Shown here one piece after another: positions 1 through 46,439 of a stretch of 46,439 nt of DNA; the stretch's first letter is position 1; the number at the start of each line of letters is the position of its first letter. The notes below the pieces were generated by a model. It did no database searches, was not told the origin of the DNA, and saw only the letters and a program-made list of their open reading frames with translations. Location of the stretch: IMG/VR virus record IMGVR_UViG_3300048562_000013, positions 1 to 46,439 of that record. The stretch is one strand, 5' to 3'. This stretch comes from a virus. Its lineage: Duplodnaviria > Caudoviricetes. The position numbers and the translations under genes were made by a program.

Positions 1-92
1 TTGATTGTCGACGCGCTCGTGTTTGCGAGAGCTGCCAAGTCGCGCATCGACCAACCTTTTGTTTCCCGTAATTCTTTGATCCGGTTTTGCAT
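1..92 (-). CDS. CI-like repressor, N-terminal XRE HTH (5' part; gene runs off the window start and continues at 46439)
   Basis: Manual translation MQNRIKELRETKGWSMRDLAALANTSASTI(N) is an XRE HTH start; divergent from a Cro-like gene; joins in frame to WMERLGGIFGV at the window end. Confidence 0.85.
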   Translation of the reverse strand, partial: MQNRIKELRETKGWSMRDLAALANTSASTI

Positions 93-102
93 GCGGATTT
101 GT

Positions 103-186
103 GTGCCTGATTGAGACACGGCGTCTATCAGCGAGTTCGGCACGCGGGGCACGCAAAGAGGTTGACAAAGTGCCGAACTCCGGCAC
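103..186. promoter_or_regulatory. OR-like operators and PR promoter
   Basis: Palindrome GTGCCG-N5-CGGCAC at 170-186 just downstream of TTGACA (162-167); related sites GTGCCTGATTGAGACAC (103-119) and half-site TTCGGCAC (136-143). Confidence 0.75.
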
Positions 187-196
187 ATAGGTGGAT

Positions 197-496
197 ATGA
201 CCTTGGATGATGAGAACGACGGGCCGACGCCATGCGATCTCGAGCAATATCGCCGCGCCAATGGTTTGACTTACGAAAAGCTGCGTCAACAGCTGGGTCT
301 TTCACATAGGCGCCGCGCTATGGCTTATGCGCTCGGCGAAGTTTGGCCCGACGCCGACAAGCTTCAGCGAATCGTCGAGGGCACACAAGGCGTCGTCAGT
401 TTTGAAGGCATGGTCCGCCGCCGCTTAGCGCACCTAGCGCAAACCAGGGGCTTAACAGTTCAATCGCAGCTTCAATTCGCTGCGGCAGCGGAGTGA
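197..496 (+). CDS. Cro-like HTH transcriptional regulator
   Basis: LEQYRRANGLTYEKLRQQLG...WPDADKLQRIVEGTQGVVS matches the Cro/YdaS-like pattern; divergent from the repressor. Confidence 0.75.
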   Translation: MTLDDENDGPTPCDLEQYRRANGLTYEKLRQQLGLSHRRRAMAYALGEVWPDADKLQRIVEGTQGVVSFEGMVRRRLAHLAQTRGLTVQSQLQFAAAAE

Positions 497-511
497 TGGG
501 GATGATGGTGG

Positions 512-790
512 CTAGTTCGCAGCAACACCCGCATTCGGACCACTCTCCGCCGCTTCTGCCATTCGCAGTAACGACTGCGCAAGTGCGCGCGCTTGAGCGG
601 GCATCAGTACCGATTGAAGACGTTCTGGAGTTGTCCCGATTGACTCGGGCGAACGCCAAAATTCAAGGCATAGAACAACAGCGGTTTCGGCAAATAGGCC
701 GGTAGAATATCCGGCACACGGAAACACGACGATGTCTCCATTTTCGTGTTTGTGCCATCCGGCAAAACGATCGTCAGTTTCGTTGGTCAT
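512..790 (-). CDS. BssS-like small protein, antisense to the early-right operon
   Basis: GGAG Shine-Dalgarno upstream; FPCAGYSTG..VVLCLEFWRSPE...LQSVLMPAQARALAQSL resembles the BssS family pattern. Confidence 0.55.
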   Translation of the reverse strand: MTNETDDRFAGWHKHENGDIVVFPCAGYSTGLFAETAVVLCLEFWRSPESIGTTPERLQSVLMPAQARALAQSLLRMAEAAESGPNAGVAAN

Positions 791-969
791 GAGGTTGCTC
801 CAAACTCCTAGTGCCCGGCGATATTGCCCAACGGAGGCGCGAAATCCTCCGTTGGGCGCATCTTAGCGTGAGTCCCGCGTCCGTAGCGTTCCGTTGCGTC
901 AGTCTTCTCCCACAGGGCCGCGCCATCACCACGATTTCGGCGCGGCCCTTCACGCATGCGGAAGGGGCC

Positions 970-1350
970 ATGGGGGCATCCACACATCACGAGGGCAGCC
1001 AGGCGTTTATGAACCGCGCGCTGCATTTTGCCATCCGCGAAGTCAACGAGCGCCCGCGAGTGGTCTCGGTTCCTGCGACTTGGCTCGGATTTTATCTCGC
1101 CTATCGCGCCGGCGTGAGCTTAGGGGCAATCGCCGAGCTAGCAGAAATGCCAACCAAATACATCGCCCGGCGGATCAGAGTCACGATGGGATTGCGGGAT
1201 CTGCCGGCGGTTCGCGAGAGGATCGAGGCGCTTGTCACGGAGATGGGCCGCGTCCGGTTCGATGAGCGCGATATGGAGCCGTTTCGCTTTCCTCACCCTC
1301 TACACCTTGCCCACCAACGCGTTGTTGAGGCCGTGCCATGCAGTTCTTGA
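970..1350 (+). CDS. DnaA C-terminal (domain IV)-like HTH protein (ORF open from 811)
   Basis: FYLAYRAGVSLGAIAELAEM...RRIRVTMGLRDLPAVRERIEAL resembles Bac_DnaA_C; overlaps the dnaN start. Confidence 0.5.
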   Translation: MGASTHHEGSQAFMNRALHFAIREVNERPRVVSVPATWLGFYLAYRAGVSLGAIAELAEMPTKYIARRIRVTMGLRDLPAVRERIEALVTEMGRVRFDERDMEPFRFPHPLHLAHQRVVEAVPCSS

Positions 1351-2600
1351 TCGACCGCGACAATCTGCTTGAAGTCCTGACCAAGCTCGCCAGCATCATC
1401 GACAGCAAGGCCGGCATCCCGATCCTGAAGAACGTCTTCATGGATGTGCGGGGCACGATGATCCTCTTGCGGTCGACCGATGTCGATCTGCAGCTGACGA
1501 TCCCATGTCCGGCGGAAGTGACAGAGCAAGGGCAATTCACGGTCGATGGCCGGTTGCTCCATGATATCGTCCGCAAATGCCCGAAGGCGGGACAGATCGG
1601 CTTTACCCTCGGCGGCAAGCCCCGGCGGCGCAAAGCGGCAATCGACGATGCCGATAGGCTCCTGGTCACCAGCGGCAGGGCAGAGTTCACTCTGAACACG
1701 CTGCCGGCCGACGATTGGCCTATCATGGCGCTGCCGGCCGGCGCGGCGGAATACCGGCTCGAATGCCGCCAGTTCCGCACCCTGATCGAAAAGACCCGCT
1801 TCGCGATCTCGACTGACGAAACCCGCTACTATCTCAACGGCATCTATCTGCATGTGCTCGGCGAGCAGCTCGCCGCCGTGGCGACGGATGGCCACCGCCT
1901 GGCGCTGAAGACCATGCCGCTGCCGGCCGGCGCCGACGACATGCCGGCGCCGCAAGAGGATGACGACGGCGCCAAGCCGCGCACCAAGGATGACGGCAAG
2001 TCAACCATGCGCGGCGTGATCATTCCGCGGGATGCCGCGTCGGCGGCGCTGAAGATCCTCCCCGACAGCGAAATCGAATGCGAGTTCGCCTGCAGCGCCA
2101 ATCTGCTGAGCCTGCGGGTCGGCGAGGTCGAGATGATCTCCAAGCTCATCGATGGCACTTACCCCGATTATCTGCGGGTCATTCCGAGCCGGAGCGCCGC
2201 GCGCATGATCGCGCCGCGTGAGGCCCTCGCCCAAGCCGTGTCGCGGGTCGGCGTCGTGCTCGAGGCGCGTGATCATGCAATCCGGATCGGCTTCGAGGCG
2301 GAGCAGATCAAGCTCACGGCTCATTCGCATACCAGCGGCCATTTCGCCCGTGAGAATGTCGAGGATTGCGTTTGCGAGGGTGGCGCCCTCGAAGTCGGCC
2401 TCAACCCCCGCTACCTCGCCGAGCTGCTCGAAGCCATGGATGGGACGCAGCTCGCCATCATTCTGCAGGATGATCCCGCAAGCCCGTTGCTGTTCGAAGA
2501 GGTCGACGGCGATGGCAGCGTCCGCATGATCCTGATGCCCATGCGCGTGCCCGTGGCGGGCATGATGCCGGGCGATGAACCAAAGAAAAAGGCCGCCTGA
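1338..2600 (+). CDS. dnaN: DNA polymerase III beta sliding clamp
   Basis: IPILKNV, STDVDL, FAISTDETRYYLNGIYL, ATDGHRLA, SKLIDGTYPDYLRVIP, GLNPRYL and ILMPMR are beta-clamp motifs. Confidence 0.97.
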   Translation: MQFLIDRDNLLEVLTKLASIIDSKAGIPILKNVFMDVRGTMILLRSTDVDLQLTIPCPAEVTEQGQFTVDGRLLHDIVRKCPKAGQIGFTLGGKPRRRKAAIDDADRLLVTSGRAEFTLNTLPADDWPIMALPAGAAEYRLECRQFRTLIEKTRFAISTDETRYYLNGIYLHVLGEQLAAVATDGHRLALKTMPLPAGADDMPAPQEDDDGAKPRTKDDGKSTMRGVIIPRDAASAALKILPDSEIECEFACSANLLSLRVGEVEMISKLIDGTYPDYLRVIPSRSAARMIAPREALAQAVSRVGVVLEARDHAIRIGFEAEQIKLTAHSHTSGHFARENVEDCVCEGGALEVGLNPRYLAELLEAMDGTQLAIILQDDPASPLLFEEVDGDGSVRMILMPMRVPVAGMMPGDEPKKKAA

Positions 2601-2833
2601 ATTGCCGTTCAGCGGCCCGTTTTCGTGTCCCGTGTTGTGTGCGGTGCCTGGCAGCACTCGCGAAGTTGAGCCTCGTATCGCCTGAGATCTCCAGCGTTTC
2701 CGTGTGATCTCCAGGTGCTCAGTATCCCGACGCCAAACGCTGAAAGCCTCGCTTTCAACGAACGCTAACGCCTTGTCTGTTCATACCGGCAAGGCGGCTG
2801 ATTTGCAACGCTAAATTGCCGAAGGTGTGAACA

Positions 2834-3190
2834 ATGCCCCATTTTGGTGATGCGCCATGCGCCATGAAAGGCTGCAGCGGCAACTATCGCATCGTCTCCC
2901 GAACGAACTGGGTCAACTTCCAGAATGGCGCTCCGCTAATCGGCGGCGGCTTCTGCCCGACGTGCCGCAGATCGCAGCGCGAGCGGGAGGCGGCGGTTCA
3001 GCAGAAGCGACAGGCAGAATATGCCGCGCAGCTTGCCGACGATGCTGCCCGCGATGCGCTCATCGAAGCACTGATCGCCCGGCTCGGCCTCACCCAGAGC
3101 GATGTCGATGAGATCTACGAATTCGTCGTGCGCAAGCGAGATCGCGAGCGAGACGAGGAATATTACCGGGAGATGGGAGGCGAGGAATGA
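2834..3190 (+). CDS. Hypothetical protein with Cys pairs (possible Zn ribbon)
   Basis: CxxxxC...CPTC; SD upstream; ATGA overlap with the next gene. Confidence 0.6.
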   Translation: MPHFGDAPCAMKGCSGNYRIVSRTNWVNFQNGAPLIGGGFCPTCRRSQREREAAVQQKRQAEYAAQLADDAARDALIEALIARLGLTQSDVDEIYEFVVRKRDRERDEEYYREMGGEE

Positions 3191-3921
3191 AGCCGGACCG
3201 CTTCCGCCGCCTGATCGCGGGCGCGAGGACGAAAGACAGGCTCTTCGCTTTCCGCCGCCTGCTCAGCGCCCAAATCGCGAATGGCGACATCATCGACCAG
3301 GTCGCCGAGGATCTCGATGCGCAGATCAACGCCCGCTTGGACGAGATCGACGACCATCGCAATAGCGCCGCCGATCATTTGCCGCGCAGCATTTTCAAGC
3401 CACGGAAGCCGCAGAAAGCGCCGGACAAGCAGCAAGCCGCACGGAAGCGTCGGTTGAACAGCCTGCGCGGTGCACAGCCTTATGAACTCGCTGTGCGTCA
3501 CAGCGAGGGCAATCGTTCCGTCGCCAGCCAGATCGCCAAGCAGCATCTGGCGAAAGGTTATTGCGACCTCTCCAACGACGAGCTGGCCGCGCGGTCTGGT
3601 GTCTGCCGCAGCACCGTCCGCAACTATCGCGTCGCCGCGGTCGACGGCGGCGAGATCACGGTCATGGAGCGGCCCGTCCGCGGCTGTCCCCACGACACCA
3701 ACGTCATCCAGATCAAGTCGAAGGAGTGGCTCGACTGGCTTCGGAAATGGCGGAAACCCCAGCGTGGGATAGGGTGTAAAGGGTTCACAAAGCTAAGCCC
3801 CACGATAGGAGAAGAGATATCCAACGGTCGTTTTCCCCAGGTGGAGAACACCGGTGAAAGAGGATTTTCCCCTTCAGATCCGCCCGACTGCCGAGAGGCC
3901 TACTGCGGAGCGACGTCTTGA
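3187..3921 (+). CDS. HTH protein, putative replication initiator-like
   Basis: GYCDLSNDELAARSGVCRSTVRNY...ITVMERP...HDTNVIQI resembles HTH_36-type phage initiators; typical position. Confidence 0.55.
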   Translation: MKPDRFRRLIAGARTKDRLFAFRRLLSAQIANGDIIDQVAEDLDAQINARLDEIDDHRNSAADHLPRSIFKPRKPQKAPDKQQAARKRRLNSLRGAQPYELAVRHSEGNRSVASQIAKQHLAKGYCDLSNDELAARSGVCRSTVRNYRVAAVDGGEITVMERPVRGCPHDTNVIQIKSKEWLDWLRKWRKPQRGIGCKGFTKLSPTIGEEISNGRFPQVENTGERGFSPSDPPDCREAYCGATS

Positions 3922-4138
3922 CGGCGCGAAGGCCCTTATGCCCATCACCTACGGGCTTTCGCCCTCCGGCGCCGGGAGGGATTGAGCGGAGCCGCGCCAC
4001 GAAGGCGCGGCGAAGGCTGGTTTGCCCCAAAAGGAGCCGGGCCAGAGCCCGGCAAGGCTTGGCAATGAGGGGGTTCGTCTGTGGCGAGTCCGGTTCAGCC
4101 AACAAAGGTCGATATATCAAACAGTTGAGGAGGCGGTG

Positions 4139-4405
4139 ATGCCTCTCGAAGCTAAGCACATGGGCAAAGCCTACGGCGCCATCAAAAGCGCTCTTGGCCG
4201 CCGCGCCTGCGCTGAGGGCTGGGGCGTCGCCCTGTTCGAATACATCGCCGAGCATGGCGTCTGGCCAACCTATGACCAGGAACAGGCCCTGATCGCCCAT
4301 GCGCAGAAGATGGCCGCCCAGAGAGCCAAGCTGCCCGCCAAATTCCGCCTCCGTTTAGACAATCGCGCCGCCCGCCTCGAAAGGATCGCCCATGGCTCTG
4401 AGTGA
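4139..4405 (+). CDS. Hypothetical phage protein
   Basis: Strong GAGGAGG SD before MPLEAKHMG; coupled to the next gene. Confidence 0.6.
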   Translation: MPLEAKHMGKAYGAIKSALGRRACAEGWGVALFEYIAEHGVWPTYDQEQALIAHAQKMAAQRAKLPAKFRLRLDNRAARLERIAHGSE

Positions 4406-5210
4406 GACGTTTCCGCCGACCAGGACCGTGAACAAAACGAGAGTTTCCCGTTCCGTTCCCGCCAAGACCGTCAAAATCCCGATCACCGCGCGCGAGCTGG
4501 TGGAATGGACCTATGCCAATCAGCACGCACATCGCGGCGGCGATCCTGTCGGCGGCGGCGCGGGCATCTCGCAGACCGGCATCGTCATCGAACGCCTGCT
4601 TGGCTTCGCCGCGCTCGGTTGCCGAGTTGATGTGAGCAGCAACGCCGCCAATGTGTGGGGCGAAATGCGATGCCACGAGGACGCGGTGACCGTTCACGCG
4701 GTGATCGGCGATTTATCCGCCCGCCAGCGATTTCTCCTGATCGAGCATGGCAAATCGCGCAGCACGCCGGATCATGAGCCGAAGATCTTCCCGCTCAGCT
4801 GTGTGCCCGTTCCGGGCAAGCGCGGCGGCGAGCGTGGCATCTATCTCGGCTCCGGTCGCGACTTGGTCGGCCATGAGATCAGCTATGAGGGCGATTGGCC
4901 GAGCCGTGACATGGCTTCTGCGCATGCCGTTGCCGCCGACTCCCATATGCGCCTTTGGAGCGATCCTTCGAATTGGCCGGCGACGCGCCGTCGCCGCTCT
5001 GATCGCCCGGTTCATGCCGAGCATGAATGGTCACCATCGCCTTACCGCCGCTGTGCCGACGAGGTCCGCGAACGCGCGCACGCGGAATATCGAGCATGGT
5101 ACGAAGCGCTCTGGGCGCTGTGTGATGGCCTCGAGGCCTCTGGGCCGCGCGGTCTCAGTCGATACAGAATAAGCGATCTGGGAGCGGCCTATGAGCCGTG
5201 GCGCCAATGA
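4392..5210 (+). CDS. Conserved alphaproteobacterial phage protein at the Q (late activator) position
   Basis: RELVEWTYA...HEDAVTVHAVI...LLIEHG...YRAWYEALWAL pattern; function inferred from position only. Confidence 0.5.
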   Translation: MALSETFPPTRTVNKTRVSRSVPAKTVKIPITARELVEWTYANQHAHRGGDPVGGGAGISQTGIVIERLLGFAALGCRVDVSSNAANVWGEMRCHEDAVTVHAVIGDLSARQRFLLIEHGKSRSTPDHEPKIFPLSCVPVPGKRGGERGIYLGSGRDLVGHEISYEGDWPSRDMASAHAVAADSHMRLWSDPSNWPATRRRRSDRPVHAEHEWSPSPYRRCADEVRERAHAEYRAWYEALWALCDGLEASGPRGLSRYRISDLGAAYEPWRQ

Positions 5211-6076
5211 GCAATGTTCCAACACGGCCGGTGCTGCGGTGGTATGGCGGCAAGTGGAAGCTCGCGCCGTGGATCATCAGCCATTTTCCACCGCACAGAG
5301 TGTACGTCGAGCCCTTCGGCGGTGCCGGATCCGTACTGTTGCGCAAGCAGCGCGCAATGGCTGAGGTTTGGAACGATCTCGACGATTGGGCGGTCAATCT
5401 ATTTCGCGTGCTGCGCGATGATCTAGCATCGGCGCGGCTTGTCGATCTGCTGCGGGCGACTCCATTTGCGCGCAGCGAATTCGAGCTCGCTCGGCAGATC
5501 AGTGAGGCATCTGGCGATCCTGTCGAGATGGCGAGACTTCTTGTCGTGCGCTCGTACATGGGCTTCGGCGCCAACGCGCATAACGGTCGATCGACAGGCT
5601 TTCGCGCATCGAGCTCGAGATCCAACACTACGCCGGCCCATGATTGGGCCAATTATCCGGACGCGCTCATGCTGATCATTGATCGTCTGCGCGGCGTCAT
5701 CATTGAGAACCGCTGCGCGCGCGAGGTGATGGCTCAGCACGATGCGCCCGGCACATTGCACTATGTCGATCCGCCGTACTTGCCGGACACCCGATCTCCC
5801 TCAAATCGCTACGATCTGAAATACCGTTCGTATCGTCACGAACTGAGCGAGGCAGACCACGTTCGCCTGCTCGACATGCTCTGCGAATTGCGCGGCATGG
5901 TGGTTTTGTCCGGCTATCCCTCCAAAATCTATGATGACGCACTCATCGATTGGAGGCGCGTGGAGGTCCAGGCGCTGGCAGATGGGGCGAGGCCTCGAAC
6001 TGAGGTCCTATGGCTCAATGCGGCGTGCTGCGCCAGTCTGGAGGCTCTACAGCCCTGTTTGTTCGGAGAAATTTGA
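5207..6076 (+). CDS. DNA adenine methyltransferase (D12/Dam-like)
   Basis: LRWYGGKW, YVEPFGGAGSV, EVWNDLD, HYVDPPY, LSGY and RTEVLW motifs. Confidence 0.93.
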   Translation: MSNVPTRPVLRWYGGKWKLAPWIISHFPPHRVYVEPFGGAGSVLLRKQRAMAEVWNDLDDWAVNLFRVLRDDLASARLVDLLRATPFARSEFELARQISEASGDPVEMARLLVVRSYMGFGANAHNGRSTGFRASSSRSNTTPAHDWANYPDALMLIIDRLRGVIIENRCAREVMAQHDAPGTLHYVDPPYLPDTRSPSNRYDLKYRSYRHELSEADHVRLLDMLCELRGMVVLSGYPSKIYDDALIDWRRVEVQALADGARPRTEVLWLNAACCASLEALQPCLFGEI

Positions 6077-6106
6077 AATTCGCTATTGCGCTTAGCAGCA
6101 AATCAG

Positions 6107-6112
6107 TTGACA
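6107..6112 (+). promoter_or_regulatory. Candidate -35 box of the late (PR'-like) promoter
   Basis: TTGACA upstream of a short terminated leader and the late genes; no clear -10 box. Confidence 0.4.
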
Positions 6113-6179
6113 GATCGGCTTGCCCGAATCGCGCCCAAGGTCAGGTGGCGCATCTTCCGAACATCATCAGATCCTCGCC

Positions 6180-6205
6180 GAGCCGCTCATTCAAGCGGCT
6201 CTTTT
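6180..6205 (+). terminator. Intrinsic terminator (tR'-like)
   Basis: GAGCCGCT-cattca-AGCGGCTC followed by TTTT. Confidence 0.7.
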
Positions 6206-6238
6206 GGCATGCGAGCATCTCAACGCAAGGACTCACCC

Positions 6239-6517
6239 ATGGTCAGAGCCAAGATGAAGCTCGCCGAGATCAAGAGCTTCGCCAGCTTCAACGCGAAGGA
6301 ACTCATCTTCCGCTGCCAGTATGATCCGAGCCTTCCCGAGGATCAGCGCTTCGCGAAATACACACCGAGCGGCGAATTCCGGATGCAGTTCGACAATCCG
6401 GCCGTGCTGGACAAGCTGACGCTCGGCAATGACTACTATGTCGATTTCTCGCCGGTTCCCGAGGCCCCGGCCGTTGCCGCCGAGCCTGCTGCCGACGCCG
6501 AAGCGCACGCCGCCTAA
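6239..6517 (+). CDS. Conserved hypothetical phage protein
   Basis: MVRAKM...EDQRFAKYTPSGEFRMQFDNPAV...GNDYYVDFSP; AAGGA SD. Confidence 0.75.
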   Translation: MVRAKMKLAEIKSFASFNAKELIFRCQYDPSLPEDQRFAKYTPSGEFRMQFDNPAVLDKLTLGNDYYVDFSPVPEAPAVAAEPAADAEAHAA

Positions 6518-6569
6518 GCAGAATTCCACGGGGAGCGCCGCGGGAACTGGAAGCTGGGCGTTAAAATCG

Positions 6570-6780
6570 CGGCATTGCCGAGATGGATGTTCCCCAGGTT
6601 TCCGATTGCCCCGGCCGGGACGGAGTTCCCGGTCAGAACAGCGGCACCAATTCAGAGTAGACCGAAGCCGAGGGCGCGAAAGCGTCTCGTTGGGCGGGTT
6701 CAAGTCCCGCTGTCAGTGCAAACTGAGCTATGCCCTCCGATGGTTGCGCCGGTCGCAAGCGCTTACTCCATCGGAGGGAT
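6570..6780 (+). ncRNA. Candidate structured non-coding RNA (hairpin cluster with a tRNA T-arm-like element)
   Basis: Stems at 6613-6634, 6669-6689 (GAAA loop), 6694-6710 (GCGGG-TTCAAGT-CCCGC), 6713-6726 (GCAA loop) and 6733-6778 (11-bp perfect stem). Confidence 0.45.
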
Positions 6781-6796
6781 ATTGGATTGACCTTTC

Positions 6797-7069
6797 ATGA
6801 CCACGATCACCTTCAACGGACCTGAGAGCATCAGAGTGTCGCTGGCGCAGCTCCCTGGCATGTCCGCGACGCGGGTTTCGAGCACCAAGCCGGAGCTGAC
6901 GGCTGCGGAGTTCATGTATCTGATCCGTGTCGAGCTGGAGCATCTCACCAATCTCTCCGATGAGCAGATCGCTGCCTATACCGAGGATGAGCACGCCTGG
7001 CTGGCTTACAAGGCCGATGGCTATAGCCCGCTGGAGGCGGTGGAAGCCGATATGGAGCATTGGAGCTGA
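6797..7069 (+). CDS. Hypothetical protein
   Basis: ORF with normal phage codon usage ending YSPLEAVEADMEHWS. Confidence 0.6.
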   Translation: MTTITFNGPESIRVSLAQLPGMSATRVSSTKPELTAAEFMYLIRVELEHLTNLSDEQIAAYTEDEHAWLAYKADGYSPLEAVEADMEHWS

Positions 7070-7399
7070 TGATCAGGGTCGGGTGGCTTCCAATTGTCGC
7101 GCTGTGCGTGTCGTGCTTCGCACTAGGGTATGTCCAGTGTTCTGCGGCGGCGTTTGCCGACAAGATGGCCCGGTCTCGGGCGCTGTCTGTTCCGATCGGC
7201 GAAGGCATGCGACAGCTGCGGATGCAAATCCGGGTCACTGGCGTGGCCGCATACAAAGCGAGGATGTGGCTTGGCATCCGCCTATTACGCATCGCCTGTT
7301 GGATCATTGGCACTAGCATGGAAATAGTAGTTGATGGCAAGTCTGACGGCGACGGCGCTTAGCCCGCTGGAAGCGGTGGAAGCCGATATGGAGCATTGG
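7024..7399 (+). repeat. 40-bp direct repeat (7024-7063 and 7360-7399) flanking one gene
   Basis: TAGCCCGCTGGA(G/A)GCGGTGGAAGCCGATATGGAGCATTGG, one mismatch. Confidence 0.95.
7069..7362 (+). CDS. Hypothetical protein with a hydrophobic N-terminus
   Basis: SD supplied by the upstream repeat; ORF fills the interval between the two repeats. Confidence 0.5.
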   Translation: MIRVGWLPIVALCVSCFALGYVQCSAAAFADKMARSRALSVPIGEGMRQLRMQIRVTGVAAYKARMWLGIRLLRIACWIIGTSMEIVVDGKSDGDGA

Positions 7400-7407
7400 G
7401 ATTGAGC

Positions 7408-7653
7408 ATGGCGAAAGCGCTGTTTTGGGTCACCTGCGGGGCAGGCATCGTATTGGTGGCGCCATTGCTCGGTGTTCTTGGTGGAGCATTCTCCGGTTGG
7501 ATCGTGAGCATGTTCTTCGACCAATCGATACATGCGACGCTCGCTGCATTTGGTCTTAAGACCGATCAGCTGCCAATCTGGCAGATCGGCGCCACGCTCG
7601 GGTTCGTTGGTGGGTTCTTCCGCCCGGTGAACGGCGGCGGCAAGCGCGCGTAA
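7408..7653 (+). CDS. Small membrane protein
   Basis: Hydrophobic segments; IWQIGATLGFVGGFFR. Confidence 0.65.
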   Translation: MAKALFWVTCGAGIVLVAPLLGVLGGAFSGWIVSMFFDQSIHATLAAFGLKTDQLPIWQIGATLGFVGGFFRPVNGGGKRA

Positions 7654-8513
7654 TGGGAAGGCTGAGCGCGCTGAAGCCGCGCCTCGCTGCGGCGCCGTCG
7701 CGCCTGCATCGCGCCACTGACGAACGATCCCTCGATCGTCGTCGCCTCGCCGATACCGAGACCAGAAGGCTCTACAAGACAGCGCGCTGGCGCGAACTGC
7801 GCATGTCGGTCCTACGTCGCGACTTGTTCACCTGCCAGCTGCAGGACTGCGGGCGCATCGAAAGCGACACCTCGCAGCTCGTCTGCGACCATATCGAGCC
7901 GCATCGCGGCGATGTCGGGAAGTTCTGGGCTGGTCCGTTCCACACCTTGTGCAAGCGCTGCCATGACAGCGTGAAGCAGAAGGAAGAGATCGCCGCGCGC
8001 ACTGCAGGCCTCGATGTCTACGGCGGCAAGCCAGCCTCATACAGGCCTGATTGGCTGAGGCCCTCGCTCATCCCGCTGACCATCGTCTGTGGTCCACCTG
8101 CATCAGGTAAGAACTGGTACGTCAAGCAGCGTGCAGGCCTGGATGATCAGATCATCGATCTCGACCAGATCGCATGCGCTGTGAGCGGCAAGCCGTTCAC
8201 CCATCAGTGGGACCGCTCCCTGTGGCTCGATATGGCCATGCGTGGACGCAATGCCATGCTGGGCGCACTGTCTAAGAAGAGGGACTTCAGCGCTGCCTGG
8301 CTCATCATGGGTGAGCCCAATGCACAGCACAGGCAGTGGTGGGCAGACAAGCTGCAGCCCAAGGCTATCATAGTCATAGCTGCTGATGAGGCCACCTGCA
8401 TGGCCCATACTGCCCATGATGCAGATAGGGACATGCACCATACAGCACTACAGGTGAGGCGTTGGTGGTCTGAATATAAGCCTCGCCCTGGTGACCAGGT
8501 GGTGAGGTCGTGA
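7653..8513 (+). CDS. Terminase-associated HNH endonuclease fused to a C-terminal P-loop domain
   Basis: YKTARWRELR..VLRRDLFTCQ..CG..VCDHIEPHRGD...LCKRCHD, then IVCGPPASGKNW and IIDLD. Confidence 0.88.
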   Translation: MGRLSALKPRLAAAPSRLHRATDERSLDRRRLADTETRRLYKTARWRELRMSVLRRDLFTCQLQDCGRIESDTSQLVCDHIEPHRGDVGKFWAGPFHTLCKRCHDSVKQKEEIAARTAGLDVYGGKPASYRPDWLRPSLIPLTIVCGPPASGKNWYVKQRAGLDDQIIDLDQIACAVSGKPFTHQWDRSLWLDMAMRGRNAMLGALSKKRDFSAAWLIMGEPNAQHRQWWADKLQPKAIIVIAADEATCMAHTAHDADRDMHHTALQVRRWWSEYKPRPGDQVVRS

Positions 8514-8526
8514 GCCTGCACCGCTA

Positions 8527-8597
8527 GGGGGGGTCAAATCTCTGACGACGCTTCGGTTTGCGGACCGGCGCCCCCTGCATTCAGAGGTTTTTTTTCG
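8527..8597. other. Putative cos/packaging-initiation region
   Basis: GGGGGGGTCAAATCTCTG...CAGAGGTTTTTTT between HNH and terS, the usual cos location in HK97-like phages. Confidence 0.45.
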
Positions 8598-9071
8598 ATG
8601 TCCGACGATTCCGAGGCTCCGGGCGCTGAATTGCCGCCGGCCACGACCGCGGCGGATCTGTTCGGCGAGGCGCCGAGCCCATACCGGGATCCGCGTGGCC
8701 GGAAAAAAATGAGGGTCACCAACGATTTGCGCGACCGCATCGCGATGTTGCGCGCGTCTGGCATGACACAACAGGAGATCGCGGACGCGATCGGTTGCTC
8801 CGTTCCGACCCTCGTTGAGTTTTTTTCTTTGGAATTGAACGAGGGCAAATCGGCAAAGCGGGCCGAGATGCTCGATACGCTATGGAGTGCCGCGAAAGGT
8901 GGGAACGTCACCGCGATGCGGACCTGGCTGGCGCTGAACGATAAGGGCGTCAGCCCGCGCGATGTGATCAGGCCGAAGGCGGAACCGAAGCTCGGCAAGA
9001 AAGAGCAAGCGCTGGTCGATGCGAAGACGGCGCCCGCAGCAAGTGGCTGGGCCGGCGTGGTGCGACATTGA
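8598..9071 (+). CDS. terS: Terminase small subunit
   Basis: HTH GMTQQEIADAIGCSVPTL..F..EL; GNVTAM; KLGKKEQA; position between HNH and terL. Confidence 0.85.
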   Translation: MSDDSEAPGAELPPATTAADLFGEAPSPYRDPRGRKKMRVTNDLRDRIAMLRASGMTQQEIADAIGCSVPTLVEFFSLELNEGKSAKRAEMLDTLWSAAKGGNVTAMRTWLALNDKGVSPRDVIRPKAEPKLGKKEQALVDAKTAPAASGWAGVVRH

Positions 9072-9090
9072 TCGGGTGGAGGATTGAGAC

Positions 9091-9486
9091 ATGCTGAACA
9101 AGGTCATTCTGATCGGCCATCTCGGCGCTGATGTCGAAGATCGCGTCGGCAATGCGCCTTCGCGCTTCTCGCTGGCCACAACGGAGCGCTGGCGGGACAA
9201 GGATACGGGTCAGGCGCGCGAGCGGACGGATTGGCACCAGGTGGTGATCTTCCACTCTGGCCTGATCGAGATCGCCGAGAAATACCTTCGCAAGGGCTCC
9301 AAGGTCTATGTCGAGGGGCGGCTCGGCACGCGCTCATATGAAGGCCGCGATGGCGTAAAGCGCTATGTGACCGAGATTGTGCTCGACGGGTTCAAGTCCA
9401 AGCTCGTGCTGCTCGATGGCGCCGGCGGTGGTCGTGCGCCTGCGGCGGCGAACGCCGATGAATACGGCGATGTCGAGTATGCCTGA
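9091..9486 (+). CDS. ssb: Single-stranded DNA-binding protein
   Basis: LNKVILIGHLGAD, FSLATTERWRDK..G...ERTDWHQVV, YLRKGSKVYVEGRL, YVTEIV. Confidence 0.96.
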   Translation: MLNKVILIGHLGADVEDRVGNAPSRFSLATTERWRDKDTGQARERTDWHQVVIFHSGLIEIAEKYLRKGSKVYVEGRLGTRSYEGRDGVKRYVTEIVLDGFKSKLVLLDGAGGGRAPAAANADEYGDVEYA

Positions 9487-11200
9487 GTGGGATTTCGCCT
9501 GCCCGGATTGGGTCGAGCGACTGAAGACCGGGCGCTCGCTGGTGCCTGATCTGCCGCTCGATGTCGTCGAGGCCGAGCGGGCGGTGTCCATCTTCAACAT
9601 GTTGCGTCTGCCGGACGTGCCAGGCCAGCCGGCGATGGCAGAGGCCGCGGGCGAGTGGTTCCGCGATATCGCCCGTGCTGGCTTTGGTTCGCTGCTGCCG
9701 CGCCGCGGGCCGCAGGGCGGCACCGTCATGGCGCGCCAGGTGTCCGAGCTGTTCGTGCTGGTGCCGAAGAAGAACTCGAAGACGACGGGCGGCGCGGGTC
9801 TCGTCATCACCGCGGCGATCATGAATGAGCGCCCGAATGCGGAGCTGCTGTTCGTCGGCCCGACACAGGACATCGCCGATCTCGCCTTCCAGCAGGCGCG
9901 CGGCATGATCGAGGCCGATCCGGAGGGCTATCTGCAGAAGCGGTTCCATATCCGCGAGCACCTCAAGACCATCGAGGACCTGACGAACGGGGCCAAGATC
10001 AAGATCAAGACCTTCGACACCAGCGTGATGACCGGCGTCAAGCCGGTGTTCGTGCTCATCGATGAGCTGCACGAGATGTCGAAGAAATCGTATGCGTCCC
10101 GCGTCGTCGGCCAGATCCGGGGCGGTTTGTTGCCGAATCCGGAAGGGTTGCTCGTGTTCATCACCACGCAGAGCGACCAGCCGCCCGCGGGCGTGTTCAA
10201 AGACGAGTTGACCTATGCGCGCGGCATTCGGGATGGACGGATCACCGACAAGGTGAAGATGCTGCCGATCCTCTATGAGTTTCCGGAGGACATGCAGACC
10301 GACAAAGCCATGCCGTGGCGGGACCCGATGAACTGGCCGATGGTGCTGCCGAATCTGGGTCTGTCGATCAACATCGACGATCTGGAAACCCACTATGCGC
10401 AAGCACGCGAGAAGGGCGAGGCCGAAGAGCGCCGCTGGGCGTCGCAGCATCTGAATGTCCAGATCGGCATGGCGATGCATGATGATCGCTGGCGCGGCGC
10501 CGACTATTGGCTTGATGCCGCCGACACGAGCTTGACCCTCGACGGTCTGCTCGACCGTTCTGAGGTGGTCACGGTCGGCATCGACGGCGGCGGCGAGGAT
10601 GATTTGTTCGGCCTGGCCGTGCTCGGTCGCTGCCGCACCAGCCGCGACTGGCTGCTCTGGGTGCATTGCTGGGCTCACACCAAGGTCTTCGAGCGCCGGC
10701 CAGATATCGCGGAGAGGCTGCGCGATTTCGAGACGGAGGGCGACCTGACGGTCTGCACCAGCATGACGGACGCGATCGCCGGCGCCGTCGACATCATCGA
10801 AATGATCCGGAGCCGGGACCTGTTTCCGGAAAAGGCCGGTGTCGGCCTCGACCCGGCCGGCGTCTCGACGCTGCTCGACGAGATCGATCGCCGCGGCGTT
10901 CCAGAGGAACTGCGGGTTCCTGTGTCGCAAGGCTACCGGTTGCAGCCGATCATCTTCGGCTACGAGCACATGCTCGCCGACGGCAGGTTGTGGCATTCGG
11001 GCTCGGCAATGATGGCCTGGTGCGTGAGCAACGCGAAGGTCGAGCTGCAGGGCAATGCAATCCGGATCACCAAGCAGGTATCCGGCAGGGCCAAGATCGA
11101 TCCTCTGATGGCGGCGTTCGATGCCGGAATGCTGATGACTGTCAACCCGCAGCCAGCAGTGCAATATATCGACGTGAGCCGGGAGCTGATGCACATATGA
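9479..11200 (+). CDS. terL: Terminase large subunit
   Basis: VPKKNSKT (Walker A variant), VLIDELH (Walker B), ITTQS, GIDGG, KIDPLMA. Confidence 0.96.
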   Translation: MPEWDFACPDWVERLKTGRSLVPDLPLDVVEAERAVSIFNMLRLPDVPGQPAMAEAAGEWFRDIARAGFGSLLPRRGPQGGTVMARQVSELFVLVPKKNSKTTGGAGLVITAAIMNERPNAELLFVGPTQDIADLAFQQARGMIEADPEGYLQKRFHIREHLKTIEDLTNGAKIKIKTFDTSVMTGVKPVFVLIDELHEMSKKSYASRVVGQIRGGLLPNPEGLLVFITTQSDQPPAGVFKDELTYARGIRDGRITDKVKMLPILYEFPEDMQTDKAMPWRDPMNWPMVLPNLGLSINIDDLETHYAQAREKGEAEERRWASQHLNVQIGMAMHDDRWRGADYWLDAADTSLTLDGLLDRSEVVTVGIDGGGEDDLFGLAVLGRCRTSRDWLLWVHCWAHTKVFERRPDIAERLRDFETEGDLTVCTSMTDAIAGAVDIIEMIRSRDLFPEKAGVGLDPAGVSTLLDEIDRRGVPEELRVPVSQGYRLQPIIFGYEHMLADGRLWHSGSAMMAWCVSNAKVELQGNAIRITKQVSGRAKIDPLMAAFDAGMLMTVNPQPAVQYIDVSRELMHI

Positions 11201-12495
11201 GCCTCTGGACCCGCTTCTTCGGCAGTGCCGACAACGGCCGCAACCCGGCTGATGAGCGCTGGTGGACCGACGTCAACGTCGGCCGCCAGACGACCGCCGT
11301 CACGGCTGAGACGGTGATTCAGATCCCGGAGGTCTATGACTGCCTGACCGTACTGTCGCAATCGATCGCGCAGCTGCCGTTCTTCGTCTTCGAGGCCGGC
11401 GAGGATGGCAGCCGCGAGCGGCTCGGCGACCATCCCGTGACACGCCTGCTCGGCGAGCAGGCCAATATCACGCAGGAAACCACGGCTTACGAGCTGCGCG
11501 CCCAGATGACATGGGACGCAGCGCTCTATCGCAATGCCTATGCTGAGATCCGAAAGGCTCCGAACGGTCCAGGCGGGGCCGAGCTGGTCCGCTATGATCC
11601 GCGCGAGGTCGCGGTGAAGCGCAATCAACAGACTGGGCAGTACTTCTATGTCGTGCGCGACGGGGCCAATACCCGCCGCGTGCTGCCCGAAGCGATGCTG
11701 CATCTGCGCGTCGCGCCGCTGATGCCGGACAATCTTTGCGGCCGCTCGCTGCTTGTCGACGGCTACCGGGTGTTCAGCCGGGCGCTGGTGCTGGAGGATT
11801 ATACCTTCCGGTTGTTCGAGAACGATGCGACGCCCGGCGGCGTGGTCGAATTCGCCGCCAAGGCCAAGACCACTGAAGACGCGGTCAATCTGCGCGAAAA
11901 ATATCAGCGACTGTTCGGCGGTCGCAATCGCGGCAAGATCGCGGTGATCGACGATGGCGGCAAGTTCACGCCGATCCTGTCGAACAATCGCGGCGCCCAG
12001 TTCATCGAGATCTACAAGGAAGTGGCGCTGCAGCTCTGCCGGCTGTGGCGGATGCAGCCGCATAAAATCGGCCTGCTCGACAAGGCCGCCTTCTCCAATA
12101 TCGAGCAGCAAGCGCTGGAATTCGTCACCGACACGCTGATGCCGTGGCTGATCATGTGGGAGCAGGCGATCAAGCGTGACCTGCTCGCCGATCCGCGACT
12201 CTACGCGCATCACAACGTTGCCGGGCTGCTGCGCGGCGATCTGCAATCGCGCTATTCCAGCTATGCCCAAGCCCGGAACTGGGGCTGGCTCAGCGTCAAC
12301 GACATCCGCCGGCTGGAAAATCTCGATCCGATCGAAGACGGCGATGTCTACCTGCAGCCGTTGAACATGGTGCCTGCCGGGACCGATGCCACGCAGCTGC
12401 AGCAGCAGCGCCAGGCGCCGCCGCCCGGCAGCGCCCTGACCATCGCCCTCGAAAACTATCTCGGCCGCCGTCTGCTGCCCGCCCCTGGAGAATAG
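11197..12495 (+). CDS. HK97-family portal protein
   Basis: SIAQLP, FENDATPGG, FSNIEQQALEF, L.PWL..WEQ, LLRGDL..R, GWLSVNDIRRLENLDPI. Confidence 0.96.
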   Translation: MSLWTRFFGSADNGRNPADERWWTDVNVGRQTTAVTAETVIQIPEVYDCLTVLSQSIAQLPFFVFEAGEDGSRERLGDHPVTRLLGEQANITQETTAYELRAQMTWDAALYRNAYAEIRKAPNGPGGAELVRYDPREVAVKRNQQTGQYFYVVRDGANTRRVLPEAMLHLRVAPLMPDNLCGRSLLVDGYRVFSRALVLEDYTFRLFENDATPGGVVEFAAKAKTTEDAVNLREKYQRLFGGRNRGKIAVIDDGGKFTPILSNNRGAQFIEIYKEVALQLCRLWRMQPHKIGLLDKAAFSNIEQQALEFVTDTLMPWLIMWEQAIKRDLLADPRLYAHHNVAGLLRGDLQSRYSSYAQARNWGWLSVNDIRRLENLDPIEDGDVYLQPLNMVPAGTDATQLQQQRQAPPPGSALTIALENYLGRRLLPAPGE

Positions 12496-12498
12496 CCA

Positions 12499-13422
12499 AT
12501 GCGATATCTACGCCTCTTGAGCTGGGTGGCCGGTGCCGCCTGGGCGATCGAGCCTGCCAAGGCGCAGGTGATGCTGGAAGTGCTCATGAACCGCGCGATC
12601 GGCGCGCCGGCCGCCTTCGACCAGGAAGACGAGAATTGGGAGCGGCGCCGTGACGCCGCGGCCCGCGATCGGAATCAGCCGCAAGAGGGTATCGCCGTCG
12701 TGCCGGTCACCGGCGTGATCTCGCCGCGCGTGCACGATGTCGAGGGCTTTTCGACCGGCGGCGGCATGTCCGCCGAGGGCTTCGCCGCGGCGATGCGCCA
12801 GCTCGCAGCCGATCCCAACATCAAGGGCGTGGTGCTCGATGTCGACAGCCCCGGCGGCAACGTCGCCGGCGTGCCGGAAGCCGTCGGCGCCATCCGCGAC
12901 GTCCAGGCGGCTGGAAAGCCCGTCTCGGCGGTCGCGCATCATTGGGCCGCCAGCGCCGCCTACTGGCTCGCCTCGGCCGCCGACGAGCTGGTGGTGACGC
13001 CATCGGGCGAGGTCGGTTCGATCGGCGTCTATGTCTATCACGAGGACATCTCCAAGCGCCTCGACATGCTCGGCGTGACGCCGACGCTGATCAAGGCTGG
13101 CCCGAACAAGGCGGAAGGGCACCCGGCCTTCCCGCTCGGCGAGGACGCTGCAGCGCACGTCCAGGCCCGCGTCGACGATTATTACCGGATGTTCGTCAAG
13201 GACGTGGCCAAGGGGCGCGGCGTGCCTGTCTCGACGGTCCGCGAGAGCTTCGGCGGCGGGCGCATGGTCGGCGCGGACGAGGCGGTCCGCCTCGGCATGG
13301 CCGACAGCGTCGGAAGTCTCGCCGACACCATCAAGCGGATGCAGCGCGCCAGCGGCAAGACCGCCGCCCGCTCCGCATTCGCCAGCGTAGAAACGCGTCG
13401 CCGCCGCCTGGCGGTATCCTAA
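12499..13422 (+). CDS. Prohead protease, S49/SppA family
   Basis: LDVDSPGG, AASAAYWLAS, GSIGVY, FVKDVAKGRG. Confidence 0.95.
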   Translation: MRYLRLLSWVAGAAWAIEPAKAQVMLEVLMNRAIGAPAAFDQEDENWERRRDAAARDRNQPQEGIAVVPVTGVISPRVHDVEGFSTGGGMSAEGFAAAMRQLAADPNIKGVVLDVDSPGGNVAGVPEAVGAIRDVQAAGKPVSAVAHHWAASAAYWLASAADELVVTPSGEVGSIGVYVYHEDISKRLDMLGVTPTLIKAGPNKAEGHPAFPLGEDAAAHVQARVDDYYRMFVKDVAKGRGVPVSTVRESFGGGRMVGADEAVRLGMADSVGSLADTIKRMQRASGKTAARSAFASVETRRRRLAVS

Positions 13423-13437
13423 CCGAAAGGGAAATCT

Positions 13438-14745
13438 ATGAAGCACCTGATGGCACTACGCCAGCGCCAGGCCGAGCTGAAGAGCCGCGGCAAGGCTCTG
13501 CTCGATCTCGCAGCCAAGGAAGGCCGCGAGTTGGCCGAGGCCGAGGAACATGAGTTCGTCCAGCTCGAGGCGGACCTCGCCGACCTCGATGGCAAAATCA
13601 CCGCGGCCGAGAAGGCCAACGAGCGCCGCCGCGCCTTCGGCGATGTCCCGGCCGCCGTAGCGCCAGGCCTGCCGGGCGGTCCTCGCATCCAGGTCGGCGA
13701 CGACCGTGCGTCGCTCGATCCGCGCAGCGGCTTCACCTCGCTCGCCGATTTCGCGCAAGCCGTCCGCCGCGCTTCGCCCGGTCCGCAGCAGCAGGGCTTC
13801 GATCCGCGCCTGATGAATGCCGCTGTGCCCTCCGGTACCCACCGCGAGCTGGGGCAGGACGGCTACCTGGTGCCGCCGGAGTTCCGCGATACCATCTGGG
13901 AGCGCATCCTGGAGCAGGACAATCTGATCGACCTGATCGACGCCGAGCCGACAACGTCGAATGTCGTCAACGATATGATCGACGAGTCGACGCCGTGGGG
14001 CTCGACCGGCGTCAAAGCAGCCTGGCGGACCGAGGCGACGCAGATGACCCCAACGCGGCAGAACATCAAGCCGCGCTCGATCGTGCTCAATGAGCTGTTC
14101 GCCTTCGTGACTGCGACCGACGAGCTGCTCGAAGACGCCCCTCGGCTGGAGAACCGGCTGACCAACAAGGCGGCTGAAGCTATCACCTGGAAGATCGACG
14201 AGGCCATCTTCCGCGGCAATGGCGTCGGGCAGCCGCTCGGCTTCATGAATGCCTCGTCGCTGATCACCGTCTCCAAGGAAAGCGGCCCGCAGACTGCGGA
14301 TACGTTCGTCGCGGCGAACGCGGCGAAGATGTTTGCCCGGCTGCTGCCGGAAGGCATCGGCCGCTCACTGTGGATGCTCAATTCCGACGTGATCCCTCAG
14401 CTGATGGTCATGACGCTCGGCGATATGCCGATTTGGACCCCGCCGGCATCGGGCTTCCAAAACGCGCCTGGCGGCTTCCTATTCGGCCGGCCGATCCGCT
14501 TCTCCGAGCACTGCAAGACGCTCGGCGATCTCGGCGACATCGTGCTGATGGACCCGAAGGGCTATTACGGCCTGCGCAAAGAGGGCGTGAAATACGCCAC
14601 CTCCATGCATCTCTATTTCGACTACGGCACCACGGCCTTCCGCTGGACTTTCCGCTTCGGCGGACAGCCGCATCTGACGGCCGCTGTGAGCCCGGCGAAT
14701 GGCTCTAATACCAAGGGCCATTTTGTGGTGCTCGAAGCCCGCTAA
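13438..14745 (+). CDS. Major capsid protein (HK97 fold)
   Basis: N-terminal coiled-coil delta domain; DGYLVPPEF, TDELLEDA, GNGVGQPLG, LFGRPI, TAFRW.FR.GG. Confidence 0.95.
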   Translation: MKHLMALRQRQAELKSRGKALLDLAAKEGRELAEAEEHEFVQLEADLADLDGKITAAEKANERRRAFGDVPAAVAPGLPGGPRIQVGDDRASLDPRSGFTSLADFAQAVRRASPGPQQQGFDPRLMNAAVPSGTHRELGQDGYLVPPEFRDTIWERILEQDNLIDLIDAEPTTSNVVNDMIDESTPWGSTGVKAAWRTEATQMTPTRQNIKPRSIVLNELFAFVTATDELLEDAPRLENRLTNKAAEAITWKIDEAIFRGNGVGQPLGFMNASSLITVSKESGPQTADTFVAANAAKMFARLLPEGIGRSLWMLNSDVIPQLMVMTLGDMPIWTPPASGFQNAPGGFLFGRPIRFSEHCKTLGDLGDIVLMDPKGYYGLRKEGVKYATSMHLYFDYGTTAFRWTFRFGGQPHLTAAVSPANGSNTKGHFVVLEAR

Positions 14746-14752
14746 TCGGCCT

Positions 14753-14775
14753 GGCGGGGCTCCGGTCCCGCCTTC
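14753..14775 (+). terminator. Hairpin after the capsid gene (possible terminator or processing site)
   Basis: GGCGGGGC-tccg-GTCCCGCC followed by only a short U tract. Confidence 0.4.
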
Positions 14776-14806
14776 CCGCTCACCCTTTTAAAATCTGGAG
14801 ACTTCA

Positions 14807-15259
14807 ATGGGACAGGACAATATCCGGGCTTCGGATCGAGCCGCCGTCGTCGGCGTGATCGATCCCGACGCCAATACCGCCGGAACGCTCACCACGGGCT
14901 GGGTGTCGATGGCCGACTGGGGCCGTGTCATGGCGATCGTCTTTGCGGGCGATCTCGGCGCCTCGGCGACGCTCGATGCTAAGCTGGAGCAGGCCACCTC
15001 ATCGGGCGGCGCCGGTGCGAAAGATATCACTGGCAAGGCGATCACCCAGCTGACGCAGGCCGGCACCGACAGCAATAAGCAGGCAATCATCAATTGCCAC
15101 CGCGAAGAGCTGGATCTGGCCAACGGCTATACCCACGTCCGTCTGTCGCACACGGTCGCCACCGCGACCAGCGATAGTGGCGCGGTCCTGCTCGGCTTCG
15201 ATCCGCGCTATAACACCGCCGCCGACAACGACGCCACCACGGTCGACGAGATCGTCTAA
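14807..15259 (+). CDS. Putative capsid decoration/structural protein
   Basis: Immediately after the MCP; GGAG SD; beta-rich LDAKLEQA...AKDITGKAITQL. Confidence 0.7.
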   Translation: MGQDNIRASDRAAVVGVIDPDANTAGTLTTGWVSMADWGRVMAIVFAGDLGASATLDAKLEQATSSGGAGAKDITGKAITQLTQAGTDSNKQAIINCHREELDLANGYTHVRLSHTVATATSDSGAVLLGFDPRYNTAADNDATTVDEIV

Positions 15260-15343
15260 TCCCTCCGCCGCGTATAGCGTAAATCGGGCGTCGCCTCGGC
15301 TTCCCCCGGCCGTTCCCCCTGGGCGGCGCCCGACCCCTCTCAC

Positions 15344-15940
15344 TTGGTCATCACCCGCATGTGGCTCAATCAGACCGCCGCGCCATCAGGCGCACCGATC
15401 ACGCTCGACCAGGCCAAGGCGCATTTGCGCGTCGACCACGCCGACGAGGACGCGCTGATCACGAGCCTGATCGAGGGTGTGACGCAGCATCTCGATGGCC
15501 GCCGCGGCTATCTCGGCCGCTGTCTGATGAGCCAGAGCTGGGAATACCGGGTGCATTGCTTCCCATGGTGCGACGGCATCGAGATCCCGCTGCCGCCGCT
15601 GCTGACCGTCGAGAGCGTGAAATACGTCGATGAGGCAGGCGTCCTGCAGACGCTGGCGGACGATCAGTATGTCGTCGATGCTGCCACCTATCAGGGCCAG
15701 GTCCGGCGCGCCTATCAGGTGGTCTGGCCGGTGGCGCGCGCCGAGGATTACGCCGTGCGCATCGCCTTCACGGCCGGCTTCGGCGATGCGGACGCGGTGC
15801 CGGCGCCGATCAAGACCGCCATGCTGATGATCATCGAGCAGCTCTACGACAAGCGCGGCGACGGCGGCGACGCCAATCAGATCACCATTCCCGCAGCGGC
15901 GAAATGGCTGCTCGGCCCGTATCGGATCGAGCCGATCTGA
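15344..15940 (+). CDS. Head-tail connector (gp6-like)
   Basis: PITLDQAKAHLRVD..DEDALI, LPLPPL..V.SVKY, VRIAFTAGFG, VPAPIKTA. Confidence 0.9.
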   Translation: MVITRMWLNQTAAPSGAPITLDQAKAHLRVDHADEDALITSLIEGVTQHLDGRRGYLGRCLMSQSWEYRVHCFPWCDGIEIPLPPLLTVESVKYVDEAGVLQTLADDQYVVDAATYQGQVRRAYQVVWPVARAEDYAVRIAFTAGFGDADAVPAPIKTAMLMIIEQLYDKRGDGGDANQITIPAAAKWLLGPYRIEPI

Positions 15941-16278
15941 TGCCGGAGATCGGGGAACTCGACCGCCGCATCACCATCCGGCGCGTGTCGCTCGTGCCGA
16001 ACGAATTCAACGAGCTGATCGAGACCTGGAACGATCTGGCGACCGTCTGGGCGAAGCGCACCGACGCCAGCGCAAATGAAAGCTACCGGGCGCAAGAGGT
16101 CGGCGCCCAGATCTCGGTGCGGTTCGTGATCCGCTATTCGGTGCAGGTCGCGGATCTCAACCCGCTCGATCGCATCGCCTTCGACGGCCGCGAATACAAC
16201 ATCACCCGCGTCGGCGAGCCGGCCGGCACGCGTAATCGCTGGCGCGAAATCGACGCCGTCGCCAGGGCGGAGGGTTAA
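15940..16278 (+). CDS. Head closure/head-tail adaptor
   Basis: GELDRRITI, W.DLATVWA, RFVIRY, DRIAFDGREYNI. Confidence 0.92.
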   Translation: MPEIGELDRRITIRRVSLVPNEFNELIETWNDLATVWAKRTDASANESYRAQEVGAQISVRFVIRYSVQVADLNPLDRIAFDGREYNITRVGEPAGTRNRWREIDAVARAEG

Positions 16279-16280
16279 AA

Positions 16281-16412
16281 ATGAAAATTCAGATCATCCA
16301 CGGCGCATGTCCCGTGCGCTGGATCGTCCACGGTCCTGCCAAATGGATGTGGAGCATTCGGCTTCCGCGCGGGCGGATCGGCGAATTTCGCATGCTGCGG
16401 ATCAGCTTCTGA
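16281..16412 (+). CDS. Small hypothetical protein (43 aa)
   Basis: Manual translation MKIQIIHGACPVRWIV...RISF; fills the gap exactly; GGAGG upstream. Confidence 0.4.
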   Translation: MKIQIIHGACPVRWIVHGPAKWMWSIRLPRGRIGEFRMLRISF

Positions 16413-16413
16413 C

Positions 16414-16854
16414 ATGGGCGTCACCGTCAAGGTCGAAGGCCTCAGTGAGCTGAAGGATGCCATTGAGGCGCTACCGAAGGCGACCGGCAAAGCCGTGATG
16501 CGTAGGGTGCTGATGGCGCGGGCGAAAACGGTCGCCGAGGCCGCGAAGGGGAATGTGCCGGTCGAGTCCGGCCAGCTGCGCGACAGCATCACCGCCTCGA
16601 CCCGGTTGTCGAAGCGGCAGAAGCGCGACGCCCAGGAAACCGCCTCTTATGTCGAGGTCTATGCTGGCCCTGGACCGCTGCCCTACGCGCATCTGGTGGA
16701 ATACGGCAGCGTTCATAATCCGAAGCCCCGGCCGTTCATGCGGCCGGCTTGGGATGCGGTCAAAGGCACTATGCTGACCACCATCAAAGATGATCTCTGG
16801 GTGGAGATCGAGCAGGCCGTCGCAAGTTCGGCGCGGAAGGCCGCGGGGGGCTGA
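16414..16854 (+). CDS. HK97 gp10-like neck/tail protein
   Basis: VEGLSEL, PVESGQLRDSI, YAHLVEYGS, RPFMRPAWD. Confidence 0.92.
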   Translation: MGVTVKVEGLSELKDAIEALPKATGKAVMRRVLMARAKTVAEAAKGNVPVESGQLRDSITASTRLSKRQKRDAQETASYVEVYAGPGPLPYAHLVEYGSVHNPKPRPFMRPAWDAVKGTMLTTIKDDLWVEIEQAVASSARKAAGG

Positions 16855-16857
16855 GCC

Positions 16858-17067
16858 ATGATTTCTCTCTACGACGACGACGGGTTCACGACTTCGATTT
16901 TCCTCCGGCCGCACGACGAAGCCGTGAGGTTGATCGTCAACCCTCATCGTTTCGTTTCGCGCGGTGATTTGGGTTTTGAGCGGCAGAAGCCCGTCAACGG
17001 CTTCCGGATCGCACCGATGAATCCCGCAAAGCGACCGATATCAGCGAAACGGCGGAGGCGCTCATAA
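16858..17067 (+). CDS. Hypothetical protein
   Basis: Fills the gap; overlaps the next start codon. Confidence 0.45.
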   Translation: MISLYDDDGFTTSIFLRPHDEAVRLIVNPHRFVSRGDLGFERQKPVNGFRIAPMNPAKRPISAKRRRRS

Positions 17068-17462
17068 TGGAAGAGGCGCTGATCGCCAAGCTGCTGGCCA
17101 CGACCGCGGTCACCGCGCTGGTCGCGACCCGCGTCTATCCAGGCGTCCGGCCGCAGGCCTCGCTTTTGCCCGCCATCGTGATGAACATCGTCTCGAAAAA
17201 CCCGTCCTATTCCGACGACGGTGAGGACGGCATTGCCGAGGCGCGCGTGCAGTTCGATTGCTGGGGCGCGACCTATACCGACGCGAAAAAGACCGCCCGC
17301 GCGGTGATGGCGGCGCTGTCGGCGCTTGATGAGACCGTGGCCGGCGTCCGCTTCCGCTACATCACGCTCGATCTGGAGCACGACCTGTCCGAGACCGGCG
17401 CGGATGCGGCGGCTTATCCGTTTCGCACCGCGCTCGATTTCATCGTCGTTTACGACAACTGA
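17067..17462 (+). CDS. Tail completion/terminator protein (DUF3168-like)
   Basis: RVYPGVRPQ..LPAIV, RVQFDCWG.TY..AK. Confidence 0.88.
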   Translation: MEEALIAKLLATTAVTALVATRVYPGVRPQASLLPAIVMNIVSKNPSYSDDGEDGIAEARVQFDCWGATYTDAKKTARAVMAALSALDETVAGVRFRYITLDLEHDLSETGADAAAYPFRTALDFIVVYDN

Positions 17463-17487
17463 CCCTCAAACATTGAAAGGCTGAGCC

Positions 17488-17874
17488 ATGACTGCTGGAG
17501 TGGGCAGAAACGTCACGCTGACCTGGGGCGGCGCTGGCATTGCCGGTGTGAAGGAGAAATCCTTCACGCTGAACAATGAGCCGATCGACATCACCAGCGA
17601 TGACGATGGCGGCTGGCGCACCATCCTCGACACGCCCGGCCAGAAGCAGGTCGAGCTGAAGGTCTCCGGCGTGACCAAGGATCGGCAGCTGATCGCCGAC
17701 TGGTTCGCGAACCAGCTGAGGCAGGCGGTGGATCTTGCCTATGAGGACGGCGCCCATATCGCCGGCGATTTCTTCCTCTCGGAATATTCCGACAAGGGCA
17801 ATTTCAAGGATGCCGTCGCCTTCGACGCCACCCTGATGTCGACGGGCGAGATCATCTACACCGCCGGCCCGTAA
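17488..17874 (+). CDS. Tail tube (major tail) protein
   Basis: NNEPIDITSDDDGGWRTIL...SGV...F.ATLMSTGEI (TP901-1/GTA-like tube). Confidence 0.9.
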   Translation: MTAGVGRNVTLTWGGAGIAGVKEKSFTLNNEPIDITSDDDGGWRTILDTPGQKQVELKVSGVTKDRQLIADWFANQLRQAVDLAYEDGAHIAGDFFLSEYSDKGNFKDAVAFDATLMSTGEIIYTAGP

Positions 17875-17925
17875 ACCTCGGCCTCGCTGAACACCTCAAC
17901 CTTCGACAATCCAGGAGCCTGAAGC

Positions 17926-18339
17926 ATGGCGGATCTAACGATCACGGCGGCAAGCGTCGTGAAAGGGGCAAATGCCAAGACGGAAATTGGCACCTTCGGC
18001 GGCACTGTCGCCGCCGGCAAATCGGTCTATCTCGACCCGACCGACAAGAAGTTCAAGCTCGCCGACGCCGACAGCGCCACGGCGGCCGTCCGCACCACGC
18101 GCGGCATTGCGCTGAACAGCGGCGACAACAACCAGCCGGCGGTGATCCAGACCAGCGGGCTGATCACGATCGGCGCCACCGTCGTCGTCGGCACGATCTA
18201 CGTGCAGTCGGACGTGGCGGGCGGCATCCGGCCGGCGGCGGACAATGGTAGCGGCGACTTCGTCACCGTCATCGGCATCGGCGTCTCGGCCAGCCAGATC
18301 GACCTGAACATCCACGCTAGCGGCGTGGCGGTGCCGTGA
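17926..18339 (+). CDS. Structural protein (DUF2190/cement-like), possibly a tail or head decoration
   Basis: AAGKSVYLD...KLADAD...GIAL...GTIYVQSD..GGI. Confidence 0.6.
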   Translation: MADLTITAASVVKGANAKTEIGTFGGTVAAGKSVYLDPTDKKFKLADADSATAAVRTTRGIALNSGDNNQPAVIQTSGLITIGATVVVGTIYVQSDVAGGIRPAADNGSGDFVTVIGIGVSASQIDLNIHASGVAVP

Positions 18340-18767
18340 TCATGGCTATTTTTCAGCCAGTTACTTTCGGATGGGGCGGCAAGGACTATACCGTACCAGC
18401 CGAGCGCGCCCTCGGTCTGATCGCGGAGATCGAAGAGGTGATGACCTTCATCGATCTCCTCGTCAACCGGGACAAGCCGAACCTGTCGAAGCTTGCCCGA
18501 GCCTATGGCGCGGCCTTGCGCTATGCCGGCGCCAGGGTGAGCGATGACGAGGTGTATGAAGGGCTCTTCAATCCCGGCAAGCTGTTCGAAGAAGTGCAGC
18601 AGGCGATTGCTGTCTTGTTGGCGATCATGACGCCTCCGAGCCTTGCCTCTGCAGTAAATTCTGAAGCGGACCCGAAATCTGGAGCCCGTTTCGGGGGAAA
18701 CCGGCCAGCCGCCCCGGCCCGATCGTCAAAGCGCTCTTCCAGGCGGCGGTCGGCGGCGGCTGGGTAA
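18336..18767 (+). CDS. Tail assembly chaperone (G-like)
   Basis: Between tail tube and tape measure; contains the slippery site G-GGA-AAC at 18695-18701. Confidence 0.85.
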   Translation: MIMAIFQPVTFGWGGKDYTVPAERALGLIAEIEEVMTFIDLLVNRDKPNLSKLARAYGAALRYAGARVSDDEVYEGLFNPGKLFEEVQQAIAVLLAIMTPPSLASAVNSEADPKSGARFGGNRPAAPARSSKRSSRRRSAAAG

Positions 18768-18904
18768 GCCCCTCGGAATTCTGGGCCATGCCGCCGCACA
18801 CCGTGTGGTGGCTGATCGAGGCGAAGACCCCGCGCAAAATGGTCGGCTCACTGACCGAAGACGAAGCCCTTGAGCTTTACGAGATGATCGATGGCCACAG
18901 CTGA
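18695..18904 (+). CDS. -1 frameshift extension of the tail chaperone (GT-like)
   Basis: The -1 frame reads KPASRPGPIVKALFQAAVGGGWVSPSEFWAMPPHTVWWLIEAK...DGHS*, carrying the P.eFW.m.P chaperone motif, with no start codon before the motif. Confidence 0.85.
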   Translation, partial: GKPASRPGPIVKALFQAAVGGGWVSPSEFWAMPPHTVWWLIEAKTPRKMVGSLTEDEALELYEMIDGHS

Positions 18905-20744
18905 AGTCGGGTCACTGCGCGTCACACTCGGCATGGACATTGCGGAGTTTATCGAAGGCAGCCAGAGAGCTGCGACCATGACGAGCGTTCTGGTGGCGAA
19001 GTTCGGTCTCATCGCCAGTGTCGCCGTGGCAGCCGGCACGGCGATCGCCGGTAAGCTGGGCTCCTCGATCGACAGCTATGTCACCTCGATCAAGGACGCC
19101 ATCAACGAGACCGACGATATCGCGAATGCGGCGAAGAAATTCGGGCTGAGCATATCCGAGGTGACGGGGCTCATCCGTGACAATGGCCTCTATGTCTCGA
19201 CGTTCAAGACGGGCATGGAGGCGCTGGGTGAGAGCATCTTCAAGGTGGCGTCCGGGGACGCCACCTCCGAGGCAGCGCGCGCCTTTGATGCTATCGGCGT
19301 CTCGGCTCTCAATGCGAACGGAAAAATGCGTCCGGTCGGCGACGTGCTGAAGGACATCGCCGGCAAGTTCGCGACCTACAAGGACGGTATCGAAAGGAAC
19401 ACGCTCGCCACCGACCTGTTCGGGAAGGCCGGCAAGGACATGGCCAATGTGCTGGACCTCGGCGCAAAGGCGTTCAAGGAGGACGCCGATGGCGCTCTCG
19501 ATCTCAGCCATGTGTTGTCGGATCTCTATAATAATGCGGCCAAGAAGCTCGGCGACGCATGGGACGAACTGTCCAACAGCTTTAGCAATTTCTTCGATGC
19601 GCTGACCGGGGGCCAGGTGACCTCCAAGGGGTTCGCTGCCACCGTGCGCGACTGGGGCAAGGCCGCACTCGATTCGCTTCCCTCTACCAGGCAGATCAAG
19701 GAAGCGATTGACGGCCTGTTCGAGGTCGCACTCAAGACCGAGCAGCGCTTCCAGCGGCTCGCGGCGAATATCTCCGGCATGGGCCGCGCGGTGATGGCTC
19801 TGTTCACCAGCGATGACGTCAAGACGGTCAATGACGAGACCGAGGCCGCTATCAAGAAGATCGATGCCAGCGCTGCGGCGAGCCTTGCGACGTTCCGGGC
19901 GCTCTCCGCGGGTTGGGGGGCGACGGCCGAGGATGTCAAAAAGGCTTCGACGTCCATTGCGATCACGGATGCGCCGATGAAGCAAACGCTGAAGGAGATC
20001 GCGGAAGCGCAGCGGGAATGGAACCGCTCGGTCACCGAAGGCGTCAATCTGGCCAAGCAGTCTGAGGCGCCGTGGACGAAATACAACCGGCAGATTACCG
20101 ATCTGGGCAATGCCTTCAAGGCCGGCAAGATCGATGTGGAACAGTACGCGCTGGCGCAAAAGAACGCGATCGAGCAAGCCAACATCGCATTCGCCGGCGG
20201 CGCCGAGCTGATCGCCAAGAACACCTCGCCTTATCAGCAGATGCAGGTCGAGATCCAGAAGCTGACGGATAAGTTCAATGCCGGCGCTATCTCGGCCGAA
20301 GCCTTTGGCCAGGCGCAGCAGCAGGCGGCGCTGGTGGCAGTGCAGGGCTACGCCAGCGGCGCGGCCAACATCGCCAGCTCGCTGACCCAGGTGTTCTCCA
20401 AGTCCAAGGGCGTCGCCATCGCTTCGGCGATCATCAATTCCTTCCAGGCGGCCTCGAATGCACTGGCGCAAGTCCCGTACCCGTTGAATTTCGCCGCGGC
20501 CGCTGCCGCGCTCGCCGCCGGCTTCGTGCAGGTGCAGAACATCCGAAAGACCACGGAAGGCGGCGGGGGCGGAGGCGGCTCCGCGGCAAGCGCGCCGGCG
20601 GCCACAGCACCAACACAAGCGCCGCAGCAACTGCGCGTTGAAGGTATCAACCCGAACTCGCTGTTCACCGGCAGCGCCGTCAAATCACTGGCTGATGCCC
20701 TGCTGAACTTCCAGCGTGACGGCGGACAGGTGGTGTTGGCATGA
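18891..20744 (+). CDS. Tape measure protein
   Basis: VGSLRVTLG start, Ala-rich helical body, DLFGKAG, AAAALAAGFVQVQNI. Confidence 0.92.
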   Translation: MATAEVGSLRVTLGMDIAEFIEGSQRAATMTSVLVAKFGLIASVAVAAGTAIAGKLGSSIDSYVTSIKDAINETDDIANAAKKFGLSISEVTGLIRDNGLYVSTFKTGMEALGESIFKVASGDATSEAARAFDAIGVSALNANGKMRPVGDVLKDIAGKFATYKDGIERNTLATDLFGKAGKDMANVLDLGAKAFKEDADGALDLSHVLSDLYNNAAKKLGDAWDELSNSFSNFFDALTGGQVTSKGFAATVRDWGKAALDSLPSTRQIKEAIDGLFEVALKTEQRFQRLAANISGMGRAVMALFTSDDVKTVNDETEAAIKKIDASAAASLATFRALSAGWGATAEDVKKASTSIAITDAPMKQTLKEIAEAQREWNRSVTEGVNLAKQSEAPWTKYNRQITDLGNAFKAGKIDVEQYALAQKNAIEQANIAFAGGAELIAKNTSPYQQMQVEIQKLTDKFNAGAISAEAFGQAQQQAALVAVQGYASGAANIASSLTQVFSKSKGVAIASAIINSFQAASNALAQVPYPLNFAAAAAALAAGFVQVQNIRKTTEGGGGGGGSAASAPAATAPTQAPQQLRVEGINPNSLFTGSAVKSLADALLNFQRDGGQVVLA

Positions 20745-21589
20745 CCGGAACCGTCATCACGCAAAACCTGGTCATCACGCCCGGCGTCGACGGCATCAAC
20801 GCCGACAATCCGATCATCGGCTACCGGAATCTGGTCGCGGCTGGCAATATCTCCGCCACCAGCGCGGCGGCGGGCTTTCCGGCCAGCAACCTCGCCAATC
20901 CGGCGACGCATCTGCTGTGGAAGTCGACCCCGCTGCCGGTGGCGGACCAGTATCTGACCGTCATTCTCGATAGTCCCGACGATGTCGATTACCTCGCCGT
21001 CGCCGCGCATAATTTCGGCTCCGGGCTGATGGTGGTCTCGGTCGAGGGTAATCCGAATGATCCCGACACCCATCCCGGCGACTGGTTCGAGCTGATCTCG
21101 GAACGGCTGCTGGTGACGGACGGCCCGATCATCTTCCGCTGGACGCCGCAATCGCTGTTCGCCGTGCGGCTTCGTATCCAGCCGAGCGCGGCCGACACGC
21201 CGCTTACGCCGCAGCTGGCCGTGATGTATGTCGGCCTGCTGCTCACGCTGCAGCGCCGGATCTATGTCGGCCACTCGCCGATGCCCTATGCGCGCCAGCT
21301 GCAGGTCGCCAATCTGAAAAGTGTCTCCGGCGCCTTCCTCGGCAGGATCGTGCTCGGCCAGACGCGCAAAACCTCGGTCAACCTGCAGAACATCGGCGCG
21401 AGTTGGTTCCGGGCCTATCTGGACCCGTTCCTGGTCGCGGCGCAGGAAATCCCGTTCTTCTTCGCCTGGCGGCCCGGCACGTATGCCCAGGAGGCGGGCT
21501 TCGCCTGGCTGACCGATGATCCCGACCCCTCCAATATGCGCGCCAACGGCATGATGCAGGTCTCGATGCGCATGGAAGGCATCGCATGA
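20741..21589 (+). CDS. Distal tail/baseplate protein
   Basis: Follows the tape measure; PFFFAWRP, YLAVAAHN. Confidence 0.75.
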   Translation: MTGTVITQNLVITPGVDGINADNPIIGYRNLVAAGNISATSAAAGFPASNLANPATHLLWKSTPLPVADQYLTVILDSPDDVDYLAVAAHNFGSGLMVVSVEGNPNDPDTHPGDWFELISERLLVTDGPIIFRWTPQSLFAVRLRIQPSAADTPLTPQLAVMYVGLLLTLQRRIYVGHSPMPYARQLQVANLKSVSGAFLGRIVLGQTRKTSVNLQNIGASWFRAYLDPFLVAAQEIPFFFAWRPGTYAQEAGFAWLTDDPDPSNMRANGMMQVSMRMEGIA

Positions 21590-23934
21590 CGAAGGCCCTC
21601 ACCTATGTCGAGATCGATGTGCCGCGGTTCGATGGCGATCCTGGGACGGAGACCTTCCGCTTTGCCCAGGCGACCGACTATCTGTCCAACAGCATCGACG
21701 CCATCCCCTCGATCGGCGACGTGTCGTTCTCGCCGGCGACGATCTCGCTCGGCGAGAATCTCGGCATGCGCGCCTCGCTGAAGATCGCCTTCAACGATCA
21801 CAAGCACGTCTTCAACGGTGAGCCCTACGGCCAGGGCACGTTCTGGGGCAAATGGCGGGGCCGCTACGGCACGAAGCTCCGCGGGTGCCCGGTCCGGCTG
21901 ATCCGCGGCGTCGTCGGTCAGACGCTCGAGCAGATGGAGACCCGACACTACATCCTCGAGGCGAGCGAGGGGCCGACGCCCGGCGCCTCCTACATGATCG
22001 AGGCCAAGGATGTTCTGAAGCTCGCCGACGACGACCGCGCCCAGGCACCTTACATCTCCAACGGCAAGCTGACAGGCGCCATCAACTCGTCGACGACATC
22101 GGCGGCGCTGACACCGACCGGCATCGGCAATCTGGAATATCCCGCGTCGGGCTGGATCTGCCTCGGCGGCAAGGAAGTCGTCGCCTTCACCCGCTCCGGT
22201 GACGCCCTGACCATCACCCGCGGCCAGTTCGGCTCCGTCGCGCAGCAGCACAGCGCCGGTGACCGCGCGCAGCTCGTGCTGCGCTATGACGGCGATAATG
22301 TCGCCGATATCCTCTATGACCTGTTCGTCACCTATGCCGGCGTGCCGGCGGGCTATATCAATCTGGCCGAATGGCAGGCCGAGACCGCGGCGCAGCTCGG
22401 CGTGATTTATGCGGCGACACTCTGCGAGGCGACCAGCGTCCGGAAACTGGTCTCCGAGCTGATCCAGCAAGCCGCGCTCGCCGTCTGGTGGGATGACCGG
22501 GCGCAAAAGATCCGCCTGCAGGTGCTGCGCGAGATATCGACCGACGCCGACACCTTCGGCGAGGACCGCATCATCGCCGGCTCGCTGAGCGTCAAAGAGC
22601 AGCCGACCAAGCGCATCAGCCAGATCTGGAGCTATTACGGCCAGCGCGATCCGACCGATGCTGCGGCAAAGGAAGACGGCTACCGGGCGGCGCTGGCGAC
22701 CGTCGACCTGACGACCGAGGATGCCTATGGCTCGGCGGCCGTGACCAAGCTGCAATGCCGCTGGATCGAGACGCTGTCGGCGGCCGAGCGCCTCAATCAA
22801 ATCCAGCTCAGTCGCTTCCGCGATCCGCCACGCAATTTCAACTTCTCGCTGGCCTTCAACGAGCTGGTCAATCTTGCCGGCGGCTATCAGCTCACATGGT
22901 GGGCCAACCAGGACGAGACCGGCCTGGCAGTCCCGGCAAAGATCCAGATCACCAAGATCACCCGCCATCCGGACCGGATCGAGATCGAAGCTGAGGAGAT
23001 GCTGGCTTCCGGCGTCATCGTGCTGACGCACACGGTCATCCTGACCACCACCGGCTCATTGCTGAGCTGGCAGGTGCCGGCCACATGGAACAATGCCGAT
23101 AATTCGATCGCGGTGCTCGGCGGCGGCGGCGGCGGTTCCAATGGCGGCAGCGCCGATGGCGGCAAGGGCGGCGGCGGCGCCGCCTTCTCAGCGATCAGCA
23201 ATCTCACGCTGACGCCGGGCGCAATGATCTCCTACCGCGTCGGCATCGGCGGTCCACCGCAGACCGATGGCGGCGACAGTTGGTTCAACGGCGCGACGCT
23301 CGCCGCCTCCTCGGTCGGCGCCAAGGGCGGCAAGGGCGCCACCGGCAGAGCGACGGGCGGCCAGGGCGGCCTTGCCTCCGAAGGCGTCGGCACCATCAAG
23401 ACCTCGGGCGGCACCGGCGGCAACGGCGGCAGCCATGATGATGAGCGTGGTGGCGGCGGTGGCGGCGGCGGTGCCGGCGGCCCGAACGGCAATGGCGCCA
23501 ATGGCGGCGGCGTGCAGCAGGATAACGGTTCCGGCGCGGGCGGCGGCGGGGCTGACGGCGGCTCCGATGGCCAGGGGTTCATCGGCGGGTCCGGCAGCGA
23601 ACTCGCCGGCGACGGCGGCAACAACCGTTTCAATTTCGGCGGCGGAACCTCCAGTCAGCCGACCGGCCAGGAAGGCGGCGGCGGCCGCGGCGATGACGGC
23701 ACCGGCGTCGGCGCCGGCGGCAATGGCGAGCAGCTCTATACCCAGACTGAGGCGCCGATTTTCTCGGCCGGTCCTGGCGGCGGCGGTGGCGGCGGGCGGG
23801 AAAGCTCGCCCTCCAATCGCGGCGGGAATGGCGGGCTCTATGGCGGCGGCGCTGGCGGCGGTGGCGCCAATAGCGGCGGCGGCGGTACCGGCGGGCAAGG
23901 CGTGATCGCGATCACTTGGAGAGAGGCAAGCTAA
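21586..23934 (+). CDS. Tail tip/hub protein with a C-terminal glycine-rich domain
   Basis: Hub-like N-terminus (IEAKDVLKL, ITRGQFGS); W.VP...GGGGGG...YGGGAGGG...GGQGVIAITW Gly-rich module. Confidence 0.8.
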   Translation: MTKALTYVEIDVPRFDGDPGTETFRFAQATDYLSNSIDAIPSIGDVSFSPATISLGENLGMRASLKIAFNDHKHVFNGEPYGQGTFWGKWRGRYGTKLRGCPVRLIRGVVGQTLEQMETRHYILEASEGPTPGASYMIEAKDVLKLADDDRAQAPYISNGKLTGAINSSTTSAALTPTGIGNLEYPASGWICLGGKEVVAFTRSGDALTITRGQFGSVAQQHSAGDRAQLVLRYDGDNVADILYDLFVTYAGVPAGYINLAEWQAETAAQLGVIYAATLCEATSVRKLVSELIQQAALAVWWDDRAQKIRLQVLREISTDADTFGEDRIIAGSLSVKEQPTKRISQIWSYYGQRDPTDAAAKEDGYRAALATVDLTTEDAYGSAAVTKLQCRWIETLSAAERLNQIQLSRFRDPPRNFNFSLAFNELVNLAGGYQLTWWANQDETGLAVPAKIQITKITRHPDRIEIEAEEMLASGVIVLTHTVILTTTGSLLSWQVPATWNNADNSIAVLGGGGGGSNGGSADGGKGGGGAAFSAISNLTLTPGAMISYRVGIGGPPQTDGGDSWFNGATLAASSVGAKGGKGATGRATGGQGGLASEGVGTIKTSGGTGGNGGSHDDERGGGGGGGGAGGPNGNGANGGGVQQDNGSGAGGGGADGGSDGQGFIGGSGSELAGDGGNNRFNFGGGTSSQPTGQEGGGGRGDDGTGVGAGGNGEQLYTQTEAPIFSAGPGGGGGGGRESSPSNRGGNGGLYGGGAGGGGANSGGGGTGGQGVIAITWREAS

Positions 23935-25188
23935 ATGGTCCTGGCACGATGGCAGGCGACGATCGTCGATGATGCGGGCAACGTCCAGAATGGCGCCTCG
24001 GTCGAGGTGCGCCTGGAGACTGGCGGCGCGCCGCTCGCCACGATCTATTCCGATCGCGCCGGCGCCACGCCGGTCAGCAATCCGATCACCGTCGGCGCCG
24101 ACGGCTTTGCCGCGTTCCATGTCGCCGGCGGCGCCTATAAGATCACGGCGACGAAGGGCGGCTTCTCAAGGCAATGGCGTTATGTCGGGATCGGCCTCGC
24201 ATCCGAGCAGGATTCCGCACCGATCGGCATTTCCTACATCTATGACGCTGCGACTGCTGATGCCGATCCCGGTGTCGGATTTTTCCGCTTCAATAATGCC
24301 ACGCCCGGCAGCGCCACAGCACTATATCTCGACAACATCGACGCGGATGGCCTGACGGAGACCAGCTGGCTCGACACCTTTGATGATGCCGGTAGCTCCG
24401 GCGACCGCGGCACGGTGGTGCTTCGCTCCTCAAATGGCGGCGCCTTGCTGGTCGCACGGATCACAGGGAGCGTCGTCGACGGCTCCGGATATCGCAAGCT
24501 GACGGTTTCCGTGCTGGCCGCGAGTGATGCCGCAGCGTTCATCGCGGGGTCACGCTTCAGCCTGATTTTCAACCGCGCCGGCCCAGCGGGCGCAACGGGC
24601 GCAACTGGAGCTACGGGTGCGACCGGAGCGACCGGAGCGACAGGCGCGACTGGCGCTACGGGGCCGTCGAGCGCCGGAAAGCATACGATCTGGGTGCCGG
24701 CGAGCGCAATGGTGCTTGGCGCGGTGAATGCACCCTCATCCTCGACCTCGCGCGTCGGCGATGTCGCCAAATATCTGCTGAGCTACGACGCCACCAGCTT
24801 CGAGGAAGCGTTCTTCAGCATCGCGATGCCGAAGAGCTGGAATGTCGGCTCGTTCAGTTTCAAGGCGGTCTGGACCCATGGTGCGACAGCGACGAATTTC
24901 GGCGTCGTCTGGCAGCTGGTCGCCACGCCAGTCTCAAATGACGACACGCTCAACATCACATTGGCGGACGGCGTCCAGGTCACCGATACCGGCGGCACGA
25001 CCAACGATCAGTATGTCACGGATGAAAGCGGCGCGCTGACCCTGACCACAATCGCGCCAGCTGCTCAGGACGTGATCTATTTCCGCTTCGCACGGCTGCC
25101 TGGCGATGGCGCAGACACTCTGGCGATCGACGCCAGTCTTATCGGCATCATGCTTTATTACACCACCAACGCCGAGACGGACGCCTGA
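23935..25188 (+). CDS. Tail fibre/receptor-binding protein with a collagen-like segment
   Basis: ATIYSD..G.TP..NPI, ADADPG.G.FRFNNA, GPA(GAT)8GPS, beta-sandwich C-terminus. Confidence 0.8.
   Translation: MVLARWQATIVDDAGNVQNGASVEVRLETGGAPLATIYSDRAGATPVSNPITVGADGFAAFHVAGGAYKITATKGGFSRQWRYVGIGLASEQDSAPIGISYIYDAATADADPGVGFFRFNNATPGSATALYLDNIDADGLTETSWLDTFDDAGSSGDRGTVVLRSSNGGALLVARITGSVVDGSGYRKLTVSVLAASDAAAFIAGSRFSLIFNRAGPAGATGATGATGATGATGATGATGATGPSSAGKHTIWVPASAMVLGAVNAPSSSTSRVGDVAKYLLSYDATSFEEAFFSIAMPKSWNVGSFSFKAVWTHGATATNFGVVWQLVATPVSNDDTLNITLADGVQVTDTGGTTNDQYVTDESGALTLTTIAPAAQDVIYFRFARLPGDGADTLAIDASLIGIMLYYTTNAETDA
24580..24669 (+). repeat. Collagen-like Gly-X-Y coding repeat, (GAT)8
   Basis: Ten Gly-X-Y triplets; synonymous codons vary between units. 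Confidence 0.9.
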
Positions 25189-25856
25189 TGCTGCAGGTCA
25201 ACCAGCTTTGCGGTTTTGGAGCTTTGTCTGGGCGAGCCCCGCTCACGACGCTGACCCTGTTCGGCTCCGCGGTGGGAACGAGCACAGGGACGGTCAACAA
25301 CGCCGTCACGGCGCCAGCCTCGATCCAGGCCGGCGACCTGATGATATTCTGTCAGACGAACACCAGTAACAACGCCACGCTGCCGTCGGGCTTCACCCTG
25401 ATTAATACGATCACCGACGGCACCACCCTGATCTCTACCAGCTACAAGATAGCTGCGGGAAATGAAGGCGGCACCACAATCACAGGTGCGACGGGCCTTG
25501 CATTCCAGTCCACGATCCTTGCGGTCTTCCGTGGTGATGTCCCGATTTCCGCTGTTACGGTCGCTAGCGTCGCATCGCAGAACGCGGGAACAAATACTCC
25601 CACAAATCAGGTTGTCACATCGAGCACGGGCCTCGCGCCGCTGATCGTCTTTGGTGGATACCGGGCGGCGAATACCGGCGCAGACATCTCGCCGCGTGGC
25701 ATGTCGCCGGCCAAAGACGGCGAATTCAATTCGACCTTCCTGAAGCACTATCTCGCCTACAAAATTTACAACGCGTCGCCGGCGAACGTCACGGTGTCCA
25801 TGGCCGATCACGGCGTTACGAATATGCTGCAGTCGTTCTATCTCGCCGCGGCCTAG
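25188..25856 (+). CDS. Putative accessory tail fibre protein
   Basis: PASIQAGDLMIF...LPSGFTLI...YKIA.G.E pattern; Thr/Ser-rich; coupled to the upstream gene. Confidence 0.65.
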   Translation: MLQVNQLCGFGALSGRAPLTTLTLFGSAVGTSTGTVNNAVTAPASIQAGDLMIFCQTNTSNNATLPSGFTLINTITDGTTLISTSYKIAAGNEGGTTITGATGLAFQSTILAVFRGDVPISAVTVASVASQNAGTNTPTNQVVTSSTGLAPLIVFGGYRAANTGADISPRGMSPAKDGEFNSTFLKHYLAYKIYNASPANVTVSMADHGVTNMLQSFYLAAA

Positions 25857-25949
25857 GAACGTCCCGGCCAATACCGCAAGATCGCGCCATGCCCACGGCG
25901 CGGCTGAACCAGCCTCTCGACGAGGCAAAATCCCACAAAGGAAAACCGG

Positions 25950-26705
25950 ATGCGTATTTTCGACGCTATTCTGGCGTGGCTGCTCGGCAAGCCGGCGGCG
26001 CGTCCAGCTGATCTGCCAATTGAGGTCCCCAGCAGCGGCGAACGCCCATGGTTGGCGCTTGCCCGTGCCGAACTCGGCACCAAGGAAGCGCCCGGCGAGG
26101 CCAACAATCCAAAAGTGCTGAAATACTACACCGACGCCGGTCACCCCGAGATCAACGCAGACAGCGTTGCATGGTGCGCGGCGTTTGCGGGCGCCATGCT
26201 GGAGCGATCGGGCACGCCGTGCTCCAAGCAGCTCAACGCCCGCTCCTACCTGACGTGGGGCAAGCCGGTAACGAAGCCATACCCCGGCTGCGTCGCGGTG
26301 TTCTCTCGCGGCGATCCGCGCGGCTGGGAAGGCCATGTCGGCTTTTTCCTCGAGCGGCACGGCGATGACATCCTGATCATCGCCGGCAACCAGGGCGACG
26401 CGGTTTCGATCGGCAAGGAGCCGGCGTCGCGTCTGCTCGGCTACAGAGAGCCGGTGACAGCGGGAAATTCCCGCACGGTGCGGGCCAGCGCCGCCGGCAC
26501 CATCGGCGATGGCCTGGTGATCGCCGCCGTCTCCGGCAAGGGCATCGTCGAGAGCCTCCCCGACGCGCTGGCGATCGGCGACGGCATCAAGAGCCTGGCC
26601 ACGACCTGGCCATGGTTCGCGGTGATCGGCATCGCCATCTCGCTCGCCGCCCGCGCGGCCGTGATCTATGCGCGGGTCTCTGATCTTCAGGAGAAGGGGC
26701 GCTGA
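25950..26705 (+). CDS. Endolysin-like TIGR02594/CHAP-type peptidase with a C-terminal hydrophobic tail
   Basis: PWLALARAELG.KE.PG..NNP, WCAAF, ARSYL.WG, GHVGF, GNQGDAV. Confidence 0.9.
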   Translation: MRIFDAILAWLLGKPAARPADLPIEVPSSGERPWLALARAELGTKEAPGEANNPKVLKYYTDAGHPEINADSVAWCAAFAGAMLERSGTPCSKQLNARSYLTWGKPVTKPYPGCVAVFSRGDPRGWEGHVGFFLERHGDDILIIAGNQGDAVSIGKEPASRLLGYREPVTAGNSRTVRASAAGTIGDGLVIAAVSGKGIVESLPDALAIGDGIKSLATTWPWFAVIGIAISLAARAAVIYARVSDLQEKGR

Positions 26706-26707
26706 GA

Positions 26708-27054
26708 TGAATGTCATCGCCGCGATCGGAGCCGCCCTCTGGCCGCTCTTGCGCATGCTGGCGCCCGCAATGACGCCGAAGCTCACACTGGCCGGGATTG
26801 CTGCACTGGGCCTCCTGGTGAGCCACGGCGCCCTCTACGCCTATGTCAGGGTCAAAGCTCATGACGAGAAGGTCTACGCGCTGTTGCTGCGCGACCTCGA
26901 ATGGAAAGAAGAGATCGAGAAGGAAAAAGAGGCCCATGCCGCTCAAATCAAACAGGCGCTCGACAAGGCCGCTGGCGAGCCTGCTACTCCTGCCGATGCT
27001 GCTCAGCGCCTGCAGCTCTGCCGAAAAAGCCCCACTTGCCGTGACGGTCGTTAA
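26708..27054 (+). CDS. Rz-like inner-membrane spanin
   Basis: N-terminal TM, coiled coil, C-terminal Cys pair; overlaps a lipoprotein gene. Confidence 0.6.
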
Positions 27055-27178
27055 TTCCGGCTGCGATGCCTTCGGCCAGATCACCTGGTCTCAGCAGGAC
27101 ACGCCGGAGACGTCGACCGCCGTGCGGCGTCATAACCGCACCTATGCCGAGCTTTGCCCGAAGGCGCCTTCCCGATGA
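26936..27178 (+). CDS. Rz1-like outer-membrane spanin lipoprotein
   Basis: MPLKSNRRSTRPLASLLLLPMLLSAC lipobox; C..F..ITWS..DT.ET...VRRHN..Y..LC; overlaps Rz in another frame. Confidence 0.75.
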   Translation: MPLKSNRRSTRPLASLLLLPMLLSACSSAEKAPLAVTVVNSGCDAFGQITWSQQDTPETSTAVRRHNRTYAELCPKAPSR

Positions 27179-27190
27179 GCGATGTGGCCT

Positions 27191-27484
27191 ATGACCTATC
27201 CTGGTTTCGATCCCGTATCGGAAGCGAGGTTCCGGGCGACGATCGAGGTGGAGCTGCGGCACGTCCAGGGACAGATCGGGCTACTCTGGGATCATCACGG
27301 CAAGCGGCGCGAGGAAATCAAGGCAGTCAGCAAGGATCTCGTGCGGCGGATCGAGGTGCTCGATCGGAAGGCGTCAGCGGAGATCGAGGCGATCAAGAGC
27401 CGGATCAACGGCGCCGTCTACGCGGTCGCCGCGGCGGCGCTGGCCGCCTTGTGGATTTTGATCAAGCCGCGGCTCGGGTTTTGA
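27191..27484 (+). CDS. Coiled-coil protein with a C-terminal TM helix (lysis-cassette associated)
   Basis: Coiled coil followed by AVYAVAAAALAALWILI. Confidence 0.6.
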   Translation: MTYPGFDPVSEARFRATIEVELRHVQGQIGLLWDHHGKRREEIKAVSKDLVRRIEVLDRKASAEIEAIKSRINGAVYAVAAAALAALWILIKPRLGF

Positions 27485-27558
27485 AGCGAGCCGATATATT
27501 GCTGTGGAGCGCGGCGATCGGCGCCGGGCTCATTGTGGGATGGGCGATCGTCATATGA
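27481..27558 (+). CDS. 25-aa single-TM peptide
   Basis: TTG start, KRADILLWSAAIGAGLIVGWAIVI*; overlaps both neighbouring genes. Confidence 0.4.
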   Translation: MKRADILLWSAAIGAGLIVGWAIVI

Positions 27559-28229
27559 GGGCACAGGGCGGCACGGCGGTCATGGCGGCGCGCGCTTCGG
27601 CGCCGGATGCCCTGGATTATTTCCCGACGCCGCCATGGGCATCGCGGGCGCTGATCGGCGACGTGCTGCCGCAGCTCGGCGTCGCCTTCCATTATGCCGG
27701 CATGCGGCTGTGGGAACCGGCGGCCGGCGGAGGTCACATGGCGGAAACGTTGCGCCCATATTTCCTCGAGGTCTTCGCCAGCGACGTGCACGATTATGGC
27801 CGCGGCTATGCCGTCGGCTCATTTGTCGGCGAGGGGCCCGACGTGGCGCGCTGCCCTTTCAAGCCGGACCTGATCGTCACCAACCCGCCGTTCAACCGGG
27901 CCATGGAGTTCGCCGATCGCGCCCTCGATGAGGCCCGCGTCGGCGCGGCGCTGCTCGTGCGCTCGGCATGGGCGGAAGGCTGTTTCCGATATCAGCGACT
28001 GTTCCGCGACCGCCCGCCCTCGATGATTGCGCAATTCGTCGAGCGCGTCCCGATGGTGAAGGGGCGATGGGACCCTGACGCGAGCACCGCGACCAGCTAC
28101 GCCTGGTTTGTCTGGCGCAAGGCGGACCGCAGCAAGCGCTGCAGCTATGTTTGGATTCCCGATGGCGCCCGCGTCCGGCACTCGCGGGCGGAAGATCGCG
28201 AACGGTTCGCCGATCGAGATCTGGCCTGA
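27555..28229 (+). CDS. DNA amino-methyltransferase (N6A/N4C)
   Basis: DYFPTPPWA, WEPAAGGGHM, SDVHDYG, IVTNPPF, YAWFVW. Confidence 0.9.
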   Translation: MRAQGGTAVMAARASAPDALDYFPTPPWASRALIGDVLPQLGVAFHYAGMRLWEPAAGGGHMAETLRPYFLEVFASDVHDYGRGYAVGSFVGEGPDVARCPFKPDLIVTNPPFNRAMEFADRALDEARVGAALLVRSAWAEGCFRYQRLFRDRPPSMIAQFVERVPMVKGRWDPDASTATSYAWFVWRKADRSKRCSYVWIPDGARVRHSRAEDRERFADRDLA

Positions 28230-28241
28230 CGGCAGGCACAG

Positions 28242-28275
28242 AAAAAGCCCCGGTCGGATCGCTCCGGCCGGGGCT
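28242..28275 (-). terminator. Intrinsic terminator of the small-gene operon
   Basis: Minus strand AGCCCCGGCCGGA-gcga-TCCGACCGGGGCT followed by a T run. Confidence 0.8.
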
Positions 28276-28285
28276 CAAATCGCAA

Positions 28286-28528
28286 TCAGTTCGTCTTGGC
28301 TTTGCTGATACCTCTGGCGACGCAGAAGTTATTCGGGGCGCCATTGACGCCCCAGGAAACTCCACCGCCAGCATGCGGGTAGGCGTAGATATCGCCCATC
28401 CGGAAGCGCTCGCTTTCGGCAAAGCTCGTACGGCGGACCTTCTCCACCAAACGCGTGACTGCGGACTGCGTCTCAGCGTCGAGTGTCTCGAACTCGTCGC
28501 CCATGCTATAGCTGCTCTTGGTTGTCAT
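28286..28528 (-). CDS. Hypothetical protein (80 aa)
   Basis: AAGG SD before MTTKSSYSMGDEF; ends just before the terminator. Confidence 0.6.
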   Translation of the reverse strand: MTTKSSYSMGDEFETLDAETQSAVTRLVEKVRRTSFAESERFRMGDIYAYPHAGGGVSWGVNGAPNNFCVARGISKAKTN

Positions 28529-28559
28529 GGATGGTACCTTCATCTGTGATGACAAGGCC

Positions 28560-28650
28560 TCCGTCGGTGCTTCCAACACCAGCGGGGGCCGCTTATCGGG
28601 CTTCGCCCGTCGCTGCCCTCGCGAGCGGCGAGGGCAGAAAGAGGCGGCTG
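28560..28650 (-). ncRNA. Candidate three-way-junction RNA element
   Basis: GCCGC/GCGGC encloses CTGCCCTCGC/GCGAGGGCAG and CGGGC/GCCCG; a further hairpin follows. Confidence 0.45.
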
Positions 28651-28652
28651 CA

Positions 28653-28844
28653 TCAGCTCTTGTTGCCGAAGATGCGGCTGATCGAGGGCTGGTCGCCAAT
28701 CGTCCAGCGCTCTCGCGCCTTCTCGGCCGCGGCTTCCGCGTCCATCTCCGCCCGTATTTCGGCGGTCATTGTCTTGCCGATCATCGGGCGGGCGACGGCG
28801 AGGCCAACGCGTGCCCAGCCGCGCAACATTTTCTGTCCGTTCAT
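28653..28844 (-). CDS. Hypothetical protein (63 aa)
   Basis: AAAGGA SD directly after the hammerhead. Confidence 0.65.
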   Translation of the reverse strand: MNGQKMLRGWARVGLAVARPMIGKTMTAEIRAEMDAEAAAEKARERWTIGDQPSISRIFGNKS

Positions 28845-28855
28845 GTCGTTTCCTT

Positions 28856-28914
28856 TGGTTGCTCGTCAGGCCGGCGCCACCAGGGCCGGCGACGCTGATT
28901 GCTCAGCGTTTCGC
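28856..28914 (-). ncRNA. Hammerhead ribozyme, type II
   Basis: Minus strand GC-GAAA-C-GCTGA-gcaa-TCAGC-G-TC^-GCCGGC-cctggtggc-GCCGGC-CTGACGA-GC-aacca: full CUGANGA/GAAA/GUC core with stems I and III and a 2-bp stem II. Confidence 0.88.
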
Positions 28915-28945
28915 TTTTAAAAAAGGCGGGGCTTAACGCCCCGCC
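28915..28945 (-). terminator. Intrinsic terminator overlapping the stop of the 51-aa ORF
   Basis: GGCGGGGC-gttaa-GCCCCGCC-TTTTTT on the minus strand. Confidence 0.75.
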
Positions 28946-29088
28946 GCCTCCATCTCCCGTTGCGCTTCGCAGAAGCGCGCCATCGCGGCCATGTATTGGT
29001 TCGGCTTGCCAGCCTCGAGCTTGCGCTCCTCGGCGTGCAGTTTCTTCTGCGCTGCGGCGAACCGGGATTTCAGGGTGCTTTTATTCAT
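28933..29088 (-). CDS. Small basic helical protein (51 aa)
   Basis: Manual translation MNKSTLKSRFAAAQKKLHAEERKLEAGKPNQYMAAMARFCEAQREMEAAGR*; AAGGAG SD. Confidence 0.7.
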   Translation of the reverse strand: MNKSTLKSRFAAAQKKLHAEERKLEAGKPNQYMAAMARFCEAQREMEAAGR

Positions 29089-29228
29089 CGTCGTCTCCTT
29101 TGTTTGGTTGCCTTCCAGGTCTTCCGGCTCCTGCCGGTCCCTCCTGGCTTTTCGGGTCTGCCTACCGCCTCCGCTTGGGTCTGTGGCTTGGTAGGTCTGG
29201 GCTATCCCGTCGCCCTGTCTATGTACTG

Positions 29229-29350
29229 AATATAGCTATTTTCCCCTGAAATGTAAACACGTGTAGGTACAAAATGTGCTAATAAATTCCGTATACGGAT
29301 CACTTTTTCGTGATCGACAGCAATTAAGTTTTGTATTTACGTGTGCCTAC
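29229..29350. promoter_or_regulatory. Leftward sigma70-like promoter and putative RHH operators
   Basis: TTTACA-17-TATATT (minus strand, 29257-29229); GTAAACAC-gt-GTAGGTAC (29253-29270); GTATTTAC-gt-GTGCCTAC (29333-29350); palindrome TCCGTATACGGA (29288-29299). Confidence 0.65.
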
Positions 29351-29370
29351 GTTTGAGTTAGCCAGTGCCT

Positions 29371-29553
29371 ATGAGCAAACCCACGAAGAAGATGTATAAT
29401 TTCCGGTTCGATGATGACCTCATCGACAGCATCGATGCATGGCGCGAGCTGCAGCCGGTGCCCCCGTCACGGACGGATGTGTTCAGGATTGCGGTCGAGC
29501 GTTTTCTAGCCGAGGTAGCTGGCCAGAGCCGGCGAGCATCCAAGGCGAAATAG
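29371..29553 (+). CDS. Ribbon-helix-helix (Arc/CopG-like) regulator
   Basis: KMYNFRFDDDLIDSIDAWR..QP..PSRTDVFRIAVERFL. Confidence 0.85.
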   Translation: MSKPTKKMYNFRFDDDLIDSIDAWRELQPVPPSRTDVFRIAVERFLAEVAGQSRRASKAK

Positions 29554-29569
29554 CTCATCACTGGCGCTC

Positions 29570-29884
29570 TCAAATCGGAAAGTGCGGCGGGATCGCCGGA
29601 TACGGATAGGGCGATGCCGCTGGTGTAACGCCAGCCGGCGAAGCGCGGTAAACGCCGAGCGAGGCGCCTGTGGCGGGGTCGATCAGAATGAAGGTGATCG
29701 GCTGGCCAAATGCGGTTGCCTGCGCCACAGCAGCCTGCGCGGTCATCGCCGGCAAGCTGGGAATGACCGGCAGCGAGGGCGCTGACGGCGCCGGTCGCTT
29801 CAGCGCCGCGGCGAGGATGCCGATCAGCACCAGCGCGCCCGCCGCGATCGCCAAGCCTAGAAACAGCCCCTCGCCCTCGGTCAT
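29570..29884 (-). CDS. Small membrane protein, Pro-rich
   Basis: N-terminal TM LFLGLAIAAGALVLIGILAAAL; coupled to the upstream stop. Confidence 0.6.
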   Translation of the reverse strand: MTEGEGLFLGLAIAAGALVLIGILAAALKRPAPSAPSLPVIPSLPAMTAQAAVAQATAFGQPITFILIDPATGASLGVYRASPAGVTPAASPYPYPAIPPHFPI

Positions 29885-30657
29885 CAGAGCTGGACCGCCA
29901 TCGATCGCAGGACACGGTAGAGCGCCTCGCACTCCCGCGTCGGCGGCTCGCCCCACATGTCGATCGGGATCACCAGGCCTTCCGTCTCCGCGAACAGGAT
30001 CGGGTCAATCTTGGCGACGGCGTTCTGCGCTTCGACATTGGCCATGGCGGCGTCCGCGATCCGACGCGCGGTGGCCTCGATGTCGAGCACCTTGATCGCC
30101 TCGGCAGGTGCGCCGATCCGCATGTCGTAGCCGGCGAGCCGGACGCGATAAGATGTCTCCAGGATGTCGGCCGGGGGCTGGGGCAACGCCAGGGTGATCA
30201 TATGCGCGCTGTCCCGCTTGCTCTCGACGAAATCGGGGAACAGCATCGGCAACAGCGTGCCATTGCGCTCGCGCTGACGGATGATGGCGGCCGTCGCGTT
30301 GGCGATCTCGCGGGCGCTCGGCATGCCGTCATGCATCAGCCAGCGGCTCCGGCGGGCCAATCGCTGCACCTCGCTGATCAGCGCCGACGCATCGCCGAGC
30401 GCGCGGCCATCAACCGGCATCCGGTAGACGCGGGCGGCCTTGGCGGTCTCCGTCCATGCGTGGTCGGAAAAGAAGCCATAGACGATGCTGACGCCGACGC
30501 TCTTGAGCCGTTCGATGTGCTCACGCTGGGCAGGATAGCGGTCGATCGCGCGGGGCAGCGTCTTGATGTCACCGCGATATTCGGCGCCGGGGCGCCGCGA
30601 AGACGCGGGAACTGTCGCGGGCACGCCCGCGCGAGATAGCTTGATCGGCAAGTTCAT
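29884..30657 (-). CDS. Hypothetical protein (257 aa)
   Basis: AAAGGA SD; coding-like composition; ..DPILFAE....VIPIDMWGE. Confidence 0.7.
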   Translation of the reverse strand: MNLPIKLSRAGVPATVPASSRRPGAEYRGDIKTLPRAIDRYPAQREHIERLKSVGVSIVYGFFSDHAWTETAKAARVYRMPVDGRALGDASALISEVQRLARRSRWLMHDGMPSAREIANATAAIIRQRERNGTLLPMLFPDFVESKRDSAHMITLALPQPPADILETSYRVRLAGYDMRIGAPAEAIKVLDIEATARRIADAAMANVEAQNAVAKIDPILFAETEGLVIPIDMWGEPPTRECEALYRVLRSMAVQL

Positions 30658-30678
30658 CGGTTGTCCTTTCGGGGTTGG

Positions 30679-31497
30679 TCAGTTTGGGCAGGGAGTGCGG
30701 CGGGTGCGGCCGCCAACCGGCCAGACGCCGCGCTGGCCACCATCGTCGCCGGATGCAGACCACCAGCTGTCGCCGGTCGAGCCGTAGACCTCGCGGGCGA
30801 TGCGGCGCTCGAAATCGCGGAAGCCGACATGCTGGGTGCTCTCGCGCTCGCGGCCCTGCTCGTAAAGCCAGCAATGATGGCTTTCATGGGCGAGGGTGCG
30901 GGCGCGGGCGATCTTGCCGGTGCGCCAGCCGCGGGGGAAAATCTGCGGCGTGCAATCGTGCGAGTAGACGTAGGCAAGTGTATTGCCGCCATCGCGCGTC
31001 AGCTCGCGGATGCCGCGCACGAGGCGCATGTTCTCGATCAGCTCGGGCGATCCGCTGGCGGCGAAGTCGGCGAGCGTTTCGCGCATCGCGGTCTTGAACT
31101 CCGCACCGCCGTAAATCGGGATGTGCGCCAGAAAAGCCGTGTCGCCGCGCGAGCCGCCCTCATTGCCGGCGAGCTTATCGCCCTTCACGGCCGCCTCGCC
31201 CTCTCCGAAGCGCTCGCCGAGTTTTGGGTCGCGCGGTGTCGATGCGGGCTCGGGATCGGCTTGCTGGCCGGCGGGCGTGCGCTCGGATGTTGGCGCTCGG
31301 CTCTGGATATTCGTCAGCAGCAGCGTGACGACGGCGCCGCCGATCGCGGCCATGATCAGGGCGAGGATGCCGCGCGGAAGTTCGAAGTCTCTCAAATGCT
31401 CGAGCGCATACCGGACCAGCACCAGGCCGGAAAGGACGGCAGCGACAATCATCACGAGAATCGGCAGCACGCCGGGCTCGCCAAAAAGCGTCATCAC
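30679..31497 (-). CDS. Membrane-anchored putative zinc metallopeptidase
   Basis: Two N-terminal TM helices; TLAHESHHCW (HExxH). Confidence 0.6.
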   Translation of the reverse strand: MMTLFGEPGVLPILVMIVAAVLSGLVLVRYALEHLRDFELPRGILALIMAAIGGAVVTLLLTNIQSRAPTSERTPAGQQADPEPASTPRDPKLGERFGEGEAAVKGDKLAGNEGGSRGDTAFLAHIPIYGGAEFKTAMRETLADFAASGSPELIENMRLVRGIRELTRDGGNTLAYVYSHDCTPQIFPRGWRTGKIARARTLAHESHHCWLYEQGRERESTQHVGFRDFERRIAREVYGSTGDSWWSASGDDGGQRGVWPVGGRTRRTPCPN

Positions 31498-31600
31498 ATC
31501 AGCCTTGTGAAAAGCGGGCCGAGCGATGCGGGGAGAAATCGCGATCGCTCGGCCTGTCGCCCCCGGTGAATTCGGGGTAAGCGTGAGCCTCGACGCTCAC

Positions 31601-31660
31601 TTACTGGGATGATATCCAATTACTGGGATGGTTATCCCAGTATCAGGCTCTTTTTGTCAA
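31601..31660 (-). promoter_or_regulatory. Leftward promoter with palindromic operators
   Basis: TTGACA (minus strand, 31660-31655); TACTGGGAT-ggtt-ATCCCAGTA (31621-31642); second TACTGGGATG copy at 31602. Confidence 0.6.
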
Positions 31661-31685
31661 GCGTGAAGCGGACTATGTTCCGCAC

Positions 31686-31940
31686 ATGGGGCGGAACTCA
31701 TTGATTCGACTTACAGGTTTGCAATGCCGATTGGCGCGGACAGCGCTGCGGTGGACCATGGAGGATCTAGCGAAACACGCTGGGGTCTCGAAAAACACGG
31801 TCAATCACTTGGAAAAGGATCAACCGTCCAACCTGTCCACGCAGGAACAGCTACGCCGCACATTCGAGGCGCATGGAATTGAGTTCATCAACTCGAATGG
31901 ATTGCGGGTGAAGAAGTCGCCGAGCGGCGAGGGCGGCTGA
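31686..31940 (+). CDS. XRE-family HTH regulator
   Basis: QCRLARTALRWTMEDLAKHAGVSKNTVNHLE...LRRTFEAHGIEF. Confidence 0.9.
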   Translation: MGRNSLIRLTGLQCRLARTALRWTMEDLAKHAGVSKNTVNHLEKDQPSNLSTQEQLRRTFEAHGIEFINSNGLRVKKSPSGEGG

Positions 31941-32201
31941 TCACTCAGCCGGCGGGAAAACCTTCGCCTCGATGCGATCCAGCCGCTGGCGGGTCTCGGC
32001 TTCGAACTTCTCTCTGGTGAGCCTTGCCTGCGTCGGCTCGATGCCGACTTCGCGGGCGACATCCTCAAGCAGAGAGCGATCTTCGGCGTGCATGCGCTTC
32101 AGCTCGGCGACATCGCCGCGCAGTTCGGCAAAGCCGGCGCGCATTTCGGCACGCAGATCACGTAGCAGGCGCAAAACGATGTTGTCGGGTTCGTCAGCCA
32201 T
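31941..32201 (-). CDS. Small coiled-coil protein
   Basis: MADEPDNIVLRLLRDLR...RLDRIE, a pattern common in alphaproteobacterial small coiled-coil proteins. Confidence 0.65.
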   Translation of the reverse strand: MADEPDNIVLRLLRDLRAEMRAGFAELRGDVAELKRMHAEDRSLLEDVAREVGIEPTQARLTREKFEAETRQRLDRIEAKVFPPAE

Positions 32202-32233
32202 GGCCCGCATCATGCCGGAGGCAGGTTAACGGG

Positions 32234-32509
32234 TCAACCTGCCGCCTTCGCCTCAGCTTTGAGCCGCTCCTCAAGATCTTCGAGCGCGATCTCGATCACC
32301 TCGACCTTGGATTTCTCCAGCCAGACGCTGAGCCGCTCCAGGCGCTGCCGCGTCAGCTCCGTGGTCTTGATGGCAATCTGAGCCGGGCGCGTCGTACGGC
32401 GCGGGGCGCCCCTGCTGGCCGAGGCCTTCGCTTGGCTTTCACGGCCGAGGCGGCGGTCCAGCGTATCGGTGCCCAGCCGATCAAACGGGTTTCTCGTCTC
32501 TTCTCTCAT
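32234..32509 (-). CDS. ParG-like RHH partition partner
   Basis: Overlaps the parA 3' end; flexible N-terminus then QIAIKTT..TRQRLERLS...SKVEVIEIALEDL. Confidence 0.7.
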   Translation of the reverse strand: MREETRNPFDRLGTDTLDRRLGRESQAKASASRGAPRRTTRPAQIAIKTTELTRQRLERLSVWLEKSKVEVIEIALEDLEERLKAEAKAAG

Positions 32510-33125
32510 CACCCACCTCCTCCAATGCTGCCCATAGCGCCGAGATCTCGGCTCTAGCCTTCGCGCTGATCTCATTGCCGGCCTTGCCGGCGGCATCAGC
32601 GCGGACGTAATCGCTTCGCTCCGCCACGATAAGCGGCTCCACTGCCGAACGGCTGCGCAACAGGTCCGCTGCATGCTTGACCAGTGACGATCGCCGATCG
32701 GCGCGGTTGATCACATAGACCGTGCGGTCCGCCTTGCCGGCCCTCTCAATCAAATCGCGCGCCGCGCCTTGCGCTTCAAGGTCCTTTATCGACGCCTGCA
32801 CAACCACGACGACGCAATCGGCGGCGTGGATCGCCTCGCTGACGACCGCCATATCCGAGCCCGGCGTATCGATCACCATCACATCGCGCTCGCTGCGATG
32901 CTCCCTGATGTCCCGCAAGGCGCGAATCATCGACCCGCGGCTGGCGAGCATCATCGGGTTCTCCGGTCCGCCGCGGCGGCGCCACCACTCGGCCGTCGAT
33001 TGCTGGGGATCGAGATCCGCAAGGAACACCGAGCGGCCGAGCCTTGCCGCTTCCACGGCGAGGCACTCGGCCAGTGTCGATTTTCCACAGCCGCCCTTGG
33101 TGCTTATCAGCGCCACCACGAGCAT
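32481..33125 (-). CDS. parA: ParA-family (type Ib/ParF-like) ATPase
   Basis: KGGCGKST, DLDPQQS, VIDTPG, ADCVVVV, VINR; no N-terminal HTH. Confidence 0.93.
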   Translation of the reverse strand: MLVVALISTKGGCGKSTLAECLAVEAARLGRSVFLADLDPQQSTAEWWRRRGGPENPMMLASRGSMIRALRDIREHRSERDVMVIDTPGSDMAVVSEAIHAADCVVVVVQASIKDLEAQGAARDLIERAGKADRTVYVINRADRRSSLVKHAADLLRSRSAVEPLIVAERSDYVRADAAGKAGNEISAKARAEISALWAALEEVGDERRDEKPV

Positions 33126-33159
33126 GTTCGGGCCTCGCAATCCATCACATTCGCGGCAA

Positions 33160-33262
33160 GTCTAGACAGAAATCTAGCCATCTGTCTAGACGCGGTGTTT
33201 TCGCGCTGGACATCGCGCCCGCGTCCATGATATCCATTTGTCTAGACAAATTGGCTAGACAG
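33160..33262. repeat. GTCTAGAC-type repeat cluster (putative parS/operator)
   Basis: GTCTAGAC (33160), ATCTAGCC (33172), GTCTAGAC (33184), TTTGTCTAGACAAA (33237-33250), GGCTAGAC (33253); ~12-bp spacing within each group. Confidence 0.8.
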
Positions 33263-33274
33263 ATGAGGCACACA

Positions 33275-34411
33275 ATGACACAGGCGGTTTTGAAGGAGGA
33301 AATGCCCGCCGGCCGCAAGCTCTGCTGGGGCTCGCTCGGCGCGGGAAGTCTTGGCTTGGCGACCGGCCTCGCCGCGGTGGCGGTGGAGATTTCACGGAAC
33401 TATGAGTTCGGCGCCGCGAAGGGGCCGATCGTCGGCGCGACCTATGCGCTGTTCGCTGTCGGCCTGGCGGTGGTGCCAGCGATCGCACAGAAAGCGGGCT
33501 GGAATGCCATGCTGCGGACGCTGTTTGCGGTCTGCATGGCAATGACGGCCTATTTCGGCGTCGCCTATTACTCGGCCGGCATCCTGGCCAAGGCCGATGC
33601 GGCCAAGACGCGCATGGCGGCCTATCGCGATGCACGTGCTGAGATCGCAGCCGCACAGAAGGCGCGCGACGACGCCGAGGCCGAAGCCACAGCGATCGCC
33701 GAGACGGCGTCAGTCGAGGATCTGCTCGCGATCGTCGCGCGCGAGCGTGAACTGGCGCAGATCGAGGCGAAAGACCGCGGTGGCCGCGGCAAGCTGGCGA
33801 AGGCCCACGAGGATGCCGAGCAGGCGGCCATGACCCGTGTGCCGGCTGCGCGTGCCAAGGCGGCGGCTCTCGCCCGCGCCGACGCCGCTAGCGCTCGTCT
33901 CGCCAAGGCGCGTGACGATGCCAAAGGCGGCACCGTCACGACGGCGCCGCTGGCGACGCTGATTGCCGAGCAGACCGGCGGCAATGCCGAGCTGATTGCA
34001 TCGGCGATCGACCTCGGCGAGCCGCTGTTCATGGTGCTTGGCATGCTGTTCTTTGCGGCTCTGATCGATAAGTCGCTGTCGACGCTGATCTGCGGCCTCG
34101 GCCGGCGTGAGGTTGTCGCCGAACTGCCGGCGGCACCGGCCGCGAAGCTGGCTCAGAAGGCGAAGGCCAAACCGCAAGCGCCGCTGAGTGATTGCGAGCT
34201 GATCGCCCTGTTCATTGGCCAGCTTCGGATGGGCCAGGGCGAGCTGACGCCGAAAGAGCTGTACAGCCATTTCTGTGTGTTCTGGATGGCGCGGGCATCG
34301 GAGCGGGCTCTGCCGAGCCATCGCACGCTGGCCTCGTCGCTCACCGCCAAGGGCGTGGCGCGCAATCGGCGTGGCGGGCAGACGCGCTACGAGGTTGCTC
34401 TCGCCGCGTAA
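33275..34411 (+). CDS. Multi-TM/coiled-coil protein with a C-terminal D5-like winged-helix
   Basis: Three N-terminal TMs, Ala-rich coiled coil, a fourth TM, then FI...GELTPKELYSHFCVFW...PSHRTLASSL..KGV..R.GGQTRY. Confidence 0.7.
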   Translation: MTQAVLKEEMPAGRKLCWGSLGAGSLGLATGLAAVAVEISRNYEFGAAKGPIVGATYALFAVGLAVVPAIAQKAGWNAMLRTLFAVCMAMTAYFGVAYYSAGILAKADAAKTRMAAYRDARAEIAAAQKARDDAEAEATAIAETASVEDLLAIVARERELAQIEAKDRGGRGKLAKAHEDAEQAAMTRVPAARAKAAALARADAASARLAKARDDAKGGTVTTAPLATLIAEQTGGNAELIASAIDLGEPLFMVLGMLFFAALIDKSLSTLICGLGRREVVAELPAAPAAKLAQKAKAKPQAPLSDCELIALFIGQLRMGQGELTPKELYSHFCVFWMARASERALPSHRTLASSLTAKGVARNRRGGQTRYEVALAA

Positions 34412-34428
34412 GCAGTCGAGAGCAGAAT

Positions 34429-34463
34429 GGGCGGGCCGGCAGGCCTCGACTGCCGGCCCGTTC
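34429..34463. terminator. Hairpin between convergent genes
   Basis: GGCGGGCCGGCAG-gcctcga-CTGCCGGCCCGTT. Confidence 0.6.
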
Positions 34464-35806
34464 TATTTCAGCCAGCGCACCCGCGACACCTCGGCGCCAT
34501 TCTCCAGCCTCACGCCCTCCAGATCATACCGCAGCCTGGTCTTGTCGCTGCCCAGATTGCCGCCGGCGATCGAGAGCAGGCGCGACGCTTCGGCGGGCCG
34601 CTGCTTCGCCAGCGGGTGATCGGGATCGACGCCGGCATTGAGTATCATGCGGGCGCGCTGGGCATAGACCTTCGGGCCGCCGAGATGCTCGGCGCTGTCA
34701 CCGCGCTTGCCGGCTTCCTTGTGCATGATGCCGAGCAGGGCGATGCCGTTCGCTTGGCAATAGTCGAGCAAGGGCCGGAGCTTGGCGCGGGCTTCGACCT
34801 GGCGCGCTGCCTCCGCGCCGAACATCTCCCGGAAAGGCGACAACACGATCAGTCGCACAGTGTCGAGCTTGGCGACCTGGCGCTGCAGCTCGCGCATGCC
34901 ATCGGCGCTCGACAGATCCATCGGCACCGATGCCGCCAGAACGCGGCGCATATCGGCGCCGGCGGCGATCAGGCGGCCCCGCGTGACCGGCTCGGGATCT
35001 TCGGCCTCGATCACCAGCGCCGAGCCGGGCGCCTCTCCGGGCGCTCCGCACGGCCATGCGGCGCCGCGCGTCACTCGTGCGACGATATCGAGCGCCACGG
35101 TGCTCTTGCCGGCCTTGGGCGCGCCCATGATCGCGGTGAACTGTCCCGCGGGCAGGATGCCGGGCCAAAGCCAGGGCAATGGTGCCGCATCCATCTGGTC
35201 GCCGCGCTTGAAAGCATCGTCGACCGGCGCGTCTTGGCCGCTCGCGCGCAGCCGATCTCCGACCAGGTGGTAAGCCGGCGTCTTGATCGGCGGCAACCAG
35301 GTCACCGGGAATCGCCCGGCGAGCCGGATGCCGGTCTGGCGAAACATGATGGTGCCCGGCAGCGGCACCGGCTCCCCGACGGCGTCCTTGCCCTTCTGGG
35401 CCTTGACCAGACGCGTGACCAGGCGCCGCGCTTGCGCCTCCTGGATCGGCGCAGCCAGCTTCCAAATGCAAGTATAGTCGTCGGCGCAGAGCATCAGCTG
35501 CGGCGGCGGGTCAAGTGCCGCCGGGCTGCCCTGCAGCGGCACTCGGCCGGCGATCCAGCTGTGACCGCCCTCGGCGATCGCCGGCAGCATCGCGAACACC
35601 GACCGGCCGGCCAGCTGGTGCCCCCTGATCCACTCGACCATTGGCGCGGCCGTATTCGGCCCGAAGGCGCGCGGCGTGCCGCCGCTGATCAGCCGCCACG
35701 GCGGCGCGCCCAGTCGCTTCAAGAATGCAATTGCTAGTTGTGGGTTCAATCCTGGCAGCGTCGGGCCGAACGTTCGGACGGGTGATCGCATTGCATCCTT
35801 CAGCAT
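34463..35806 (-). CDS. Degenerate RepB'-primase / AAA_25 (RepA-like) helicase fusion
   Basis: PWLWPG.LP.G, GAPKAGKST, WP.G, EAED, RLIAAGAD, LIVLSP, IMH; N-terminal PPPQ..WKL..P...LPGT resembles RepB' primase. Confidence 0.75.
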   Translation of the reverse strand: MLKDAMRSPVRTFGPTLPGLNPQLAIAFLKRLGAPPWRLISGGTPRAFGPNTAAPMVEWIRGHQLAGRSVFAMLPAIAEGGHSWIAGRVPLQGSPAALDPPPQLMLCADDYTCIWKLAAPIQEAQARRLVTRLVKAQKGKDAVGEPVPLPGTIMFRQTGIRLAGRFPVTWLPPIKTPAYHLVGDRLRASGQDAPVDDAFKRGDQMDAAPLPWLWPGILPAGQFTAIMGAPKAGKSTVALDIVARVTRGAAWPCGAPGEAPGSALVIEAEDPEPVTRGRLIAAGADMRRVLAASVPMDLSSADGMRELQRQVAKLDTVRLIVLSPFREMFGAEAARQVEARAKLRPLLDYCQANGIALLGIMHKEAGKRGDSAEHLGGPKVYAQRARMILNAGVDPDHPLAKQRPAEASRLLSIAGGNLGSDKTRLRYDLEGVRLENGAEVSRVRWLK

Positions 35807-35889
35807 GCAGAGCCTATGCCGAGCGCCATGCTCAGCTACATTGTAACATTCGACGCTTTACAAAAACGCGAGAATGACGATCCGCGAAA

Positions 35890-36026
35890 AGTCCAATGGG
35901 ACCGTCCTCATGGATGATCCCATGGGCGGATATCCGCCCATCCTCCCACTGATGCTCCCACTGTGCATGCGTTATCCTCCCTCTCCGCATGCACATCATG
36001 CAGTGCATGATTTTCCCGATTATCGG
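35890..36026. repeat. Palindrome and short-repeat cluster (putative ori/binding region)
   Basis: ATGGGCGGATATCCGCCCAT (35922-35941), TGTGCATGCG/CGCATGCACA, ATCATGCAGTGCATGAT, CTCCCACTG x2. Confidence 0.6.
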
Positions 36027-37124
36027 TCATGCCCTATGGGGTGTGCCAGCTAAACCATCGGTTGCAGGCTCGAATTCGACATCGATCGGATCGGACTCGG
36101 CGGTGAAGCGGATGCCGGTATAGAATTGGCCGCCAGACTTGATCTTGCCGATCCGTCCGCCTGATGCCGAAGCTCGAGATGTGAGCAGGTCGCCGAACTT
36201 TTTCGAGCTGAGCGGCGGCTGCGCATTCATCCGGCATGTCTGCGCATAGTCCTCATAGGCGGCGCTCGCCGACAGCCGCCCGGCGGGATCGTAGACGATG
36301 CGGCCATTGAACCAGCTGTCGAAGACGGCTTGTGGCGTGAGGATGGCGCCCGCAGCATCGGGCATCATGCCGGCCGCCGCTCCGCCGGTCGAGGGCGAGG
36401 CCTCGGAATTCGGCAGGCGCACGGCCTCGGCGATGCCGAGCATGGCGAAGCGGGCGATCCATCCGCAGCCGGCGACGGCGACGAGACCAAGCAGTGCCAG
36501 GATGACCGTCCCGCCCGTCGTGGCGGGCCTGCTGTCGAACCAGCTCTTTGTGGCTCGGCTGTACCGATCACAGCGCTCAGCCTGCCATGTGTTCTCCGGG
36601 GCCGTGCAGCGCCCACTATGGCGCCACATCGCCTCGCTGATGCCGTAGCGCTCGCGCTGCTCGATGACGCGGGCGCTCTCGATCCTCGATTTCGGCGGTC
36701 CGGAGAGCGTGGCGGCATAGATGACGCCGATCGCCGCGACGCCCGCCGCAATGCACCACGCGACCAGGACCAGGCGCGCTTCATGGGGATAGTTCCGCGA
36801 CGTCGTTGCATGCACGAGCGGCAGGCCGACGACGGCAAGCGCCAGGCCGACGGCCACAAGGATCGCCACGGCCTTGTCGCCGGGCGTGGCGCCGATGCTG
36901 CCGGCCGAGACGACCAGCCAGATCGCGACGCCCGCGCCGAGCAGGATCGAGGCGAGCCCGACCGTGCGGCCGATGGTATGAGCGCCGAGCTCGGCGACGT
37001 CGCGGGCATCCCGCCTCGTCTGCGCCGCTTGCGGCTGGGTGATGACGATGGGCGCCGCCGGGACTTGGTAGGGCGGATAGTGCGGCGACGGGCTCGGGTA
37101 ACCCGGATAGAGAGGGTATGTCAT
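36027..37124 (-). CDS. Multi-TM protein with a C-terminal D5/P4-primase-type winged-helix
   Basis: About four TMs; FDSWFNGRI.YDPAGRLSASAAYEDY...C.......SSKKFGDLL...KIKSGGQFYTGIRF. Confidence 0.75.
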   Translation of the reverse strand: MTYPLYPGYPSPSPHYPPYQVPAAPIVITQPQAAQTRRDARDVAELGAHTIGRTVGLASILLGAGVAIWLVVSAGSIGATPGDKAVAILVAVGLALAVVGLPLVHATTSRNYPHEARLVLVAWCIAAGVAAIGVIYAATLSGPPKSRIESARVIEQRERYGISEAMWRHSGRCTAPENTWQAERCDRYSRATKSWFDSRPATTGGTVILALLGLVAVAGCGWIARFAMLGIAEAVRLPNSEASPSTGGAAAGMMPDAAGAILTPQAVFDSWFNGRIVYDPAGRLSASAAYEDYAQTCRMNAQPPLSSKKFGDLLTSRASASGGRIGKIKSGGQFYTGIRFTAESDPIDVEFEPATDGLAGTPHRA

Positions 37125-37666
37125 CTGCGTCTCCGCCTCCCATGGCGTTCAAAGATGTCATTGAGGCCTTCTTCGACTAAATCAGCGACGATCGCGCCGA
37201 TTTCGTTGGCGACTTGTCGGATATTCGCTCTTATTTCGGCTAGATCGGTCAGCTCAAAGACTTCGCTTGTTTCATCGATCGGGAAGGTCTTTTTAGCCTT
37301 GGCTCGTCGGGTAGATGGCGAGTCATCCGCGATCCCGACCAAGTGCAATCCGACATAAAAAACGGAGCCGTTGGATTTCATTTTGCCAACTTTGGCATTC
37401 CTCAACACGTAGGCACTGAAAAGGTCGCCAAACTTCTTATGAGATGTACAAAGCGCGCTCCTGGCGCGATAGCTCTCATACGCATCGCTCGCTTTGATGC
37501 GGCTGCCGGCGTTGAACGTTACGGACGCTGCAAACCATTTTTCGAAGGCCGCTATCGTTGCGGCTTCGTCCTCGAAGCGGGCCAACGTCACCGCGTGCCG
37601 CTCCATCAGATTGGCTAGATGGCCGACCGGGCCGATTGGCTCTCCGTTGATCGTCTTGATTGGCAT
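37121..37666 (-). CDS. Soluble D5/P4-primase-type winged-helix protein
   Basis: FEKWF...GSRIKASDAYESY...SHKKFGDL...KMKSNGSVFYVGLHL; clearly paralogous to the adjacent gene's C-terminus. Confidence 0.75.
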   Translation of the reverse strand: MPIKTINGEPIGPVGHLANLMERHAVTLARFEDEAATIAAFEKWFAASVTFNAGSRIKASDAYESYRARSALCTSHKKFGDLFSAYVLRNAKVGKMKSNGSVFYVGLHLVGIADDSPSTRRAKAKKTFPIDETSEVFELTDLAEIRANIRQVANEIGAIVADLVEEGLNDIFERHGRRRRR

Positions 37667-37715
37667 CAATGCCGTTCCTTTCATCGGCGGGAGGCCGCGA
37701 AAGGACGGGCCAACC

Positions 37716-37949
37716 CTAGTGCATTGTCTCAGCCAGCTCGCGGCTGATGGTGCGGGTCCTCGCTACGAGCGACCGCGCGGTGAGTTCCATGAAGTCGCGG
37801 AAGGCGTCGGGGGCCTCGTCCGGCCCCATGCCATGCGCCGCCATGATGCGGCACATGCATTCGGTGAGCGCCGCAAGGGCTGCCGGCGGCGCCGCGTCAT
37901 CGCAAAGGCGAAGCAAGTCATCATGAAGCTCTTCTTGAAATAACGGCAT
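37716..37949 (-). CDS. Hypothetical protein
   Basis: GGAGG SD; first gene of the wH operon. Confidence 0.6.
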   Translation of the reverse strand: MPLFQEELHDDLLRLCDDAAPPAALAALTECMCRIMAAHGMGPDEAPDAFRDFMELTARSLVARTRTISRELAETMH

Positions 37950-38328
37950 CAAGTCACCTCCAACATTTGGAGTATACTAGCCGTCAATCTGCGCTAAATA
38001 TAGGAAAATCTTAGGGATTTGCTTCAGCTCAGCAGCATCGTTGCCGATGCCCAGAATAGCGCCAGCAGCCCGACGCCCATGAATGCGAGCAAGCCATAAA
38101 GCACCCGGTCACTGTCCGGAGGGATGAAGGCGTGATCGCCGGTGTCGAGCCGGCTCTGCCAGCCGGACTCGTCGTGGTAGTCGGCACCGTCGTCGGAACT
38201 TTCGGGGAACCCGGTGTGCCGTATTTTGTGCGGCACTGGTGTCGGAATTGGCGCTTTTGGCGAACGGTTGGTGAACGCGTTATGGCCAACGCCGCGTTGA
38301 AAATCCGTTGCTGTGCTTGGATTTTGCT

Positions 38329-38372
38329 TGGTTGGGGGACTAGGACTCGAACCTAGATTGACGGAGTCAGAG
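38329..38372 (-). mobile_element. attP core = 3' half of tRNA-Gln(CTG)
   Basis: Minus strand CTCTGACTCCGTCAATCTAGGTTCGAGTCCTAGTCCCCCAACCA: anticodon loop CTG, T-arm and CCA; no 5' half; 10 bp from the integrase stop. Confidence 0.9.
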
Positions 38373-38382
38373 ATCATAATCG

Positions 38383-39531
38383 CTATCCTTTCGCGTTGCT
38401 GGATATGCGTTGCGTGGCAAGGGATTTGTTAGAAGTCCGCCGATCTTCAATCTTGAGAACGTGCCGGGATTTGTGCGACCGCTCGACAGCCTGATGAAGC
38501 TGGTCGACGCCGAGGAAGGCGTAGACCTTCTGCGTGACCTCCACGCCGCTGTGACCAAGCCAGGCCGAAACCTCCTCGATCGACATGCCGTCGTCGCGCA
38601 GCCGGCGCATGCCGCATGTGCGCCGGAGTGCATGGAAGCTGACCGGCGTGATCTGTGCCTCCTCGCAGCGCCGCTGCAGTGGAACATACATCTGCGAATA
38701 GCGTCGGCCGTCGCGATGCCAGAAGACGAGGTCGGTATGCCGCGAGCGGGGCAGAGCGGCGAGCAGCTTCAGTGAGCGCTTCAGGATCGGCACCGACCGG
38801 GCGCGGCTGTTCTTGGCGGTCGACTTCACCACGCGCGCCTCGCGCCGCTTCAGGTCGATCTCTGGCCAGCGCAGACTGAAAATCTCACCGTCCCGAAAGC
38901 CGGCATCGATGGCGAAGGCGAAAGCGGCCTCCTGCATCTGATAGCCGTGCCGATCGCGCGGATGGGTCGCCTCGCGCCGGAGCTTCTGCAAATGGTCGAA
39001 TAGCTGCTCTTCATCTGCGTTCGGCAGGAACTCGTCGCGGGGCTCACTCTCGACCAGCCCCCGCTTGCGTGCCTTGCGCAGATAGGCCTTCGCCGGGTTG
39101 ATCTCGATCCACTCCCAATCCTCGGCGAGTGAATAGACGAGTGCAAGGCAGACCAGGTCGCGGCGGATGGTGGAATTGGTGACGCCTGCGGCACGGCGCG
39201 CGACCTCGAAATCGCTGAGCGCCGCGCTGCCAATCTCATCGAGATATTTGCCGATCAGGTGCTCTGCGAGATTCATCAGACTGACCCGGTAGCGCTTGGC
39301 GGACGTTGGTTTGATCCGTGGAAAGTGCTCGTCGATGAAGCGATTGACGGCCTCGTCGAATTTGCGGCGCGGCTTGTCGCCCCATTTGCCGGCTTTGACA
39401 TCGGCGACGAAGCTCAGCAGCCGCTCGCCCGCAACTCCTTTAAGCGGCGTATCAAGGGAACGTCGGTACTCTTTGCCGCGGTACGAGACGCGCCCCCACC
39501 AGATTTCCCCCCGCTTGTAGATTTTGGCCAT
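38383..39531 (-). CDS. int: Tyrosine integrase
   Basis: GFRDGEI (R), KNSRAR (K), HALRRT (HxxR), LGHS, VYA (Y); N-terminal arm-binding region. Confidence 0.96.
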   Translation of the reverse strand: MAKIYKRGEIWWGRVSYRGKEYRRSLDTPLKGVAGERLLSFVADVKAGKWGDKPRRKFDEAVNRFIDEHFPRIKPTSAKRYRVSLMNLAEHLIGKYLDEIGSAALSDFEVARRAAGVTNSTIRRDLVCLALVYSLAEDWEWIEINPAKAYLRKARKRGLVESEPRDEFLPNADEEQLFDHLQKLRREATHPRDRHGYQMQEAAFAFAIDAGFRDGEIFSLRWPEIDLKRREARVVKSTAKNSRARSVPILKRSLKLLAALPRSRHTDLVFWHRDGRRYSQMYVPLQRRCEEAQITPVSFHALRRTCGMRRLRDDGMSIEEVSAWLGHSGVEVTQKVYAFLGVDQLHQAVERSHKSRHVLKIEDRRTSNKSLATQRISSNAKG

Positions 39532-39722
39532 GACTTCGACGCCCCCTTACCCCACCACTTCAGAAACCCCTCCCGCTCGAAACGCCAACCGGTGCGAGGG
39601 CCTTGCGGTTGGATTGCCCATTTCACCTGCTTATCCGCCGCGAGCCGAAGGAAATAGCGCTCGCTAAAGCCGGTCATCTCGGCGAGTTCGCGCGCAGTGA
39701 GCATAGGCTTTTCCGTGGTCAC
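39414..39722 (-). CDS. xis: Excisionase-like HTH protein
   Basis: MLTARELAEMTGFSERYFLRLA...GWRF; overlaps the int 5' end. Confidence 0.8.
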   Translation of the reverse strand: MTTEKPMLTARELAEMTGFSERYFLRLAADKQVKWAIQPQGPRTGWRFEREGFLKWWGKGASKSWPKSTSGGKSGGGASRTAAKSTDVPLIRRLKELRASGC

Positions 39723-41200
39723 GCGACGGCCTCCAATCCAAATACCGGCGCGGTATCGATCCGCTGGATCTGCGGCACATAGTTCGCCCGCACCAGCGCT
39801 TCCGCCATCGGCGGGCAGACGCTGTTGCCACACATCCGGATCGATGCCGTCTTGGTGAGGGTGATCTCATGGCCGTCCGGCATGACACCGCGGTCGACGA
39901 TGTAGCTGTCTGGGAAGCCTTGCGCGCGAAACAGTTCGCGCACGCTGAGCATGCGCATGCCGATATCGACGATCTCGTAGGGCTCCCCCTCGACCATGAC
40001 GAGGCCGAAGCGGGCTTTTGTGCTCGCGGTGTGCAGCGGATCGGCGATGTCCTGATCCTGGCCGCCGGTGCCGTAATACTTCATGAGGAAGGCGCGGACT
40101 TCGGCCTGGTGCCAGCCGCCGGCCGTCACGGTGCGCGCGGGTTCTTCCGGCGCCGACATACGGCGGTCGCTGCCCTTCATGTGCAGCAAGCCGGCAGAGA
40201 CGACCGCTTGCTGTGCGCCGGTGCTGGTCACGGTTGAGAGCGGATGGCGCGCATCGCGGGCAACGACGCCAAGATTGTGCTGGGCAAGAAATGCCGCCAC
40301 GAGCGCCTGTTCGCCGCGCTGCGCCGTGGTGATCGTCCGCAGCGGCTCGTCGACGTCATAGACGCGCTCGTCGCCCTGATGCGTGACCGGCACCAGAAAG
40401 GGCCTGGCCGCGTCGAGCACGTAGCGCTGCACGCCCTTGGCGATCCGCGCCATGGTAGCCTCGGCGAGCGGGCGATTGACGCCGGCGGCGCGGCCTTCTT
40501 CCCGCGTTAGAAAAATGCTGTGGCATGGCAGCGACCAGTCGATGATCTCGGCGGCGGTGCGCCATGGAAGCTTCCGACCGGCGATGACGTCCGGATCTGT
40601 CGGCTTGCCGTGCGTCGGCTTCGGCCAGACGATTTTTTGCCCGTCGCGCCTGGCGATCAGGAACAGCCGCTTGCGGATCGTCGGCGCGCCGTAGTCGCAG
40701 GCCCTCAGCTCGCGCCACTCGACGCGGTAGCCCAGCCGGCGCAGCTCGCTGACCCAGCGATTGAAGGTCGCGCCGCAGCGGTCGGGGCAAGGCTTCCATT
40801 TGCCGTCGACCGTGGCGATCAGTGGCCCCCAGTCGGCGAATTCCTCGACGTTCTCCAGGATGATGACGCGGGGGCGGACGCGCTTCGCCCAGAGCACGAC
40901 CGTCCATGCCAGATCGCGGATCTCGCGCTTGACGGGCTTGCCGCCCTTGGCCTTGCTGAAGTGCTTGCAGTCAGGCGAGAACCAAGCCAGCCCGACCGGG
41001 CGCCGGCCAACAACCTCCATCGGGTCGACGTGCCAAATATTCTTCGATAGATGCACGGTCTCCGGATGGTTCGCGGCGTGCATCGCGAGTGCTTCGGCGT
41101 CGTGGTTGATGGCGTAATCCGGGCCGCGGCCCAGCGCGAGCGCGATGCCGGTGCTGGCGCCGCCGCCGCCGGCAAAACTGTCGATGACGAGTTCAAGCAT
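39719..41200 (-). CDS. DNA cytosine-5 methyltransferase
   Basis: DSFAGGGGAS, SPDCKHFS, ENV, YGAPTIRKRLF, RMLSVREL..AQGFP, GNSVCP. Confidence 0.95.
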   Translation of the reverse strand: MLELVIDSFAGGGGASTGIALALGRGPDYAINHDAEALAMHAANHPETVHLSKNIWHVDPMEVVGRRPVGLAWFSPDCKHFSKAKGGKPVKREIRDLAWTVVLWAKRVRPRVIILENVEEFADWGPLIATVDGKWKPCPDRCGATFNRWVSELRRLGYRVEWRELRACDYGAPTIRKRLFLIARRDGQKIVWPKPTHGKPTDPDVIAGRKLPWRTAAEIIDWSLPCHSIFLTREEGRAAGVNRPLAEATMARIAKGVQRYVLDAARPFLVPVTHQGDERVYDVDEPLRTITTAQRGEQALVAAFLAQHNLGVVARDARHPLSTVTSTGAQQAVVSAGLLHMKGSDRRMSAPEEPARTVTAGGWHQAEVRAFLMKYYGTGGQDQDIADPLHTASTKARFGLVMVEGEPYEIVDIGMRMLSVRELFRAQGFPDSYIVDRGVMPDGHEITLTKTASIRMCGNSVCPPMAEALVRANYVPQIQRIDTAPVFGLEAVA

Positions 41201-41246
41201 GGATGATCGCCCATGCCCAGGGCTGGCGGATCGAGAGGGCTTTCAT
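41193..41246 (-). pseudogene. Truncated ASCH-domain gene (17 aa)
   Basis: MKALSIRQPWAWAIIHA* is the canonical ASCH start, stopping just before the expected GxKxxENR. Confidence 0.75.
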
Positions 41247-41551
41247 ATGGAGGCCTCCGGCTCCGACCAAGCGCCGCGAGCGATCAGCTCTCGCTTCCAG
41301 AGGTCTTGCATCTCCGGCGTGCAATGCGCGATCGCGTCCGCCCAGGTCGGCCAGCGGCCATGCTGGGCGTAGAAATGGTACTGGTAGCAGAGCGATTGCT
41401 GGTTGTGCGGCAGCTCCGGCGGGTGATCGACGGCGCATTCCGGGCAGGTGCCGGGCGGAGCCGGCGCAATGAAAAAGTCCGTCGTCTTTTTCTCGATCAG
41501 CTCGCCGGTGTCGACGCTCCGGATCTCGGTGGGGATCTTCAGCACTTTCAT
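41243..41551 (-). CDS. Hypothetical Cys/His-rich protein
   Basis: CPECAVDH..ELPHN...HGRWPTWADAIAHC. Confidence 0.75.
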   Translation of the reverse strand: MKVLKIPTEIRSVDTGELIEKKTTDFFIAPAPPGTCPECAVDHPPELPHNQQSLCYQYHFYAQHGRWPTWADAIAHCTPEMQDLWKRELIARGAWSEPEASI

Positions 41552-41739
41552 CGGGAAGCCTCCGCGCGCTTGCGCAGCCAAAGCAGATAACAGCCGCGCT
41601 TCTCTGCCTTCGGGCATCCATCCCACCAATGGTGGCAGGAGCCGGGGCCGGCCTGCGGGTCGCGACCGCAAGTGTGTTTACCCGGCGGCGGCGTCCATGT
41701 TTCTGTCGGCGACAGAGTCAATGGAAGTTGCTCAGCCAT
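41548..41739 (-). CDS. Small Cys-rich hypothetical protein
   Basis: Coupled to both neighbours; C..C...C...C. Confidence 0.55.
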   Translation of the reverse strand: MAEQLPLTLSPTETWTPPPGKHTCGRDPQAGPGSCHHWWDGCPKAEKRGCYLLWLRKRAEASR

Positions 41740-41932
41740 TGGCTCTCTCCAAATTGCGGCGCCGCCTCAAGGCAATGAGAAATCTAATGTCCGACACGAC
41801 GCACTGGGCGCCGCGCCAGGCCGCGAGGATCGAAAGTCCGATGATCAGTCCCCAAAGAAACAACGTCAGATCGCCGATGTACCAGGCGTATGAGCAGGGG
41901 GCGGAGGAGATGCCCTCGATGCGGATGATCAT
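41732..41932 (-). CDS. Small membrane protein
   Basis: TM LTLFLWGLIIGLSILAAW; ATGA coupling. Confidence 0.55.
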   Translation of the reverse strand: MIIRIEGISSAPCSYAWYIGDLTLFLWGLIIGLSILAAWRGAQCVVSDIRFLIALRRRRNLERANG

Positions 41933-42252
41933 GATGCTCTCTCCGGCATCTCATTGTGCTCGCGGCCATAAACGGCTGCAAAGGTTCGCAGAAGAGCTTC
42001 GAAGGCGTTCTCGCCCGGCTTAATGAGCTGGTCATAGGCGTCGGCTATGGAGCCGATGCAATGCCCGCACGCATTCTCTTCGGCGCGTTCATATGACCTG
42101 AGAGCCGCCACCGTCGTGATCAGCGGCCAGCGCGGGTCATTCCCGAGGGCTGCTTTGTCGACCTCTGACATTCCCTCGATAATCTCATTCACGCGCTCAA
42201 TGGTCAGATCGATCCGACGAGGCTGCGCGAAGACAATCCCAAGCTGCGTCAT
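41929..42252 (-). CDS. Hypothetical protein ending in REHNEMPERAS
   Basis: ATGA coupling at both ends. Confidence 0.6.
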   Translation of the reverse strand: MTQLGIVFAQPRRIDLTIERVNEIIEGMSEVDKAALGNDPRWPLITTVAALRSYERAEENACGHCIGSIADAYDQLIKPGENAFEALLRTFAAVYGREHNEMPERAS

Positions 42253-42285
42253 GATGCTCTCTCCGGCATCTCATTGTGCTCGCGG
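41929..42285. repeat. 37-bp exact direct repeat (41929-41965 and 42249-42285)
   Basis: TCATGATGCTCTCTCCGGCATCTCATTGTGCTCGCGG. Confidence 0.95.
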
Positions 42286-42608
42286 GCGTCGAGATTTGAG
42301 GTGTCAGGCTGGCTCTCAGCCGCAGGCGAGGCACCATCGCTGCGCTCTTCAGTCTGGCCGCACTGGTCTTTTGGGGCGGGCGGCATGGGCATCCAATGTG
42401 TCGGTTTGCCGAACTGGATCTCGCTGATTGAGCTGCAGCCATAATCTCCCGGCGAAGTTCCGGCCCACCACCAATCGCCGCCATAGTCATCATCGTGCCA
42501 TCGCGCTTCGCCCAAGACGGGTCCGCGAGGGCCGCCAGTAACCGCGAGGATGACCGGTGTGGCATCCTTTGGAGCGGTCTCGATCGGCAGCCAATCGATC
42601 TCAGTCAA
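42249..42608 (-). CDS. DUF551-like protein
   Basis: WLPIETAPKD...PTHWMPMPPAP. Confidence 0.85.
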   Translation of the reverse strand: MTEIDWLPIETAPKDATPVILAVTGGPRGPVLGEARWHDDDYGGDWWWAGTSPGDYGCSSISEIQFGKPTHWMPMPPAPKDQCGQTEERSDGASPAAESQPDTSNLDAREHNEMPERAS

Positions 42609-42834
42609 CGAAGTACCTCATGTCGTAGACTCTATTGCCGGCCGGCGATGCAGGGTGCACCTCCTGCAGCTCACGCTCGAATTGCGCATTGACATCGGCG
42701 TCAAGCGTCTGGGGGCTGACCATCGCCACCCATGCCAGGACCGGCACGCCGCCCTCCGTCTGGCCCTGCCAGATCCGCGCCGGCATGCCGTTCAGCTTGC
42801 CGATCTTGTCAGTGTTCTCGATGGTGATCTTCAT
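42601..42834 (-). CDS. Hypothetical protein
   Basis: MKITIENTDKI...PARIWQGQTEGGVPV...QFERELQE. Confidence 0.7.
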   Translation of the reverse strand: MKITIENTDKIGKLNGMPARIWQGQTEGGVPVLAWVAMVSPQTLDADVNAQFERELQEVHPASPAGNRVYDMRYFVD

Positions 42835-42983
42835 TCCTTCACCGTCTTGGGTTTGAGGTAGGCATAAGCAGCCGCATAGGCGGCGCCGACCACGCAGAAC
42901 AGAAACCAGAGGGCCTTCGCGACGATGCCGAAGGGCCAGATGATGATCCGCCCAAGGCGGTAGTCGCTCAGCGGACGTTTCAT
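42831..42983 (-). CDS. 50-aa membrane peptide
   Basis: Manual translation MKRPLSDYRLGRIIIWPFGIVAKALWFLFCVVGAAYAAAYAYLKPKTVKE*; ATGA coupled. Confidence 0.65.
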   Translation of the reverse strand: MKRPLSDYRLGRIIIWPFGIVAKALWFLFCVVGAAYAAAYAYLKPKTVKE

Positions 42984-43330
42984 TTGGGCATCTCCGGCAG
43001 GCGCACATTGCGGGGGCCGATGTGCTCAATCGGAGGCGTAGGCACCGGAATCCGACGATAAAGGCGCCGCCGGTGGCCTTGTCGCTCTGGCGGGATTGGC
43101 CCGTCTTCCCACTTGCTTTCGATGATGCCGCGCTCTTCCCATGCAAAGACGCGGCTGTAAAACTGCGCGACGCAGACCTCCGACGCTCTGACGATGTCCA
43201 ATGAGCGACGCCATTCGGTGTCGGACATCGCGGCTAGAATCCGTTCGCTCGCCGGCGGCAATTGCCACCAATGGATGATCGCTTTGATGATCCGCCCAAG
43301 GCGGTAGTCTGAGAGCGGGCGCTTCATCAA
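42980..43330 (-). CDS. PadR-like winged-helix protein
   Basis: FYSRVFAWEERGIIESKWE...RRRLYR. Confidence 0.6.
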   Translation of the reverse strand: MMKRPLSDYRLGRIIKAIIHWWQLPPASERILAAMSDTEWRRSLDIVRASEVCVAQFYSRVFAWEERGIIESKWEDGPIPPERQGHRRRLYRRIPVPTPPIEHIGPRNVRLPEMPK

Positions 43331-43539
43331 TCATCCTCATCAGGATCAATGGTCGCCGAGACGCAAATGCGTCGGCCTTTCAGCGGGCCGCTGTTGATTG
43401 TGAGCTTCACGGAAATGCTGAGCGTGCAGCAGATTTCATCAGAGAAGCGCACATGTCGCTCCAGCTCTTCAGCGTGGTCGTCGATCATGCTGATCGTAGT
43501 GGCGATGAGGAGATCGAAGATCTTTGATCCAGGCTTCAT
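43327..43539 (-). CDS. Hypothetical protein
   Basis: MKPGSKIFDLL...; ATGA coupled. Confidence 0.55.
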   Translation of the reverse strand: MKPGSKIFDLLIATTISMIDDHAEELERHVRFSDEICCTLSISVKLTINSGPLKGRRICVSATIDPDEDD

Positions 43540-43781
43540 GCCGAGGCCTTCTCTTTGAGGCGGTAGCATTTCGCCGACCTGTCGTAGACGAGCGCGCCGG
43601 TGACCGTCCGCATGATCATCAGGTCGATCCGGGCTTGGTTCGCGCTGATTGTTCCGGCGCGCTGGAGATCCGAACGGTTGAGCGCTCCAGTCCGCATGAG
43701 CGTTCCGAACGCCCGCGCCATGCGCTTGCGCGTCGGCAATTGCAAATCGCCCCATGCATCGATTTGGGTCCAATCCGTCAC
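43536..43781 (-). CDS. Stand-alone wHTH resembling the N-terminus of CapW/BrxR-type WYL regulators
   Basis: GALNRSDL...TISANQARIDL......LVYDRSAKCY. Confidence 0.6.
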   Translation of the reverse strand: MTDWTQIDAWGDLQLPTRKRMARAFGTLMRTGALNRSDLQRAGTISANQARIDLMIMRTVTGALVYDRSAKCYRLKEKASA

Positions 43782-44284
43782 TGCTCTTCTCTCCGAATGG
43801 CGTTGCGTGATCCGAGCGGCTTTTTCCAGCCGCTATGCTTGCCGCAAGGCAGGGGGATGTTGCCTTTGCGGGTGAGGCGGGGCGCATGCAGCTTCTGCCC
43901 GTGATCCTTGGCGAACAGCTTGCGGTGGAACTCGGCGAGCTTCTCCGTCAGGCGCTTCGATTTCGCGGCGATCGTCGTATCGCGCTTCGACTTCTCGGCA
44001 TGAACCGGGCGCGGCAACAGATTGCAGTTCTGCGGGCGTGTATCACCTCCGAGGGCGTGCAGAAGATTGTGATCCGCCTCGACATAATGGCAGATGTCTT
44101 TGGCGCTCCCGGTGCTCGCGAGTGGCTCCGGAACTAGCCCGAGGGCGAGATAAGCCGCGGCGAGGCGCTCCGTCTGGTTAAAGCAGCGGCGGCGCTTACC
44201 GCCCTGCCGCGGCGAGTGAGGGGATGAGAGGGCCTCACTCGCTGCGGCATCATGCGCGCGCTGGGACGCGCGTGTTCTGGTCAT
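43778..44284 (-). CDS. HNH-like endonuclease
   Basis: EADH..LHALGG...PQN..LL..PVH..KS..D...AAKSKR. Confidence 0.7.
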   Translation of the reverse strand: MTRTRASQRAHDAAASEALSSPHSPRQGGKRRRCFNQTERLAAAYLALGLVPEPLASTGSAKDICHYVEADHNLLHALGGDTRPQNCNLLPRPVHAEKSKRDTTIAAKSKRLTEKLAEFHRKLFAKDHGQKLHAPRLTRKGNIPLPCGKHSGWKKPLGSRNAIRREEQ

Positions 44285-44532
44285 ATCAGGCGCTCCTGCT
44301 GTGCCAGCCAGCTTGGAATGGTGATGACGACGCTGCGGCCACCTTCGCGAACGATCTTTGTGACGTGCGCCTTCGGGAGCCATTTCCAGCTCTCGCGGCC
44401 GTCGCCGAGCTGCAGCTCGCCGGTGCCGTTCACGATGGCGATTCCGTCATGGGTTTCTTTGCGCAGCTCGCAGGCGATCTCGACAAAGCCGGGAGCGACC
44501 GGCGGCGCTTCATGTCCAAAAAGATCAGCCAT
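44281..44532 (-). CDS. Conserved small phage protein
   Basis: ET..GIAI...WLPKAHV.......ITIPSWLA. Confidence 0.7.
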   Translation of the reverse strand: MADLFGHEAPPVAPGFVEIACELRKETHDGIAIVNGTGELQLGDGRESWKWLPKAHVTKIVREGGRSVVITIPSWLAQQERLI

Positions 44533-44552
44533 TTCCGATGCTCCCTTGTCCG

Positions 44553-44598
44553 GGTGGAGCGGCGGCGAGACGTTTACCCCGCTAGCCGCCGCTCCACC
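44553..44598. other. Perfect 14-bp intergenic hairpin
   Basis: GGTGGAGCGGCGGC / GCCGCCGCTCCACC. Confidence 0.8.
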
Positions 44599-44618
44599 GC
44601 TGCCGCACTCCCGGTCGG

Positions 44619-44942
44619 CTACTGCTTGACCACAAGTTCGACCTCTATGCCGCCCATGCGCTTCCGGTTGGCGGCAGCAATCATGGTGTCGATGTCGCGG
44701 GCGAAATTCCGGAACACGGCGCATTGTTGGTCGATGGTCTGATTGGCTGCGATCTGCTCGGCGGCGAGGTCGGCCAGCGCGGCGAGGATCGCCTGCGAAT
44801 TCGGCATGAGGTCGCGAGCCGAGAACCAGCGGGCGATGCACTCGCGCAGCTCCAGCGTCAGGCTGGGCGCCGTCATCTGGCGCGGCGCTTGAGCCAGGAA
44901 CTCATCCACGAAAGGTGATGTATTGGCTTTGGAATTTGTCAT
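44619..44942 (-). CDS. Hypothetical helical protein
   Basis: ORF at the head of the early-left gene run. Confidence 0.6.
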   Translation of the reverse strand: MTNSKANTSPFVDEFLAQAPRQMTAPSLTLELRECIARWFSARDLMPNSQAILAALADLAAEQIAANQTIDQQCAVFRNFARDIDTMIAAANRKRMGGIEVELVVKQ

Positions 44943-45020
44943 CGTTTATAGTCCCGGCCTTCAGTTGACGTGGACAAAAGTCGCGCAACTTGCGCGGGAG
45001 TTATTGGGGGATCTGAGTAA

Positions 45021-45539
45021 ATGCTTGCATTTATGCTGGTCGGGACGTTGTTCTGTTTTCTCGCCGGGACCGTTTTTGCTGGGAACATGGCCGGCTTCGC
45101 CGCAGCGCTTGCCTTTATGGTGTTCTGCATCGCGCTCTTGCTTATCCGGACGTTTGCGCGCGTGCTCGGCGGCACAGCCGTTGGTGTTGGTCGGCTCTTC
45201 CTTCCGTGGGAGCAGAGCCGCGGGAGCAAGCCCGTCTATGCTGACTACGCCGATGGCAAGCGTCCAATCGCGGGCGCTATCGACCTGGAATATGTTGACG
45301 AAAACGGCGGCGAGACCGAGCGCTACATCGAAGCCCGAAGCCTGGAAATGAAAAGCGGCAGGCTGTACCTGTGGGGTTATTGCGAGCAGCGTCATGGCAT
45401 GCGCAGTTTTCGCGTCGATCGCATCGCCGCCCTGCGCGATGGCGAAAACGGCGAGATCGTCCCGAGAGATCAGATCGCGGCTTGGCTGATGCGACGCTCG
45501 GAAGCGCAATCTCCCGGCAGAACTATGACCGATCGGTGA
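45021..45539 (+). CDS. Membrane-anchored WYL-domain protein
   Basis: Two N-terminal TMs; LEYVDENGGETER.I......YLWGYCEQRHGMRSFRVDRI. Confidence 0.85.
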   Translation: MLAFMLVGTLFCFLAGTVFAGNMAGFAAALAFMVFCIALLLIRTFARVLGGTAVGVGRLFLPWEQSRGSKPVYADYADGKRPIAGAIDLEYVDENGGETERYIEARSLEMKSGRLYLWGYCEQRHGMRSFRVDRIAALRDGENGEIVPRDQIAAWLMRRSEAQSPGRTMTDR

Positions 45540-45620
45540 TGTCAATAAATACGGCTGATCTGTGACTGAGATGTCACGTGGGAGTCGTAATCCGTAAACT
45601 AATCCCTTCACCCATGTTCT

Positions 45621-45887
45621 TTGTCCGTGAAAAAAGCTCCACACTACGTGTCTTTGCAGATGGGAGTTAATGTCATGTGTGCGCGTAAGCCGTGCTCTGG
45701 TTACTATTGGCAACCGGTTTATCGGCAGGGCGGAAAGCTTTTGGTCTGGGCATGGGATCTTGAGCATGGCGTCATGCGCCAGCTCATTATCAAACGGATT
45801 TGCAGATTGATCGATGTGGAGACTGGCGAAGACATTGAAGGCGCGGATATAACGCGTCTGATGCCAGTTTGGTCTCGGTTGAATTGA
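45621..45887 (+). CDS. Divergent or truncated WYL-like protein
   Basis: LLVWAWDLEHGVMRQLIIKRICRLIDVETGEDI parallels the WYL C-terminal half of the upstream gene. Confidence 0.5.
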   Translation: MSVKKAPHYVSLQMGVNVMCARKPCSGYYWQPVYRQGGKLLVWAWDLEHGVMRQLIIKRICRLIDVETGEDIEGADITRLMPVWSRLN

Positions 45888-45919
45888 GAGCATGCCGCCT
45901 CCGAACTTGTCGGAGGCAA

Positions 45920-45972
45920 CAATGTGCCGAGATGCGATACACTGTCAATCAATTTGTGACGTAACTCGGCAC
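45920..45972 (-). promoter_or_regulatory. PL-like promoter and OL-like operators
   Basis: TTGACA (minus strand, 45948-45943) flanked by GTGCCGAGATGCGATAC (45924-45940) and GTGACGTAACTCGGCAC (45956-45972), the same consensus as OR. Confidence 0.7.
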
Positions 45973-45988
45973 AAATAATTTTAGGTAT

Positions 45989-46439
45989 CTATTGGTTCAC
46001 TCGATTTTTGCGCAGTGTGCTGTGCGATGAAATAACCACAGCCTTGATGCCCACATCTTGAGTGCGCAGATTCGCGATAGGCTGGTTTTTTGTAGAGCTA
46101 TTTGTGATCAATAGACTGGGCTCAATGAATTGTCGCAATATAGTTGCAACATTATTCTCAGTGCGCAGCCGGGCAATGGCAATATCGCCAGACTGGATAT
46201 TTGCAATCTCATCGGGGGACGTATCCACAACGAGAACGCCGCCGCGCACGATGCCTAGTTGCTCCAGGACATTGGTCATCACGCGGTAAAGAGCCTGAGT
46301 TTCTGTAAGTCGATAGCCAGAACCGGTGGCGTCGTTGTGGTTAAGCAGCTCCACATCGTCAACCATTGTGCCGTTTTCCGATCGCCTCAATATTTCTTCG
46401 GTTGGCACACCGAAGATTCCGCCGAGACGCTCCATCCAA
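45989..46439 (-). CDS. CI-like repressor, C-terminal part (degenerate S24/LexA-like domain)
   Basis: WMERLGGIFGV..EEIL (end of the HTH domain); LYRV...GI..GGVLVVD...SGDIAIA...TILRQF. Confidence 0.8.
   Translation of the reverse strand, partial: WMERLGGIFGVPTEEILRRSENGTMVDDVELLNHNDATGSGYRLTETQALYRVMTNVLEQLGIVRGGVLVVDTSPDEIANIQSGDIAIARLRTENNVATILRQFIEPSLLITNSSTKNQPIANLRTQDVGIKAVVISSHSTLRKNRVNQ

Follow-up and report, generated by a model that had tools for sequence, protein, structure and literature searches.

The phage and its accessory region

Why should a temperate phage carry, next to a ParA gene, genes in which membrane helices are joined to a putative DNA-binding domain? The question is raised by IMG/VR record IMGVR_UViG_3300048562_000013, whose 46,439 nucleotides were analysed as a whole (the window). 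This is the DNA of a temperate siphophage, and its host is probably a member of the Rhodomicrobiaceae. An earlier note, made from the sequence alone, had read the region as a candidate DNA-membrane tethering or segregation system, and every open reading frame coordinate that it gave was reproduced in the window. The genes and sites concerned are as follows.

31686..31940, plus strand: Xre-type HTH regulator (Pfam HTH_3); a 49% identical homolog adjoins B in locus L049
32234..32509, minus strand: 91-aa putative ribbon-helix-helix (RHH) partner of ParA, overlapping the parA stop
32481..33125, minus strand: short ParA-family ATPase without N-terminal HTH, type Ib-like (phrog_164, E 1e-31; Pfam CbiA/AAA_31/MipZ)
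33158..33262, no strand: palindrome array between parA and A, with GTCTAGAC at 33160, 33184 and 33240 plus two degenerate copies
33275..34411, plus strand: gene A, three transmembrane (TM) helices, periplasmic helical hairpin/coiled coil, a further TM helix and a divergent winged helix (predicted topology)
34463..35806, minus strand: gene H, RepB'-like N-terminal domain and RSF1010 RepA-like RecA-fold ATPase
35922..35941, no strand: perfect 20-bp palindrome in the gap between H and B; the phage has no longer one
36027..37124, minus strand: gene B, three TM helices, short periplasmic hairpin with a Cys pair, a further TM helix and an RFX/P4-type winged helix
37121..37666, minus strand: gene C, soluble, N-terminal B-type winged helix and C-terminal RHH-like helices
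38329..38372, minus strand: 44-bp 3' fragment of tRNA-Gln(CTG), with a 98% match in genomes G034 and G035

The module is located in an accessory region that has the lysis genes on one side and att on the other. The tRNA fragment forms the boundary of this region and, lying next to the integrase (38383-39531), is likely the att core; its match in G034, the genome holding record Rhodomicrobium sp. R_RK_3, sits within a tRNA-Gln(ctg) gene. Three scans of IMG/VR viral contigs revealed no relatives of H, of A or of the core protein, a chromosomal homolog (Rvan_3311) described below; PLSDB plasmids gave no match for B or the core protein, and INPHARED phages none for the core protein. Pattern scans of genomes and metagenomes also returned no relatives of A, and since profile searches of whole genomes gave many, those scans must be regarded as insensitive.

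Membrane proteins A and B and their predicted winged helices

Gene B offers the clearest view of the architecture, with four hydrophobic stretches followed by a domain at residues 264-340 which, in the AlphaFold model (mean pLDDT 83.8), is an RFX/P4-type winged helix. The earlier note had claimed this fold from a residue pattern, and the structural comparison bears it out, the nearest structures being RFX5 (VIA Z 11.4, rmsd 2.2, 77 aligned), RFX1 (VIA Z 10.1) and the origin-binding domain of P4 alpha (1KA8; VIA Z 8.3, rmsd 2.5, 77 aligned), with Foldseek TM by target of 0.71-0.76 at E>1e-3. The search with B yielded 60 proteins at E<=1e-3, the query counted among them. A winged-helix profile built from 39 B relatives, with the window row left out, was run against the 68 called phage proteins and recovered B (E 1e-32) and C (E 4e-16) but not A (E 0.11 and 0.017). 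The 20-bp palindrome between B and H is a candidate binding site, and at the matching position L049 carries seven 11-bp direct repeats.

The same note had placed such a domain at the C-terminus of three genes; the pattern F..W/F...G.....Y..Y...S.KKF...G..Y.G holds for B and C, while A has a divergent version without KKF and YxG, and in C the domain is N-terminal (residues 40-110). Gene C has no membrane helix, its winged helix is followed by a weak Antitox_RHH match below cut-off (Pfam E 6e-4), and no homolog of it was found; it is a probable regulator or competitor. Fusion of the domain to membrane helices in two genes was upheld, as A shows three helices above threshold and a fourth in the family alignment beside the four stretches of B. 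Taken alone, the putative winged helix of A gave an HHalign probability of 73-79% and a score of 29-30 against a shuffled maximum of 15.

Comparison with the core family of Rvan_3311 places both proteins in one larger family (HHalign 97.9% for A, score 99.9 against a block-shuffled maximum of 36.7; 99.5% for B), and by sequence A and B are distant paralogs, each with a predicted cytoplasmic DNA-binding domain on a four-helix membrane part. In a quick, unrooted tree, from which the direction of capture is not readable, the core group and the A group are each split from the rest by a well-supported branch, and the mobile copies diverge fast. For the membrane part, Pfam gave no family among 31 A and 40 B members except a weak DUF4407 in 3/31. 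The Cys pair of the periplasmic hairpin is kept in 24/31, 26/40 and 10/10 alignment rows.

Coupling of B to a motor with a RepB'-like domain

The earlier note had described H as a degenerate primase-helicase and, together with the winged helices, as part of a split D5/P4 replicase. The combination of domains stood, since a putative RepB'-like domain precedes an AAA_25/RepA ATPase (Pfam AAA_25, E 3e-26; RSF1010 RepA, 1g8y, VIA Z 19.8), but a D5/P4 primase-helicase was ruled out: there is no D5_N or SF3 domain and the helicase is of the RecA/RepA type, so the idea of a split replicase falls with it. The N-terminal assignment comes from Atlas features of residues 18-190 (0.95 to RepB_primase clusters, 17 of 30 matches with PF16793); this domain has no Pfam match, its model is poor (mean pLDDT 61), and the matches listed in structure searches were to the ATPase domain. 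No column with the primase catalytic motifs, DxD and His, is conserved in its alignments, and the RepB'-like domain has apparently lost its catalytic residues. In the ATPase, Walker A is intact and GxGKS and ExED are invariant or nearly so, while the Walker B Asp of H is replaced by Ser, the residue seen in 5/6 aligned sequences; given this Ser, H may hydrolyse poorly.

The coupling of B to such a motor extends well beyond the phage. At all nine fetched B-type loci, the next gene carries the RepB'-like domain and mostly overlaps B, an arrangement that points to a complex more than to a regulon, and the domain sits on an exchangeable motor, either AAA_25 or HerA/TrwB-like (the latter by Pfam in L125 and L132). 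An N-terminal motif considered as a marker of B (10/40 B rows, 6/6 motor-coupled loci) was dropped, its pattern having been written post hoc.

ParA, its putative partner and the palindrome array

The type Ib ParA-RHH pair described in the earlier note was retained for ParA (214 aa, Walker A near residue 10) through its phrog and Pfam matches, whereas the 91-aa partner has no Pfam match and is a putative RHH protein by its position, the genes at the same position in L046 and L050 matching Antitox_RHH. Gene A is divergent from parA across the palindrome array, where the third GTCTAGAC copy lies inside a 16-bp perfect palindrome (33236-33251). All three TCTAGA sites of the phage fall within this array, and three copies were reached in 1 of 2000 dinucleotide shuffles; the array is a candidate RHH operator/centromere. 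The Xre-type gene probably belongs to the module. A fixed place for ParA in the cassette is not supported: it occurs within 4 kb of only 3/23 A-type and 1/9 B-type genes, and H within 4 kb of 2/23 A-type genes. The A-type gene often stands alone at its locus, and the five genes do not recur together as one conserved cassette.

Recurrence on other mobile elements

Accessory copies were found on elements of several kinds: prophage or head-gene loci (the window, L053, L055, L057); integrated elements with ParA and integrase (L259, L269, L270, L484), of which L269 and L270 also have a RepA gene; relaxase elements (L261, L262, L265-L267), four with a coupling protein; and Prim-Pol/DUF927/VapE elements (L122-L124, L132). 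Across these copies the membrane part is retained while the C-terminal domain swaps between winged helix, HTH and basic helices; in several, the chain finishes with a short basic helix or has no folded DNA-binding domain, and that of L269 has no recognisable one. The co-occurrence that the earlier note had set against random accretion was found in the orders Xre-B-H-A in L049 and B-H-ParA-RHH-4TM in L123. The module in the window may itself be cargo from another element, as a phage with an integrase would ride the chromosome as a prophage. A clt-like cis repeat array beside the accessory copies, scored as three or more copies of an 8-mer, was rejected (3/41 upstream and 3/38 downstream flanks, against 43/557 and 40/558 for flanks of other genes; P>0.5).

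The chromosomal ortholog Rvan_3311

The core ortholog sits on the chromosome among housekeeping genes and its protein has 65% mean column identity; a fixed synteny with DUF1489 was rejected (18/80 loci within 3 kb). With a profile built from the Rhodomicrobium family itself, it was detected in 72/75 genomes of that family (E<=1e-30) and in 99/101 of the Filomicrobium/Hyphomicrobium family, 96 of them at E<1e-70. The 101 genomes of the Methyloligella family gave four matches, none better than 2e-54, and no core-level copy; the 81 of the rhizobial Antarcticirhabdus family gave no core-level copy and one weak match confined to the winged helix. Among 351 Alphaproteobacteria the only full-length match was in G001, and three others were C-termini of D5/P4 primases. 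Three metagenome-assembled genomes whose submitters' label is Methyloligella(ceae) (G127, G186, G124) carry the core gene, and both Methyloligella isolates have an accessory copy in an integrase-ParA element.

The Rhodomicrobium and Hyphomicrobium families bud through thin hyphae. Hyphae are scored as present in Hyphomicrobium and absent in M. solikamskensis and Methyloceanibacter caenitepidi (PMC7996495, Table 1). The near-universal presence of the core gene in two hyphal families, against no core-level copy found in a related family described as without hyphae, makes a role in hyphal DNA passage likely, though the profile, which amounts to about one gain and one loss and is drawn mostly from metagenome-assembled genomes rather than organisms of known cell shape, could follow some different trait of the same lineages. 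By name the profile covers four families and a class-wide sample, and Hyphomonas, which has been studied most among stalk-budding genera, is not named among them. No description of Rvan_3311, or of a membrane-anchored winged helix in Hyphomicrobium or hyphae, was found in a literature search that had subscription journals and supplements outside its scope.

Proposed mechanism and alternatives

With moderate confidence, we propose that the four-helix proteins A and B and the predicted ring ATPase H tether DNA and help to move it through the reproductive hypha. The proposal is built on the architecture, the fold of the B domain, the homology of A, B and Rvan_3311, the coupling of B to a motor and the lineage profile, the last of which gives the Spd-like tether reading an independent argument. 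A and B would attach the DNA of the element to the inner membrane, and H, a predicted ring ATPase, would help move it into the bud and along multicellular arrays. An N-in topology would leave a disulfide-bearing hairpin in the periplasm and the winged helix in the cytoplasm, where it would bind the element's DNA. The inactive RepB'-like domain of H would serve as an adaptor or DNA-binding module joining the motor to B, given that the same domain bears either of two motor types and that many elements have separate Prim-Pol/DUF927/VapE genes. ParA, RHH and the TCTAGA array would, where present, add type Ib partition of the excised circle, and the chromosomal ortholog would serve the chromosome likewise, so that unrelated mobile elements would capture their own copies because all meet the same hyphal bottleneck. 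A bolder extension, offered tentatively and more doubtful than the tether itself, is that the Rvan_3311 family is the chromosome-hauling anchor of budding Hyphomicrobiales, which phages, plasmids and integrative elements captured repeatedly, giving its DNA-binding domain new targets and adding a dead-primase adaptor with an exchangeable ring motor, so that their own DNA is threaded into buds and through multicellular arrays.

The alternative that survives best, though we consider it rather unlikely, is that A, B and the core gene encode transmembrane transcription regulators, with the Cys-bridged periplasmic hairpin sensing an envelope signal and the winged helix acting at promoters, for example of element induction or a developmental programme, and with H and ParA as regulated neighbours. 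RFX-type and P4 winged-helix domains bind specific sequences, the Cys pair is largely kept, and a frequently solitary A divergent from parA across a palindrome array is a layout that suits a regulator. Membrane segments and a DNA-binding domain define such regulators in the available text of PMC10269533, and B unites both in one chain. Against this reading stand the overlap or abutment of B with a motor gene of conserved N-terminal domain in 9/9 loci, the copies that finish with a short basic helix or have no folded DNA-binding domain, and the absence of repeat-array enrichment beside accessory copies.

Horizontal transfer, with B and small membrane proteins as a channel through which the RepB'-motor pumps double-stranded DNA into another cell as TraB does, or with an accessory or entry-exclusion role, appears distinctly improbable. 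The order of small 2-3 TM genes, B, motor and replication genes resembles actinomycete integrative conjugative elements, HerA/TrwB-like partners occur in L125 and L132, some copies lie near coupling proteins and relaxases, and copies occur in Methyloligella, where hyphae are not described; yet the near-universal chromosomal ortholog among housekeeping genes would be left unexplained, the loci scanned revealed no gene recognisable as an outer-membrane channel, the window is without small TM genes, and a tailed phage has no need of such transfer. A role in anti-phage defence or superinfection exclusion, in which A and B would be membrane effectors that sense foreign P4-like origins or replicating DNA through the winged helix and depolarise the cell, with H as sensor ATPase, is very improbable. 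The site between lysis genes and att, the membrane-plus-sensor architecture and the fast divergence of mobile copies would fit, but this alternative sits poorly with a conserved, near-universal chromosomal copy, unlike defence genes, and among the known systems covered by PADLOC models none matched A, B, C or H, nor the core protein (the HerA-like partners matching only as generic DndH/HerA ATPase). Decay is hardly credible as an explanation, with the region a mosaic pieced together from fragments of other elements whose genes do nothing jointly in the phage: despite three transcription units, an inconstant ParA, the lack of homologs for C and small ORFs and the lack of viral relatives in IMG/VR, every reading frame is intact, L049 repeats the order of B-H-A with the Xre gene, and L123 has B-H-ParA-RHH-4TM.

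Comparison with known systems and significance

The proposed tethering mechanism has its nearest parallel in the TraB/Spd systems of Streptomyces. SpdB2 is a four-TM, dsDNA-binding, pore-forming protein required for intramycelial spreading, and is found on some actinophages (PMC4447253, in its available text). As with SpdB2 of pSVH1 and in AICEs, there is a four-TM protein of about 400 aa with a coiled coil and DNA-binding ability (predicted in the present family), adjoined by a ring DNA motor and small membrane genes, and in both cases a filamentous host has it on plasmids, on integrative elements and on some of its phages (PMC4447253). In the present family this layout is seen in relatives L119, L121-L125 and L132, whereas the window is without the small TM genes. 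The likeness to SpdB2 is one of architecture, and the systems differ in several respects: here the coiled hairpin has a predicted periplasmic location, DNA binding falls to an RFX/P4 winged helix, and in place of FtsK-like TraB there is a RepA- or HerA-like motor preceded by an inactive RepB'-like domain; the host, moreover, is Gram-negative and has a core chromosomal ortholog.

Other systems share individual parts. The C-terminal winged helices of P4 alpha/D5 (1KA8, PF03288) and of RFX have the same fold (Z 8.3 to 11.4), and winged-helix-level matches outside the lineage in the class sample were D5/P4 primase-helicases only, but here the domain is fused to a membrane anchor and the module has no D5_N or SF3 helicase. 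RSF1010 RepB'/RepA and RepB_primase-AAA_25 fusions have both domains in the same order, unlike which H shows no visible primase motifs, usually Ser for the Walker B Asp, HerA-like exchange and coupling to a membrane protein. The short ParA, overlapping small RHH-like gene and upstream palindrome array resemble type Ib partition, although on an integrase-bearing phage and as inconstant companions of the membrane genes. ToxR/CadC-like regulators likewise have a single chain that combines a membrane anchor with periplasmic and DNA-binding domains, but here the anchor has four TM helices, the winged helix is C-terminal and RFX-type, and a motor gene accompanies the B-type copies.

These findings point to an unrecorded mobile module, common to unrelated element types, that combines a membrane-anchored winged helix with an inactive-primase-motor fusion, and a possible use lies in stable vectors for Rhodomicrobium and Hyphomicrobium. 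Even if the regulators described above proved to be the right reading, Rvan_3311 would still be an uncharacterised lineage-specific core gene. The mechanism by which the chromosome passes through the hypha was called unknown in Hyphomonas, in the available text of Jung et al. 2019 (PMC6650430). Rvan_3311 now provides one named candidate for this passage, directly testable in a species with markerless deletion tools, and the bolder extension given above, if true, would make it the Gram-negative equivalent, assembled independently, of intramycelial spreading in Streptomyces.

Gene content of the phage module

The open reading frames proposed in the earlier note were confirmed in place, and the ParA that it had claimed is clear in both Pfam and PHROG. 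The genes considered here are arranged as follows.

28286-31497, leftward: accessory operon, genes of unknown kind
29884-30657, leftward: 257-aa protein of this operon
30679-31497, leftward: 272-aa protein of this operon, two membrane helices (TM)
31686-31940, plus strand: Xre gene
32234-32509, minus strand: putative RHH-like partner gene
32481-33125, minus strand: parA
33275-34411, plus strand: A, membrane protein
34463-35806, minus strand: H
36027-37124, minus strand: B, membrane protein
37121-37666, minus strand: C
38329-38372: tRNA 3' fragment, 44 bp, adjoining the integrase
38383-39531: integrase (PHROG scan)

The AlphaFold model of B (40-row alignment, mean pLDDT 83.8) predicts long helices at residues 31-77, 81-108, 113-140 and 203-239, followed by a compact domain (264-340). 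Structural matches to RFX5 (Z 11.4), RFX1 (Z 10.1) and the P4 origin-binding domain (Z 8.3) bear out the proposal that its C-terminal domain is a P4-like winged helix. A winged-helix motif had been attributed to three genes; it holds for B and C, but A is divergent and the winged helix of C is N-terminal. The interval between parA and A carries three GTCTAGAC palindromes, which hold all TCTAGA sites of the phage, and three copies of TCTAGA were reached in 1 of 2000 shuffles.

H is an AAA_25 protein (Pfam) with a fold like RSF1010 RepA (Z 19.8), and LSP occupies Walker B in 5/6 sequences. Residues 1-190 resemble RepB_primase clusters (0.95 by language-model features). The catalytic motifs of RepB' primases are DxD and His; neither was seen conserved in alignments of the H N-terminal domain. 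The helicase of D5 and P4 belongs to SF3 and that of H is RepA-like, so the suggested origin of the module by splitting of a D5 protein does not hold.

Phage context and probable host

The window is a single virus record of 46,439 bases. In PHROG scans it shows lysis genes, methyltransferases and an excisionase-like gene alongside a siphovirus tail and an HK97-like head, and the module lies in an accessory region between the lysis genes and att. Three DNA methyltransferase genes are present (5198-6076, 27504-28229 and 39719-41200). The leftward accessory operon gave no convincing match in Pfam, PHROG or PADLOC.

Across 18 different genomes tested, the tRNA fragment matched best, at 98%, in G034 (recorded as Rhodomicrobium sp. 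R_RK_3) and G035; identity was 90-93% in three other genomes of their family and also in three Methyloligella/Methyloceanibacter genomes, and 78-86% in the remainder, except two without a match. The matched gene is tRNA-Gln(ctg) at all four loci scanned. Since these matches coincide with a top genome match of the integrase to a Rhodomicrobium MAG (44%), the host was probably a member of the Rhodomicrobiaceae.

A, B and a chromosomal gene as one family

Protein search gave nine relatives of A, whose profile matched in 19/75 genomes of the family of genome G001 and, when widened, in 6/401 genomes of the order. B gave 60 matches among cluster representatives, itself included, and its profile also retrieved a conserved gene sitting among housekeeping genes (the core gene, Rvan_3311 family; mean column identity 65% over ten rows). 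Rvan_3311, annotated as hypothetical or "DNA primase/NTPase C-terminal domain," falls in the same cluster as the R. udaipurense copy.

In profile comparisons the three groups align over their whole length: B with core at 99.5% (score 167, block-shuffled maximum 27), A with core at 97.9% (100 against 37) and A with B at 95.3% (68 against 29); by their sequence profiles, A and B are one family. In the common plan, three TM helices are followed by a helical hairpin and a fourth TM helix, from which a linker leads to the C-terminal domain. The hairpin has exactly two cysteines in 24/31, 26/40 and 10/10 rows of the three groups, and that of the window's A lacks the pair. The relatives of A end in a winged helix, in an HTH (L061), in a small helical domain of another kind or in a basic helix that is short, so that, judged by alignment, the membrane part is conserved while a putative DNA-binding end is exchanged. 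In a quick unrooted tree of 56 rows the core group and the A group each made up one side of a branch (support 99), with the core surrounded by accessory copies, that is, the homologs on mobile elements.

Several variants were observed. Further paralog groups (L127, L128 and L133, and many core-profile matches) include another conserved type that looks chromosomal and occurs in part of the family, as well as many copies of 310-340 aa that retain the membrane part alone (profile positions 1-256). An 807-aa protein at L268:7921-10344 joins a core-like membrane part to a long, low-complexity acidic tail in place of the winged helix. One genome, G080, has nine core-profile matches, several full length.

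Neither Pfam nor PHROGs gave a curated family for the membrane part, and no description of the module or core gene was found in the main texts of open-access papers. The parts have known relatives (P4/RFX winged helices, RepB', RepA and type Ib par systems). Their combination and the lineage-wide core gene match no known system that we can name.

Lineage distribution of the core gene

A profile built from ten Rhodomicrobium-family sequences was searched against genomes, scoring only the best candidates per genome; family names follow record titles and GTDB usage.

Genomes matched by the core profile
Rhodomicrobium family: 72/75
Filomicrobium insigne family: 99/101; 96 at E<1e-70
Methyloligella solikamskensis family: 4/101; best 2e-54
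Antarcticirhabdus family: 1/81; weak, winged helix alone
Order: 69/401; 63 at E<1e-70
Class: 4/351; three are D5/P4 primase C-termini

Among the matches listed (80 of 461 and 80 of 120), most named records belong to Rhodomicrobium, Dichotomicrobium, Hyphomicrobium, Filomicrobium and Hyphomicrobiaceae MAGs; a few carry stray labels. This pattern corresponds roughly to one gain and one loss. PMC7996495 scores Hyphomicrobium as having hyphae and M. solikamskensis and Methyloceanibacter caenitepidi as lacking them, and describes Dichotomicrobium as a hypha-bearing budder. The correlation with hyphae is not clean, because in both Methyloligella isolates an integrase-ParA element carries an accessory copy and three MAGs labelled Methyloligella(ceae), two forming small families of their own, have the core gene.

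Beside the core gene, the neighbour seen most often is an upstream gene transcribed divergently from it (24/80 loci among L139-L218). The one copy scanned (L136:8416-9180) has a PG_binding_1 domain, making it a possible envelope partner.

Mobile gene neighbourhoods

The expectation that the cassette recurs elsewhere held in part: in L049 the order Xre-B-H-A is that of the window, ParA being absent, and L123 has small TM genes-B-H-ParA-RHH-like-4TM-DUF927, but ParA, within 4 kb of 3/23 A-type and 1/9 B-type genes (some contigs short), is an optional companion of the membrane genes. Nine mobile B-type loci were picked from regions fetched around the strongest matches, excluding L126 and chromosomal types. 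All nine encode an H-type N-terminal domain next to B, fused to an AAA_25 motor in six (one frameshifted). In the other three (L124, L125 and L132) it is joined to a different C-terminal part, which was HerA/TrwB-like in the two scanned with Pfam, L125 and L132. Prim-Pol, DUF927, VapE or Toprim genes are found apart from H in several of these elements, so a role of H as their replicase is unlikely.

Some further accessory copies have relaxase genes nearby, four of them together with a coupling protein; others adjoin ParA and integrase genes, RepA being present as well in two, and others again accompany head and tail genes of phages. Repeat arrays were not enriched around them. At L053:3018-10297, L054, L056 and L057:9521-17808, A-type genes adjoin short clusters of portal, capsid and HK97gp10 genes together with an integrase or DUF927 gene, an arrangement that resembles satellites able to form capsids. 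L049 has a second A-type gene directly downstream of chromosomal dnaA, 4 kb from the cassette (8337-11076), and seven tandem 11-bp direct repeats directly after the B stop codon (3305-3385), a position held in the window by a 20-bp palindrome.

Possible function

We give an even chance to a joint reading in which A and B would tether DNA to the membrane or form subunits of a channel, with H as the motor coupled to them. In this reading C would act in soluble form as a regulator or competitor, and ParA/RHH would be an optional partition unit serving the excised circle. SpdB2 provides a functional precedent (PMC4447253), the likeness of Spd and TraB to the module being by analogy only. A membrane-bound transcription regulator (compare PMC10269533) is a considerably less probable explanation, and a role in horizontal transfer is unlikely. 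Defence, for which PADLOC gave no match, fits less well and is very improbable; decay of the region also fits less well and is the least credible.

The tether or channel reading starts from the following argument. Because unrelated mobile elements repeatedly acquire a protein encoded by nearly all of the lineage's chromosomes, a DNA problem common to the lineage is suggested, and the obvious candidate for a problem facing any DNA molecule there is passage through the reproductive hypha. For Hyphomonas, PMC6650430 calls the mechanism of this step unknown and proposes a DNA translocase. PMC10259793 notes that R. vannielii hyphae, even when deformed, still transport material as large as a chromosome, and it describes the controlling factors as unknown. 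The family would then be a candidate for serving chromosomes and mobile elements alike in that passage.
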